A DNA stretch of 64,000 bases, taken from Guillardia theta CCMP2712. Its lineage: Eukaryota; Protista; Cryptophyta. Positions within the stretch are counted from its first letter, which is position 1; each line of letters opens with the position of its first letter. The stretch is taken from contig NW_005434653.1 in the NCBI RefSeq assembly GCF_000315625.1, positions 601,745 through 665,744 of the forward strand, given 5' to 3'. The notes beneath the pieces were generated by a model. The model was not told the origin of the DNA. It saw only the letters and a list, made by a program, of their open reading frames with translations, and searched no databases. Below, piece after piece: positions 1-64,000 of the stretch. The position numbers and the translations under genes were made by a program.

Positions 1-286
1 TCGTCCAGCCAGTGTTAGTGTAACATGGGGTACAGTGCCCCGAACACCGCCTCCTGATGTGAACACTTGCAAGTGTGCCTGGGTCGGTGCCGGTAACTGT
101 ACTCGCTGCCCGAATGACACGGTCATCAACAACATACCCTCGGAGAGCATCTCGCAGTGTGTGTCTCCGATCAGCCTCTACAGGATTCCTGAAAGCTTCA
201 CACACGTGACGGGGGCGATACCGATAGGACTTTACTGCTGCCTTCAGGAAACAGTAGATTTAGAACAACTAGGATTTCATTGTTGA
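1..286 (+). CDS. 3' end of a possible cysteine-rich extracellular protein (partial)
   Basis: ORF ends at 286 with a C-x-C...C-x2-C-P-x-x-T...S-x-S-x-x-x-C pattern (TCKCAWVGAGNCTRCPNDTVINNIPSESISQC), reminiscent of GCC2/GCC3-type repeats. The 5' part would lie outside the window. Confidence 0.35.
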   Translation, partial: RPASVSVTWGTVPRTPPPDVNTCKCAWVGAGNCTRCPNDTVINNIPSESISQCVSPISLYRIPESFTHVTGAIPIGLYCCLQETVDLEQLGFHC

Positions 287-350
287 CGAAAAGATGGAGT
301 TTTCCAACAATAATCGTGTGAGGCCGGGTCATCACGTGCGGATGGCGAAC

Positions 351-3300
351 TCAGATGATCTCGAGTCTCCATGCGTTGGCTTGTTGGCTGGAGCAGTAAG
401 AGACTTGTAGAGCTGCACGCGGGGTGTCATGGGCAACGGAAAGAGAGCTCACTGCCTTCACCTGCATCTCTTCCACAATCTTCTGCAGGAGCTCTAGTTG
501 CCTTCCCTGCGGGGCTTTCTTGATTGCAGTCACTTGCTCCTCCTCCTCCTCCTCCTCCTCCTCCTCCACGAATTGCTTCAGTCGTGTCAGACGCCGCCAA
601 CAGCGATGCAGGTGCCTCACCAGTCCCCCGTTCCTCGCCACCTTCCCTACGGAGATCTTGTCCCTCTCCCGTAGCTCCGAGGGGATGGCGAGGAAGAGCT
701 CGTCGACGGTTGCTTGCGGCTTGACCTTGACCAGCTGCAACGCTGCCTGCGAGGCAAGGCCGTGAGCTGACCTTCTCCTTCCCTAGTGCTTGTTCTCTCC
801 ATCCGCATCCTCCCTTGCTCTGATCCATCTCCTCCTCCTCCTCCACTACCACCATGGGGATCACCACCACCACCTTCTCCTCTTCCTCCCTTCCTCCGAC
901 TCGCACCTCCAGCACGATCTCGTCCCGTGCGGCATCGAAGGAGAAGAGGTGGCGGGAGATTTGCACCATGTCGCTGGCGATGGAGGGGATCGAATCTTCA
1001 TCCCCGCCGTACTTTTGCACAGTCGCGTCCTTGGCTTCCATGTAGGAGTCAACCTGCGCGGGGATCAGGCGGAAGCATGCCAGCCGCTCGAGTCGAGGGA
1101 GACCAAGATGGCGAGAAGAACGTTGAGGAGGATGATGAAGATGAGGAACATGAAGGCGATGTAGAAGATGACTGCCATCTTGCCGTCTACGTACGCCATC
1201 GTTGCGTAGCGGTCGAGCCCGGCTCCGAGCATCCTGCGATCTGAGGTGAGCAAGAGGAAAGAGAAGCGCTGAGGATACATCATCCATCCCGTTCCGAGCG
1301 CGTCGCCGAGGGTCGCAAAGATCTTCATCTGAGGCCCGAAGAGAACATGGGACATGACGGCGAAGCCGAAGAGACAGGTGATGAACATAAGGAGGAAGTG
1401 ATAAAGGTCGGGGATGGAAGTCTCGATGGTGTTGTTGATGATGGCCAGCCTTGGCTGGAAGCGATAGAACTTGAAGCAGCGGAGGAGGGACCTGCATCCA
1501 TCAAGCTGTCAGAGACAGAGATAGGGCAAGGGAAGAGAGGAGAGGAGAGGAGAGGAGAGGAGAGGAGAGGAGAGGAGAGGAGAGGAGAGGAGAGGAGAGG
1601 AGAGGAGAGGAGAGGAGAGGAGAGGAGAGGAGAGGAGAGGAGAGGAGAGGAGAGGAGAGGAGAGGAGATCACAAGAGAATGTTGAAAAAGTTGCCGAAGA
1701 GCTGCATTCTGATGATTGCAGAGGCTCGCTCTAGAATGAGCTCGTATCGGTTGGTGGGAACCTTGCAACTCCCAGTCACAAAGGCAGACACAGGGTGAGG
1801 TGACCACCTTGATGACATTGTTCTCATGCGTGATCATCTGGATCAAACTGATGCGGAGAACGATGTAGTAGACAAAGAGGATGTAGTTGAGAGCGTCTAC
1901 AAGAGTCCACTTGTCTGTCAGGAAGGCTAAAAGCCCTCCTTCGCTGATCTCCTTTCCATTCTCGTCTTCCTTGACAATCCCTGACCATCCTTGCGTGATG
2001 AAAACCTCGGCAGCAGTCCTGCGCGCAAGCACAATCACGGCTCATTTCTTCGAATTGCCTGTACCGGAGGAGAACAGCAATGTTGTTGAAGATCCAAACA
2101 AGGAGAACAATCTCCAAGGCCTGGCAGGGAGTGAGTGGAGGAGGCAGAACAAGCTCCCGTTACGAGTCTGATGGTGTCGCTCTTGGACCCTGGCGTGCAG
2201 AGGTTGCAGGTCTTGTCAAGCTGGGTGGAATTGTTGCACTTGTCGAGCTCCTCGACCGTCTTGAGGCATCCGTGAGTTTGCGCGATCCGATACGGCTCCA
2301 TGTTGATGGACTGGTGACTCAGCTCGTTAGCAGATGGAGAGGAGGAGGCGGGAGAGGAGGAGGAGAAGGAGGAGGAGGAGTAGGAGACTGATATCTGCGG
2401 CTGACCTTAATGTCGACCATGGTGCCTCCTTTGGTGTTGAAGGGAAGGAACGTCCCCGACACTGAGAACCCGAATCGAATCTTGACGAAGGTGAACATGT
2501 GCAGCATCCCGTTGTAGACGGCGAAGCTGATCTCTACCTTGCGGGTGAACCTGTCAGCTGGACATCAGCTCCTCGGGAGGTGAGTGGGAGTTCGAGTCTA
2601 CGTATCAAGCCATCGGTAGTCTTGTAGGAACTGAACTTTCTGCTGGTTGCGAGCAGGGCCGTCAGCCAGGGCTAGGAAGGTCTTGTAGCCGCCATTCTCA
2701 TATTGGGGTGAAATCACCCCGCTGCTGCTGGACCAAAAGCCCAGCGAATTAGGAGCTGAGGTTGCGTTGGGGACTTCATAGGTAAAGCTCTTCCAGAAGC
2801 CGGGAAAGTTCGGATCGTCCCTTGTAGCGTTGACGTCATGAGGAGACGTTGGAGGGCAGCTGAGTCGCACAAGATCACGACAGGTTTCACCTGCAGGAAA
2901 AGATGAACATCGTACCTTTGATCCGGAACGATGTTGCGGTATTCATCCAGTTTGACTGTCCAAGGAACATTCTCATACTGGACCCGTTGCTCCTTTGGAA
3001 CGATGGTTTCCATCGGGGTCTGATCATAGCAAATCGGGTAGAAGTTGTTGTAGGAGCTGGTGCAGTTGTCTTTGAGCTCCCCGTCCACGAGCTTCGAGCA
3101 GTTGTACATCGGCGCTTTGCAGAATTTCTTTGGGAATTGAAGAAGAAAGAAATGAGGCTGTTGACAGCAAGCATACTAAAAGATCTCCTCCTCCTCTTAC
3201 CTTCACCAACCCTCGTTGCTGATTGATCAGCAGCCCTCCGACGAGCTTGTTGTAGCTCAACAGGTAGCCGCTCTCGTTGGTGTTGTAAGCGTCGCCGTTG

Positions 3301-4000
3301 TACCAGGACTCCGGGAACACGTTGGGCATGATTTGGTTTTGAAGACTGTCAGGTTGAGGTCAGAGCAAGGCAAGGAGATCACACGCCAATCACTAGTTGA
3401 AGAAATCTCCAAACGTCGACACATCCTGAAGAGAATTTGATTCGTCGACTACAGCCTCTCGAAGGGCATTGTCTATCATGTATACTTTGCTAATCTGAAC
3501 ACGTGGGGCGTCAGGATACTTGTGGGGTGTTCCAGAACAAACCTCCAACTGCTGGATGAGAACATAGAGATAGAGTGCAAAGAATGCGAAGAACAAGAAC
3601 ATGTCCAGGTATCCCTGGAAAGGGGATCATTCATCCCATCAGGGCGCCAAACTTTAGCCGTACCTTCCATACTTTGCTCCAAGACTTCAAATCAGCAATT
3701 GTCGCCTCCAAGTCCACCAGCATCGCCCCTTCCTCAGTTTGCTCGTCATGCTTCGGATCCGCATTTGAAGGAACCACTGGATGCTTTCCCATCGCTAGAT
3801 CCTCAGGTCTTGTGCCACCTTCACCACCTCGAGGAATCCGAGTCAACAACGTCTCAGCCATCTCGCCGTCATCAACTCCTTCCCCCACCCTTCTCCCTCG
3901 GTCTTCTAGACCTTCTAAGACTCGGTCAGATCTCTTCTCACTGCTAAAGCCTCTCTCCCCTCCCTCCCTCTGCCCTCCGCCGATGCTCTACACCTTGCCC
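351..4000 (-). CDS. PKD2: Polycystin-2 / TRPP-type cation channel, multi-exon; start uncertain (~3890-4225)
   Basis: Exon peptides: S1 (FLFFAFFALYLYVL); TOP domain (YNKLVGGLLINQQR, YENGGY, FLQDYRWLD, VEISFAVYN, F.FSVSG); S2-S3 (LEIVLLVWIF, DKWTLVDALNYILF); pore region (FAVMSHVLFG..F.TLGDA); S6 (FYIAFMFLIFIILLNVLLAILVDSY). Confidence 0.9.
1536..1667. repeat. (GAGAG)n microsatellite inside a PKD2 intron
   Basis: Long perfect pentamer run. Confidence 0.95.
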
Positions 4001-4514
4001 TCATACTCCCAACCCTCTCCTCACTCCGCTCTGCTGCTCCTGCTGCTGCTGCTGCTGCCCCAGCTCCTCCTCCTCCTCCTCCTCCTCCTCCTCCTCCTCC
4101 TCCTGCTCCTCCTCCTGCTCCTCCTCCTCCTGCTCCTCCTCCTGCTCCTCCTTCTGCTCTATCTTCCTCCTCTCTTCCCTCTACCTCCCTCCCCCTTCAT
4201 CGCTCTTCGTCCATCACCTTTCATGCGCAACCTGCTGTTCTCCACCCCACCCACAAAAGTCACCACCCCCCAAGAGACAAAATGCCATTTGCAACCTGCG
4301 ATGTTCTTTTCCCCTTACTTTCAGCATTTCATATATGTCTTCTCAATTAACTATGATATAGCCCAAACGTTCACAATCTCAGACACAAGTGACGTACAAG
4401 AACCCCTCTAAATCTACCTTCCCATGACCCCCCACCCCCCCTCAGGATTCTTACAACGACTCACTGATACAGTTTGCACCAGTAGGAGACCAAAGAGAAA
4501 GTCACCTCGAGTAT

Positions 4515-4756
4515 GACTGACTGACTGACTGACTGACTGACTGACTGACTGACTGACTGACTGACTGACTGACTGACTGACTGACTGACTGACTGACTGA
4601 CTGGCTGACTGACTGACTGACTGACTGACTGACTGACTGACTGACTGACTGACTGACTGACTGACTGACTGACTGACTGACTGACTGACCGACCGACTGA
4701 CCGACCGACTGACTGACGGATCGACCGACCGACCAACCGACCGACTACTGAGGAGA

Positions 4757-4787
<31 letters not shown>

Positions 4788-4824
4788 CAAGAAAGCAAGA
4801 GAAAGGCAGTGTATAGGCAGTCAT

Positions 4825-4853
<29 letters not shown>
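4515..4853. repeat. Compound tetranucleotide microsatellite (GACT)n-(GACC)n-(GGCA)n-(CCAG)n
   Basis: Directly visible; source of the spurious SQSV ORFs. Confidence 0.95.
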
Positions 4854-4855
<2 letters not shown>

Positions 4856-5726
4856 AGCAGAGGCAGGCAGGCGGGTTAGAGGTACTGAGGCACAACAGAT
4901 TATACAGGCAGAGGGCCCAAAGGGAAGTGGGTCTGACATTCAGTCAGACAGAGGGGGAGCGACAGACAAAGATTGTTCCAATGAAGGTGAAAGAGGATGA
5001 ATAGGTTAAAGAAATGAAGCGGATGAGGATGCCAAGCGTTGGATGCAAGGGAGCAGGAACCATAACAAGGAGGACTCGGGTTCTATACAAAGCGTATTGG
5101 GAGGCGATCAGGTAGGATACAGCAGCGAACAACCAGATGTCAAGTACTCTTATACGAACCATCCGTGTGATCTTAGCATGCAAGACTCAAGTTTAATGAG
5201 AAAAGCTCCAAAACCAGCAGCATTGCAGCAACACAAGTATGGAATGCAAGTCGTGTACCCAGTACGATCAGCAGAAGGAGCTTTTCCAGTGAGGTATTGC
5301 ACGAGATGAAATTCACATACAGAGATAGTGATCTTCATCTATCAGTCCCTTCATGTTTCACTGCTCGTGTACAACCTGCAAAGCGGTGGGGACTGTGGAT
5401 AGTATATGAACTTGCAACATGTGATCAGTTGTTCAACCTAATAATCCAATGAATGCCAATTATTCATCGAAAGCGCTTACAACGCCATATATTAGCTTCA
5501 AAAGGTGCACACGGATTTACATTTCACCAACAAGGTCAAATTGTTTTAGCACACCATTTCTTACAACTCAACGACACAAACTTGAAATCTCACCCTACGG
5601 CATTTACTACAATCTACAAAATCCACACTATCGTTTCTTCTGTCCAACTCAACTTATCACCTGTCCGAAGACGCAATCAATTTCTCATGATGCTGTCTCG
5701 CAAGACAAGGAAGTGTAATCCCAACT

Positions 5727-6281
5727 TCAAACCTCGATGCTGTCCTCGCAGCTGATATACCACTCTATCCATTCTCTGTTGATTGGTCTCCAATGGAACT
5801 CATCAGATTCCAAAGCTGTAGCAGATGTAGACTCTTCGCTCCCTGTTGCGCGCAAACTTTTGCAGAAATCAAAGGATGCACTGGTGCAGGATAATGCTGC
5901 GCATTCGCTCTGCTCTGATTTGCTGTCGATAGTCACCAAATTTCTCCTTCCCGCGATTTCAGCTGGCGTCTTTATTGAAGGGCATTTGGACAAGTCTTTG
6001 TCAGTCTTCTTCTTTCTTGAACATCTCCGGTCTTTCTTCTTGCGCTGATAAGGCCATCTTGTTACGCCCAGCTTGCGACAGAGTTGTTTCAATGCAGTAA
6101 GAGAGATTCCAAGAGCAACACTTGCTTTATTTTGTGGAAGGTGAAAGTATTTTTCCAGAACAGCAAGATCGATTGCAATGGGCCTCCTCCCTTTGTGCGG
6201 AGTGACCTTTTGCCCAAGTTTTCTCCTTGGGAACAGGAAGATCTGTCTGTCTGAGGCGGTTTGAGAATGTGATCTATTCAT
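5727..6281 (-). CDS. RWP-RK domain transcription factor, single exon
   Basis: LEKYFHLPQNKASVALGISLTALKQLCRKLGVTRWPYQR is the RWP-RK signature, preceded by FPRRKLGQ. Likely start is MNRSHS (~6281); the upstream PAP repeat comes from a (GGAGCAGGA)n tract. Confidence 0.9.
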   Translation of the reverse strand: MNRSHSQTASDRQIFLFPRRKLGQKVTPHKGRRPIAIDLAVLEKYFHLPQNKASVALGISLTALKQLCRKLGVTRWPYQRKKKDRRCSRKKKTDKDLSKCPSIKTPAEIAGRRNLVTIDSKSEQSECAALSCTSASFDFCKSLRATGSEESTSATALESDEFHWRPINREWIEWYISCEDSIEV

Positions 6282-7039
6282 GAAGCTGATATCCAAAAGA
6301 TACAAGGAAACAGGAGGAGCGGGAGGAGCAGGGGGAGCAGGGGGAGCAGGAGGAGCAGGAGGAGCAGGAGGAGCAGGAGGAGCAGGAGGAGCAGGAGGAG
6401 CAGGAGCAAGGAGTTTCAGGTGCAGAGGCGCGGGGTACTCCACAGGTCGACAGTACAAGAGGGAGGTAGGGGTCATGTAATCTAGATACGAAAAGATGAG
6501 TTTTCCCAGGACTCTTCTGTGAACAGATTTACTACATCATGTCAGCAGATTGCAGAAGCCTTTCAAAAGCCATCAAAAGGAGGGGTAGAAAGAAAAACTG
6601 GTACCGGAATGGAGTCCAAACAACTCGATTTCATAAGTGGCTCAGCACATGTGACAGCTCTCAACGAACATCTCCCCTTCGGCGAAGTATCCCTGCCGAG
6701 GGGGTGGGTCCTCAAATCGTTCCCTCGGACGGAAGGTAGGTCCGATCATCTACGGGGGCAGGTCGGGCACATGAATACAGGTGTCACGCGTTGCTGACGG
6801 TGGTTACCTGTCACGAGGGCAGCAGGACGGCGTCACGGTAACGGCTGTTAGTCGCATCTAGACATGAAGGGGAGCCGGGCCCGGGGGGTAGTACCCTCAT
6901 GAGGTCAGCTGAGGGGGTGGAGGCCCATGACAGTGATGTCAGTGAAGCAGTGTGGTAGTATAACAGGCAAGTAACACAAAGTAACACGGTACAACAAAAC
7001 TATCCGAAGGGTTAGTGCGGCGTACCCGTCGGTCACCGT

Positions 7040-7360
7040 CGAACGGCCTCATCGAACGGTCAACTAAGTCGATCTGTGACTCGCCTCGGACAGGCTGCCT
7101 CGATGACTCGGTGAGTCTGTGACCTGCTGTGAATCGCAGGAGAGGCTTCTAGAACTTCTAGTTCCGGACTACTGTTGTTTGTTCCTTAACGGCATAGTCC
7201 GAACTGTTTGAATATTGAACCCGGCAAGCACCGTAGCCTACCGTCGTACCGGCCGGGCCGGGGCGCGGCGGGCCGGGTGATTTCGGCGGACTACAGGCCC
7301 TGTGTCCCAAGAGGCTCCCAGTACTACGGTAAGGTTCTGACTCTGAGTCACGCGGCAGGA
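7040..7360. repeat. GC-rich palindromic-word island
   Basis: Dense GGCCGG/GTAC/GTGAC/CTGAG words, e.g. CCGGCCGGGCCGGGGCGCGGCGGGCCGGG at ~7249. Confidence 0.6.
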
Positions 7361-7699
7361 TCCGCTTCGGACTTCTGACATGCTGGGGGGACAATCTCTC
7401 TCTGCAGCTTCTCCTCCGCAGGATGACATTGCCTCCTCGGGTAGGTCGGCAGGGGGTTCGGGGAACCGAAGACCTCGGAAGCAGGCAAGATTTCATCGAC
7501 CCCCCGGAGGCACCCAGCGGACTCCGAGGCTCCCATCGATCAGCCTACAGTCAGCCCCACACCTCCACCGCCTCCTCCTCAACCGGCCGATCCTTTCCCG
7601 TCGGAGGACCCTGGTTCGGATTTCCGCGCAGCCCTCTTTGACAACCTGCGTACACAAGACATGCCTTGTGGTACATGGAATTGGCACAGAGCTCTCCCT

Positions 7700-8655
7700 C
7701 TCTTTGCTCAAAAGTGTCCACATAAACTTCTAGAACTGCTGGCTCGCAATCCTTCCATTACCGTACAACCATCAAACACCTCAATCGCCAGACGATTCAT
7801 AAGTGGAAGAGTGCGCTACAGTTTACGCTAGACCTGCTGCACGGTTACCCGGACCTGCATTGCGAGCCTCCGAGGAGCTAAGATTATCCGGAGCTTGTGG
7901 CATGTCTCCCACTGAGTCTCCTGCTGAGAGTGAAACCAGTCCTTGCAACCTCGGACAAAACCGAGATGTGAGCTACCGTATCCATCATTTCCTCCAACTT
8001 GAGGGAGATCAGTGGAAGACCCTGCTGAAACTAGATGAGGGTGTTTCTGTTGACCAAGATGGCCAAGCGGTTTTCAGCAGTGGAGGTCAACAGGATGTCA
8101 CACAGCAGTCCACGGCAGGATCAACTGGGACAGGGCGAGTTACGAGACAGCGGGCATCGCAAGGTAAACCGGCCAACAACCTAATCGGCAAAGTTCAGGC
8201 CGCTCACACTCTGGGCCGGGCCATGCGCCGGAGTGAGGGGGTACAGCAGCCAGCGATGGAGAGCGAGCAGTTGGAGAAGAAGAAAATCCTCTCGGCTGTT
8301 GAGCAATGCCAAAATAGGGATATGAAGAAAGCTAGACAGGCGCTTGTAGGTCATGGCCTGTCTCCAGATCCATTTGAGCAGCTACAGTGGCAGCAAACTC
8401 GTGAGAAATTTCCGACGAGACTGGACCTCATTCCATCGACCATCCTGGACAAAGTAGGCTCCTCAAGGCAAATGCCTGAGTGCTCAGGACGATGCCATCG
8501 CCCATGACCCGGTCACCGCCTCCGAAGTTGCTTGACTCTGACAACACATGATCAGCAAGAGGTGATAGGGAAATTCCTGCGGCGATCCACTGCCTCCTCA
8601 GGCCCTGATCAATTTGGTTGGCGACCGTTCCAGCACCTGCGACAACTTCCGTAGT
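7700..8655 (+). mobile_element. Degenerate CRE-like non-LTR retrotransposon fragment (pre-RT region), second family
   Basis: Colinear with the 44.2-46 kb element: HFLQLEGDQWKTLL~RFLKGEWKALF; DMKKARQALVGHGL~DLHRAVRTLLSSGI; REKFP~QEKFP; SGPDQFGWRPFQHL~AGTDDQGWRIRQHL. Frameshifted and stops before the RT domain. Confidence 0.75.
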
Positions 8656-8779
8656 AAGACTGCCTGATGATCAAGAACGCGATACATTGACCTCATCTTG
8701 TCAGCCGAGCCTCTGTGTGTAGCCGCGATGATCTTTTGTCGGTTCTACCGAAATCTTGCGGGCCTTTGGAGAGCCACTT

Positions 8780-9135
8780 CTTCCTCAGTCACTCTCGGGT
8801 CCGACTGGCCGAGTCAGCCAGCGGAGCACTGCGGCAATCAGTTTGCATCATGCCGGCCCGGTCTCACTGAGTCACTGAGGACTCAGAAAACGGTTGCGGC
8901 CAAGTAAGTTGGCAAATTCTATTATGACGCCAGTAGGTTATTTCTGAAACATCGTGGCAGCAAGAGACGGGTGACTGTGACTTGAAAAGTTTGTCACCGG
9001 GCCGCCCGGCCCGGTTGCCCATAATTGCCACTCAGTGAGCCTGCCAGTCACAGTGATGATCCGCGGCCGGGCGCGGCCGGCCCGGGGCCGATCGGATGCC
9101 CAGCGGGCCCCGGCCCGCACGCCGGCCCAGCATAT
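8780..9135. repeat. GC-rich palindromic-word island
   Basis: CTCACTGAGTCACTGAG, GCCGCCCGGCCCGG, CGCGGCCGGGCGCGGCCGGCCCGGGGCCG. Confidence 0.65.
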
Positions 9136-9556
9136 GCATTTCAAATGTCATCGTGTAGAGTTGAAATATATGAGGTGCATATTTCAAATTATATTTCATT
9201 GGATCGTAGTGCTTGATCACGCGGGCAATGGGCGAGGAGAGGGTCAGAGGAGTGCGGTGGAGTCAGCAGGACAAGAAGCGCGATGTACATAGCAAGATGA
9301 TACACTGAAAGAGACTTAAGAATACATGACATTGAGAAAAGTTGTAGCCAGACGATGTTGGGCACAAAGTGTAGTGAATGAAATCTTTGAGGATTCGGGG
9401 GGGGGAGAGTTGGTTTGCCGAAGCTCAGGCTCGAGATGCAAGAAAGAATTCCTCAGGCCCGTTCCTGTGGTGAATGGAGAGTTGGTAGCAGTTTGCTATG
9501 AATATGCATGGCTGTCACGTATTGACGGTTGCTTTCTTACATCGCCCTTATCAGAG

Positions 9557-11257
9557 ATGGAGGGAGCAGAGACTCAGACGCCGCTGGTGTGTCCTGGACA
9601 CACGCGTGGAGTAGTTCAGGTTTCATTCAGGTGATGTCTTGATCTGTGATCATGATGTCTGAGAGATGGTCCAGTCATCCCACCCCCGATGGCGTCTTTC
9701 TTATCTCTGCTTGTCTGGACGGCAAGCCAATGTATGAACACATCACTCTCCTGCCCGTGTTCAACTTGATGAAACAGGCTTCGACGAGGAGACACGGGGG
9801 ACTGGGTCGGGACTTTCGAAGGACACAAGGGAGCAGTGTGGTCAGCTCGCTTGGACAGACCGGCACTGAGAGCTGCGACGGGATCTGCAGGTTCAGCAAC
9901 ATGCCAATACGATGTGGAGACCTGACTTGCTTAACAGACTTTTCTGCTCGGCTGTGGGATGTAGGACTTGAGATTGTCCTTCTCTTGACGTGTTCACGAG
10001 TCGTTGCAGGCGCTGACGGGCGATCAGCTCCATGACTTCAACTGTGGGCATGTCGTCAAGTCTGTGGACTTCTCCCCTGATAGGTAGGGGAGAGGGGAGC
10101 GAAGCAACCAGTTGACGGTACTGTCAACAGCCACCAGCTCCTCTGCTCAGGAAAATTCAAGAAGTTGAAAGTCTTCGACCTTGAGAAGCTCGCTCCCGTA
10201 GCAGAGGTCTGGCGCTTCAGCGCTTGCGAGGTTGTCATCTGACCCTGTGCAGCTGGAGGGACACACTGTGGGCGTCAAATCTGCTCTGTTCCTTCCCTGT
10301 GGCACAAAGGTGAGGTGGATGAGGAGGAGGGCTGATTTTCACGGCAAGGGCAGGCGATCAGCGGCGGAGAGGACAAGACGCTGCGAGTGTGGGACCTCAA
10401 GAGCAACACACAGATCAAAACCGTAGAGGTGCAGAAGGAGATCACAAGGTTGAGCATGAAGCAGCCTTGCTTGAGTCATCTATCATCATCTACTTCGCTC
10501 ACTCCGCTGATAGCATGCAACTCTCTTACGACGGAGAGATTGTGACTGTCACCGCGGGAACGCAGGTTCATTTCTGGGGAACAAAGGTGAGGGATAGAAG
10601 GAACACTCACGGCCCTTCCGTGAGACCATGCTAGGAACTTGATATGATCAAGAGCTTGGACTGTCCTATCGTGAACCCAACACTAGGAGGAAGTGCCAAA
10701 GTGAAGGTGGGATCTACTCAGTCAGTAGAGCCTCGCGTGACGGGGAGCAGGATATTACTTCAGCATCTTTATCGCCAGACAGGAGACGCTTCATTGCTGG
10801 AGGTCCTGCTGATCAGGTCTCCTTCACTCCCACTCCGTTGAAAATGATGAGACTTGAAGGCTTGGCCGGATCCCTGGGTCCACGTGTTCAACTTCGAGAA
10901 CGGGGTGAGGAGGCGGTGACCTGATTCGGAGGCGGCCAGTGAGCGTGAGGGCAGGAGGAGATCGAATGCAACAAGGGTCATCACGGGCATGTGTGGGACG
11001 TTGCTTTCGGTGCGTGAGCTCAACGAGGGAGATTGAGGAGGGGGGAGGGAAGAGGAGGAAGGAGGAGTTTTGGTGATGCTCTCCACGGCAGCACCGGACG
11101 GAGAGACATACGCGAGCGGTGCGGATGATGGAACCATCAGGATCTGGACGGTGAGTTGAGAGAGCAGAGTTGAGGTCAAAGGAGGAGAGATGAATTTGTG
11201 ACCCGAGGACAGACGGAGCCTGGCAAGCATGACGATTCAAAGACCTCGAGCGAGTGA
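9557..11257 (+). CDS. STRAP: Serine-threonine kinase receptor-associated protein (STRAP/UNRIP), WD40, multi-exon
   Basis: Spliced reading: [106 protein letters not shown], the diagnostic STRAP N-terminus. Confidence 0.93.
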
Positions 11258-11531
11258 CGAAGATCGCATTGGAACGAAGATTTCATTGAATAAACTTTCC
11301 CGCTATTGTCACTAGGAAACAGAGATTGAACATGTTGCCATCGCATCAAATTTTCAATCCCTAATGTTCTATGGGTGGATGCAGGGATGTTGCAAAAGAG
11401 CAAGATTTCAGTTAAGATTGCATACCTTGACTGAAGTGCTCCAGACATGTTGTTGTGCATGAGGCAGGGTGTGAGAATTGCGATCACTTGTAAATTGATG
11501 ATACAATTTATTACAACGCCCTGCGCTAAGT

Positions 11532-11702
11532 TTACTCGTAGAGGGACTTGGTGTAGGTGGCGGTGGCAGCGACGTAGGCGTCACGGGCAGCCTTGTAGGG
11601 GCCGGTGGCGAGCTTGAGCTCGTTGGCAGCCTTCAAGTAGGCATCGCGGGTGGCGCGGTAGGTGGTGGCGTAATCCTCAAGATCGAAGAGAAGGGCGAAC
11701 AT
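11532..11702 (-). CDS. 56-aa Ala/Tyr-rich helical peptide, probable cryptophyte ejectisome (ejectisin/Tri-type) protein
   Basis: MFALLFDLEDYATTYRATRDAYLKAANELKLATGPYKAARDAYVAATATYTKSLYE*. Strong C/G-ending codon bias, a GTATGT...TTGTAG 5'-UTR intron ending 1 nt before the ATG, and ~6 kDa size. The CDS itself is near certain; the family assignment is from recall. Confidence 0.7.
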   Translation of the reverse strand: MFALLFDLEDYATTYRATRDAYLKAANELKLATGPYKAARDAYVAATATYTKSLYE

Positions 11703-12049
11703 CCTACAACAACCAAGTGAGTGAAGCTACCAACAACCAAACTTCACAACACACATACAGAGTGCAACACTAGAGATCACTGCAGGAACACTGGGGAAGA
11801 GAGCCACAAGAGCATCAACATCTCAAGTTTTCATCGCCTGACATAGTGCATGAAAGCTTTCGTGCATTCGTGGCTTCACCTTAGCTGCTTGATTGCCCGT
11901 TCGCCTGCTCTCAAGTTTTATATGCCTAGGTAGAAGTTAAAGATTCTACCGACAAGACCCTAACAGTTCCACAAATACTACAATTTGGAAAGACATTATG
12001 CTCATGGTTTGAAATTATCAAAAGTATGTATGTTTATTGGTGAAAATAA

Positions 12050-12520
12050 TTGCAAATAGAGGAAACATTATTGACCCACCCTCTTCACGACCCTGCGTGG
12101 ATGGGAGGGGATTATACCCTAGCATCATTGAAGACCACCCCATCCAAGCATTGTTCTATATTGGACAAAAACGAATATACCCCTCCATTTAGCATTAAAA
12201 ATACCGGTGTGAATGGAACGCAAAGACCCTACCCCAGAAGAAATCAGTTACTACCCCACCATCCGTTCTTCAGGGGTTTCACTACCCCCTCTGTTCTGCC
12301 TCTTCGTGGTGTCTTTTCGATGGATGGAACAAGGGGTGGGTTGGCAGGTCCATGAGGGAAACAAGAGGGTGGGGTAGGTAAAGTAACCCAAATTGAGCAA
12401 TCCACTATAAAGATAGGGGTGGTTTGTAAGGGATGTTGGTGGGTGCATGACCCCAAGTTGTGCTCCTGACCAAACTTGGTGGGAAAGTAGGAGGTGGGGG
12501 TAGTAAAGCCAGGGGTAGAT
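12050..12520. repeat. ACCC/GGGT-rich intergenic island
   Basis: Recurrent ACCCACCC, TACCCC, GGGTGGGGTAG words with no credible coding signal. Confidence 0.5.
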
Positions 12521-13211
12521 TAAAGCTGGCTCTTGCGAAGGGTCAGCAAGACGAAAAGGTGAGCATGGCGAAATGTGTACCTGAGGGAAGCGGCATGGCA
12601 ATTGGAGAACGTTTGAAGAGCGATCATGATGATGAGAAGGTTTAGAAGAAGAGATATGTAGGAGCAGATCAATGTACACAAAGGTAAACGAGTAGAATAG
12701 TTGTATGAAGGGAAAAGAGAATCATGTGAAGAGTGTTTGGAACTTGGAGCCGACTCTTTCTGGAGGAGAAAGGTTGCATTGCATCGTTCTTTCCGGTCGT
12801 CTTCCATATCTCTGTTTCATCTGCATGTAAGGCAAACACAATGTTGAATATAGTTGTGGTGAGATCAGGATAGCTCTTTCAAGTACATCATCCATGGACA
12901 GTACATGACCGATTCTGATGGTTTCTTTCAGAAGTCGAAATGTTCACTACCCTCTGGATGTGGCGTCAGGAGTATCAGCACGTGAGTTTTTCCACTTCGT
13001 TGTCTGTTCTCTCCTCACTTCTCCCTCCAGCATGAGCAGCTCCCACTTGCCTTCAACGGCACCTGGCCTTCCTGGAACTCTGACCTTGACAACCGCCCAT
13101 GGTAAGCGGCTGTTCGTCTGGTCTCCCGTATCGTAGGGATGAGACTTGTTTGATGGATGAAGTACTAGTTTATTGATTGAAGTCTTATTCTGAAACATGC
13201 TCCTCCTCTTC

Positions 13212-14544
13212 TTAAAGGTCCTCTAGTGGGCCTTGTTCTGCTCCACCATCACCTCCATGCACACCCCCGCTCCTCCTCACCTGAGTGTCGAACTCCTCGA
13301 GCATCGCCGTGTTGTGCCGGCGACTGTCGAAGCCCCACGGGATGTCGCCGGATGACTTGGGAATCTGGTTGAAGTGAGGACAAGGTAGAGAGGAGGGAGG
13401 AATTACCGGTAGATCATCCTCGACAACGTCAGCGAGCCTGATCGGCTTCTCGACTTCGACATGCTCCTCTTCAGATCCTTGCAATCGTCATCTTCTCCCG
13501 CACATGTTCCTCTTGTCTCACCGAACTTGTCCTGGTAAACGCTCATGGTCGAATCTATGGTCTGCCATATGCGCGCTAGTGGGTGCGTTAGCAGTTTGTG
13601 TGCAAAACAAACAAGCAAACCGATTTCAGTGCGAGCCGCGTACAACTGATGCATGTTCCCCTGCTCCAACGAGCTCTGAGCACCTTCGATCTTGCCCTTG
13701 AGCCTGCAGAGAACGGTGGGGTGAGGGAAACAGTGAAGGGGGAGAAAGGGAGCCGTCCTACCCTGCAAAGGCGATCTTCAGCGCCATGGTGAGACGAGCA
13801 ACATCAGCATCATCCTTGTTCTCGGCCTGACATGCAGGAAGAGGAGGAGCTGCTGCTGCTGCAAGAGGAGGAGGCTCATCTCTCCGATTGCGCTCTTCCA
13901 TCTCCTCCACAAGATGTGTCACGGAAGTCAGATCTCCGTCCTCCTCCTCCTCCTCCCGCAGTCTAGCAAGCTCATCTCCCAGGTTCCTGCCACATGCGTC
14001 AGCCTGCAGGAGGGGCTTCGCAGCACCTACAGCAGCTCGCTCGGCGACACGTCCTCAGCCTTCTCCTCCTCCATCCAGGAATGCGAACCGAACGCCCCGA
14101 GCATCTTGCATGCCGGTGAGGACTGATGGATCATCTCCTCCTCCTCACCTGGGTCTGACGTTGGCTCCAACCCACAGGTAGTACGCAGGTGTCCACACCT
14201 AGACCTCCCCCGCTCCTCTCCTCCAACCTGTGCCGGCAGTGAACCTCTCACTGCGCAGTCCGCGTGCATGCTCACGTGCTCGCAGCGACGGGCTGTTGTC
14301 TGCTCTTGATGAGGAGCCGCTGAACGAACCTATAGAGCTTCGACCCGATCCTCTCGCCCCCCTCCTCCTCCAGCAGCTTCCCTTGGAAGCTCTCCAGACA
14401 TCCCTGCGACATGTAGAGCACGCGCGTTGCCCAACCGGACATGCCATCGAGGATGTGCGTACAGTAGATGACAGTGACGCCTCTGTGAGATGTGAGCCAA
14501 GACAAGGATGGGGACGGGGAGGAGGACGGGGACGGGGTCGGGGT

Positions 14545-14580
<36 letters not shown>

Positions 14581-16279
14581 TGAGGATGAGGACCAGGACC
14601 AGGACGAGGACAAGGACAAGGACAAGGACAAGGACAAGGACAAGGACAAGGACGAGGACGAGGAGGATCTGCAGTTGTCGTCACCTCTCGACGCTCTCTG
14701 ACTTGAGAAAGGCTGCGGCAGAGGTCAGACCGTCTCCTCCAGTTGGCTCGCACCTAGAAGCGCCGCTCGCCCGAGCACGTCCAAGTCCACTGTGGCCTCG
14801 TCCAAGAGCATGACCTCGCAGGGATACGCGAGCTTCAGCGCCAGCTGCATCCTCCGCAGTTGCCCGTCTGAGATCTGGACAAGAACATGAGCGAGGAGTG
14901 AGGGAGCAGCAGAGAGTAAAGGCATGGGGGAGCGAAGGGCGTCAGGTCTGGAGGGCAGGGGCGAAGGAGTACCTCATTTGGCTTCCACGAGCTCTCGACT
15001 TGGAGGATCTTAGCGAGGCGTTGAAGGCGAGATGCGACCTGAGCGGCAGCGTCAAGTCTGTCCCCCTCCTCTCTCGGTCTTCACTGGTGACCTCCTCCGT
15101 CCTCGACCCGCAGTCTTGCAGGAGACTGCGGCAGAGCTCCTCGAAGCTCACAGACCCTCCTGCTCCGCATGTCCTCAGTGTTGATCGCCACTCCTGCGAA
15201 AGCAGCACGAGCTTCGAGCTCAGCTTCCTGTAGTCCTCGAACGCTCGGCAGCCAAGGAGGAGGACGCAGTCAGGAGGAGAGACGAGCCGTTGACCCGCCA
15301 GGATGCTCAGCAGCGTTGACTTCCCTGCCCCGTTGGCTCCTGCGAGCAAGACACGCTCCCCTTGCTTGCACGTGAAGGAAACGCGGCTGAGGATGGGAGG
15401 GCGGGATCGGTGGTAGCCCCATTCCAACTCGCTCGCCTGCATGCTGACCGGGGCATCCTCTCGTGCCATCGGAACGTCTGCCACCGCCTCCTCCTCGCTC
15501 GCAACTCCTGCCTCCTCTCCCAGCCATCTCGAGACGAGCGCAAAGAACCCAGGAGCGTCCGAGTTGGGCTGCAGCTCGGGGACATCTCGGCAGGGAAGCA
15601 TGCGAAGGAGAGAGCCGTCGGCGAGGTGGGCGAGGTGGGAGGCCCAGCCCTCGAGCCCGTCGAAGATGTGAGTGCAGTAGACAACGCACGCCCTCTTGTC
15701 CAGGCTTTCCAGCAGCAGGAAACCCAACAGGTTCCTGCGGACGATGAGGTCAAGGTCTGTGGTGGCCTCGTCGAGGAGGATGAGGCGGCTGGGGCGCATC
15801 AGCTTCATCGTCAGCTGCACCCGACGCTTCTGCCCCTCGGAGATGCTGGAGAACCTCCAGTCCTCCTCGACCCCCAGCAGAGCCTTGAGCCTCCCCATCC
15901 TCTCCCTCACCTCCTCCTGCTCCTCCTCCCTGCTGCTCGCCGCGATGTTCTCCAGTACGTCACCCACCCTCATCGACACCTTCATCACCTCCGATGCCAG
16001 CCAGTCGGAGGTGACAATACACACCTCCTCCTGCACGCTCGTCGTTCTGAACGGATCCTTGCCGTACACGAAGATCGACTGCTGCGCTGCCATCCTCCTC
16101 CCTGCGATGAGAGAGAGGAGGGTAGATTTGCCTGCTCCATTCCTTCCCACCAGCACCAGACGCGATGCCGGGGGGATGCGGAAGCTGATGTCTTTCAGGA
16201 TGTCCTCCTGCTTGTTGTAGGAGAACGACAAGCGGTTGATAACAACAGGATGGTCTTCCAACTTGAGCCCCATCCCCAA
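13212..16279 (-). CDS. Soluble twin ABC ATPase (CAF16/ABCI19-21-like) with C-terminal extension
   Basis: Two NBDs: GRNGAGKST/ISEGQKRR/LLDE/YCTHIFDG and GANGAGKST/ISDGQLRR/LLDE/YCTHILDG; no TM segments. Downstream exons (ELARLREEEEE..MALKIAFA..IPWGFDSRRHN) appear to continue to ~13220; the 3' end is less certain. Confidence 0.85.
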
Positions 16280-16683
16280 CTCAGTACTGGTGATGATTCC
16301 CCGCCAACTGCGAGAAACAAAGAAATGAGAACAAGGAGCAGGAGCGGGAAAGAAGGAAGGATGTGTATATGTCAGTGCATTTTCAATAGATTTTCTTGTT
16401 CAATGTGCCTAATCCTCCTTTTCTCCCTGCATCTCATTCTTCGTCAAGACACGCATCTCTCTCCGTCTTGTCCCTCCTCTCTCTTCTCCATCTTCCCATC
16501 ATACTCCTCCTTCCGTCTCCCTCTCCGTTCTCCCTCTCCCTCTCCGTTCTCCCTCTCCCTCTCCGTTCTCCCTCTCCCTCTCCGTTCTCCCTCTCCCTCT
16601 CCGTTCTCCCTCGGGGGTCTCCGTTCTCCCTCTCCCTCTCGGTGAACGACTCTCCCTCTCTCTCCCCGGCCTCCCTCTCCGTC

Positions 16684-16783
16684 NNNNNNNNNNNNNNNNN
16701 NNNNNNNNNNNNNNNNNNNNNNNNNNNNNNNNNNNNNNNNNNNNNNNNNNNNNNNNNNNNNNNNNNNNNNNNNNNNNNNNNNN
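16684..16783. other. Assembly gap (100 N) flanked by CTCCCT/CTCCGTT simple repeat
   Basis: N run. Confidence 1.
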
Positions 16784-17180
16784 CATTTCCCTCTCCCTCT
16801 CCCTCTCCTACTACATTCCCTGCCTCCCTGTTCTTCGAAGCATCGCGTTCGGCCCCCATTCGACTACCCCCACCCCCTCAAATTGATCATGACCCATGTG
16901 ACAGAAAGAGAAAACTATAGGACAGTACCCCATCATTGCGCACCCTACCCCCGTTTGTAACCCACCCTAAATTGCGATGATGCTGCGGCAGTCGGGTGGT
17001 GGAGGAGCAGGCAGAGAGACAACTAGGACAGGACAGGACAGGACAGGACAGGACAGGACAGGACAGGACAGGACAGGACAGGACAGGACAGGACAGGAGG
17101 GGAGGGGAGGGGAGGGGAGGGGAGAGGAGAGGAGAGGAAAAGATGCAGGCAGGTAGGCAGTAGGATCAAAATCAAAGTTA

Positions 17181-18415
17181 TTATTCTTCTTGTTTAAACT
17201 CGTTGAGAGATCCCCATGAATGCCCTACACGAACCTGAAGAGACAAATAAGTCCTCCTCGGTCCTCCATCCTCCTCCTTCCCTCCCTCTCCTGCCTCCCT
17301 CCTCTCACCCACTAACTCCCTTCTCTTCCTTGTTTACCCTCCTCGCTCCCTCCTCGTCTCGTTTACCTTGACTCGTAGAGGAGGGGAGATGTCGCAGGCG
17401 CCTCGCATGCAGTCTGAGAGCTGCTGGGCTACTGTATGTGCCGCTTCCGATCTCACTTCGACGATCACTTCATCGTGAACCTGAACGGTAGACGATCAGT
17501 GCAGGAGGTGGGGAGAGGACAGGACAGGACAGGACAGGAGGAGAGGAGGGTAAGGCCCATGTAGAGACGAGACAAGATTAACCTGCATGACAATCTTTGC
17601 CTCCTCCTCCTTGAGGTTTGCAGATAGAGCTATGAGCGCTGCTCGGAGGATGTCGCTTGCAGTTCCCTGCTGTCCGTCAGAGCAGGGGAGCAAGAGAATG
17701 CTTCTGCCTGCACGACTGTGTTCACGGCTCTTCGCTCAGCTGCTCCTCTGTCTGCCATGTTGGGGGAAGTGATGCCGGGTAGAGCTCTGCAATTTAGTCA
17801 CTCTCCTCCTCCTGCTCCTCTCCTCCTTCACTCGCTCCCTTCCTCCCTCCTGTCTCCTCCCTCCTCTTCTCTCTGCCTCCTCCTGTCTCTTTCCTCTTTC
17901 TCCCCATCATTGTGCGGACGTATCCATCTTTCCTGCATGCAGCAATAATCTCCTGGTAGACCCGAAGCCATTCGATCAGCATCAAGAGACTGCAAGAGGG
18001 GAGAGGAGGAGCATGTGAAAGGAGGAGGAGGGGGAGCAAGAAATGGATGAGGGGCAGAGAAGTTGGGAGCACGAGGAGGGGAGACCAGCAGGCACTCTTT
18101 GTAGTTCGAGTATGTGGGGAAAAGCGACAGAGAGAAAGAGATAGAGATTGACAGGAAGGAAGGAACATGAACAGGAGCAGGAGCAGGAGAAAGGTTTAGG
18201 AATAGCAACAGCAACAGCAAGAGGAGGAGGAGGAGGAGTACCATGATCCATTCGCTGGTCTTATGATAGGTTGCCTTGAAGGCTTGGAGCATCTGATTGG
18301 CTTCGGCGGTGCTGACCCCTAAAGAGATTGACGAGCATTGATGAGCAAAGAAAAGTGCGATGATGTCATGAGATGAAGGAGCAGTGGAAAGAGCGACGAG
18401 GAGGGAGGAGGAGAG

Positions 18416-18489
<74 letters not shown>

Positions 18490-19111
18490 AGATTACTGAG
18501 GTCTTGAGCAAGGGAGTTCAATCCCATGCCGTAGAGGATGCCGTAACAGACCTTCTTGGCCCTCTGACGCTCCTCCTCACTGACCTTGACACCCCCACGT
18601 GAAATTAGCGAGCAGTACAAGTGAGAAATTGAGAAGGAGGAAAGGGGAGGGGAGGGGCGGGGAGGAAGAGGAAGAGGAAGAGGAGCAGATGTTGAAGTGT
18701 AGGATGCCGAGCAGCTTCGAGTTCTTGTGTACCTTGTCTGCTGGTACCTTGAGCCACATCGCCGCCATGGCGCAGAAGACGTCGACAGCTCCTGCTTGCT
18801 GCCCATGACCCTCGAGTGCCGCTGATGGAGATGATGTAAAGGAAGAGAAAGAAATAATGATTGAGAAAAAGACATGACATGACATGACATGACATGACAT
18901 GACATGACATGACATGACATGACATGACATGACATGACATGACATGACATGACATGACATGACATGACATGACATGACATGACATGCAAAAGAACAAATG
19001 AGCACATCTATTGAGTTGAGGGAATCAGCAACAGAACAAAGACAGTATCTATAGAGGAGAAGTAATGGGAGACTACTTTTACAACGAGACTCTGAACTGA
19101 AGACGCGAGAA

Positions 19112-19168
<57 letters not shown>

Positions 19169-22100
19169 TAGAGATCGTTCTTGCACAAGTATCCTTACCT
19201 GCAAGCCTCATATCCTTCGACAAGTGAGCGATGATCCTCAACTCTAACTGAGATCCTCTTAGCTCCTCTCCTCCTCTCCTCCTCTCCTCCTCTCCTCCTC
19301 TCCTCCTCTCCTCCTCTCCTCCTCACCTGACTGAAATCAGCGCTCATCAGCACACATCCTTCCCTCGCAACGATCGCGTCTCGTGCGCTCCTCTCCCTCC
19401 TCCTCTTGGGCAGGCACTGCAGGTTGGGACTTCTGGTTGCGATCCTCCCAGTCCCGCAAGCATCCTGCACCTGCAAGCAGTGGACGGAGGAGGAAACGAC
19501 GAAGCTGTGGAGAGGGAGCAGGTGAGAGTGGAGGAGCGAGGAGACTCTCCGGTGCTCCAGGATGAGTCTAGCACACTGAGAGGCCCCTCGGGTTCCCCTC
19601 CCCTCCCCCCCCCCCCCCTTCCCCCTCCTCCTCCTTCGCCAGCTCCTCCAGGAAGGAAGAGGAGAGCGCTGCTGCGAGCTGCTTGACGTTAGTCCAGGTG
19701 CAGCCATGTGGAGGGGCCACGTGAAGGGAGCGGAAGAGAAAGTTGGCGATGGAGGTTGAGGAGCGGAGGTCGACCTCTCTGCCCTGCGCCACTGACTTCA
19801 TCTCCTCCTCCAGACTGGTCAGCTCCTCCCTCAGCTCCTTCTCCTGCCCCTTGATCTCCTCCAAGTCTACTCGCATCCCCTCCTGCCATTTTGCTCAGTC
19901 TGCTACAACTTCGCCTCGCCTCGCCTCCCCTCTCCTCTTCTCTCCTCTCCTTGATCTCACCTCTTCCATTGCCGTCAGAACCATACACGTTTTCATCTCC
20001 ATCTCGTTGAAATATTCAAACATCCCCTGCAATCTCAGCAACCTTCGCAGCTTCTTCATCTCCTGCTGTCCACGTCATCTCTCCTCCACCACCACCTCAC
20101 CCTCCTCTTCCTTCCCAAACGTTCCCCATCCTCTTCTTCTACCCGTACCTTGCCCAACGTCGCAGCCTCATAACACGCTCTCATAAATGAAGAGGAGGTG
20201 GCGGAGGAGGAGGAGGAGGTAACGGTCTTGAGTTGAGGGAGGGAGGGGCAGCCTGCCTCTCGCAGCAGGAAGGAAGCGAGCGACGGGTCTTCGACAGGTC
20301 CAAGGACGGGGAGGCGATGAGCACGGAGAGACCGGATGTTCTTCTTCGCGTCCCTCATGACTTTCTTGATCCTCCTGCTTTGCATCATCCTCCCCATCCA
20401 CTTCTTGGCCTCGCCTGCCCCCTCCTGCTCCGGTTGAAGTGGGAGGTAGAACACTTGCCCTTGCAGCCCCTCCGCTTCCTGCCTCTCCTTTCCCTTTCCT
20501 CCAGTCTCCTCCTCTCCTCCCCTCTTCTCATCCTCCTCCTCCTCCATGAAGCTGAAAGCCAATCCAGCAAGACCTCCTGACCGCCAAGATTGCTGCTTCA
20601 CTCGCAGATAATCACAGCAGACCACAAGGGTAGTCCTGAAGCTCCCTGCCTCTCTCCCCTCCTCTCCCTCCTCTTCCTCCTCCATTCCAATCTCTCGATG
20701 CTCTGCAAGTCTTCTGCAAAGTTTCTCTGCGGCTGCTTCATCCGTCAGGTCTTGGAACCACGTGCAGCCCTGCTCCTTCACCTCCATCTCCTCCTCACCA
20801 TCATCCTCCTGCTCACGATGGCACATCCTCCTTGCCTCCTCCACCAGTCGACTTGCGATCCTCCTCTCCTCCTCTCCCTCCTCCTCTCGCGTCTCTGACC
20901 GGAAGGGCATCGAAGAGCTCACCACTCTCGCCACTCGCCCGACCGCAGCAGCTCCAAGCGCCTTGAGCGAGCCGATTCCTTCCTCCACCAGCCCGCGGGC
21001 CCACCAGCTCTTCATGGAGGGGCAGCGGAGGAGGAGGAGCACGTCTGAGCTCACGCTCGCTCGCATCCTCTCCTGCAGCTCTGCCGTCAGCACCTGCAGC
21101 TGCCACCAGCGCAGGCGCGCGCAGAAGGAGGAGACGGTCCCGGCGAAGGCTGCTGCCTCCTCCTGCAGCTGCTGCACCCGCCCCCGGGGAACGTGAAACT
21201 TAAGGGCAACGTCGGGGATCTTTCGCTCGAGGAGAAGGTCGCGGAGGATGAGGGCACAGAAGAAACGTGAGTGAATTTGTAGAGCTCTCTGCCAGCAGGA
21301 GGACGAGGACGAGGACGAGGACGAGGAGGAAACTCCATGAAGCCTCGCGCGCATGAGGAAGCGTTCTTGCACGCCGACACGCTCAGCGATGCGGCGACAG
21401 GGAGGGGGGAGGGACTGGAAGATGTCGAAGAGGTGGGGCCAGGGGACGGAGAGGTCGGAGAGAGGAGAGACGAGGAAGAGGAGATGAAGGTCGTCCTCCA
21501 TCGCCAACGAGCTCATCGCCTCCTTCAGGTCCTCCTGCACCATCGCCGCGTCCTCTGGTGACATCCCGCTCCTCACCGCTGCCTTCCCCAGATGCGTGCA
21601 GAAGAAGATGACCTCCCCTGCCCTCGTCCCCTGCCGCCGGGACATGTTGGAGGCGAAGAGCCAGCGAAGAGCCTCCTGCATCATCTGACGCAAACAGACG
21701 TCCTCCTCGTCTTCCTGCTGCTGCTCCTGCTCCTGCTCCTGCTGCTGCTGCTGCTGCTCCTCCTCCTCCTCCTCGTCCTCGTTGTTGTTGGCTTGTTTTT
21801 CCTCGCGCTCCTTGTCGTCTTTTCCTTTCCTCTCCACCAAACTCTCAATCATCACCCTCCTATCCCTCGCACTCTCCTCCTGCTCCCCCGCCCGCTCTCC
21901 CGCGGCTCGATCCCTCCTCCTCTCATGAACCAGCTGGGAGTAGAGGAACGACTTTCTGAGGAACCGCATCACCTCCTCCTCCTCCCTCACCAGCTCGTTG
22001 TCCAGCGCCTCCAGGATGGCCCGACGGAGGCCGGACAGAGCAAGCGGCCTCCGCCTCCCCCACATCTCCCGATCCACCAGCCTGCTGCAAACAGGAGGCA

Positions 22101-23871
22101 GCTTCCCGGCCAGCAGCGCCCGCACACGACCTGCGTCTTTCCTCTCGCACACCACGAAGCTCTCCCCTGCTCCTCCGGCTCCTCCTCCTCTTCCCGCTCG
22201 CCCTGCCCGCCCTGCCATCTGCCGGTAGCGGTTGACGTCAAGGAAGTCGCAGCCGATGAAGGGAGAGCGGAAGATGACGCGATCGGCCGGCAGGTTCACT
22301 CCAGCTGCTAGAGTAGAAGTACACATGAGAATACTCACGTCTCCTCCTCGGAACGCGCTCTCCACCACCATCCGCTCCTCCACCGTCATCCCAGCATGAT
22401 GAAACGCAACCCCAGCACGAATCGTCTGCTGCAGCACCTGGTCCACTCCTCCTGCCGAGTTCCTCAGAGCCTCTAGCATGCTCTCCCTCTTCGCCCTCTT
22501 CCTCTTCTCCTCCTCCCCTCCCTCCTCCCCTTCCTGCCTGTCTCCCTGCAGGTTGTCCGCCACGAACTTGGCGCACATCTCAGCTGACCTCCTCGTGGAA
22601 CAGAACACAAGAGCCGTCTGTGACTGCGCGAGCGCTTCCTCGCACAGCATCACGATCCCATCCCGATCAACGTGTCTGCCTCCCTGAAGCTCCCGCACAA
22701 CCTTCCCGCCCTTGTCCTCCACCTTCAGCTCCACAACCACGTGCTCTAGGAGCGGCACAGGACGGAAGTCGCTGACGTACAGCTCCGCCTCCAGCCACAT
22801 CGCAAGCTCCTCCATGTTGGCGACCGTGGCAGACAGGCAAATGATCTGGACGGTAGAGGACAGGGAGAAGAGCACCTTCGTCAGCAGGATCTCCACCAGA
22901 CATCCCCTCCCAACGTCCCCCAGCATCTGAGCCTCGTCCACCACCACCGCCCCCAGCTCCTCCCCCTTCTTCTCCACAAGCAGCTGGTTCACGATCGAAG
23001 ACGCCTTCTCGATGGTGCAGATTGACAGCTCGACCAGGTCGGCGTGGGACCTGGTAAGGAGCTGGGCCCCGCGGCAGTAGCCCTCCACCCGGACCTCCTC
23101 CCCTTGCAGAAGCTCGCGGAAGTACTCCACCTTCTCGAGCACCAGGCTGACGTAGGGGACCACGAACAAGACTCTTCTCTTCGTCAGCAGCAGGCAGCGG
23201 ATGGTCAGGATCTCCGCTACCAGCGTCTTCCCGCCGCTGGTGGGAGCAGAGTACACCAAGTTGGTGCGACGAGACAGCGCCGAGGTGGAGACAAGACAGT
23301 GAACCTGCCACTCATACAGCTCGCGCATCCCCAGCTCCACGTAGGCCTGCCGAACTCCAGCTGGGATCTCCCACGCTCTCAGCCAGGACTGGGATAGCTC
23401 CTCGTCCTCCAGTGCAGAGCTGCTGCCGTTGGTCGAGGTAGACAGCGCCTCGTCGTTGTTCTCCTTGCCCCCCTCCTCCTTCTCCTCCCTTTTGCACCCT
23501 CCGTCTCTCCTCAGATTCAGAAGCGTAGGAGGCGACGATGCGCATATCAAGGATGAGAACCGATACTGAGAGAAGCAGTCGACACTGCTATCACTGTCCT
23601 CCTGCTCCCGGTCCGTCATAGTCTTGTCGGTCCGCTCCTCCTCTCCCTCCTGCATCTCCATCTCTTCAAACTTCGGATGCTCGAAGTCGATCTTGATGTT
23701 CAGTCGCTGACTGCTGATCGGATTCTCGTTCCTGTTCTCTCTGTCTGCTTCCTCGTTGTTCGATGCTCCGCACAGGCCCTCAGCCTCTGCGCCTGCTCGC
23801 TTCTTGCGAGGGTGGAGGGCATCTCGAGGAGAGTCTTCTGTGGGAGAGGAGCTGTGAAGTTTTCTGATCAT
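17181..23871 (-). CDS. POLQ: DNA polymerase theta (helicase + family A polymerase)
   Basis: Helicase motifs: LYEWQ, APTSGGKT, DEAQ, SAT, GVAFHHAG, TSTLAAGVNLPA, QMAGRAGRAG. PolA motifs: TGRIATRSPNLQ, SADFSQLELRIIAHLSKD, RQRAKKVCYGILYGMG, GYVRTMMGR, QVHDE, VGHSWG. Stop TAA at 17181. Confidence 0.95.
18871..18986. repeat. (GACAT)n microsatellite in a POLQ intron; (CAG)n tracts at 18418-18487 and 19114-19166 are also intronic
   Basis: Perfect tandem runs lying between PolA exons. Confidence 0.95.
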
Positions 23872-25849
23872 CAATTATTATCACTTGTTGTTGAGCTGTG
23901 AGCATTGGCCGTATGTTGCCATGATCCTACCATCTCCTCGTATTCTTGGGAGACTCATCTCTTCTTTGCTGTCTTGGGGTGAATGTATCTGTTCTCTCTG
24001 CTGTTGAGCTCTGCTTGTATTCCTTGTTACGTGTCAGCTTCTCCACTTGTCTCGATGATGACTGTCTGTGTTTGTGCTCTAGTCTTCTCTCCTTGTTCCC
24101 TTCTCCTCACATCAAGTCCCTCCCACTGGAGGTACACTTCTGATGGTCACAATGGAATTATCGGTAGGGGTATCCCTTTGTCCTCATCTTACAACGTTTC
24201 AAATTATTCTTATAGTAAAATAGCTCAACTTTATTTTAAAAAACTTATAGATACCCATGGTGAAAATAAACTTTACAACGGTACCATTCGCTTAGAGAGG
24301 CTGGGGGTTTCCCACGCCTTTTTGAACCCTACTGCTGTCAAATTCAGTTTACACGCCTTCGCACTCACTCTTGTACGTATGTTCTGTATTCGGATTTTCA
24401 GTGGCAGAGGAAGGAGAGAGAATGACAATGAAGAACGAAGATGACATGATATCGGAAGACGTGGAGTATCTCCGATCTCAGCAGATTGAGCACAAATGCA
24501 TAAACTACACTGGAATTGAGTTATCATGGTTTTCATTCGCGGACTTTAGCTCATCCCTTCGGCTTTGTGTGATTATTCAAGAAAAAAACGAGAAAGAACA
24601 CAAGAAAGAACAAGAAAGAACAAGATCTGCTCATGTCCTGGCGGTCTCCTCGCTGACTGGACGCGATTAGAAGAATCAGCAACAACCATCGGCCGCTGCC
24701 TCAAAGGGCTAGATGCTCGGTTGACCTGAAGTTTGATGATTCTTAGTTGACGTGCTCTCGATCCGGGTGCATGTATCCTTCCTCTTGCTATCATCTGCAT
24801 GCTCTCCCTCTCAGTGTCTGAAACTATTTCTTGAACGAGTTGTCGCTGCTTGCGTAGTTTGTCCAGAAAAGGAAGGGACTTTGTCTTGCGCGATCTATTC
24901 CAATAGATATCCCTTTCTCAACAGCCTGCAAGGGTCCATGCAACTCTTTTAGACATGCAAGCTTCCCTTCTGACCTTGGCCAGGGCTTCCTCACAAAATC
25001 TCTTGACTTGAAAAGGAGGCGAGAATCCTTTTCACTGCCGACCGTGTTTGCCCCAGGTCACGAATTTGATGGGGTCGACTTCAATGTTGAGTGCTATGAA
25101 AGATAGACTGAGCCTGTGCGGTGCAGGCGATCATGGCGTCGACCAGGAAAGGATCATCTGCTGTCACAACACTGTAGAGGAAGAGGAACGAGTTGTTCGA
25201 GCATGTCATCCATTAAGAATCGTGTCTCCCAGGAGTCTGGCCATGACGACCAGGTAAGATCCTGAAACGATCGCCATCTTCTCGGCGTATATACGCTGAC
25301 GTATTGACACGTTTGAACCTACGGCAGGCCATTGCCTTGCACTGTAAAAGTACTATATAAATTTGTATAACGGTAATGAATCCTTTGTACCCTTTACAAT
25401 GTGTGGTACTGATTTGAATTTGAGATACTCAGGGATGCTCTAAGAGGATCCTAGAATAAAATACATAAATTATTTTATAATACCTGATCGATACGTCATT
25501 TACTGCTTAAAAGGTACAAACTCTAAGCTATCTCAATTTACAAGTCCTAGGATGTATATGTATCTCGTAGAAATTCCAAAGAAGTCCGGTTTGGTAGCTT
25601 GGTGAAGTCCTAGATGCCTATGACCTTTGTCCTAGTCTTCCTACCACCCGCCTAGAGCCCCTTCGTCGCTCCCTAGGAACCTTCTTATAGGGTAATTTTT
25701 ATTATCAATTTTTACAATGGAGACCTAGGACCCTAGAACCTGATCTACGAAAACAAGCCTTAGATAGGTGATAGTGAGTATAGGACCGTGAGCTAGGGCC
25801 TCCTGCTATCTGAATAGAGGCCACTCGATGTCGATAAGTTGACCCACTG

Positions 25850-26420
25850 CTTGTATCCAGTACCCCAATTTTGGACATGATGTAGAGGGGTATTAATGGT
25901 TAACAAAGGGGTGATAGGATTGTTGCGTGGGGTCAACGAAGCAAAGGTACAGGGCAAACCTGATCCTTCAAGATTTCCCGGCGGGGGTGGGGTAGTCACA
26001 GGGGGTTGTTCATAGATCCATCAGAAGGTCAAGAAGGGTAGTGGTAGTGACCCATGTGGGAAGCTACCCCCCGATAACGGTCTCCTAATTGGTGGAGTGT
26101 ACTAGACAGGGTGGTCAGGGGCGCAAAACAGACCTTACGGTCAATGTCAGGGTAGGTGGTACAGAGATTTTGAGATATGCTGGGTGATCAAGAGTGAATT
26201 TTGGGGGTAGGGGTGGATGTGAACCTGATGAAAGAGGTAGATCAAGGGGATGGGGTGGTGAGGATTTGATCAAGTTTGAGGGATTAGTGGTAACTAAACT
26301 TCTAGTGGTACTGAAATATGGGGTACTGGGGGTCCTTTCAGTGTCTTGGCTGACTACTGCACCCCTCGTAGAGAAATCAGTCTCTCCGTTGCGGATCCCC
26401 CTACCCCTCCCTCACCCTCA
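25850..26420. repeat. GGGT/ACCC-rich intergenic island
   Basis: GGGGGTGGGGTAG, GGGGGTAGGGGTGG, CCCCCTACCCC and similar words. Confidence 0.5.
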
Positions 26421-27244
26421 TGTCGCCCCCAACGCGGGCAATGCCACAAAGTTATCGTGGCCCCTTGCCGCTGCTCATGACGATGCAGACTGAGAGGAGA
26501 ACCTGTTAGGCCATACCAGTATACTTGATGCTGTGCTGGGCGATGCTGATCCAATGCACGTCCTCTCCTCCCATGTGTCCTGTAGGAGCTCGGATACATT
26601 CTGGGACTCTAGCTTTTGACCTAACGGAAGGGAACCGAAGAGACCTGGCAGCTCTCAGGAGCTGTGTCGTCCCGCCGGTTACTTTTAGTTGCTCCAGTTG
26701 CGTTTTCAACTAGCAAGTAGAAGTTGAAGAGAGGATCCTATCGTGCCTTAGAGCCCTTGCTTGTGAGGCATGGCGTTGCGAGCGGTTAACAAAACCATAC
26801 ATCCCATTCTGATGAACAAAAAGATGTGACAGACTGCTTGCCTGTGTTCTTATCATGATTTACCATCTTGAGTGTTCCTCAACTATCAGTTTAAGCTGAT
26901 AGGTCTCATTGCACGCTCAGCGAACAGGAGGTTTCGAGGGAGTTGTTCTTAGTGTTTGTTTGCAACATGTATGTTTCATGGCATGCGTAGCAGCGACTAG
27001 AAAGCTTCTCGCGCCTCTTCTGCTGGCGGTTCGATTTCTTTGACATTGTCCCATAAGTGTATCAAGCCGCCTTTGTGATCACGCCCTTGCTGCCATTTTT
27101 TGAATTCTGTTTTTGGCGCGAAACTCCCACCAGGAGGCAGTGGCAGTCAGATATTTCGTTTGTCCTCGCAGCTTTGATGTGGCATGCTCCATATCGTCTT
27201 GACTGGATGATCTCAGGATCCGTTAGGGGACCTTAAAGCACAGC

Positions 27245-29757
27245 ATGCCCTCGCTGGAGGGCGAAGCCTCGCCAAGGCGATATGACGCAGCTCCTCTGCC
27301 GCTGGAAGCTATCCTCACAGAAGCTCCTCCCAGACCGCAACCAGAGAGCGAATCCTCGCCAGAGCCTCCTCCCGTAGCCAACACCTTGAACATCACTGGA
27401 GGAAGAGCAAGAGCAAGAGCCGAAGCAAGGTGAACATGCATACACAAAGCCAAAGTTGATTTTGATCGGTGGACTGGTACAGGGCGGCAGCTCAAGCAAA
27501 GAATGGAAGAGATATTACTGCAATGACCCAGAAAGAGAGGGACAGTCTCTTGCACGAGGTTGCCACTCACTTTGAGTCCGCAAACAAGTTCTGACGAGTC
27601 TCACCTTCAGTATAAGCCCTGGTTCTACACAAGGTTCGCAAAAACAGCCGTTACCCTTCCTCGTCAAATGTCAGTACATTCTTTTCTGCTCTCACTCCTG
27701 TTTGTGTCCACTGCGAATCAGGACATTAACACTCTACTCCGCTAGTTGCTTGGAAGACTTGAAGCAACTGTCTGCTGCCTGCGATAAACGACCGATGACG
27801 CTTAGACATCGACCAATGGGCATGTCAGCGAAAGGAAGAATTCAGAGCAGAAAGAGATTTGGTTCACAGCAAGGAAAAGATCAAAATGAATCAGTCCAGG
27901 AGGTATTTTGTTGTAGTTGAACATGCCTGTTCGAATCTGATCGACGAAATGTAGCTTTGGGCGGGTTGTGACGAATGTGGGAAATGGAGAAGAGTCCCTG
28001 AAGGCTTTGTTGTAGACGTGAGCAGAAACGATGTTGAAAACACAAGAAATGGTTTGACCTCCTTTTCCAGTCAAAGACCAAGTTTATATGCAACATGCTA
28101 AACGGTCTGAGCTGTGATCAGGTATTACGTACCACGCGAGGTTGTACCCATCAACTGATTCCATGAATGTTCAGCCGGAAGAAGATTGGAAAGAAGACGA
28201 TGCTTGGTTTGAATACAGCGAAGGAGAAAACCAATGCCCGGTACCTGATGAAAGCGTAAAATCTTGCAGTCTGAACGAGGTTTTGCAAGCAACAGTCTGC
28301 AGAGGAGAAATCGGAGGATACACCCCCACATGCTGTGCAAGAGAACAAGGCTCAAGCAGCATCAGATGCCATCGAGGAGAAGAGTTCTGCTGCCGTTGCA
28401 GCTTTGATTGAAGGAGATGCCCTCCTCTCGAAGAAGCGAAAGACCTGTAAGATTGTGCTTTGGCTTCCAGCAGCCTGGTTTACCTGCCCGCAGCTCCGGA
28501 TGTTGAGAATAAGGTCAAGCGACCGGCAACAGCTCCCACTACAGCTGGAGCAGCTGCTGAACAATCTGGTGGACCGGAAGTGAAGAGAGCACGGGCGTTG
28601 GAGCCTCTGAGCCCCGAGGATGTCACCAGCGGGACTGCGTATTACAACCCTGGCTCAAGACCCCTTGGCACCAACTTCCAGAACGCAAGAATCGGCGCTC
28701 CGCCTGTCTCGAGGCTGGAGGCAGTGATCCAGGTACAGGCGACCCTCCTCGTCCCTCCTGCCTCTGACTATCCTCCGAAAGGTTCTGCATCAGCTCCAGA
28801 AACCGACGCACTATGATGTCATCACACGGCAAGCGCTGCGGTTGGGGCTCATTCGCTTCACTGGTCTGAGCGATGGAGCCATGTCGAGGAGCCTCTGACA
28901 GTCGCGCGCTCACAGGGTCTCAAGGAACAGCAGGAGAGTCCATGAAGGCTTTTCTCAACAAGGTGCGGGAGGTGCTGGCGAATGTTGGCTTGTTGACTCG
29001 CTACCACAGACCATCCGTGAGAACAAGTCCCCCTCCGTTGTCAACCTTGGCAAGGTCAGCCTGCCGCCCATGCAGAGCAGATGCTAACTGGTGGTCAGGG
29101 CGTCTATGGCTTGAGAGAGTGGCTTCTACCGTCCTCCAACTCAGCTGCTGCGAGGAACGTCCAGCTGCAGAAGCACATGACTCAGACCCCCGTCAACTTG
29201 AACCTCGCGAGCACGTCGACCAACCGAAAGCCGCAGCAGCAGCCAACCTCCGCCCCTCTGCCTGGACAGCTTCCTGCAGCCTCCTCGATCCTGCAGCAAG
29301 GGTACAAGAAGCCGGGCTCTGCCCTGGACTCATCGGAGATGGCGAAACTCAAGAGCAAGACGGCTGAGACCTCCTACTCTGCTCCTCAGTCTCCTCCCAT
29401 CTGTCATCAGTCGCAAGCCGCCACGTCCGAGAACAACACAACACCAGTGCGAACGCATCGCCCGTCCCCTCCTTCACTTCCCTCTATGCAGCTGGTGAGT
29501 TGCCGAGAGTCTCGCGTGAGCGACTGAGCTGAGGGGCAGGGAGAGAAGGATCACAAGTGGGGGATCGAGAGCCTCGTGTCCTGGGAAGTGCTGCAGAAGA
29601 GTGCGGCGAGCAAGGATCAGACGGACAGCAACCGCATGGAGGCCAAGGGCTCGTCGTGAGTTGATGGTTGCGTTGAAGCTCCTACTAACATGCCTGCAGC
29701 AACGAGGAGCACGTGGAGACAAGTGGGCGAGCAGAGATAGGAGCCTTGTTAAATTGA
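27245..29757 (+). CDS. CW-type zinc finger protein, multi-exon, low-complexity C-terminus
   Basis: Exon at ~27956 reads LWAGCDECGKWRRVPEGFVVD, followed by KFICNML and ..PEEDW, matching W-x2-C-x2-C-x-KWR..C..PE of zf-CW. The last Cys ligand is not clearly resolved. Confidence 0.7.
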
Positions 29758-30219
29758 GATTGTTGCTGTTGTCTGGGCGACATTGTACCATAGCGCTGGC
29801 CTCGAGTCTGTGTGTAGATTGTGTGTCATAGTTTGTGATGGTGAAGTGTGTGTATGTGTGAAAGCTCTGGGACTGACGTCCTCTCGTTAAAATTCATTGA
29901 ATTCTTGAGTGCTCATAGACTCATCCCATCACCATCCTCCTTCCTTCTGCCTGGCGTTGTCTTCTCCTGTCCTCTCCTATCCTATCCTATCCTATCCTCC
30001 CCTCCCCTCCCCTCCCCTCCCCTCCCCTCCCCTCCCCTCCCCTCCCCTCTCCTCCCCGTACCTGTCTCGTTCTTACTGAGGGCACATGTCAATATCACAC
30101 CCCCTGTTATCCCAGGGTGTATTGGGAAGTAGGGGGTGGGGTAGTCCATTTTTGAACTGAAATTCGTAAGGAGAGAACAACATGCACTGCCAAAAGCAGC
30201 AGATGAAGCAGGAGGAGAA

Positions 30220-30510
30220 GGTGGTGGTGGTGGTGGAGGAGGAGGAGGAGGAGGATAGGAGGAGGAGCGGGAGGAGGAGGGATAGGAGGAGGAGGAGGAG
30301 GAGGAGGAGGAGGAGAGGCAGCAGGAGAAGGAGAAGGAGAAGTAGTAGTAATAGTGGTAGTAGAGGCAGGAAGAGAAGGAGAAGGAGTAGAGGCAGCAGC
30401 AGCAGCAGAGGAAGCAGGAGAAGCAGAAGCAGAAGCAGAAGCAGAAGCAGAAGTAGTAGTAGTAGAGGCAGCAGGAGAAGGAGGAGCAGGAGCAGGAGCA
30501 GGAGAAGAGG
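30220..30510. repeat. Purine-rich compound microsatellite (GGA/AGC/AGAAGC)
   Basis: Direct inspection. Confidence 0.9.
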
Positions 30511-30827
30511 TAGGGAGAATAGCAAAAGCTAGAGGACTACAAGAAGAAAGGGAAACTTTTCCTATTCCCAGACCAACTTGATTCGAGCGCTCAAGTTCGT
30601 CGCAGGTCCTTTCGACTTTGAACCTCTCCTTGCGTTCAAAGGGAAACGTTTGTCGAAGCCTTCCTGTTTGACTTGGATGAGAGCCCTTGTTTGAGATCTC
30701 CTACCCCCCCCTCCTCTCTCCTCTACCGTTCTTCCTGTCTTTCTCCCTCCCTCCCCTCCTCTCTCCTCTCGCTCTCCACCTTCGCTCCTTCCTCGCATCG
30801 CACTCCTCGTCTTGACGGTGGGGCCTC

Positions 30828-33390
30828 ATGAAGGAAGCAAGCTCGCAAGAGGTCAAGCTCAACGCCAACGCCGTCAACCTCCTCCGCGACGTCTATGAAG
30901 CCTACTGCGTCACCCAGCAGCAGCGGCCAGGAGGGTCGAAGATCGAGCTCGGCGTAAGAGGATGGGAAACTTTCTGCTCCGACTGCGAGCTCGTGGGAGG
31001 CAACCTGACGCTTCCCGCGCTGCGAAAAATCTTTGAGGAGGAGGACAAGGACGGGCGAGGGCTGCTGAGCTTCGAGAGCTTCTTGCGCGCTCTTTCAGCA
31101 GTGAGCGACAACATGTTCGAGGACGAGGACGACGCCATGTCGCGTCTCGTGTACTTCAAGGTCATCAAATTTGGGAGATTGACGAGGAGCAGCGGCAGGG
31201 AGAAGGAGGAGGGGGAGGAGGAGGACGAGGTATCTTGGGATGACAGTCGCTTCTCCTTCCGCGCAGCTCCGTCGGAGGAGAGCGCGCAGCTACTGAAGCA
31301 GCATCTCGAGTGCAGCAAGGAGAGCGCAAAGCTGTCGACACTGGGGCCTCTGCTGGTGGGAGCTTACCTGTACTACAAGGGCTCAAGCCCCCTCCTCTCC
31401 CTCCAAGGCATGGTTCAAATCTGCTTCGACCTCGGCATCGTCCCCTCCTTGCTCTCCTACACGCAGGTACAAGCTCGCTTCCGTGCCTTCTGCTCCTCCT
31501 CCCCTCCCGAGCCCCAGGGCCTCAACTACGTCGGGATGATGCGATGCCTGCGGGCGTGCGCGGACTCTGCGTTCAGAGGAGACCCGAGCGGGAAGGACTC
31601 GACGACGATGCTGGTGGAGCGGATGATCAGCCCGCCGATGCTCTCGCGGGAGGTCGACAAGCCTCGCTCCTACTTCGCCATGGAGAGCCGTAAGGTCGGG
31701 GGCCAGCTCGGAGTGAGCCGACAAGATGAGGAAGAGGAGAGGGAGAAGGGGAGGCGCGCGAGAGAAGCTGGGCTGCAGTTGGGGGGCGACAGTGGAAGTA
31801 GCGGGCAAGAGGAGGGGGAAGACAAGGAGCTTGAACGAGCTCTGCAACGGCTGGAGGAGGAGCTGAAACGGCAGATGGATGAGCTGGCGAGCAAGTACGC
31901 GGAGAAGGAGGTTGGGATCAAGAGACAGCGCGAGGCAGCTCGGAAGCAGCTGGAGGAGGAGTGTGCGATGAAGCTGCTCGAGTCAGAGTCTCGGCTCTAC
32001 CTCAACCTCTCCAAGTTCCATCCCTCCCAGCAGCTCCTCGACCTCAAGTCCAAGGCCCGCGCCCTCCAGGTGGCCAAACACGCGAGCGCGAGCGAGCGGA
32101 TTGAGGTGGAGGAGGAGGTGAGGGTGAGGGAGACGGAAGAGCGCGAGAAGTTCCGGGAGAAGGTGAGGATGGAGCACCAGGTGCTGCATGCTCGAGTCAA
32201 GATGGAGGTGGAGAAGGCGAAGACTCGGTTCGAGGAGGAGACGCAGAGCCTGCAGGGGGAAACGCTGGCGCTCATGGAGACAGACTTCCAGAGCATGCGA
32301 CAGAAGGTCTCCTCCTCCCTCTCCTTCTCTCTCGCCCTCTCCCTCCCTTCCTGCACCTCCTTGGTCGTCTTTCTGCTACCTCGGCGTCTTCCTGATCCTC
32401 ATCTCCCTTCTTCCTCCCACAGCACAACTCTTTCCTTGTCCTCGTCACTTCTCGCTGCCTGCCTGTCTGACTTTCTCTCCTCCCCCTGCTCCGCTCATTT
32501 CCCTTCCTCGCAGTATGAAACCAAGCGCGCGGCTCTACAGCAGCTTCACGCGAGGAGCAAGACGTCAGAGGCAAGCAAGTTCGCCTTCCTGTCCGCCATC
32601 GCCGAGAAGTCCAAGGGAAGGAAGACAAGCGTTCCTCCTCTCGACCTGCACCTCAAGCTCGACTCGTCCCATGCCAACCAGCTGGACAGCAGCAGAAGGA
32701 GAGGAGGAGGAGGAGGAGGAGGCACCCAACGGTCTGCGAGGTCTACTGCCTCTCAGCCTTCTCTTGCTCCGACGACGCCGCGAGCGAGACAGAAGGCAGG
32801 AGGAGGAAGGAGAGCGACGGAGATGTTGCAGCGGGTGCTGCGGGAGATCTTTGACAACGTGCTGGAGGCTTTTGTGTTCCTCGACATGGACGGGTCTGAC
32901 TGCATCCTCCGCTACCAACTCGCACGACAAATGCAGAGGATCGCTCCCCATGTCTCCTTCGAGCAGGTCAAACACCACCAGCTGCTTATCCTCCCCCTCC
33001 TCCCTCCTCTCCTCCTTCCCCCCCCTCTCTTCTTTCCTCTCCTCCTTCCCCCCTCTCTCTTCTCTCCTCTCCTCCTTCCCCCCTCTCTCTTCTCTCCTCT
33101 CCTCCTTCCCCCCCCCTCTCTTCTCTCCTCTCCTCCTTCCCCCCTCTCCCTTCTCTCCTCTCCTTCCCTTCTTCCCTCTTGCTGATTCTTAGGTTTGCTG
33201 GGAGCAGGTGATGGTGGAGGTGGACGGCAAGAGCAGCAACAACAGCATCCCCCTGCTCAAGTTCGTGCAGCACTTCTCATGGCCTGACGGCATCGCCGAC
33301 AGACAGCGAGAGTACGAGAAGCTGAAGCTCAACCGCAGAGAGGTAACACGAAGAGAAGATGAAAACATACTCAATACTCGATCATAAAAA

Positions 33391-33432
<42 letters not shown>

Positions 33433-35852
33433 GAAATCAACATCGCCATCATCATCTCCAAATTCTTCACTTTCATCGCCTCTGATCATCTGCTGCAGGT
33501 CCTCGCAAAGTTTGAGAGGTGGAGGAGGAGCAAGCTCGACGAGGTCACCAACGCGTTCGTTGCCAAGAAGCCGGCGGGGACGGTAGAGGCGAAGAGAGCA
33601 GAGAGCAAGACGATCATGGCGACGTCCCCTCGTCCTCCTCCCTCCTGCGTCGACGACTCCTCGGTGAGCAGCTGCAAGGTCCCCGATCTCTCCTCCTCCT
33701 CCTCCGCCTTCCGTGCCAAGTCAGCTCCTCGCGAGAGGCCCTCGCAGAGCAAGCTTGACCGGCTGGTGAGAGGGGAGGAGGTGTCGCGGAGAGGAGCTCG
33801 CGGGGCCCACGACGGGGACGGGGGAGAGACAAGGAGGAAGGCATGGGTGTCCGATGCTGTTCGAGATGCGGAGGTAAAGAAGCTGGAGAGAGAAAAGAGG
33901 AAGGTAACCCTCATCGCCATTCGTTCTTTACCACCCTCCTCCTCCTCCTCCTCCTCCTCTCATTCTTGTCGTAGCTTGCAGTACAGCTCCTCGATGCCGA
34001 GAGAAAGCTTGCTCTCGCCAGCTCGGCAGCAGCAGCGGAGGGGGATGAAGCGAAGGGCTCGCTATCCTCGTCTCGTCGACACAGCTCGAGGGCACAGGCA
34101 AGGTCTCCTCCTCCCTTCGTGGGCCCCAAGGGAGCGTACAAGGAGGAGAAGAGCGTCGCGATGTTCGAGGAGGGAGCCGCCAATTTCGTCGTGTCTAAGA
34201 CGGGCCTGTGGGCTCCTGTGCCCCGCGGCGCTGCGGAGAAGAGCAACGAGGAGGATTCGAAGATGCCGCGGCCGGGGGATGGGGAGGAGAGAGAAGCAGC
34301 AGGCATGAAGGAGGTCAGGCCGCAGCAGGGGGTAGGAGGCGGCGCTGGGGAGGAGAGGCAGACGGCCTCGCATCCTCCGCTGGCTGCCTTGGCGTCGAGG
34401 CAGGACGACTGGCTGGACACGTGCATCCAGGTGCGAGCGAGAGGAGGGAGGAGACGATGACGTCCTTGCAGATGATCAGCGGGTTTGTGGGTCAAGATCT
34501 CGAGAAGCGAGAGGTGAGAGAGGAGGAGAGGAAGGACGGAGGAGGAGGAGGAGGAGGAGGAGGAGGAGGAGGAGGAGGTGTCGTTCTGAATACTATCAGG
34601 CCTCTCAAACGGAAGAGAGGTATCACTCGCTCGCTCAGGTTCCTTCTCCTCCCCTCTCGTGCTTGTCCGCTGACTTGAATATCAAGATAAGACCAGAAGG
34701 ACAAGGTGGCCCTGCACCACCGTTTCCTCCTTTCCCCCCTCCTCTCTCCTCTCTTCCTCCCTCCCTCTTATCCGGGTCCCTCACGTAGCTCACGTAGGAA
34801 GAGTATCCGGCAGCTTGGAGGAGGCCATCAGCTTCGCTTCCGACCAGTCTCCCTCCCACCTTCTGGCCGATCATCCCACCAGGAGCCTCGTCGACCCCAC
34901 ATGGAGCCCTCTCGAGCTCGACCAGTCCGCTCCTCCTCGTCCTCGCCCTGTTGAGATGGATACTTCCGCCCACTGGGACATCAGCCCGGGTTCGGGCGAC
35001 ATGCGCGCCTCCTCGTCGCTTCCCTCGCGCTTCCAGGCTGCCGTGGCGGAGCAGGAGGAGGAGGATCAAGTGCCTGTGGCGAGCCTAGAGGAAGACTTCA
35101 ACGGCTACCAGGAGCTCACAATTACCGACGTGCTTGGAGAGGTAGGGAAGGAGGAGGAGGACGGGAGGTGACGAGGTGAGGCAGAGGAGGAAGGAGCAGA
35201 TGCTTCCTTGGAGCCTGGACGTGGCCATGCGAGCGACCATTCAGGAGATGTCAGGAGGTGAAGCAGCTGAGCCACTGAGCCGCTTCCTCGAGGTGACGAG
35301 CCGCGCAGACCTGGAGCAGGCGGAAGACGCGAGGGAGCAGGACAAGCCCCACGGGCACAACCGACAGCAAGTCGCTGCTCGTGCGGGGAAGGAGGAGGAA
35401 ACCGCAAGCCACATCGCGAGGAAGCAGGCATGGTTCAAGAAGAAGCTGGTGCCTCGCTCCTCTCCCGCCCCTCCCTCGCGTCCCTCACGTCGCTTGCAGA
35501 TGGCTGACTCGTCGGAGAGCGAGGACGAGGACCGCGAGAAGCATCGGCGCGAGGAGGAGAAGCCTCGGGCCCGTACCGATGAAGACGAGGACGACTCGAG
35601 CGAGGAGGAGCACGAAGAGCTCATGTCGCGAGTGCTGGGGAAGAGCAACAAGGTTGAGCAGGAGGAAGCGAAGAGGACGAATCATCGGGACGTGGCTGCC
35701 AACTTCATCAAGGTAGGCCGAACAGACGCTGTCCTCATTCCGCGATGATGTGAGGGCAGGCGCTGAACGACGACGAGGAGGAGGACGACGACGACGACGA
35801 AGAGTTTGCCAAGGCGCTAAGACAAGGGAGGTTTCAAGCAGTTTTGCGATGA
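30828..35852 (+). CDS. Large EF-hand / coiled-coil protein of unknown function
   Basis: EF-hand-like loops EDKDGRGLLSFESF and DMDGSDCILRYQL, a long E/K/R coiled coil, spliceable exons, acidic C-terminus ending FAKALRQGRFQAVLR*. Could be two genes. Confidence 0.65.
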
Positions 35853-35953
35853 GGAAGGGAGAAATGAAATGTCTGTGAGGAAGTTGTACAAGAATGCTCC
35901 AAGAGGTTCACTGGCAAGTAGGAGGCACCTCGACCCGCTCTGGCTCGCTGCCT

Positions 35954-36400
35954 TCACTTGACATGCTTGTCGATGGATGCAACGAGAGCGGCAGACGAGG
36001 CTCCCACCAGCTCCTCCACCTTCCCTCCATCCTTCAAGAGGATGAAAGTAGGAACAGCTCTGCTTACGCGTCAACTGCTGCGGCGAGAGGGCGAGGTGAA
36101 GAGGAAAGAGAGAGACGACATACCTTATCGAATTGCTTGCCGCCACATCGTCTGCTTCGTCCACGTCGACCTTCAGGAAGGAAACTTTGTCTCCGTACTT
36201 CGCCGCAAGATTCTGCACCTATGGAAATCCTCACCCTCCTCCCTACACGGAACATCCGCTACCTCGGGCCAAATCCTCTGACATGGTCCACACCACTTGG
36301 CTGTGTGATAGGCTACAACGAGCTTCGACTTGACATCTGCCGCTGCTTTGTACTCCTGCATATTGTTCACGATCTTGACGGCCGAGGCGTCCGAGGCCAT
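35954..36400 (-). CDS. TRX: Thioredoxin, 3 exons
   Basis: MASDASAVKIV..TAKWCGPCQRIWPE|VQNLAAKYGDKVSFLKVDVDE..|AVPTFILLKDGGKVEELVGA..DKHVK*. Confidence 0.95.
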
Positions 36401-37049
36401 GGTTCTTCTTCCCTGTACGTCAAACTGTCTGTTTGGAAGGGGAGCTGCACAAATGGTGAGAAGAGTGACATGGATGTTGAGGAAACCATGCCTGACCAAG
36501 CTCTCGGGGGCGCCAAACAGAACCTGGGGGTTGTACATGTCTTTGTTAGGGGGAGGGCGCAAAGTGGAAACAGGACATGAAGGGAAAGCTTCAAATATGA
36601 TGAGTAAAGAAGAGCAGAGATGTCACAGTTTCAGCTCTTTATGTGTCGGTAAGAAAAAGAAAAAGGATTTGAAAGGAATCGGATGGAGGAGGGAGAAGAA
36701 TGCTTGTATTTGGAAAGCAAAGGGGAAGGGAAACATGCAGGAAGACTGCACAAGGAGAGATGACTGTGGAAAAGAGAGAGCGAGAAAGGCATGCATGCAT
36801 GAAGTGGGGCGGCTTGGATCCTATACCTGCTCGTCATTCTCCTCGCCCCCACCATCTTCGCTCCTCCTACCACCATTACAAGCGCCGCCCTGCGCATCAT
36901 AGAGAGCGGATACTACCCCGTCATAGATGACCCCCCCTTTACATCAGATCTATCCAATCACCCCTACCCACTATATTGAGTAGGATACAGGGGGTTATCT
37001 ATAGCGATGTACTACCACTACCGGCCACGTTCATTACCCACCCCACACA

Positions 37050-37560
37050 ACTCAGTGACTCCTCTTGGCCCGCCTCAGGTATGTCAGTTGCGGGCCGGCG
37101 TACCGTACCGGGCCCGGGCCGGCCCCGGCGGGGGCCGGCCGGGCCCGGCCACTCAGCCTAGTACCGGGTGACTCAGGCCCCACGCCGGGCCTGGACTCTC
37201 AAGTCTGCCGCTGTGCGTGTTTGTACTTGACTTACACTCGTTTCCTGGCATGAGACACCGTCCCGGTGGCACTGAATCAGGCTGACTCAGTATTCAACTG
37301 GCAAACTGAGTCCCCAGCTTTTTCAAATAAGCTTTCAGTTTGCCAGCCTGTTGTGTCCACGTACCGCCCACGGCGGTGGTTGGCCGGGCCATCATGGCAT
37401 CGCGGCTCAGGGCCCGGCGGCCCGGCCCCCGGGCCGGGCCGGGATCATGCCGGACTGCTAGGCGGCTCGGGTCCCGACCCGGTGACCGGGTCCCCGCCGG
37501 GGGCCCCCGCCGGGGTGGCATCACTGTCTCAGCCCGAGGGTCACCCACCCTGGATGTCGC
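37050..37560. repeat. GC-rich palindromic-word island, flanked by ACCC-rich DNA
   Basis: GTACCGTACCGGGCCCGGGCCGGCCCCGG, ACTCAGTGACT, CCGGTGACCGG. Confidence 0.7.
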
Positions 37561-38046
37561 CGGGCTTTCCGTACCCCTCCATCCAATACTATGATACTTC
37601 AAATGACTCTCATACCCCCTGCTTTGAGTTGTTAAGTACCATGTTCCTGACCTTCATGACCCTACCCCTCCCACTCTGTCTGACACCCCCACCCACTTAA
37701 AATCGGTCTCGGGAATAGCCGGAACCTCCGCACAGACTGGAGGCTCGACGATCTCTGAATATTCTTGCGGTGAGGGTGTTGAGAGAAATATAATTTCTAT
37801 GATTTTAAAAAGATATACGTACTGGTTGTAATTTTACTTTCAAATTTCAACTTATATTGATGAATATTCGAGCTATGAAACAAATTAACTTTCTGGGTTT
37901 TGAGGTGGAGGAAAATCATTGCTTCCGACGGAAATTTTGTCTAGGACACAAAGTGAACTCGAGACAAGCCCAACACCCCCAGACAGCAGGAGCAGGAGCG
38001 GGAGAGGGAGAGGGAGCAGGAGCAGGGAGCAGGAGCAGGGAGAAGG

Positions 38047-38156
38047 GAGCAGGCAGCAGGCAGCAGGCAGCAGGCAGCAGGCAGCAGGCAGCAGGCAGCA
38101 GGCAGCAGGCAGCAGGCAGCAGGCAGCAGGCAGCAGGCAGCAGGCAGCAGGCAGCA
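38047..38156. repeat. (GGCAGCA)n heptamer repeat
   Basis: Perfect tandem run. Confidence 0.95.
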
Positions 38157-38233
38157 ATCGTTGCAATGCTTTTGATGGCCATGCGGTGCTTGTAAAGAGA
38201 CGTGGGTTGTTTGCGATGACTTCAAGTGAGTAG

Positions 38234-39110
38234 ATGGGCAACAACTCTAGCAGAGGGTCGCTCATGTCCCCTCGTCAACCTGTAAGCATCCTGAGAGTGC
38301 TCTGTGCACGACCTGACCAAAGGAGGCAGAGGCCCTCGCGAAGCAGAACTTGTTCGGTCTGCGCGTCAGAACTCACTCTTTCGTGGAACTGCGAGGTACA
38401 GGAGATGAAGGGGACGGTGAATGCGAGGGAGTTGGGGAATTTTCTTACTTGCACTTCACTCACAAGATACATCAGTTCTGTGCGAGGAGGAAGCTTGGGG
38501 TTCCACCGCCAAACTCTCCTTTCAACCTCAGTGTGCGATCAGATCTTTTTGTATCGGAGACAGATGATGAGCTGAGGAGAAGACTGGGATGGGAAGAGGA
38601 GATCTTCAGCGCGATTCTTGATCTACAACGGAGACCTCCCGAGCTCCTTCGCTCGCGCTACCTCATGGGCGACATCGAGCGAGAACTTCTCTCCCGCAAA
38701 GTTGAGGTGACGCTGAGCCGGCCTCCCTCCTCTTCCTTACAACGACTGCACAGGATCTGGTGATGCAGCTGGAGCAATACTTGGGCATGGAGGAGAGAAG
38801 CTTCTCTGACGGTGACATGAGGAGCAGAAGGGCGTGGGAGCACGAGATGGAGTTGCGGATAGACAGACTACGACAGGAGGAAGCGATTGAACCCTCAGAT
38901 GTCATGCAGTGGAAGCAAATGCTAGAGCAGGTAGAGGAGGAGAAGCTCATGCTGTGCCGAAACACAGAGGTTTGAGAGCCCTACTTCCCCTCCCTTCCCC
39001 CTCTCCTCTTCTCCTGCTCCCTTCGTCCTGCTTGAGCGTTGACGATCATATCAGGAGCTGCTGAACGTGGTGGAGGTGAGAATGAAGGAGGTTGAGTGCT
39101 TGTAGATGTG
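38234..39110 (+). CDS. Hypothetical protein, helical/charged
   Basis: Spliceable exons MGNNSSRG.., ELRRRLGWEEEIFSAILDL.., LEQYLGMEE..WEHEMELRIDRL; no recognised domain. Confidence 0.5.
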
Positions 39111-39264
39111 AACGGACTTGATAATATAGTCTTTGTTGGTAAAAGAATATCGCGCTCATCCATTGTTTGCTGGTAACATCCGCACTCTGCGGTTCTCCAG
39201 CACCGTCACCATGTGAGACATTTTGTGTTGAAGCTCATCAACTTTTCGGATCTGCTCCTGCTCA

Positions 39265-41830
39265 TCAACCCATCACGCTCGGCAGGAACTCAAGGCTTCT
39301 TTACTTGGATGTATCCTCCCAGTGCCTTCTTCGCCCCGCTTCCTCCTGCATGCACCGCCACTTGTCTCTCTCCCACCTCCTTACTCCGATCTCTTCTCTC
39401 AACGTTGATCGCCAGCTGGAATTCACTGTAGGTTTGTGATCCTGATTGAGCTGAACAAGAGTTTGGATTCGGCTGGGCAGGCTCAAGTCAACTCAGGAGG
39501 CAGCAAGCTTCTCTTCGAGCAGGCCTACCGTGCCGCAAAGGGAGGGCCCTTGCGTCCAAGAGGTCGGCATGGCGCTTAGCGTGGACACGCTCTCTTGGTC
39601 GCATCTGCACCCGCAGGTCACTGAAGGTCTGGGAGGCGCTTCTTGAGCTCTCGAAGACTTACTCCGGGTCTGCTCTGCGAGGGCAGCCCTGCAGGTGATG
39701 CGCTCCATGCTCTGCGACAAGTCACAAGAGAAGCGCAGAGAGCTTCACATCACGAATCAGTGTGTACTCCGACGATGACCGCAGCCCGCAAAATTTACAC
39801 GTGAACATCTAAGATAGAGAATGGGTGCCATGCAAGTGAGATCAGTCTCAACGAACCTCTTGCCTTGGTTCTGCTGAGACCTTCGACTCCTTCTCAGTCA
39901 AAGTCCCTTGCAAGTCCTCGAGCTGCGTGGACATTCACCCAACATCTAACAAGCTGTAGACAGCACCTGCTTCTTCTTCAAGAGCAGCTCCAACTTTAAG
40001 ATCAGCTCCTGCAGTTGCTGATTCGCCTTATGGTGGGAGCCTAGAGAGGGAGTGAGACTGAGGCGGGTTCTCTTTGCAGGTCCCACTCACTCAGATTTCG
40101 TGAGCTTGCGGTAGAAGTTGCTTGGGAGACTTCGGAGCCCATAAGCACCTGAGACTGCAGCAGCTCCTGCTTATGCGCCAGCTGAGATTGCAGCAGCCGG
40201 CGTTTCAACCCCAGCAGCATGGTCTGCGCCTCGAGGATCCCCTCGGGCTGTGGAGGAGACGCGGGTTGCTGCCAGCCGAGTCATGAAGGAGGACATGCCA
40301 GGCAGGCTCACGGTCTTGAGCTTGGTGGCCCGCGCGATGCCGTCGTTGAGGGCATTGTCGTACCTGAAAGCCGTCCACTTGTCGTTGCGCGAGGCTGCGG
40401 GGCTGACGCATCCGACGGAGTCAGGGGGGAACGATTGAGGAGAGATTGTTACAGAGGAGAGCGGCAAGGAGAGTCTGGAAGGTCGTCGAGATTTCTGGCG
40501 ATGGTGAGAAGCCCCAGCTGTTTGCAGATGTCGTTGCATTGGTGGCTGTTGAAGAAGCTGAGAATGCCTTCCCTGCCGATGTTTCCGATGCCTTCAAAGA
40601 CGGTCATCACTATGGCTCAAAGTCAGAGGCGAGGCTACCAAAACTCTTCCCATCGATGCTGTGAATCTGAGGAGCAGAATCAGTCGGTATCAATCATATG
40701 CTGCGCCACCTGAGGGTCTGTGTAGAAGGTCCCAACCCCCTGTATGTCGCACACCAGCAACCTTCTGTTCGAGATGTGGTGCGTGAAGTGACTGAAAGCC
40801 TGCGGAACTTTTTCTTTCGACTCCACGTTGCCGTCGTTGTCGTTGTGCTTCACGTACTTGCCCTCTAGGAGAGGCTCCACGTTGATTAGCCTCCCCTCGC
40901 ATTCAATAAGCTGCACAACACTGACAGGGAGAAACTGCCAAGCAAGGATCAGAGTAAGTTGGGTCATTTCAAGATAAACCTTGATGGAGACTTGCTGTCC
41001 ATGCTCTGATACTTTCTTGCTGTTGAACAAGCGAGCAAAACTCTCTGCCACCTTTTAGAAGAATCAATGAAATCCAAGAGGTGGGACGCATGAAATAGTA
41101 GGAAAGGTGAAGTGAGGGAGAGGGAGAGGGAGAAGGAGAGGGAGAGGGGGAGGGTTCCAGACCGTCTGCGTCATCGCCTCATCGAAGTAGATCTTGTCTT
41201 CCTATTACAAGGTATCACATCATCTCACTCCACCATGAGTGAGTACAATCTTGGGGGGCACGATCTCGGGCTTGAATATCTTGGCGACATGTTGTTTTTG
41301 TATCCCGATGGAATCGATTAGCGTCATTTTCACGCACCATCGCATTCCACCCTCCGCCAAGGGCTTGTCATCCAGCAACACCTGTCATCAAACTTTTACC
41401 TACTTGGATCTCTCGAGGGGTTGACAAGAGAGGAGAAGAGAGGGAAAGACGGAGAGCTCACTGAGCATGGTTCTTGTGACCAGACTTCGTTGCCGACATC
41501 GTAAGTGTACTTGATGCCCTTGCTCGAAACGTCAGGCAACAAAAGCTGTTGAGCTCAGCAAACACTTTTTGGCATCGACGGATTTGACCTGGTTGATACT
41601 TCTTGAGAAGATCTTTGCCAGCACTGCAGAGAGGCATCAAAGTCAAGCAGAACCCCCAAAGCAACGGAAAGACCGTTTCTTCTTCCGTTCCATCATTTGA
41701 GACGATATGCTTTCAACATCACCAGCTAGGATGTGAGATCCAACCCCCGGCACACAAGACCATCATGGCACGTTGCCTTTCTCAAGCAAATTCACAGCAT
41801 GTCGAGCTGTAACATTCGTCGCTTCCATCA
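39265..41830 (-). CDS. Alpha-kinase (eEF2K/MHCK family) with C-terminal coiled coil
   Basis: PLAEGGMR, VAK, VEPLLEGKYVKHNDN, PQAFSHFT, LLVCDIQGV, YTDPQIHS, GNIGREGI..FFNSHQCNDICKQLGL. Confidence 0.92.
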
Positions 41831-42179
41831 TCTCTTTCTACCATCTGCTTCGTTGGCATTAGCAACTTTTATCATCCTCCCTTCGTCTCTTCCCCCAACA
41901 CCTTTCCTTCCCTGACGCCCTCCCTCCCTCTTTCTCACCCGATCCTTTCATATTCGTACCCTTATTCCCGTTCGTCCCTCTCCTCCCTTCCCTTCGCTCC
42001 TCTTCCCTCCGTTCCTTCCCCTCCCGATTACTCCATCCCACCTTTCCTTCCTTCCTCACTCTCCTTCTCTTCGCTTCCTTTCAGGCTCTCTTGTTCGCTC
42101 CCTCCTCTCTCCCTCCCTCTCATTCCCCTACAGCTTCTCCCCAACTCTCCATACTTTCTACCTTGAGGTCTGGAGGTAC

Positions 42180-42935
42180 ACCCTAAACCTCTACCCCCCC
42201 CCCCTGATCTCTCCAAAAATCACCTGATTGGATAGGGTGGTGGGTTAGACGATGGGTTCCCGTGCTGCCGGACCTACCGACCTGTCCAGGGGTGGGGGTA
42301 TATCATGATCAGACCAATCAAGGGGTAGGGTGGTTAGCATTCCATTACGCCGGAGACCGGTGGGTACCTGGCAGTCGAAAGCAAAGGACGAAGTTGGGGT
42401 AGGAATCTCTATTGATCACAGAGGGTGGGGTGGGGACTGTACTATCAATGAACCTAGGGTGGGGTGATTCGGACGGGCTTGCCTGGGACGGGTATTAGCC
42501 CAGGCACCCAGGGCGGTCCGGCAGGATGCCAGTCATAGAGGAGGGGTGGTCAAGATGGGAGTATGGGGGGTCCTGGGGGTACCTCCCCTGGTAATAAACA
42601 AACTGGGGGGAAAGGAGATCACCGGGACTAGTACTAATGCCACCGAGCTCGGTCAGTGAGGAGTGCCGCGGCCCGGTCACCGTACGGTACTGGTGACCGC
42701 CCGGCCGGGCTTAGCTCAGCCTCACTGAGTGGCGGCCCGATGCCAGGCCCGGCCGCAGTAAGTTCGGACCCGGCGCCGTCACGGTAAGCCTAGTACGGTA
42801 GCCGGCGCTGCCCGCCGGGGGCCCGTCACCGCCGACGGTGCCGCTGTGCCCAAGGACCCCGCTGGTCAGGGCCCCGGGGCCGGTGAGCAAGCAGGCGAGC
42901 GCGGACCGGCGGGCAGCCGGGCTTCGAGTGACCGT
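42180..42935. repeat. GGGT-rich island (42180-42640) followed by GC-rich palindromic island (42640-42935)
   Basis: GGGTGGGGTGGGG words, then CCGTACGG, GCCCGGCCGGGC, GTCAC/GTGAC, CTCAG/CTGAG. Confidence 0.65.
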
Positions 42936-42939
42936 CGTT

Positions 42940-44977
42940 GCTTGCCCCAGGCTCTGCTGTCTCGGATTTTATTCCTCCTGCATGCTCCTGCTGCTTGTTG
43001 CTTGACCCTTCGGCTGCTTGTCTGCGCGGCTTCGCGCTTGGGCTGGCGATGCCGGGTCTGCTGACGGTTGCCAGCAGTGCTGGTTCTTTTCGGGCTTGTG
43101 TTTTGTGTGTGTTTGTGCAGCTTCTCGCTGTGAACTGTGTGCCAGGAGGTTTAGCTTGTTCCTGCTTTGTTTTGCTTGAGGCACTTTTTACCTTCTGTCA
43201 GTAAATCCTATTAGATCCCCTCAAGGCCTTCCCGCATTGCTATGCTCAGATGCTCAACTGCTTCTTCATGGCATGCCGATCTGCCAGTGTCCGACGCAAT
43301 GGATGTCAGCGCCAGCTCGATCCTTCCGTTGCTGCGCATCATCTCCAGACCTGCAAACGGCGATCCTCCAAGCTTCCTACAGCTGCCTCCGGGGTAGGAT
43401 TTACTTGCCGCTTTGTGGCGGCAGCGGACGTCTCGACTGACAGTGGTCAGTCGGCTGCTTCCGGGTATCGCGTCTAAGGGATTTTATTCCTCCTGCATGG
43501 TTTTCCTGCTTTCTGTGTTCCATCTCTACCGTTTTTCGACCTCCTCGAGGTCGAACTTGCTCTTTCACATGTGAGCGTTTTCTTGTCATCTCCTCACACC
43601 ATTCGTCGAGTTTCTTCAGGTTCTCCCTGTTTTCATTCAAAAATTTGAATTTTCCTGGCGGTCATCTGCATGCTACTTGGTATCTTGGGCTCTGTCGAGA
43701 CCTCATGGCACTAGGTTTCACTTGTGCTCTGTTCTGATCCTCTCCCTTGTACGGTGGGACTGGCATGCGACGCCCTTCCGCTCCACCTCCAGTGGCTCAA
43801 CCTTGCTTATCGCAACATTTGGCTCCACTACCTGTCACTGGCATGAGGCGTCGAGATCTACCTTGGGCTTTACTACTAGTGACGGGCGATACCATGTCGC
43901 TCGGCTGACCCTTCTTTTTCTCCAATGGGTTTGTTCAAGCGGAGGCTCTCCCCCAAGTGCCGAACTCCTGCTCGTCGGTCCAGCTTGCGCATCTACCGGC
44001 GTTCCTTCTTTCGACGCTGGGTAGCTCAGGCCCAGAGGCGCAGACTCGGCAGCACTCCTTTCTCTCCTGCTCTGCGTCCTGTATCCGGAGGGAATCTGCT
44101 GGGGTCCCCTTCCCTCCTCCAGTCGCCTCCCGTGGCTCCTCTCTCCCCCTCCCCCACCGCCATTGTCGACCTCAGCGGTCGCAACCTGACTGAGGCCTCT
44201 CCGCGGGTCGAGCCCGCCTCACTGACAAAGGTCTTTTGTGGATGCTGACAATGCCCAGACCGGGGAGGGGGAGGGGGAGGAGGACAAGCGCCCAGCGGCC
44301 CCTGGTGCTGCCTCCCCCTCCTCTCCGGACTCCTCATCATCCAGCTCGGATGATGCCTACCGCCGACTGTTTCAGCTTGATTCCTCAGCTGATGTTTCTC
44401 AGTCTCCAGCTGCAGGCGCTGACTCTCCGCCGTCCCTCTTCGGGGGCCCTGCGAAGGCATCCGATGCATCAGCCTGTGCTGCGAATGTCCTGCCTGACGA
44501 GGATGATCAACCTGACCTTGCTGATGCCGACCCTGATTCTGCTACGGATGTGCCCCCGGTTCCACCTATGGCCACCTCAGATTGGCCGGAGGGCTTGCAG
44601 TGGTTGATGTCCAACCTCCGAGTCTTCCTCTATATTCATGAGCGCTTTCGTCCTCATGTCACTGCGTCTCACCTCTTTGGTGAGACTGCAGAGCTTTGGC
44701 TGACTTGTCTTGTGTCTTTGCTGCAATTCATCGATCGATATGATCCTTCCTCGTCCAGCTATCAGACCCTTGTTCTGCTCTTTGAGCACCTTCCCGCCTT
44801 ACTGCTTCCCGTACCCAAGGCTGCCAATGGTCCTACCAAGGACGCGCTTATCAAGCGCCAGTGCCGACGTTTCTTGAAGGGTGAATGGAAAGCTCTTTTC
44901 AAGCGCTATCTGCCTGCTGCAGAAACCCATGGGAAGAAGCAAGCAAAGGGGGCGCGGCAGCCTTCACCGCCCCAAGG

Positions 44978-45024
<47 letters not shown>

Positions 45025-45250
45025 TTCGGCGGTCACCTCGGCACCTGCAGCCCTCGTCCCTCCCACAGCAGCAGCTGCAGGAGTCCGAGCAGCTGCAACC
45101 GCCCCGCGGCGGCAACGGCAGAAACAGCAACGGCGGCGGCAGCCACATCCGCAGCCGCCGCAGCCGCAGCCGCAGCCGCAGCCGCAGCCGCAACACCACC
45201 GCCACCAGCAGCAACCGCAGCAGCAGCAGCCGCAGCCGCAGCACCCGCGT

Positions 45251-45282
<32 letters not shown>

Positions 45283-48200
45283 GCAGCAACGCCAGCGTCA
45301 GCAGCAGCGTCCGCGTCAGCAGCAGCAGCAGCAGCAACACCAGCAACCACCACAGCAGCGACCACAACCGCGCAGGCCGAGGGAGCAGCGGCAGTCCGGC
45401 CAATCGTCTCAGGAGTCTGAGCCTGCTCCTCCGCCGCGACCTACGCTGTCCCTCACCTCTGAGAGCGAGCGCCAAAGACAGTTGGCGATTCATCAGTTCA
45501 CTGCGGGTGACCTTCATCGGGCGGTACGGACACTACTGAGCTCCGGCATCTACAAGGCTGAATCTTTCGCTGATCTTCTTGCTGAAGCACAAGAGAAGTT
45601 CCCTGATGGTGCGTCGCCTGCCTTTGGAAGTGCTTCCGCGGATCATCTCACCCAGCAAGCGCTTGCAGTACTGCAGGTGGATTTGACTGACATCCTCGAC
45701 ACCACTAGCCTGATCCAGGCGATCAAGCGCTACAGCTCCTTTGCGGGGACCGATGACCAAGGGTGGAGGATTCGGCAACACCTGTCACCCCTTTCTAGTC
45801 ATCCTGCAGCTTTGAAGCTCTACTGCAAACATATCCTCCAAGGGGTCCTTCTTGGCCGGATGCCGGATCTTCTTATTCCTGCCCTGTCAGCCATTCGTCG
45901 AGGAGGCAGATTTATTCCCCTCTCCAAGGGAGCTGATAAACCTGGTCTCCGGCCAATTGTCATCGGTTCTGCACACCGTCGACTCGCGACGAAGCTTGCT
46001 TTGGCAGGGATTCGCTCTTTTCTTGACCAGCACTTCCTCTCGTCTCACCCTCGAGCGATTCAGTTCGGACTCGATCGAGACGGCTGTCTGAAGTTCTCGC
46101 AAACCGCGTCAGCGCTCCTGCCCCTTCACGCTCGCGGTGATGATGAGGATGTTGCCAAAAAAGTTTACGAAAGTTTACATCCCCTCCTGGCATCAACGTC
46201 TCAAGATTCAACTTCTTCACTTCGAGGTCGTCACTGGCGGGATTACACTTGGCGGCCTGCCTATCGGCACGGATGGATTTCATGCTAGTCAGCTCCGAGC
46301 GAAGGTTTCTACCCTCAACGAAGAGCTCTCGAAGCTCGGGCTCGTCCAGCATGGCTTCATGTTCAAGACGCTGGTGAGGGCGAGCCATCTCCAGAAGCTG
46401 CGCTTCTTCCTCCAGGGGTCTTCTCCGTTTCTCCCGCGGGTCCAATCACAGATTCGTCGCTTTGACCTCTCTGTCCACCTGGCGCTTGAGAAATACCACC
46501 GCTGGCCTTCCTCGCAGTACCTCGCCGCGCATCCCGACCTGCTAGAGTTTGCGAGGTTCAAGCGGGAGCTTCCGGGCGGCATAGTCGGGGAGGGGACGAG
46601 TTCAACGCGGCCCTCTGAGGGTCTAATCGCCGCCGAGCGGTACCGTGTTCCTGTGTCCAGCCTCCCTCCGTCCGCTGCCCCAGGCGGACCCCCGGGCAAC
46701 GCCGGCTCCTTGTCGGCGGCTGCCCTTTCTCCGTCCGCGGCCGCCCGCTTTGTGGCGGCAGCGCGGACGTCTCGACTGACAGTGGTCAGTCGGCTGCCTC
46801 CGGGTATCGCGTCTAAGGGATTTTATTCCTCCTGCATGCTCCTGCTGCTTGTTGCTTGATTGCTTGACCCTTAGGCTGCTTGTCTGCGCGGCTTCGCGCT
46901 TGGGCTGGCGGTGCCGCGCTGACGGTTGCCAGCAGTGCTGGTTCTTTTCGGGCTTGTGTTTTGTGTGTGATTGTGCAGCTTCTCGCTGTGCGCTGTGTGC
47001 CTGGAGGTTTAGCTTGTTCCTGCTTTGTTTTGCTTGAGGCACTTTTTACCTTCTGCCCGGCAGTAAATCCATTGTTCTGACCAGCCGATGTCACGGACGC
47101 TGCTCTCTCCTCATAGCCTGGACGTTCACTGCTCGAGATCTCTCCGTGCCCAGAAGCATCCTCTGGCGACCTTCTTCGTTGAGGCGCACGACTTCGTTCA
47201 TAATGCTGGAGCGATCCTCTACCGTCGTGTGAGGGCTCCTGCACCGGCTGCAGATGGCGCGGCGATCCCACCTGCCCCGGCTGCTGTGCCTGATGATGCA
47301 GGACGCCCCCCGGCATCTGTGGTACACATCCCTGGTTTGCGCGCTCTCGTCGACTCGTCTCATGAGCACTTTATTGCTCCGCCTGCGCAGCGAAATGTGA
47401 CCCCTCTTGTCATGCGCGTCTTCCCTCGCCATGTGCATGCTCGCGCTGCGCTGACCGATCAGCAGCGTGATATCCTCACCTTGCACAGCCGCAGGACACA
47501 CTCGCTCAAGTCGCAGGATAGGGTCTTGACAGTGCAGTCTACCATCTTCGCTCATTTTCCTGAGCGTGACCTGAGCCACTCTCCGATGCGAGTCTCGAGC
47601 TACTACCCCCTCAAGGCCTTCCCGCACCGCTATGCTCAGATGCTCGACTGCTATCTCCATGGCATGCCGATCTGCCAGTGTCCGACGGAATGTGATGGAT
47701 GTCAGCGCGAGCTCGATCCCTCTGTTGCTGCACATCATCTCCAGACCTGCAAACGCCGATCCTCCAAGCTTCCCACGGCGCATGACAACCTTACTCGTAC
47801 GATTCGGTCGATGCTGAACGAAGCTGGTCTTCAGAGCGTCATCGATACAGTGGGGGATCCTCGTTCTCGACGGCAGGTACCCTCCCATCCTCATGGCCGC
47901 AAGATGAAGGGCGATATCCACATCCCTGGAATCCGCGATCGAGGGTCCGAGCAGTACGAGGGCTTGATGGCGGACGTGACGTTGGTCCACCCTTACTGCC
48001 GACCTGACCAAGTGGGGGGAGGTCAACCTCGACGCCCTCCATGTTGCAGCGTCTGAGAAGATTCGCAAACATCGCGCTGCATATGCCATGACTACTCCTG
48101 CATCCTGACACCCTCCGCTTCATCTGGTATCTCGCGGACATCATTGCTCAGCGCTCGATGCCTCTTGAGGATGCGGCGTTTGGTCGGCACTTCGTGCCTG

Positions 48201-51200
48201 ATGACGGACCTGCTGCTGAGGTCCTGGCTCGCAAACGCGCCGCCACCTATCATGCCAGCGCCTCACTATGCAGCTGACGCTGGAGGCGCTCTTGTCTGGT
48301 GCGAGGCGCATGACGCCCTTGCGGGCGCAAGCACTTCTCGAGCCAGAGGACAGCTCCTCCTCGGACTTTGTCGAGTCGCCTGAGGAGGAGTCTTCGCCGG
48401 AGGTCTCCGACTCCGATGGGGGAAACACGTCGAGTGGCGCCGACGATCGGCGCGGAGCTGGCGAGGCGTCTCCGTCCCTCACTGTGACGTCGGGTGCCTC
48501 CGGAGAGCTCGACACCACTGGGGTGCTTGCTGCTGGTCCGAGCTCGCCTGCTTCCTCCCCGGCATCGGTCGGGTCACGCCGGTCCTTGGGCATTGCTGCG
48601 GCGTCGCCGCCGTCACGGGCGGCTACCACTGACTCGGCTACCGCTGACTCGGAGGCTAGCGAGGAGGACTACCTCGAGCGGTACCGTGTTCCTGTGTCCA
48701 GCCTCCCTCCGTCCGCTGCCCCAGGCGGACCCCCGGGCAACGCCGGCTCCTTGTCGGCGGCTGCCCTTGCTCCGTCCGCGGCCGCCCGCTTTGTGGCGGC
48801 AGCGGACGTCTCGACTGACAGTGGTCAGTCGGCTGCCTCCGGGTATCGCGTCTAAGGGATTTTATTCCTCCTGCATGCTCCTGCTGCTTCAAGTTGCTTG
48901 ATTGCTTGACCCTTAGGCTGCTTGTCTGCGCGGCTTCGCGCTTGGGCTGGCGGTGCCGCGTCTGGGTGCCAGCAGTGCTGGTTCTTTTCGGGCTTGTGTT
49001 TTGTGTGTGATTGTGCAGCTTCTCGCTGCGCGCTGTGTGCCAGGAGGTTTAGCTTGTTCCTGCTTTGTTTTGCTTGAGGCACTTTTTACCTTCTGCCAGT
49101 AAATCCTGTAGGCTATGCCTGACACTCTGAGTTTTACTCGCATACCGTACCCTGCTACCCTGCCAGTAAATCCTCTACTACCCTCAACGAAGAGCTCTCG
49201 AAGCTCGGGCTCGTCCAGCATGGCTTCATGTTCAAGACGCTGGTGAGGGCGAGCCATCTCCAGAAGCTGCGCTTCTTCCTCCAGGGGTCTTCTCCGTTTC
49301 TCCCGCGGGTCCAATCACAGATTCGTCGCTTTGACCTCTCTGTCCACCTGGCGCTTGAGAAATACCACCGCTGGCCTTCCTCGCAGTACCTCGCCGCGCA
49401 TCCCGACCTGCTAGAGTTTGCGAGGTTCAAGCGGGAGCTTCCGCATAGTCGGGGTGGGGACGAGTTCACGCCCTCTGAGGGTCTACACCCCGCTGTTTAC
49501 TATACGGCTATCGCTCGCTTCCTCGCTTGGTACTCTGACCAGCCCATGTCCCGGACCCTGCCCTCTCCTCATAGCCTGGACGTTCACTGCTCGAGATCTC
49601 TCCGTGCCCAGAAGCATCCTCTGGCGACCTTCTTCGTTGAGGCGCACGACTTCGTTCATAATGCTGGAGCGATCCTCTACCGTCGTGTGAGGGCTCCTGC
49701 ACCGGCTGCAGATGGCGCGGCGATCCCACCTGCCCCGGCTGCTGTACCTGATGACGCAGGCCGCCCCCCGGCATCTGTGGTACACATCCCTGGTTTGCGC
49801 GCTCTCGTCGACTCGTCTCATGAGCACTTTATTGCTCCGCCTGCGCAGCGAAATGTGACCCCTCTTGTCATGCGCGTCTTCCCTCGCCATGTGCATGCTC
49901 GCGCTGCGCTGACCGATCAGCAGCGTGATATCCTCACCTTGCACAGCCGCAGGACACACTCGCTCAAGTCGCAGGATAGGGTCTTGACAGTGCAGTCTAC
50001 CATCTTCGCTCATTTTCCTGAGCGTGACCTGAGCCACTCTCCGATGCGAGTCTCGAGCTACTACCCCCTCAAGGCCTTCCCGCACCGCTATGCTCAGATG
50101 CTCGACTGCTATCTCCATGGCATGCCGATCTGCCAGTGTCCGACGGAATGTGATGGATGTCAGCGCGAGCTCGACCCCTCCGTTGCTGCACATCATCTCC
50201 AGACCTGCAAACGCCGATCCTCCAAGCTTCCCACGGCGCATGACAACCTTACTCGTACGATTCGGTCGATGCTGAACGAAGCTGGTCTTCAGAGCGTCAT
50301 CGATACAGTGGGGGATCCTCGTTCTCGACGGCAGGTACCCTCCCATCCTCATGGCCGCGTTGAAGATGAAGGGCGATATCCACATTCCTGGAATCCGCGA
50401 TCGAGGGTCCGAGCAGTACGAGGCCGGGCGGCTTGATGGCGGACGTGACGTTGGTCCACCCTTACATTGGTAGCTCGGCCGACCTGACCAAGTGGGGGGA
50501 GGTCAACCTCGACGCCCTCCATGTTGCAGCGTCTGAGAAGATTCGCAAACATCGCGCTGCATATGCTATGACTACTCCTCCTCGAGCGTTCATCCCTCTT
50601 GCCATCTCGACGGACGGTACCCTGCATCCTGACACCCTCCGCTTCATCTGGTATCTCGCGGACATCATTGCTCAGCGCTCGATGCCTCTTGAGGATGCGG
50701 CGTTTGGTCGGCACTTCGTGCCTGATGACGGACCTGCTGCTGAGGTCTTGGCTCGCAAACGCGCCGCCACCTATCAGCCCCTCACCATGCAGCTGACGCT
50801 GGAAGCGCTCTTGTCTGGTGCGAGGGGCATGACNNNNNNNNNNNNNNNNNNNNNNNNNNNNNNNNNNNNNNNNNNNNNNNNNNNNNNNNNNNNNNNNNNN
50901 NNNNNNNNNNNNNNNNNNNNNNNNNNNNNNNNNTCGACTGACAGTGGTCAGTCGGCTGCCTACGGGTATCGCGTCTAAGGGATTTATTCCTCCTGCATGC
51001 TCCTGCTGCTTGTTGCTTGATTGCTTGACCCTTAGGCTGCTTGTCGGTACGGTCTGCGCGGCTTCGCGCTTGGGCTGGCGGTGCCGCGCTGACGGTTGCC
51101 AGCAGTGCTGGTTCTTTTCGGGCTTGTGTTTTGTGTGTGATTGTGCAGCTTCTCGCTGTGGACTGTGTGCCTGCCGGTTCAGCTTGTTCCTGCTTTGTTT

Positions 51201-52298
51201 TGCTTGAGGCACTTTTTACCTTCTGCCAGTAAATCCTATAGCCCTGCATCCTGACACCCTCCGCTTCATCTGGTATCTCGCGGACATCATTGCTCAGCGC
51301 TCGATGCCTCTTGAGGATGCGGCGTTTGGTCGGCACTTCGTGCCTGATGACGGCCCTGCTGCTGAGGTCCTGGCTCGCAAACGCGCCGCCACCTATCAGC
51401 GCCTCACTATCAGTGCAGCTGACGCTGGAGGCGCTCTTGTCTGGTGCGAGGCGCATGACGCCCTTGCGGGCGCAAGCACTTCTCGAGCCAGAGGACAGCT
51501 CCTCCTCGGACTTTGTCGAGTCGCCCAAGGGGGAGTCTTCGCCGGAGGTCTCCGACTCCGATGGGGGAAACACGTCGAGTGGCGCCGACGATCGGCGCGG
51601 AGCTGGCGAGGCGTCTCCGTCCCTCACTGTGACGTCGGGTGCCTCCGGAGAGCTCGACACCACTGGGGTGCTTGCTGCTGGTCCGAGCTCGCCTGCTTCC
51701 TCCCCGGCATCGGTCGGGTCACGCCGGTCCTTGGGCATTGCCGCGGCGTCGCCGCCGTCACGGGCGGCTACCGCTGACTCGGCTACCGCTGACTCGGAGG
51801 CTAGCGAGGAGGACTACCTCGAGCGGTACCGTGTTCCAGTGTCCAGCCTCCCTCCGTCCGCTGCCCCAGGCGGACCCCCGGGCCACGCCGGCTCCTTGTC
51901 GGCGGCTGCCCTTTCTTCGTCCGCGGCCGCCCGCTTTGTGGCGGCAGCGGACGTCTCGACTGACAGTCACTGGGTCAGTCGGCTGCCTCCGGGTATCGCG
52001 TCTAAGGTCATAGGATTACTGCAGAAGGTAAAAAGTGCCTCAAGCAAAACAAAGCAGGAACAAGCTGAACCGGCAGGCACACAGTCCACAGCGAGAAGCT
52101 GCACAATCACACACAAAACACAAGCCCGAAAAGAACCAGCACTGCTGGCACCCAGACGCGGCATCGCCAGCCCAAGCGCGAAGCCGCGCAGACAAGCAGC
52201 CTAAGGGTCAAGCAATCAAGCAACAAGCAGCAGGAGCATGCAGGAGGAAGAAAATCCCTTACACGCGATACCCGGAGGCAGCCGACTGACCACTGTCA
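42940..52298 (+). mobile_element. Tandem, rearranged array of a CRE-clade non-LTR retrotransposon with C-terminal restriction-like endonuclease; last piece inverted
   Basis: RT start LRPIVIGSAHRRL..QFG; thumb GITLGGLPIG; zinc knuckle CDGC..HLQTCK..HD; RLE GDIHIPG..ADVTLVHP..EKIRKH..FIPLAISTDG. A shared ~250-400 bp 3' block ending CAGTAAATCC recurs at ~42965, 46635, 48680, 50935 and inverted at 52010; partial copies at 43405 and 51820. Confidence 0.9.
50834..50933. other. Assembly gap (100 N)
   Basis: N run. Confidence 1.
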
Positions 52299-52398
52299 NN
52301 NNNNNNNNNNNNNNNNNNNNNNNNNNNNNNNNNNNNNNNNNNNNNNNNNNNNNNNNNNNNNNNNNNNNNNNNNNNNNNNNNNNNNNNNNNNNNNNNNN
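52299..52398. other. Assembly gap (100 N)
   Basis: N run. Confidence 1.
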
Positions 52399-52577
52399 TC
52401 ATAAAACTATCATCGACTAAATTCTACAGAGGAAGAGCGGGAGGAAGAGAGGGAGAGAGGGAGAGGAAGAGCGGGAGGAAGAGAGGGAGGGAGGGAGGGA
52501 GGGAGAGTACCAGAGTTCAGTCTGACTGGCTTTCAGGTCGGGCGCCTGTCAGAACCGGCAGGTCGTCACGATCTGGC

Positions 52578-53944
52578 ATGGGCGAAAATCAAGACTCTTC
52601 CAGACAAGTGTCGGTGAGGACGAGCAGGAAGGAAAGGGAATGACACGGTTCTCAGGCTGGAACGAGCGGAGGGGCGATAGTGGCTGAAGGGGGAGCGAAG
52701 CTAAGGTATCGGCTTGGGGGATGCGTTGGAGAAGGAGCGACGGGGAAAGTTTACGTGGGTCTCAACGTGTCAACGGGCGATTTGCTCGCAGTCAAACAGA
52801 TCCACTTTGACAACATCACTCGCGACGAGGTGCGGTCGTATCGTATCTGATTTCCCTCCTCCTGCGCCTGGCTCTCCTCACACACCCCGCTCCCTGCTCC
52901 CTGATCGATGTGCTCTCCTTTTCCCTCAAACAAGTTGTCTTCCACTTTGCTCAAACGCTCTGAGCGTGTCGTTGCGTGCAGTTGGCTGCCATCGAACAGG
53001 AAATCCTCTTGCTACAGAAGCTTCGGCATGATCACGTCGGTGAGATGGAGGGGCTGAGAGAGGAGCTGAAAGAGGAGCTGAGCCGCTCTCAGTCTCATAC
53101 ATCGCCATCGACATCACTGACACCAACCTCAACATCCTCATGGAGTTTTGTCCGGGCGGGAGCGTCGCTCACCTTCTCAAGGCCTTTGGAGCTCTCGAAG
53201 AAGAAGTCTTGCGAGCTTACACTCGTCAGATCATTGAAGGCCTCGATTTCCTCCATCAAAATCAAGTCGTGCACCGGGACATCAAGGCAGCTTTCCCTCT
53301 CCTCTGCTTGTCTCCCCTCTGTTTTCTGTTCTCATTTCTTTGTTTGTCTCTCAGGGTGCCAACGTCCTGGTGGCTCACAACGGAGTTTTGAAGATCGCAG
53401 ACTTCGGGGCGACTATGGTGCTCACGGGGAACAAAACGATGACCGAGGATGGGAAGCAGATCCAAGGAACTCCTTACTGGCATGCCTTCGTCCACGCCCA
53501 AGGACCGTTCTAAACCTCGCGAGCAGGATGGCACCGGAAGTCATCAAGCAGGAGGCGTACGGGAGGAAGGCGGATGTTTGGTCCCTGGGCATGACTGTCT
53601 GTGACTTGTGGATCTTCTGCATCCTCTGAGAGGTATCAGGTGTTGGAGATGGCGACGGCAAAGCATCCTTGGGAGAAGTTCAACAACAAGTTTGCGTGAG
53701 CGCTGCTGAGAGTTTAGCTGGAGTGTTGTGAATGTCATGCAGGGCGATGACGGAGATCGCGTCGGGCTCTTCCCTCCCTGATGTCCCTTCACACCTCTCG
53801 CCCTCGTGCAAGGATTTCATCCTCTGCTGCATTCAGAGGTGACGCGTGAGAGGGGCTGAGGACGGCTGACGTGGGAGCAGGGACGTATCCAAGAGAGCCT
53901 ACTGCTACGACCTGATCAAACACGACTGGCTCGTTGCCCGCTGA
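52578..53944 (+). CDS. STE11/NPK1-like MAP3K kinase domain; 5' end possibly further upstream
   Basis: VGEGATGKVYVGLN..GDLLAVKQI, MEFCPGGSV, YTRQIIEGL, HRDIK|GANVL, DFG, GTPYW|MAPEV, ADVWSLG, HPW, HDWL. Confidence 0.93.
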
Positions 53945-53951
53945 TCTTCTA

Positions 53952-55318
53952 TTACTCTTGCGCAAAGAGATGCTGCTGGTACTGCTCACGCCGCTTCCGT
54001 TCCCTCACACACCCGTCAGTACCACATCTCATGCAGCACGCGGAACCTCGGGAGGTAGAAGACCCAACTTCCGCATTGCAGCTCGTTTGCGTTCCTGGCT
54101 GACGTGTGACATGGAGGGAAAGGGAGTGAGAGGGCTGGGCGTCACCTTGGAGTGGAGGGGGTTCTTCTTTGGGGGGACACGAAGAGGAGTATCTGCGCGT
54201 ATTCGTCAAGTGGTTGAGGCAAGAAAGAAACCTCACCAAGGCTGGGCGCCCTTCTCTTCCCTCCCTTGCTCATGCTCGTGCTTTCCTTCGCCATCCGCAT
54301 CTGTGCCATGACGTCACCCTTGTCATCCAACGGCTGCATCAACCGCTTCGGGGATCGTCCCCGTCGCCATCGCAGCCTTGGCATACTCGATGGCCTCTGC
54401 CAGCTGCCTGTCGCTGGAGGAGCCAGTCATGCCAGCAGCAGGAGGACGCGTCTACCTGATGCGCTTGGGAATGCTCGCGCTTGTGAAGGCGGAGAGGCGA
54501 TCTCGGCTCACTGTATGTCTGCTCGAGACACCATGAGGTTTGAAGCAGCGCAAAGCGAGCTCGCACATGGCAGCGTCCTGGAAGCAGAAGAGCTTGAACT
54601 GCCGGTCACATCAGCTTCGCAGGAGCCTCCATGGCTTCGCTTGCCTTCTTGCTGTAAGGGTTCTTGAGCGATCCTTGGATCAGGATGCCTGGCCATGCAG
54701 CGCTATCTTTCACCTGCAGACTGTCAAGGGATGGGAAGGAGAGCGTGCATTTAACCCGAGCCCAGACCACTTCCAGGGGAGGAGGCCTCCTCAGCCTTGC
54801 GCCTCCGATCTACATGCATCTTAGGTTGGACAGACGTGAAGAGGAGAGAGGAACTTCAATCCATTCATCTTCCTCTTCTGTTCCTCCCACATAATGAACA
54901 AGAACCTGCGAGGAATGGTTGGCCAACATCACCACACCTTCAAACCCATCTCACCGAGTCTCCCTCGCGCGCCTTGATGTTGGCATCCCACCATTCCCCG
55001 TCGAACTCAACCTCCACTGCGAATCCCTGCCCTTGTTTCAACTGCGACAACTCCAGAAAAGCGCAAACACACCACTTGCCACGGGTCCTCAGAGTTTGGT
55101 AGAGAGGATTCGGATCCTCCGTCCTCTCCCTCGCCTGTTCCATCTCTGGCTTCGGCTGCTTTCTTCCCTCTCCCCTCTTCCCTCTCCCCTAGTCCATGTT
55201 CGTGTTCCTGTCGCTGTTCATTCCCTTCGTTGACTCTGCTATCCCCCCCATCTCCGTCTCTCTCTCCCTCGTCTTCTGCTGTCACTCCCGCCATGTCGTC
55301 TCCTTTCTCCGTCGCCAT
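53952..55318 (-). CDS. Tudor/chromo-barrel-like domain protein, multi-exon
   Basis: VEVEFDGEWWDANIKAREGDS..VLVHYVGGTEEEDEWI after splicing; acidic N-terminus. 3' end approximate. Confidence 0.65.
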
Positions 55319-55339
55319 CCCTTCCGCCTGCACCAACTA

Positions 55340-55520
55340 GTAGGGCTCAGGTAGGGCTCAAGGCTGGGAGTGGACGGGCGCGGGCCCGGCCGGCGTTGCC
55401 CGGCCCGGCATTGGCAGCCTGACTCCGAGGCAGCAGCACTGTGCCAGTGTAACTAGAGTCCGGCGAGCCGCTGCTCAGCGGCTAGTACTGTCACGCCAAC
55501 GACATGACAGTACTCAAGTT
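55340..55520. repeat. Small GC-rich palindromic-word island
   Basis: GCGCGGGCCCGGCCGGC, GCCCGGCCCGGC, CTAGTAC, GTCAC. Confidence 0.55.
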
Positions 55521-55626
55521 TGTGTTGAAGGTGTGTGTGTATGTGCGTATGTGTGACTGTATGCTTGACTCTGATCATCTTTTACTGCTATGAAGCCGTT
55601 CAAACGGTTCAGCCCGGCCCGACATG

Positions 55627-56454
55627 TCACATGGAGCGAGTTGGATCCCAGCCGGTGGTCATGTAGCAGTCCCAAGACTTCATCTTCACCAGATCCTCCT
55701 CGGACAGTTCAAACGAGTCCACCTGCATGTTCTCCTTTATCCTCGCGGGGTTCGTCGATTTCGGTATGGTCACAAAGCCCTGTTGCAGCGACCACTTGAT
55801 GAGCACTTGCGCTGGCGTACACTTGTGCTTGCTTGCCAGGGTGAGAACCTCTGCGTCTGCCATCTTGGAGGCCTTTGCTAAGGGCGAGTATGCTGTCAGC
55901 ACGATCCCTTTCTCCGTGCAATACGCCACCAGCTCCTTCCGAGCCAGCCACGGGTGCAACTCTACCTGGTTGGTAGCCGGCAGAGTCTTGAAGTGCTTCT
56001 CTAACTCCTCCAAGTGGTGTATCCCATAGTTGCTCACTCCTATGCTTCGAGCTAGTCCTGCGGCCTTGGCGTCTTCGAGAGCTCGCCACTGCTCTAGACG
56101 GTTCTTCTTGTCGTTGGGAGAGTGGATGAGGTACATGTCGACATAGTCCATCCCGAGCCTCCTCAGCGAGTCCTTGAGCGCCTTCATCGTTCCCTCATAG
56201 TCATATCCCGACGCTCCCATGCTCGCAAGCTTAGTAGTTACAAACACTTGTTCGCGCGGCAGCCCAGACGCGCGGATCGCCTCCCCCACGCTCTCCTCGT
56301 TGCGGTAGTAGGCGGCTGTGTCGATGTGGCGGTAGCCCAACTGTAGGGCTGTGAGCACAGCATGGAAGGTGGTGGGTCCAGGTTCAGAGCGGAAGACTCC
56401 CAGCCCCAGGCGCGGCATGCTCCTCCCGTCGTTGAGAATCTTCGCCCCCTGCAT
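55627..56454 (-). CDS. Aldo/keto reductase (2,5-DKG reductase/AKR5-like), intronless
   Basis: GYRHIDTAAYYRNE, VFVTTKL, YLIHSP, IGVSNY, NQVELHPW, IPKS; catalytic D/Y/K/H present. Confidence 0.95.
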   Translation of the reverse strand: MQGAKILNDGRSMPRLGLGVFRSEPGPTTFHAVLTALQLGYRHIDTAAYYRNEESVGEAIRASGLPREQVFVTTKLASMGASGYDYEGTMKALKDSLRRLGMDYVDMYLIHSPNDKKNRLEQWRALEDAKAAGLARSIGVSNYGIHHLEELEKHFKTLPATNQVELHPWLARKELVAYCTEKGIVLTAYSPLAKASKMADAEVLTLASKHKCTPAQVLIKWSLQQGFVTIPKSTNPARIKENMQVDSFELSEEDLVKMKSWDCYMTTGWDPTRSM

Positions 56455-56574
56455 CCTTGCGACAAAGTAGGACCCCTCATCCCCTCTCACCCCTTCAGAG
56501 GAAAACAGAAACAAAGCGAACGCTTACAAGGCAAAGGGCACTAGGATCTAGGATGGGACCTTGCCTCCTGCCTC

Positions 56575-57200
56575 CTGCTCCTGCTCGCTTCTCCCTGCTC
56601 CCTGCTCGCTTCTCCCTTCTCCCTTCTCCCTTCTCCCTTCTCCCTTCTCCCTTCTCCCTTCTCCCTTCTCCCTTCTCCCTTCTCCCTTCTCCCTTCTCCC
56701 TTCTCCCTTCTCCCTTCTCCCTTCTCCCTTCTCCCTTCTCCCTTCTCCCTGCTCGCTTCTCCCTGCTCCCTTCTCCCTTCTCCCTGCTCCCTGCTCCCTG
56801 CTCCCTGCTCCCTTCTCTCTTCTCTCTTCTCTCTTTTCCCTGCTCCCTGCTCCCTGCTCCAGCTGGTGCTGGTGCTGGTTCCCTTAGTCTAGGGTTGCGC
56901 TGACGCTGTTCGTTGTCTGAGATGACTGCTTCGTAATGGGTATCATTGTTTTCCTGGCTAGCAGCATAAGGTTTCTGTATTCTCTCAAGTCTCTCGAGCT
57001 TAAATTGCTGGATAGAGCATGAGACAGCGAGGGTGAGCGTTAGAATGAGGGGGGGGAGAGGTAGACGGAGGACAAGGAGAGCGGGAGAGAAGGACAAGGA
57101 GAGCGAGAAGGACAAGGAGAGCGGGAGAGAAGGACAAGGAGAGCGGGAGAGAAGGACAAGGAGAGCGGGAGAGAAGGACAAGGAGAGCGGGAGAGAAGCG
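56575..57200. repeat. (TTCTCCC)/(CTCCCTG)n heptamers (56575-56860) and ~18-22-nt GAGAAGGACAAGGAGAGCGGGA minisatellite (57070-57197)
   Basis: Direct inspection. Confidence 0.9.
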
Positions 57201-57240
57201 TCTTCATGGGCTTGGAGGCAGGTTACATGTGTTGTTTCAG

Positions 57241-60200
57241 ATGTCAGCGCAACCAGAGCTTCTTCCTGCATGCCTCGTTCCTCGACACTACGACCTCGAT
57301 ATCGACGTGAACCTCAGCGAGTTTGTGTTTGCTGGGAGAGTGGTGCTGCCTCGTGATGGCAACCAGCGAGACTGACAGCGAGACAGCAAATCACGGCTGA
57401 GGTGAAGGAGGAGACAGACGTGATCGTGCTACATGCTCTTGACATCACCATCAAATCGGTTCAAGTCACTTCCTCCGATGGCTCAGGTCGAAACTTCATT
57501 GCTCGGACTTCCTCTCCCCTCCTTCTCCTCGGCTCCTTTTCCCTTCCTCTTGGCCTCTGCTCGCTAACCCAGTCTGACCTCGTCTCACGCCACCTTTCAG
57601 TCACTCGGCCCATCAGTCAGCCGCTGATCTCGCTCGCGCAGGCAAGCCTCACCTGCTCTTTCTGTCTATCTCAGACTGCATACAACCGGCTACATACCCC
57701 CCTATGTCCCCCCCTGCCCTCCCTGCCCCTCCCCTTCTCTGAGCCTTGGTCAGACTCAACCGCGAAAGCTTCACAAGTGCGACGGCGTCACCTCATTCTC
57801 TGAGGTCTTCGACTCGCCTGCATCTCCAGCTGACGCAGCTCAGGACACCATCTCCATCCAGCTGGAGCGGAAGCTTGCGTGTGGTGAGGTTGTGCTGGAC
57901 CTGAGCTACGACGGGGAGCTCAACAGCAACATGTGCGGCTTCTACAGGTGAAGCTGGAGGAGATGGGGGGGAGCTGAAGGAGCAGCAGGTCTAAGGCGCT
58001 CATAGACGGGAAGGAGGAGTACATGGCCGTGACGCAGCACGAGCCGACGGACTGCCGGTGAGCTGGTCCCCTGCTGGCGGGGCAGTCACTGCTCCTCATG
58101 CAGACGAACTCTTCCTTGCTTCGACGAGCCGGCGCTGAAAGCTTCCTTCGACGTGACGCTGCGAGTGCCTGCACACCTGACGGCTTTGAGCAACATGCCC
58201 GTGAAGGTGAGAGACTAGAGGGCTGCCGACTGTCTCCTGTCCTCCATCCTCCCCTCCTCACTGCTCACTCGCTCTCCCACAGGACGAGATTGTAGAGGCT
58301 GATCGCAAAGTCGTTCGGTTTGAACGCACTCCTCGCATGTCGACGTATCTCCTCGCCATGGTGACCTTCTCTCGTCGCCTTCCCCCCCTCATCTCCGCCT
58401 CAGGCTGTCGGACGACTGGAGCACGTGGAGGGAACGACCAAGAAAGGAGTCAAGTACCGAGTCTACGCTTGCCCTGGTCGCCCCCCCCCCCCCCCTCCAC
58501 GTTTTCTCTTCTCATTGACTGCGTGGCAGGTGTGACGAATCAATGTCTCTTTGCCCTCGATGTTGGCATGAAGGTTTCAGTCCCCACAAGCTCCTCATGT
58601 TCCCCGTCCACTTCTTTCTGCTACCTCCACCTCCACCTCCACCTCCACCTCCACCTCCACCTCCACCTCCACCTCCACCTCCACCTCCACCTCCACCTCT
58701 CCCTCACCCTCTACCTCTCTCTCACCCTCCACCTCCACCTCTCCCTCACCCTGGCTCTCGTCAGGTCCTCGACTTCTTTTCCGATTACTTCGGTATTTCC
58801 TATCCGCTTCCAAAGCTCGACATGGTGAGCATGTGAAGCTTTCAGCTGTTTCCTCGCCAGCTCACGAGCTCTCAGATCGCTCTGCCTGACTTCGCTGCCG
58901 GCGCAATGGAGAACTGGGGGCTCATCACGTACAGAGAGGCGAACCTGCTGATCGATGAGGTTAACAGGTGTGGCTCCTTGCCCACCCTCCCGCCTCCCGC
59001 CTCCTCCCTCCTCGTCTTCCTCCCTCCTCTTCGCTACCCCCCCTCCTCCTTCCGTCTTCTCACGCTCGGCTCTTCTCAGTCCTCTCGTCACGAAGCAGCG
59101 GGTGGCGTACGTGGTGGCGCACGAGCTGGCGCATCAGTGGTTCGGGAACCTGGTGACGATGAGCTGGTGGACGGACCTCTGGCTCAACGAAGGCTTCGCC
59201 ACCTGGGTTGGCAACTTCGCCGTCGATCATCTCTACAAGCACTGGGACATCTGGACCCAGTTTGTGAACCAGTACGCCGGCAGAGCACTGCAGCTGGACG
59301 CGCTGGAGACGTCGCACGCGATCGAGGTGGAGGTGAAGAGGTCGGGGGAGGTGAACGAGATCTTCGACGAGATCAGCTACTGCAAGGGCGCCGCCTGCAT
59401 CATGATGCTAACCTCCTTCCTCGGCATGCCCTCCTTCCGCTCCGGCATCTCCTCCTACCTCAACAAGTTCCAGTACGGCAACGCGAGCACGCGAGACCTC
59501 TGGGAGTCGCTGACGGAGGCGTCGGGCAAGGACGTGGAGAAGTTCATGGGGCCGTGGACGAGGAACGTCGGATACCCGGTCGTCTTCCTCTCTCGCTCCT
59601 CCGGGAAACTCTCCTTCGCCGTCGAGCGCTTCCTCGCCACCGGCAAGGAGGCGCCGGGAAGTGATTGGTGGGTGCCTATGCGGGTGCTGCATTCGTCGGG
59701 GAAGGAGGAGCTGCTCGACATCAAGGGGAAGACGCTGGAGGTGGAGGATGCGGAGGGAGGAGGATGGGTCAAGGGAAACCTCCACCAAACCGCCTTCTTC
59801 CGTATTCGCTACGATGACGCCCTTCTCGCCCTCCTCGGCCCTGCCATCAGCGAGCTTCGCTTGTCTCCCTCGGACAGGCTTGGCGTCCAGGCAGATGCCT
59901 TCGCGTTGGCTCGAGCAGGCAAGATGAGGACCGACCGTGCGCTGGCGCTGGCGATGGAGTACGAGGAGGAGGAGGACTTCACGGTGTGGGCTGACTTGCT
60001 TGGTTCGCTGGCGGATGTGATGAGCACATGGGCAAAAGAGGCGGAGTACGAGGGGCTGCAGCAGATGATGGTGAAGCTGCTGCAGAAGATCATGAAGAAA
60101 GTTGGATGGGAGGCGAAGGACGGGGAAGGCGCGCTCTTCCCCATGCTCCGCCCCCTCGTGATCCTCAACCTCGGGCGGAATGGCGACGAGGAGGTGGCGG

Positions 60201-61147
60201 CGGAAGCGAGGAGGAGGATGAAGGGCGGGTGGAAGAGCGTTGCAGCGGATCTTAGGTACGCAGTCTACGCGACAGTGGTGGGGACAGGAGGAGCAGAAGA
60301 GTTCGAGGTGGTGAAGCGAGTGTTCCTCGAGGCGGAGATGTCGGACGAGAGGAACCGAGCCATGCGCGCCCTCTGCGCTACTAGGGAGGAGAAGCTGATG
60401 GACCAGGTGCTGGCCATGACCCTCGACGGTTCCATCCGATCTCAAGACGTCTTCTACGTTTTCGGCAGCCTTTCTGCCAACAGGTGATGATGATCAATAA
60501 TGATGATGATGATGATGATCAATAATGATGATGATGATGATGATGATGAGGAACACCTAGCTGCAAGATAGGTCTAACTGTAATCAGGGTGGGGATGGAC
60601 GTTGCCTGGCGCTTCTTGCAAGCGAACTGGAGCAAGATCTCAGGTGAAGGAGAGGAGAAGGGCGTCGAGACTGAAGGCATGCAGGCATGTTCCCTTCCGG
60701 GCAGCCGCCACTTGCTCGCATCATCAAGACAACCGTCAGGTCTTCCTGCTGCTGCAAAGCTGCGTCTTACGGTTGTCTCAGCTCGTTCGCATCTGAGGAG
60801 CGCGCAGCTGAGGTGGAGGCTTTCTTTGCAGACAAGGTGAGGGCATGAGAGAGCGGGAGAGGAGGAGGAGGAGGAGAACCAGAAGGTTGACAGGAGGGGA
60901 TGCGGAGGGTCAGAAGGGGGCAGGCGAGGCTGAACATCCCGGCAGGAGACTCCAGGAGCGGAGATGTCGCTGAAGCAGGCGCTTGAGACCATCCGGATGA
61001 ATGTGAGCGTCTTGTCATCTCCTCCTCCTCCTCTGACTGCTTGCAGGCTGCATGGCTGCAGCGAGATCGGGTAGAGTGTGAGGGGGGCAGGGAGCGCGTG
61101 ACGATGACGTGCAGGACGTGGTGGGAAGTTGGCTGGCCTCCAAGTAG
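57241..61147 (+). CDS. M1 family puromycin-sensitive-type aminopeptidase
   Basis: [73 protein letters not shown]1-like C-terminus; stop TAG at 61147. Confidence 0.95.
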
Positions 61148-61179
61148 TTGGACCCCAGGTGGAGGGAGAAGCCCTCGCT

Positions 61180-62909
61180 TCACTGAGAGTGTAGGAGAGG
61201 ACAAGGCAGAAAGATTGGATCCTGAAACCGTGTCGGAAGCCTGCAAGAGGAATGACAATCAGCAGCAGCAGCAGCAGATGATGATGATGATGATGATGAT
61301 GACGACGACGACGATTGTCATGATGATTGTCATGGTGATTGTGATATGATGATGACGACAATTAGACGTTACCCAAAGGCCTTGAATACGAACTCATATC
61401 TATCTAGCTGCGTTTTCGTCAATTCGTTTTCTCTTTGCATGCAAAGTCACTCACCCTCTCTTGGGTGAATTCGAGCTTCACGTCCTCCAGCAGCTCTCGG
61501 GCTGCCTTGGAGTTCTTCTGCGAGTCTTCGCTCATGATCTGCTGCAGCCTCGCCATCATCTCCTCGTGCACTTGTAGCCCGCAGAGCTCAAACAGCGCCT
61601 CCGCCACCGCCTGCGGCTTCGCCACCATCTCGTCGTACTTGAGGGAGCGGATCCACCCGTCGCTCTTGTGCAGCAAGTCCAGCCCCCAGCGCATCATGCT
61701 CGTCCAGAACACGCAGACGTCCATGGCTGGCGCGTGCATGGTGCGACAGAAGCCGAGCGAGGTCAGCCAGGCGAGACGTCGCGGCACCAGCGCGAACCAG
61801 CGCCATCGCATCTGCCAGCACTGCCTCCAGAGCGCGTGATCGCGAGAGCTGCGCATGCTCACCCATAGGAGGACGAGCTGGTCCTTGAGCGAGTAGAGCC
61901 GCCAGTGTGGCTTGAGCTTCTCAACATAGGGATCGTTGTTGATGCTGAAGGTCTTGAAGAAGGAGGCGACAGAGGGCTTAGCATCGCGATAGAGAAAGAT
62001 TGCCTTGGAATCCGGGAACGAATCGCGGAAGGTTTCAGCCTTCAGGAGCGTGTAAGGAACCGGTGAGGACGAGGAGAGAAGAGTAAAGGAGAGGAGAGGA
62101 GAGGAGAGGAGAGGAGAGGAGAGAGGATTTACCAAGCACATTGATGTCGTGATGGTCTTGATACAGACTACTTGCTGCCCTATGAAGTCCTTAAGCATCA
62201 ACTTCGTTACGGCCTCCATCAGTTGCCGCGTATCCTTTCTGCCATAATCGCCACAATCCGGGCGGGCATGCGAGGGAGCGAGGAGGCGAGACAAGTTGAA
62301 GAGCGCGGCAGGCTCGGAGATGGTCACCACGCTCGGGTGAAGGTGAAGCAGCTGCGTGAGGAGCGTCGAGCCGCATCGCCCCGGGCTCCAGATCATGACG
62401 ATGCGACATGAGGGAGGAGGCAGATGCTGGGCCACTCGGAGGACTTTGCTGATGGGAACCGAAATGTGAGCTATCGCTTGATCGCTCTGTGCGATCGCAA
62501 AGAAGGGGAACTGCTTCGGGTCATAAAGGTTCAGCCCTGGCTTGGTGATCATGAACTGAACATGCGTAAAGAATTGACCCCTTCCGAGCTCGCCACTCCC
62601 GAAGCCATGGATAGTGACGTTGCGCCTCTTCAACAAGCTGCGAAAGGTCTCTTCAGAAATTTCCATTTCGATGGGAGCGAAGCGAGAGGATTTCGCTTCC
62701 TTGACCCTGGAAATCCATCGTTCAAGCTTGGATGCAGACAGCACCCTCATTCCTTCCCACGACGTCACGTGCAACACGATCTTCTCCTTGTCCCGTCTCC
62801 CTCTAGCCACCTGCGCCTGCATGCGCCTCCATCCCACCATCGCCACCACCGTCGCCGCCCCCACCGCTACCCATCTTAGCATGACAAGGAGCAGGCAGAA
62901 TCCGAACAT
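61180..62909 (-). CDS. Sulfotransferase-like P-loop protein with N-terminal membrane anchor
   Basis: 5'-PSB-like SPGRCGSTLL, SEP, IFLYRD, LKYDEMVAKP, DSQ. Last exons read LDRYEFVFKAFG|LPTRFQDPIFLP..*. Confidence 0.8.
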
Positions 62910-63199
62910 GACCCTCCCCCTTCCCCACTAAGTACCCACCCCTCTACCAAGTACCCACCCCTTCCATATCATGACCACCCCTGCAAAGCCCTCTCGCTCT
63001 ATTTCGAGTGAATGACCTACCCCGGTACTCCCTAGGCCAGCAGCTGGGCCCGCCTCGGACTCAACTCTGAGGCAGACTCGACAACCTTGCTTTCTCCCAT
63101 GCTTGTGGAACCGGTCTGAACATGCAGGGGCGAGGAGGAGGAGGAGGAGGAGGAGGAGGAGGAGGAGGACGGGGGAAAGAAGCGCGAGGAAAAGGGGAA

Positions 63200-64000
63200 G
63201 GATGCGAACGAAGAAGAGGATTCGCTCATCATGGGCGAATAGCTGTTCTCAGATGCGGCAAAGGTGGTCGAGGACGAGAGCAGCTAGCTCTCGCATTTGG
63301 ACTCTCTCTCCTCGCAGTAGAGGGAGGAGTGGGAGGAAGGTGGGAGGCAGGTCGGTCAATCTCATGGAGAAACGACATCTGTTGCTGCTCTCGCCGAGGA
63401 GTTGTAGAGGAAGCACCGATTCACAGGTCACAAAGAAGCGTCTGGTTGGAGGTAGACAGGGGGCGCGAGCAAGGTGGAGGTGGAGGATTATTGCTGGACA
63501 GGAGGAGGGGCGGGGGAGACGCGGCATGCCTGGAAGGTGAAGGTCAAACCAGAGCAGATGAAGAGCCTCAACGACATGGACGCAGGTAGCGAAAGGAATG
63601 AGCGCGTGGACGCGTGGGAGCAGCATGTGTCGAAACGATTCGGACGCAAGTACTGGTTCAACAAGGTGAGGCCTCGCGTGTTGTCGGGTCGCTAAGAGCT
63701 GGTGAAGCTGACAGGAGAAACAAGATGGAAGGCTCCTCGACAAGAGGATGAGAACCCCAGGAAGAAAGCGAGAACCTCAAGCGATGAGGCCAAGGAGGAG
63801 ATGGCTCGCAACCAGTCGCTGGATCGTGAGTCGACGGTGAACGAGGAGAGCTCTTGGCTCCTGCCGTCAACCGAGCTCTTCGAGCAGTTGAATCACTACC
63901 AGAAGAAGCTGTGCTGCCATGCTCGCGCCTCGAGCTTCGCTGACTTGCTCCTGTCAGGCGAGGGGAGGGCATCACCGAGACCAACCAGACAGGTGCGTCC
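63200..64000 (+). CDS. WW-domain protein, start uncertain, runs off the window
   Basis: AWEQHVSKRFGRKYWFNK|LTGETRWKAP across a short intron. Confidence 0.75.

Follow-up and report, generated by a model that had tools for sequence, protein, structure and literature searches.

Small insertions that distinguish copies of a retroelement family in the cryptophyte Guillardia theta follow a near-deterministic grammar, in which bases copied in inverted orientation from the adjoining flank are set around a single central base, C where the template lies on the left and G where it lies on the right. This grammar describes the dominant class of insertions in our sample and would imply hairpin intermediates at ordinary chromosomal breaks. 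We read the micro-insertions as scars of double-strand breaks at which both ends may have passed through a covalently closed hairpin; judged from the scars left in the sequence this is the best reading, and we give it about an even chance of being correct. The window, meaning the whole 64,000-nucleotide stretch that was analysed (contig NW_005434653.1, positions 601,745 to 665,744), was studied together with loci elsewhere in the genome.

Retroelement copies and their insertions in the window

The insertions lie in a family with the traits of a non-LTR (target-primed) retrotransposon, namely a reverse transcriptase (RT), 5′ truncation, a defined 3′ end (..CCAGTAAATCC TATA(C)) and target duplications of variable length. 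An intact relative, L005, has an ORF of 865 aa that scores 28.9 bits against the RT model PF00078 (Pfam cut-off 29.6) and matches GUITHDRAFT proteins, with relatives annotated as reverse transcriptase. The Cys/His-rich stretch C-terminal to the RT gave no match in Pfam and PDB sequence comparisons, in which a restriction-like endonuclease of the CRE/R2/NeSL type was sought. At least 11 extremely 5′-truncated 3′-end fragments of the family, with target duplications of 3–12 bp, were found inserted into its own copies in 51 kb. In the window the copies are adjacent or nested (Table 1). The sequence to the left of the assembly gap in copy 2 aligns with 48093–48314 of copy 1 and that to the right with 48811–49111, collinear and on the same strand, which is consistent with a copy 2 that continues across the gap with ∼496 bp missing rather than 100. 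No Logan read contig bridges the gap, and none of the listed window insertions depends on it. Window positions 1–16600, 16800–36700 and 52400–64000, compared with the genome, gave old or simple repeats only and no usable young family.

Table 1. Retroelement copies and insertions in the window (1-based positions), with the number of family copies that lack or carry each insertion and the exact matches of its short and long alleles in the 291-kb sample
Feature	Positions	Strand	Structure or basis	Family copies	Matches, short/long
Retroelement copy 1, 5′-truncated	46197..49110	+	Self-alignment; alignment to genomic copies
Nested 3′-end fragment, same family, interrupting copy 1	46634-47075		Self-alignment and genomic-copy alignment
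Retroelement copy 2, 5′-truncated, holds assembly gap	49178..51241	+	Self-alignment
Third 5′-truncated family fragment, abuts 3′ end of copy 2	51242..52007	+	∼97% identical to 48097-48857
Inverted 3′-end family fragment	52010..52298	-	Reverse complement matches 46777-47056
Assembly gap (N)	50834-50933	.	Inside copy 2
GGGCG insertion	46574..46578		Compound; parses as two successive events only	Absent in 23/23
A (46605) plus GCG (46607) insertion	46605..46609		GC + G before GC; right-templated, cap G; compound event	Absent in 22/22	26/1
Two-base insertion	46761..46762		Either simple GC slippage or two caps, C and G
CGGC insertion	47058..47061		Left flank ..CTGCC, then C, then GGC = revcomp GCC; left-templated, cap C		90/1
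TGACAG insertion	47527..47532		Common to window copies 1 and 2 (also 49985-49990); two-step parse	Missing from 30/32
CATGC insertion	48251..48255		Compound; two-step parse	Absent in 25/26
CAA insertion	48890..48892		CTT + C + AA(G); left-templated	Absent in 39/41	50/1
GTTG insertion	50359..50362		Compound, two-step; frameshifts ORF 49228-50436	Absent in 28/31
GCCGGGC insertion	50423..50429		Compound; right-templated GCC+G, then right-templated GC+G	Absent in 30/31
GTCGGTACG insertion	51043..51051		Compound, two-step; common to one other genomic copy		long 2
TCAG insertion	51410..51413		T [C A G] T; both caps, one copied base, 1-nt duplication	Present in 1/28	6/1
CACTG insertion	51968..51972		CAGT + C + ACTG; left-templated, four copied bases	Absent in 30/31	45/1

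To polarise these alleles, exact matches of the long and the short form were counted across a 291-kb sample of the genome (the window plus 58 loci), in which the repeats covered were retroelements. Long alleles matched only 1–2 times each and short alleles 25–90 times in ten cases and 6 times at 51410; since the short alleles are far commoner among the copies, the long alleles of the window are derived insertions, as the preliminary description had assumed. All of the insertions it listed exist, though its positions are a few bases off (its 47054 is 47058 here), and the TGACAG insertion at 47527 was absent from its list. Of those that it took as simply templated, 46607, 47058, 48890, 51410 and 51968 indeed parse in one step, whereas 46574, 50359 and 51043 do so only in two. 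The cases it had set apart as compound (its 48253 and 50424) each parse as two successive events, and the frameshift that it ascribed to the insertion at 50359 is borne out by the ORF translation, which diverges after ..SHPHGR.

It had also called for confirmation in raw reads. Reads were checked through Logan contigs, in which pieces of the family are mostly ∼50–480 nt long, so that absence of an allele is uninformative. Independent runs of 2021 and 2023 gave contigs that match two window alleles exactly, the one at 47058 with a 95-nt contig spanning 47029–47123 and the one at 51043 with a 65-nt contig spanning 51016–51080. These two informative contigs have 25–29 bases on their shorter side, below the 31-base bridging criterion, and read support is accordingly thin.

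A one-base loop with a fixed polarity

For the census, indels were polarised with a query-centred procedure restricted to HSPs in the 178 kb of the sample with at least four homologous copies, and all nulls were passed through the identical pipeline. Private insertions outnumbered private deletions by 133 to 42. Among the 82 insertions of 3–11 nt, 73 contain exactly one central base and at least two inserted bases paired to the adjoining flank, against about 17 expected by chance (∼16–18), a count reached in 0 of 1000 simulations. With arms of at least four bases, 12 events fit against ∼1 expected. The rule is specific to a loop of one base: under the same demand for at least two paired bases, loops of 0, 2 and 3 bases account for 29, 17 and 21 events. 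The excess of inverted templating over controls that was anticipated from the window alleles is therefore present in the sampled copies, and so is the polarity. The central base is C in 39/53 left-templated and G in 48/58 right-templated events (contrary centres: G in 8/53 on the left, C in 6/58 on the right), and with arms of at least three bases the fractions are 14/16 and 15/18. Four insertions each recur in two sampled copies, which indicates inheritance through later duplication. A palindrome count across the whole window showed no excess, a measure that is insensitive here with ∼25 events expected on a background of 460.

In most genomes small insertions are tandem duplications from slippage. 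Replication slippage was rejected as the source of this class because direct copies of the adjoining bases make up only 10 of the 82 insertions. Among two-base insertions in the sample, 6/16 are CG, that is, one cap followed by the other.

A grammar for single and successive events

We wrote the signature as a one-step grammar, a·X·[C+revcomp(flank)][revcomp(flank)+G]·X·b, in which X is a duplication of 0–4 nt. A complete parse under this grammar exists for 54 of the 78 unique events, compared with 5.9 for random insertions and 11–16 when other pairs of central bases are substituted. Its success is clearest for the long insertions of 7–11 nt, where 9/20 fit against 0.06 expected. Two successive events explain a further 13 of the remaining 24 (null 4.3/24), leaving 11/78 (∼14%) that fit neither one step nor two. 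In the window, the one-step fits at 46607, 48890 and 51968 were found by program and those at 47058 and 51410 by hand on the sequence, both of the latter lying outside the sampled event list; the hand parse at 51410 agrees with identical T[CAG]T events within that list. All six one-step failures (46574, 47527, 48251, 50359, 50423 and 51043) parse in two steps.

The copied tracts are short, with a mode of 2 nt (16 events with a tract of 0 nt, 9 with 1, 31 with 2, 10 with 3, 9 with 4 and 1 with 5). Both caps occur at one site in 22 events of 3–11 nt, which indicates that two ends were processed. In the minimal parses 40 events have no duplication, among them 12 with both caps, and 13, 10 and 4 have duplications of 1, 2 and 3 nt. 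The apex is C or G whatever the context, and the neighbouring base in the ancestral sequence shows no regularity.

The sites themselves are unremarkable. No break-site motif was found at the insertion sites and no pre-existing palindromes, the mean ancestral arm being 1.28 at these sites and 1.23 at random ones. The 54 grammar-fitting events are pure insertions with both flanks intact. Private deletions carry no filler at their junctions and form an ordinary, separate class. Along the element ∼12 event pairs lie within 3 nt of each other against ∼7 expected (a hand count), several of them compound within a single copy, and no clear hotspot emerged. Orientation relative to the element shows no significant bias (9 left against 4 right among unambiguous events).

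A proposed model with C-tipped hairpin ends

The grammar could be produced by the following order of steps. A break would arise blunt, or staggered by 1–3 nt and then filled in, which would give the short duplication X. One C would be added to the 3′ strand of each end, and the extended 3′ strand would be ligated to the 5′ end of the strand paired with it, placing the C at the tip of a hairpin. Nicking of the hairpin a few bases past the tip, most often two, would leave flank, C and the reverse complement of the flank, and joining of two such ends, sometimes via annealed copied tracts, would yield the form X-C-X′-G-X. The C on the left and the G on the right of the plus strand would then be the same event on two strands, and the intact flanks of the grammar-fitting events are what is expected of protected ends. 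Artemis-type nucleases open hairpins at position 2, and the mode of the copied tract here is likewise 2. Genes for Ku, SNM1/Artemis-family and PolX proteins are present in the genome. We know of no enzyme that would extend an arbitrary break end by a single C and close it into a hairpin. The agent would, we infer, be a genome-wide end-processing activity, either host repair or a hairpin-forming nuclease, rather than the excision of a mobile element. A host pathway of this kind predicts one C at the tip and opening ∼2 nt away.

Alternative origins of the insertions

Two hairpinned ends are known to arise when a DDE transposase cuts out a DNA segment, and the scars could be excision footprints of a cut-and-paste transposon with 5′-C…G-3′ ends, nicked one base inside the element with hairpins formed on both flanks. 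Among well-characterised processes excision alone yields a pair of hairpinned ends for joining; it would trace the fixed C and G to bases of the transposon and, through arbitrary insertion sites, account for the missing break-site motif, and X-C-X′-G-X with a 3-nt X resembles a 3-bp target duplication with annealed copied tracts. The inverted flank copy does adjoin the flank directly, but always around one extra base, and no target duplication of constant length stands beside the scars: the 12 both-cap events without duplication are impossible for a target-duplicating transposon, and the other duplications vary from 1 to 3 nt. Geometry of the hAT type was rejected since the apex should then complement the flank base and vary by site, whereas here it is C or G regardless. 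In ∼94 kb of family copies there is no filled site, the large insertions being the family's own 3′-end fragments only, and the scar density, ∼1.3 per kb within ∼0.6% private divergence, would demand enormous transposition activity. Pfam models for RAG1, the hAT dimerisation domain and CACTA transposase (PF12940, PF05699, PF02992) had no match in the genome, which is weak evidence as the controls were also matchless; the profile search gave six weak matches to MULE, a group whose target duplications are ∼9 bp long. Excision of a transposon with a fixed target duplication is thus disfavoured, as is the repeatedly inserting and excising element with C…G ends that the preliminary description had offered as one of two explanations, and we regard an origin in transposon excision as unlikely.

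Polymerases offer another source of inverted copies, through templated insertion in alternative end joining or replication template switching, by Pol theta or by an RT that acts as terminal transferase and then copies back. Inverted insertions templated from the adjoining flank typify the snap-back synthesis of SD-MMEJ and TMEJ, and this genome has many active RT-bearing elements; reverse transcriptases share the templated snap-back activity, including non-templated addition beforehand (10.1101/2022.03.14.484287). In snap-back, however, the end of the primer must be paired upstream, and the product keeps a loop several bases long. A one-base apex is geometrically incompatible with such primed synthesis, as it would demand a primer terminus that pairs with itself. 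Loops of 0, 2 and 3 bases are weakly enriched or not at all. Flank loss is missing from the grammar-fitting events, with deletions a separate filler-free class, and the terminal-transferase preference reported for those reverse transcriptases is T=A>G>>C rather than for C (10.1101/2022.03.14.484287). Correction of a quasipalindrome by template switching was rejected, as it requires an imperfect inverted repeat beforehand and the sites have none. We consider a polymerase origin improbable on these grounds. The breaks might instead stem from abortive integration of the retroelement itself, its endonuclease cutting and reverse transcription failing or stopping after a base or two, so that the signature would concentrate at its landing sites. 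The family's frequent insertion into its own copies, its high number of micro-insertions per substitution and the short variable duplications, which suit staggered nicking, fit this proposal. Against it, a minimal cDNA from an element ending in ..TATA(C) would follow the left flank with G or precede the right one with C, opposite to the data; the orientation of events shows no significant bias, and the signature extends to a second RT family and to non-repeat islands. Abortive integration would moreover explain the source of the breaks only and leave the hairpin-like processing aside, and we judge it quite improbable. An artefact of assembly, cloning or alignment would be favoured by the high repetition of the family and by read support limited to short contigs. 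Base-calling or slippage errors, however, do not yield flank-templated palindromes of 5–10 nt with a fixed apex, and the recurrent events, the contigs from independent runs and the identically processed nulls all speak against an artefact, which we hold to be very improbable.

Relation to known systems

The hairpin-footprint logic of the preliminary description carries over to the sampled events, in which the flank and its inverted copy meet at a single fixed base, a C at the left end and a G at the right. Like the P nucleotides of V(D)J coding joints and the footprints of Transib/RAG and hAT elements, the Guillardia scars show processing of both ends with the flank kept, and a short copied tract as from off-centre hairpin opening. 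Unlike V(D)J and hAT products they carry a fixed extra C at the apex; no such base remains after RAG cleavage, and after hAT excision the apex base complements the flank base beside it. Unlike V(D)J, Transib and hAT events they also have no constant target duplication, signal or element end and no transposase found to match them, and they are germline and genome-wide rather than locus-specific. With SD-MMEJ and Pol theta products they share inverted templating from break-adjacent DNA, sometimes iterated at one site, but the loop is exactly one base, priming microhomology is unseen, there is no deletion and the C is fixed and non-templated. Quasipalindrome template switches (the Ripley model; short template switches) similarly create or perfect short palindromes, but from a prior imperfect palindrome that Guillardia sites lack. 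The 1–3 nt direct duplications that flank some events recall fill-in at staggered breaks, such as the 2–4 bp duplications of Top2 type; most events, however, have no duplication, and the rest hold C/G-capped inverted filler between the copies. To our knowledge, the chemistry of hairpin ends has so far been linked with V(D)J recombination and with a small number of transposon families. In the literature covered, which was incomplete, we found no published description of a C-capped palindromic insertion signature. The grammar could serve as a computational marker in other protist genomes.

Spread beyond the family and palindrome islands

The other explanation raised in the preliminary description, a host nuclease or fold-back repair system, is compatible with these results, but its further suggestion of a repeat-directed analogue of RIP is unsupported. 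As in RIP, dead repeat copies are progressively damaged. Unlike RIP, the damage is not repeat-specific and consists of insertions instead of substitutions; the substitutions present have transitions about equal to transversions and no C-to-T bias. An unrelated RT family shows the X-C-X′-G-X form in one of its dead copies. Micro-insertions per substitution number 125/547 in the present family and 8/788 in two other RT families (∼20-fold), a comparison that is confounded by selection on the intact ORFs of those two families and that leaves room for some targeting of the retroelement family.

More tentatively, and with well below even confidence, we propose that Guillardia theta, and perhaps cryptophytes generally, may possess an undescribed activity that caps chromosomal break ends with a hairpin of one-C apex before joining, and that its repeated action at hotspots could build intergenic GC-rich islands of C/G-centred palindromes. 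Such an activity would amount to a new insertional mutational process shaping intergenic DNA, and a process that favours insertions over deletions to the extent seen in the sample could explain how palindrome-rich islands originate between genes. Three non-repeat islands in the window (8501–9250, 37050–37560 and 42501–43000) contain odd palindromes centred on C or G at 3–5 times expectation, a count reached by 0 of 300 dinucleotide shuffles. A/T-centred palindromes show no clear excess in the islands, the single elevated value being that for arms of at least three bases in 42501–43000 (7 against 3.3), and even palindromes are at most weakly in excess, for arms of at least four bases in two of the islands.

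Host element of the insertions

The insertions lie among fragments of one retroelement family (family 1; table), whose proteins are 89–97% identical to GUITHDRAFT entries; the genome sampled comprised 87.1 Mb in 669 contigs, with the window at G000:C21:601745-665744. A longer relative with an 865-aa open reading frame (locus L005) carries a divergent reverse transcriptase that scores just below the PF00078 cut-off (28.9 against 29.6 bits), and the Cys/His-rich C-terminal region of the family 1 protein is a candidate restriction-like endonuclease. The 3′ end of the family is defined (..CCAGTAAATCC TATA(C)), and its insertions are extremely 5′-truncated, flanked by target duplications of 3–12 bp and frequently placed inside its own copies, behaviour typical of target-primed, LINE-like elements. 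The two edges of the assembly gap at 50834–50933 align to the neighbouring copy at 48093–48314 (left) and 48811–49111 (right), collinearly and on the same strand, which fits a single uninterrupted copy with ∼496 bp, rather than 100, unread; no contig from four public runs bridges the gap, and none of the listed insertions is located at its edges.

Features of the window discussed here
Feature	Position	Description
Nested and abutting 5′-truncated fragments of one retroelement family	46197-52298	Mutual identity 95–97% (self-alignment)
Palindromic island	8501-9250	GC-rich, C/G-centred odd palindromes; overlaps the end of an old RT-bearing repeat
Palindromic island	37050-37560	GC-rich, C/G-centred odd palindromes; no repeat matched
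Palindromic island	42501-43000	GC-rich, C/G-centred odd palindromes; abuts family 1 fragments

Other copies contain pieces of the family 1 3′ end, 14–43 nt long, in either orientation and flanked by target duplications of 3–12 bp (L013:2556-2634, and many sites in loci L002–L030), and at L013 two of them lie head to head, only 20 bp apart; such self-insertion seems unusually common in this family. Around half of the 31-mers sampled from family 1 are present in freshwater, lake and runoff metagenomes, which is unexpected for a marine laboratory strain and could be explained by a close relative living in fresh water or by contamination. A separate reverse transcriptase family (L031–L044, for example G000:C7:12441-16202) has open frames of ∼2000–2500 aa in copies 98.6% identical, many of them 1–20 kb from contig ends, and may be a subtelomeric or telomere-associated element.

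Derived insertions in the window

The indels between copies reported in the preliminary description were all present in pairwise alignments, within a few bases of the positions it gave. The longer alleles have one or two exact matches each in the 291 kb of sampled genome, while the shorter have 25–90 in ten cases and 6 at 51410; the longer alleles are therefore, as had been proposed, derived insertions and not ancestral. At 50359, the 4 inserted nucleotides do shift the reading frame of the ORF. The proposed rule, an inverted copy of the adjoining bases around a C (template on the left) or a G (template on the right), fits in its simple form at 46607, 48890 and 51968 by program and at 47058 and 51410 by hand, whereas the five other events need two steps (46574, 48251, 50359, 50423 and 51043). 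Together with 47527, which had not been listed, all six compound events can each be read as two such insertions in succession, and across all unexplained events such a parse succeeds in 13 of 24, compared with 4.3 for random insertions.

Four events are each present in two sampled copies, and were therefore inherited through later duplication. Exact contigs of two independent runs cover two of the alleles, 47058 with 95 nt (2021 run) and 51043 with 65 nt (2023 run); this support is modest, because the shorter sides of these contigs (25–29 bases) fall under the 31-base bridging criterion. The element itself contains a perfect 8-bp stem (CGACTGAC..GTCAGTCG; window 51955–51985 and homologous sites) with a loop of 4 nt, and the CACTG at 51968 falls within that loop; in one other copy most of this palindrome is deleted.

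The rule among independent copies

We aligned 52 non-redundant genomic copies to window positions 49178–50833 and compared 56 non-redundant pieces (291 kb in total) all against all, scoring an indel as derived if it was absent from at least 75% of at least four homologous partners, with no consensus built. Private insertions outnumbered private deletions 133 to 42 (178 kb). Tandem duplications made up only 10 of the 82 insertions of 3–11 nt. Two or more of the inserted bases are complementary to the neighbouring flank about a single central base in 73 of these insertions; random or permuted insertions give 16–18, and 1000 simulations never attained 73. Arms of at least 3 occurred in 24 events (∼4 expected) and of at least 4 in 12 (∼1 expected), with little or no enrichment for loops of 0, 2 or 3 bases. 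Both the inverted flank templating and the polarity noticed in the window are thus borne out: the centre is C for 39 of 53 left-flank templates (14/16 at arms of at least 3) and G for 48 of 58 right-flank templates (15/18).

These events follow a single rule, in which an ancestor a·X·b becomes a·X·[C + P_L][P_R + G]·X·b. Here X stands for a duplicated stretch of 0–4 nt, P_L and P_R stand for the neighbouring flank in reverse complement, and either of the two bracketed parts can be missing. This grammar wholly accounts for 54 of 78 unique insertions of 3–11 nt, as opposed to 5.9 (maximum 12) for random insertions at the same sites and 11–16 when other centre pairs are substituted. It explains 19/29 insertions of 5–6 nt (1.0 expected) and 9/20 of 7–11 nt (0.06 expected), and the two caps alone, CG, make up 6 of 16 two-base insertions. 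Copied-tract length peaks at 2. Both caps are found in 22 fitted events of 3–11 nt, and 12 both-cap events lack a duplication; in one 10-nt event without a duplication both tracts are 4 nt. Full forms such as TCG-C-CGA-G-TCG, GTG-C-CAC-G-GTG and TTC-C-GAA-G-TTC were seen repeatedly.

Mechanism and candidate agents

The geometry of these perfect odd palindromes, with an apex of one base, implies that the top and bottom strands of one duplex end were joined via a single added C, giving protected, covalently closed hairpin ends that would then be opened off-centre, as are the hairpins at V(D)J coding ends. Such hairpins are also suggested by processing of both ends, intact flanks, the 2-nt mode and the occasional annealing of tracts. 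We therefore side with the preliminary description in inferring hairpin footprints, and rate the scars as a modified hairpin or P-nucleotide type. The Ku, SNM1/Artemis-family and PolX proteins encoded in the genome are compatible with the hairpin model, though not diagnostic of it.

The closest known likenesses are P nucleotides and hAT/Transib footprints, SD-MMEJ/Pol theta snap-back insertions and quasipalindrome template switches. Unlike P nucleotides and hAT/Transib footprints, the scars here have a fixed C apex, no constant target duplication and no known element. The cut-and-paste element with C...G ends suggested in the preliminary description is disfavoured if it makes a target duplication, as many both-cap events have no duplication, duplication length is variable, no filled site was found in the sampled copies, and, as weak negative evidence, no hAT, CACTA or RAG1 Pfam model matched in the genome; a transposon with C...G ends that makes no target duplication is a possible source. 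Snap-back insertions of the SD-MMEJ/Pol theta kind fail on loop size, flank retention and microhomology, and from the geometry primed snap-back synthesis could not yield a one-base apex, as the end of the primer would then need to base-pair with itself. Quasipalindrome template switches require a pre-existing palindrome, and none was present at the sites (mean arm 1.28, versus 1.23 at random sites). The analogy with RIP is not supported either, since transitions approximately equal transversions, with no RIP-like spectrum, and the process reaches beyond family 1. In the literature, which was incompletely covered, such a signature was found described neither for Guillardia nor for other organisms.

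The sampled insertion sites showed no break-site motif, and the events were not significantly biased in orientation with respect to the element (9 versus 4). Private deletions are ordinary, often with microhomology, and carry no filler. Nor are the insertions minimal copies of the 3′ end of the element, which would place the opposite bases beside the flanks. Private substitutions in the genome-wide sample of family 1 copies are unusually transversion-rich in C>G (82/547) and T>G (75/547), and part of these transversions may represent cap addition combined with loss of one base.

Spread beyond family 1

The observation is confirmed and generalised beyond the window. The X-C-X′-G-X form is also found in an unrelated reverse transcriptase family, in a dead copy, and three islands in the window (table) contain 23–40 C/G-centred odd palindromes with arms of at least 3, against an expectation of ∼7–8; the observed numbers were not attained in any of 300 dinucleotide shuffles. 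This excess is 3–5-fold at arms of at least 3 and ∼4–9-fold at arms of at least 4. A/T-centred palindromes show no clear excess, with only 42501–43000 standing out (7 versus 3.3, arms of at least 3), any excess of even palindromes is weak (arms of at least 4, two islands), and two control stretches showed no such excess. The insertion process is therefore not confined to family 1, and has hotspots. Insertions per private substitution are 125/547 in family 1 and 8/788 in two other reverse transcriptase families, a comparison that is confounded because the latter were sampled mostly as copies with intact ORFs of >1000 aa, from which selection removes indels; two degenerate copies of those families have 7 insertions per 71 substitutions.

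CTCAG and TGACTCA, the latter a bZIP (AP-1/GCN4) site, are recurrent words in the islands, and some of these words may be regulatory. Elsewhere in the window, a 175-bp exon-like stretch at 11529–11703 has at least 20 genomic copies at 88–99% identity, some in inverted pairs on contig C56, and represents a gene family with multiple copies that codes for a small protein.
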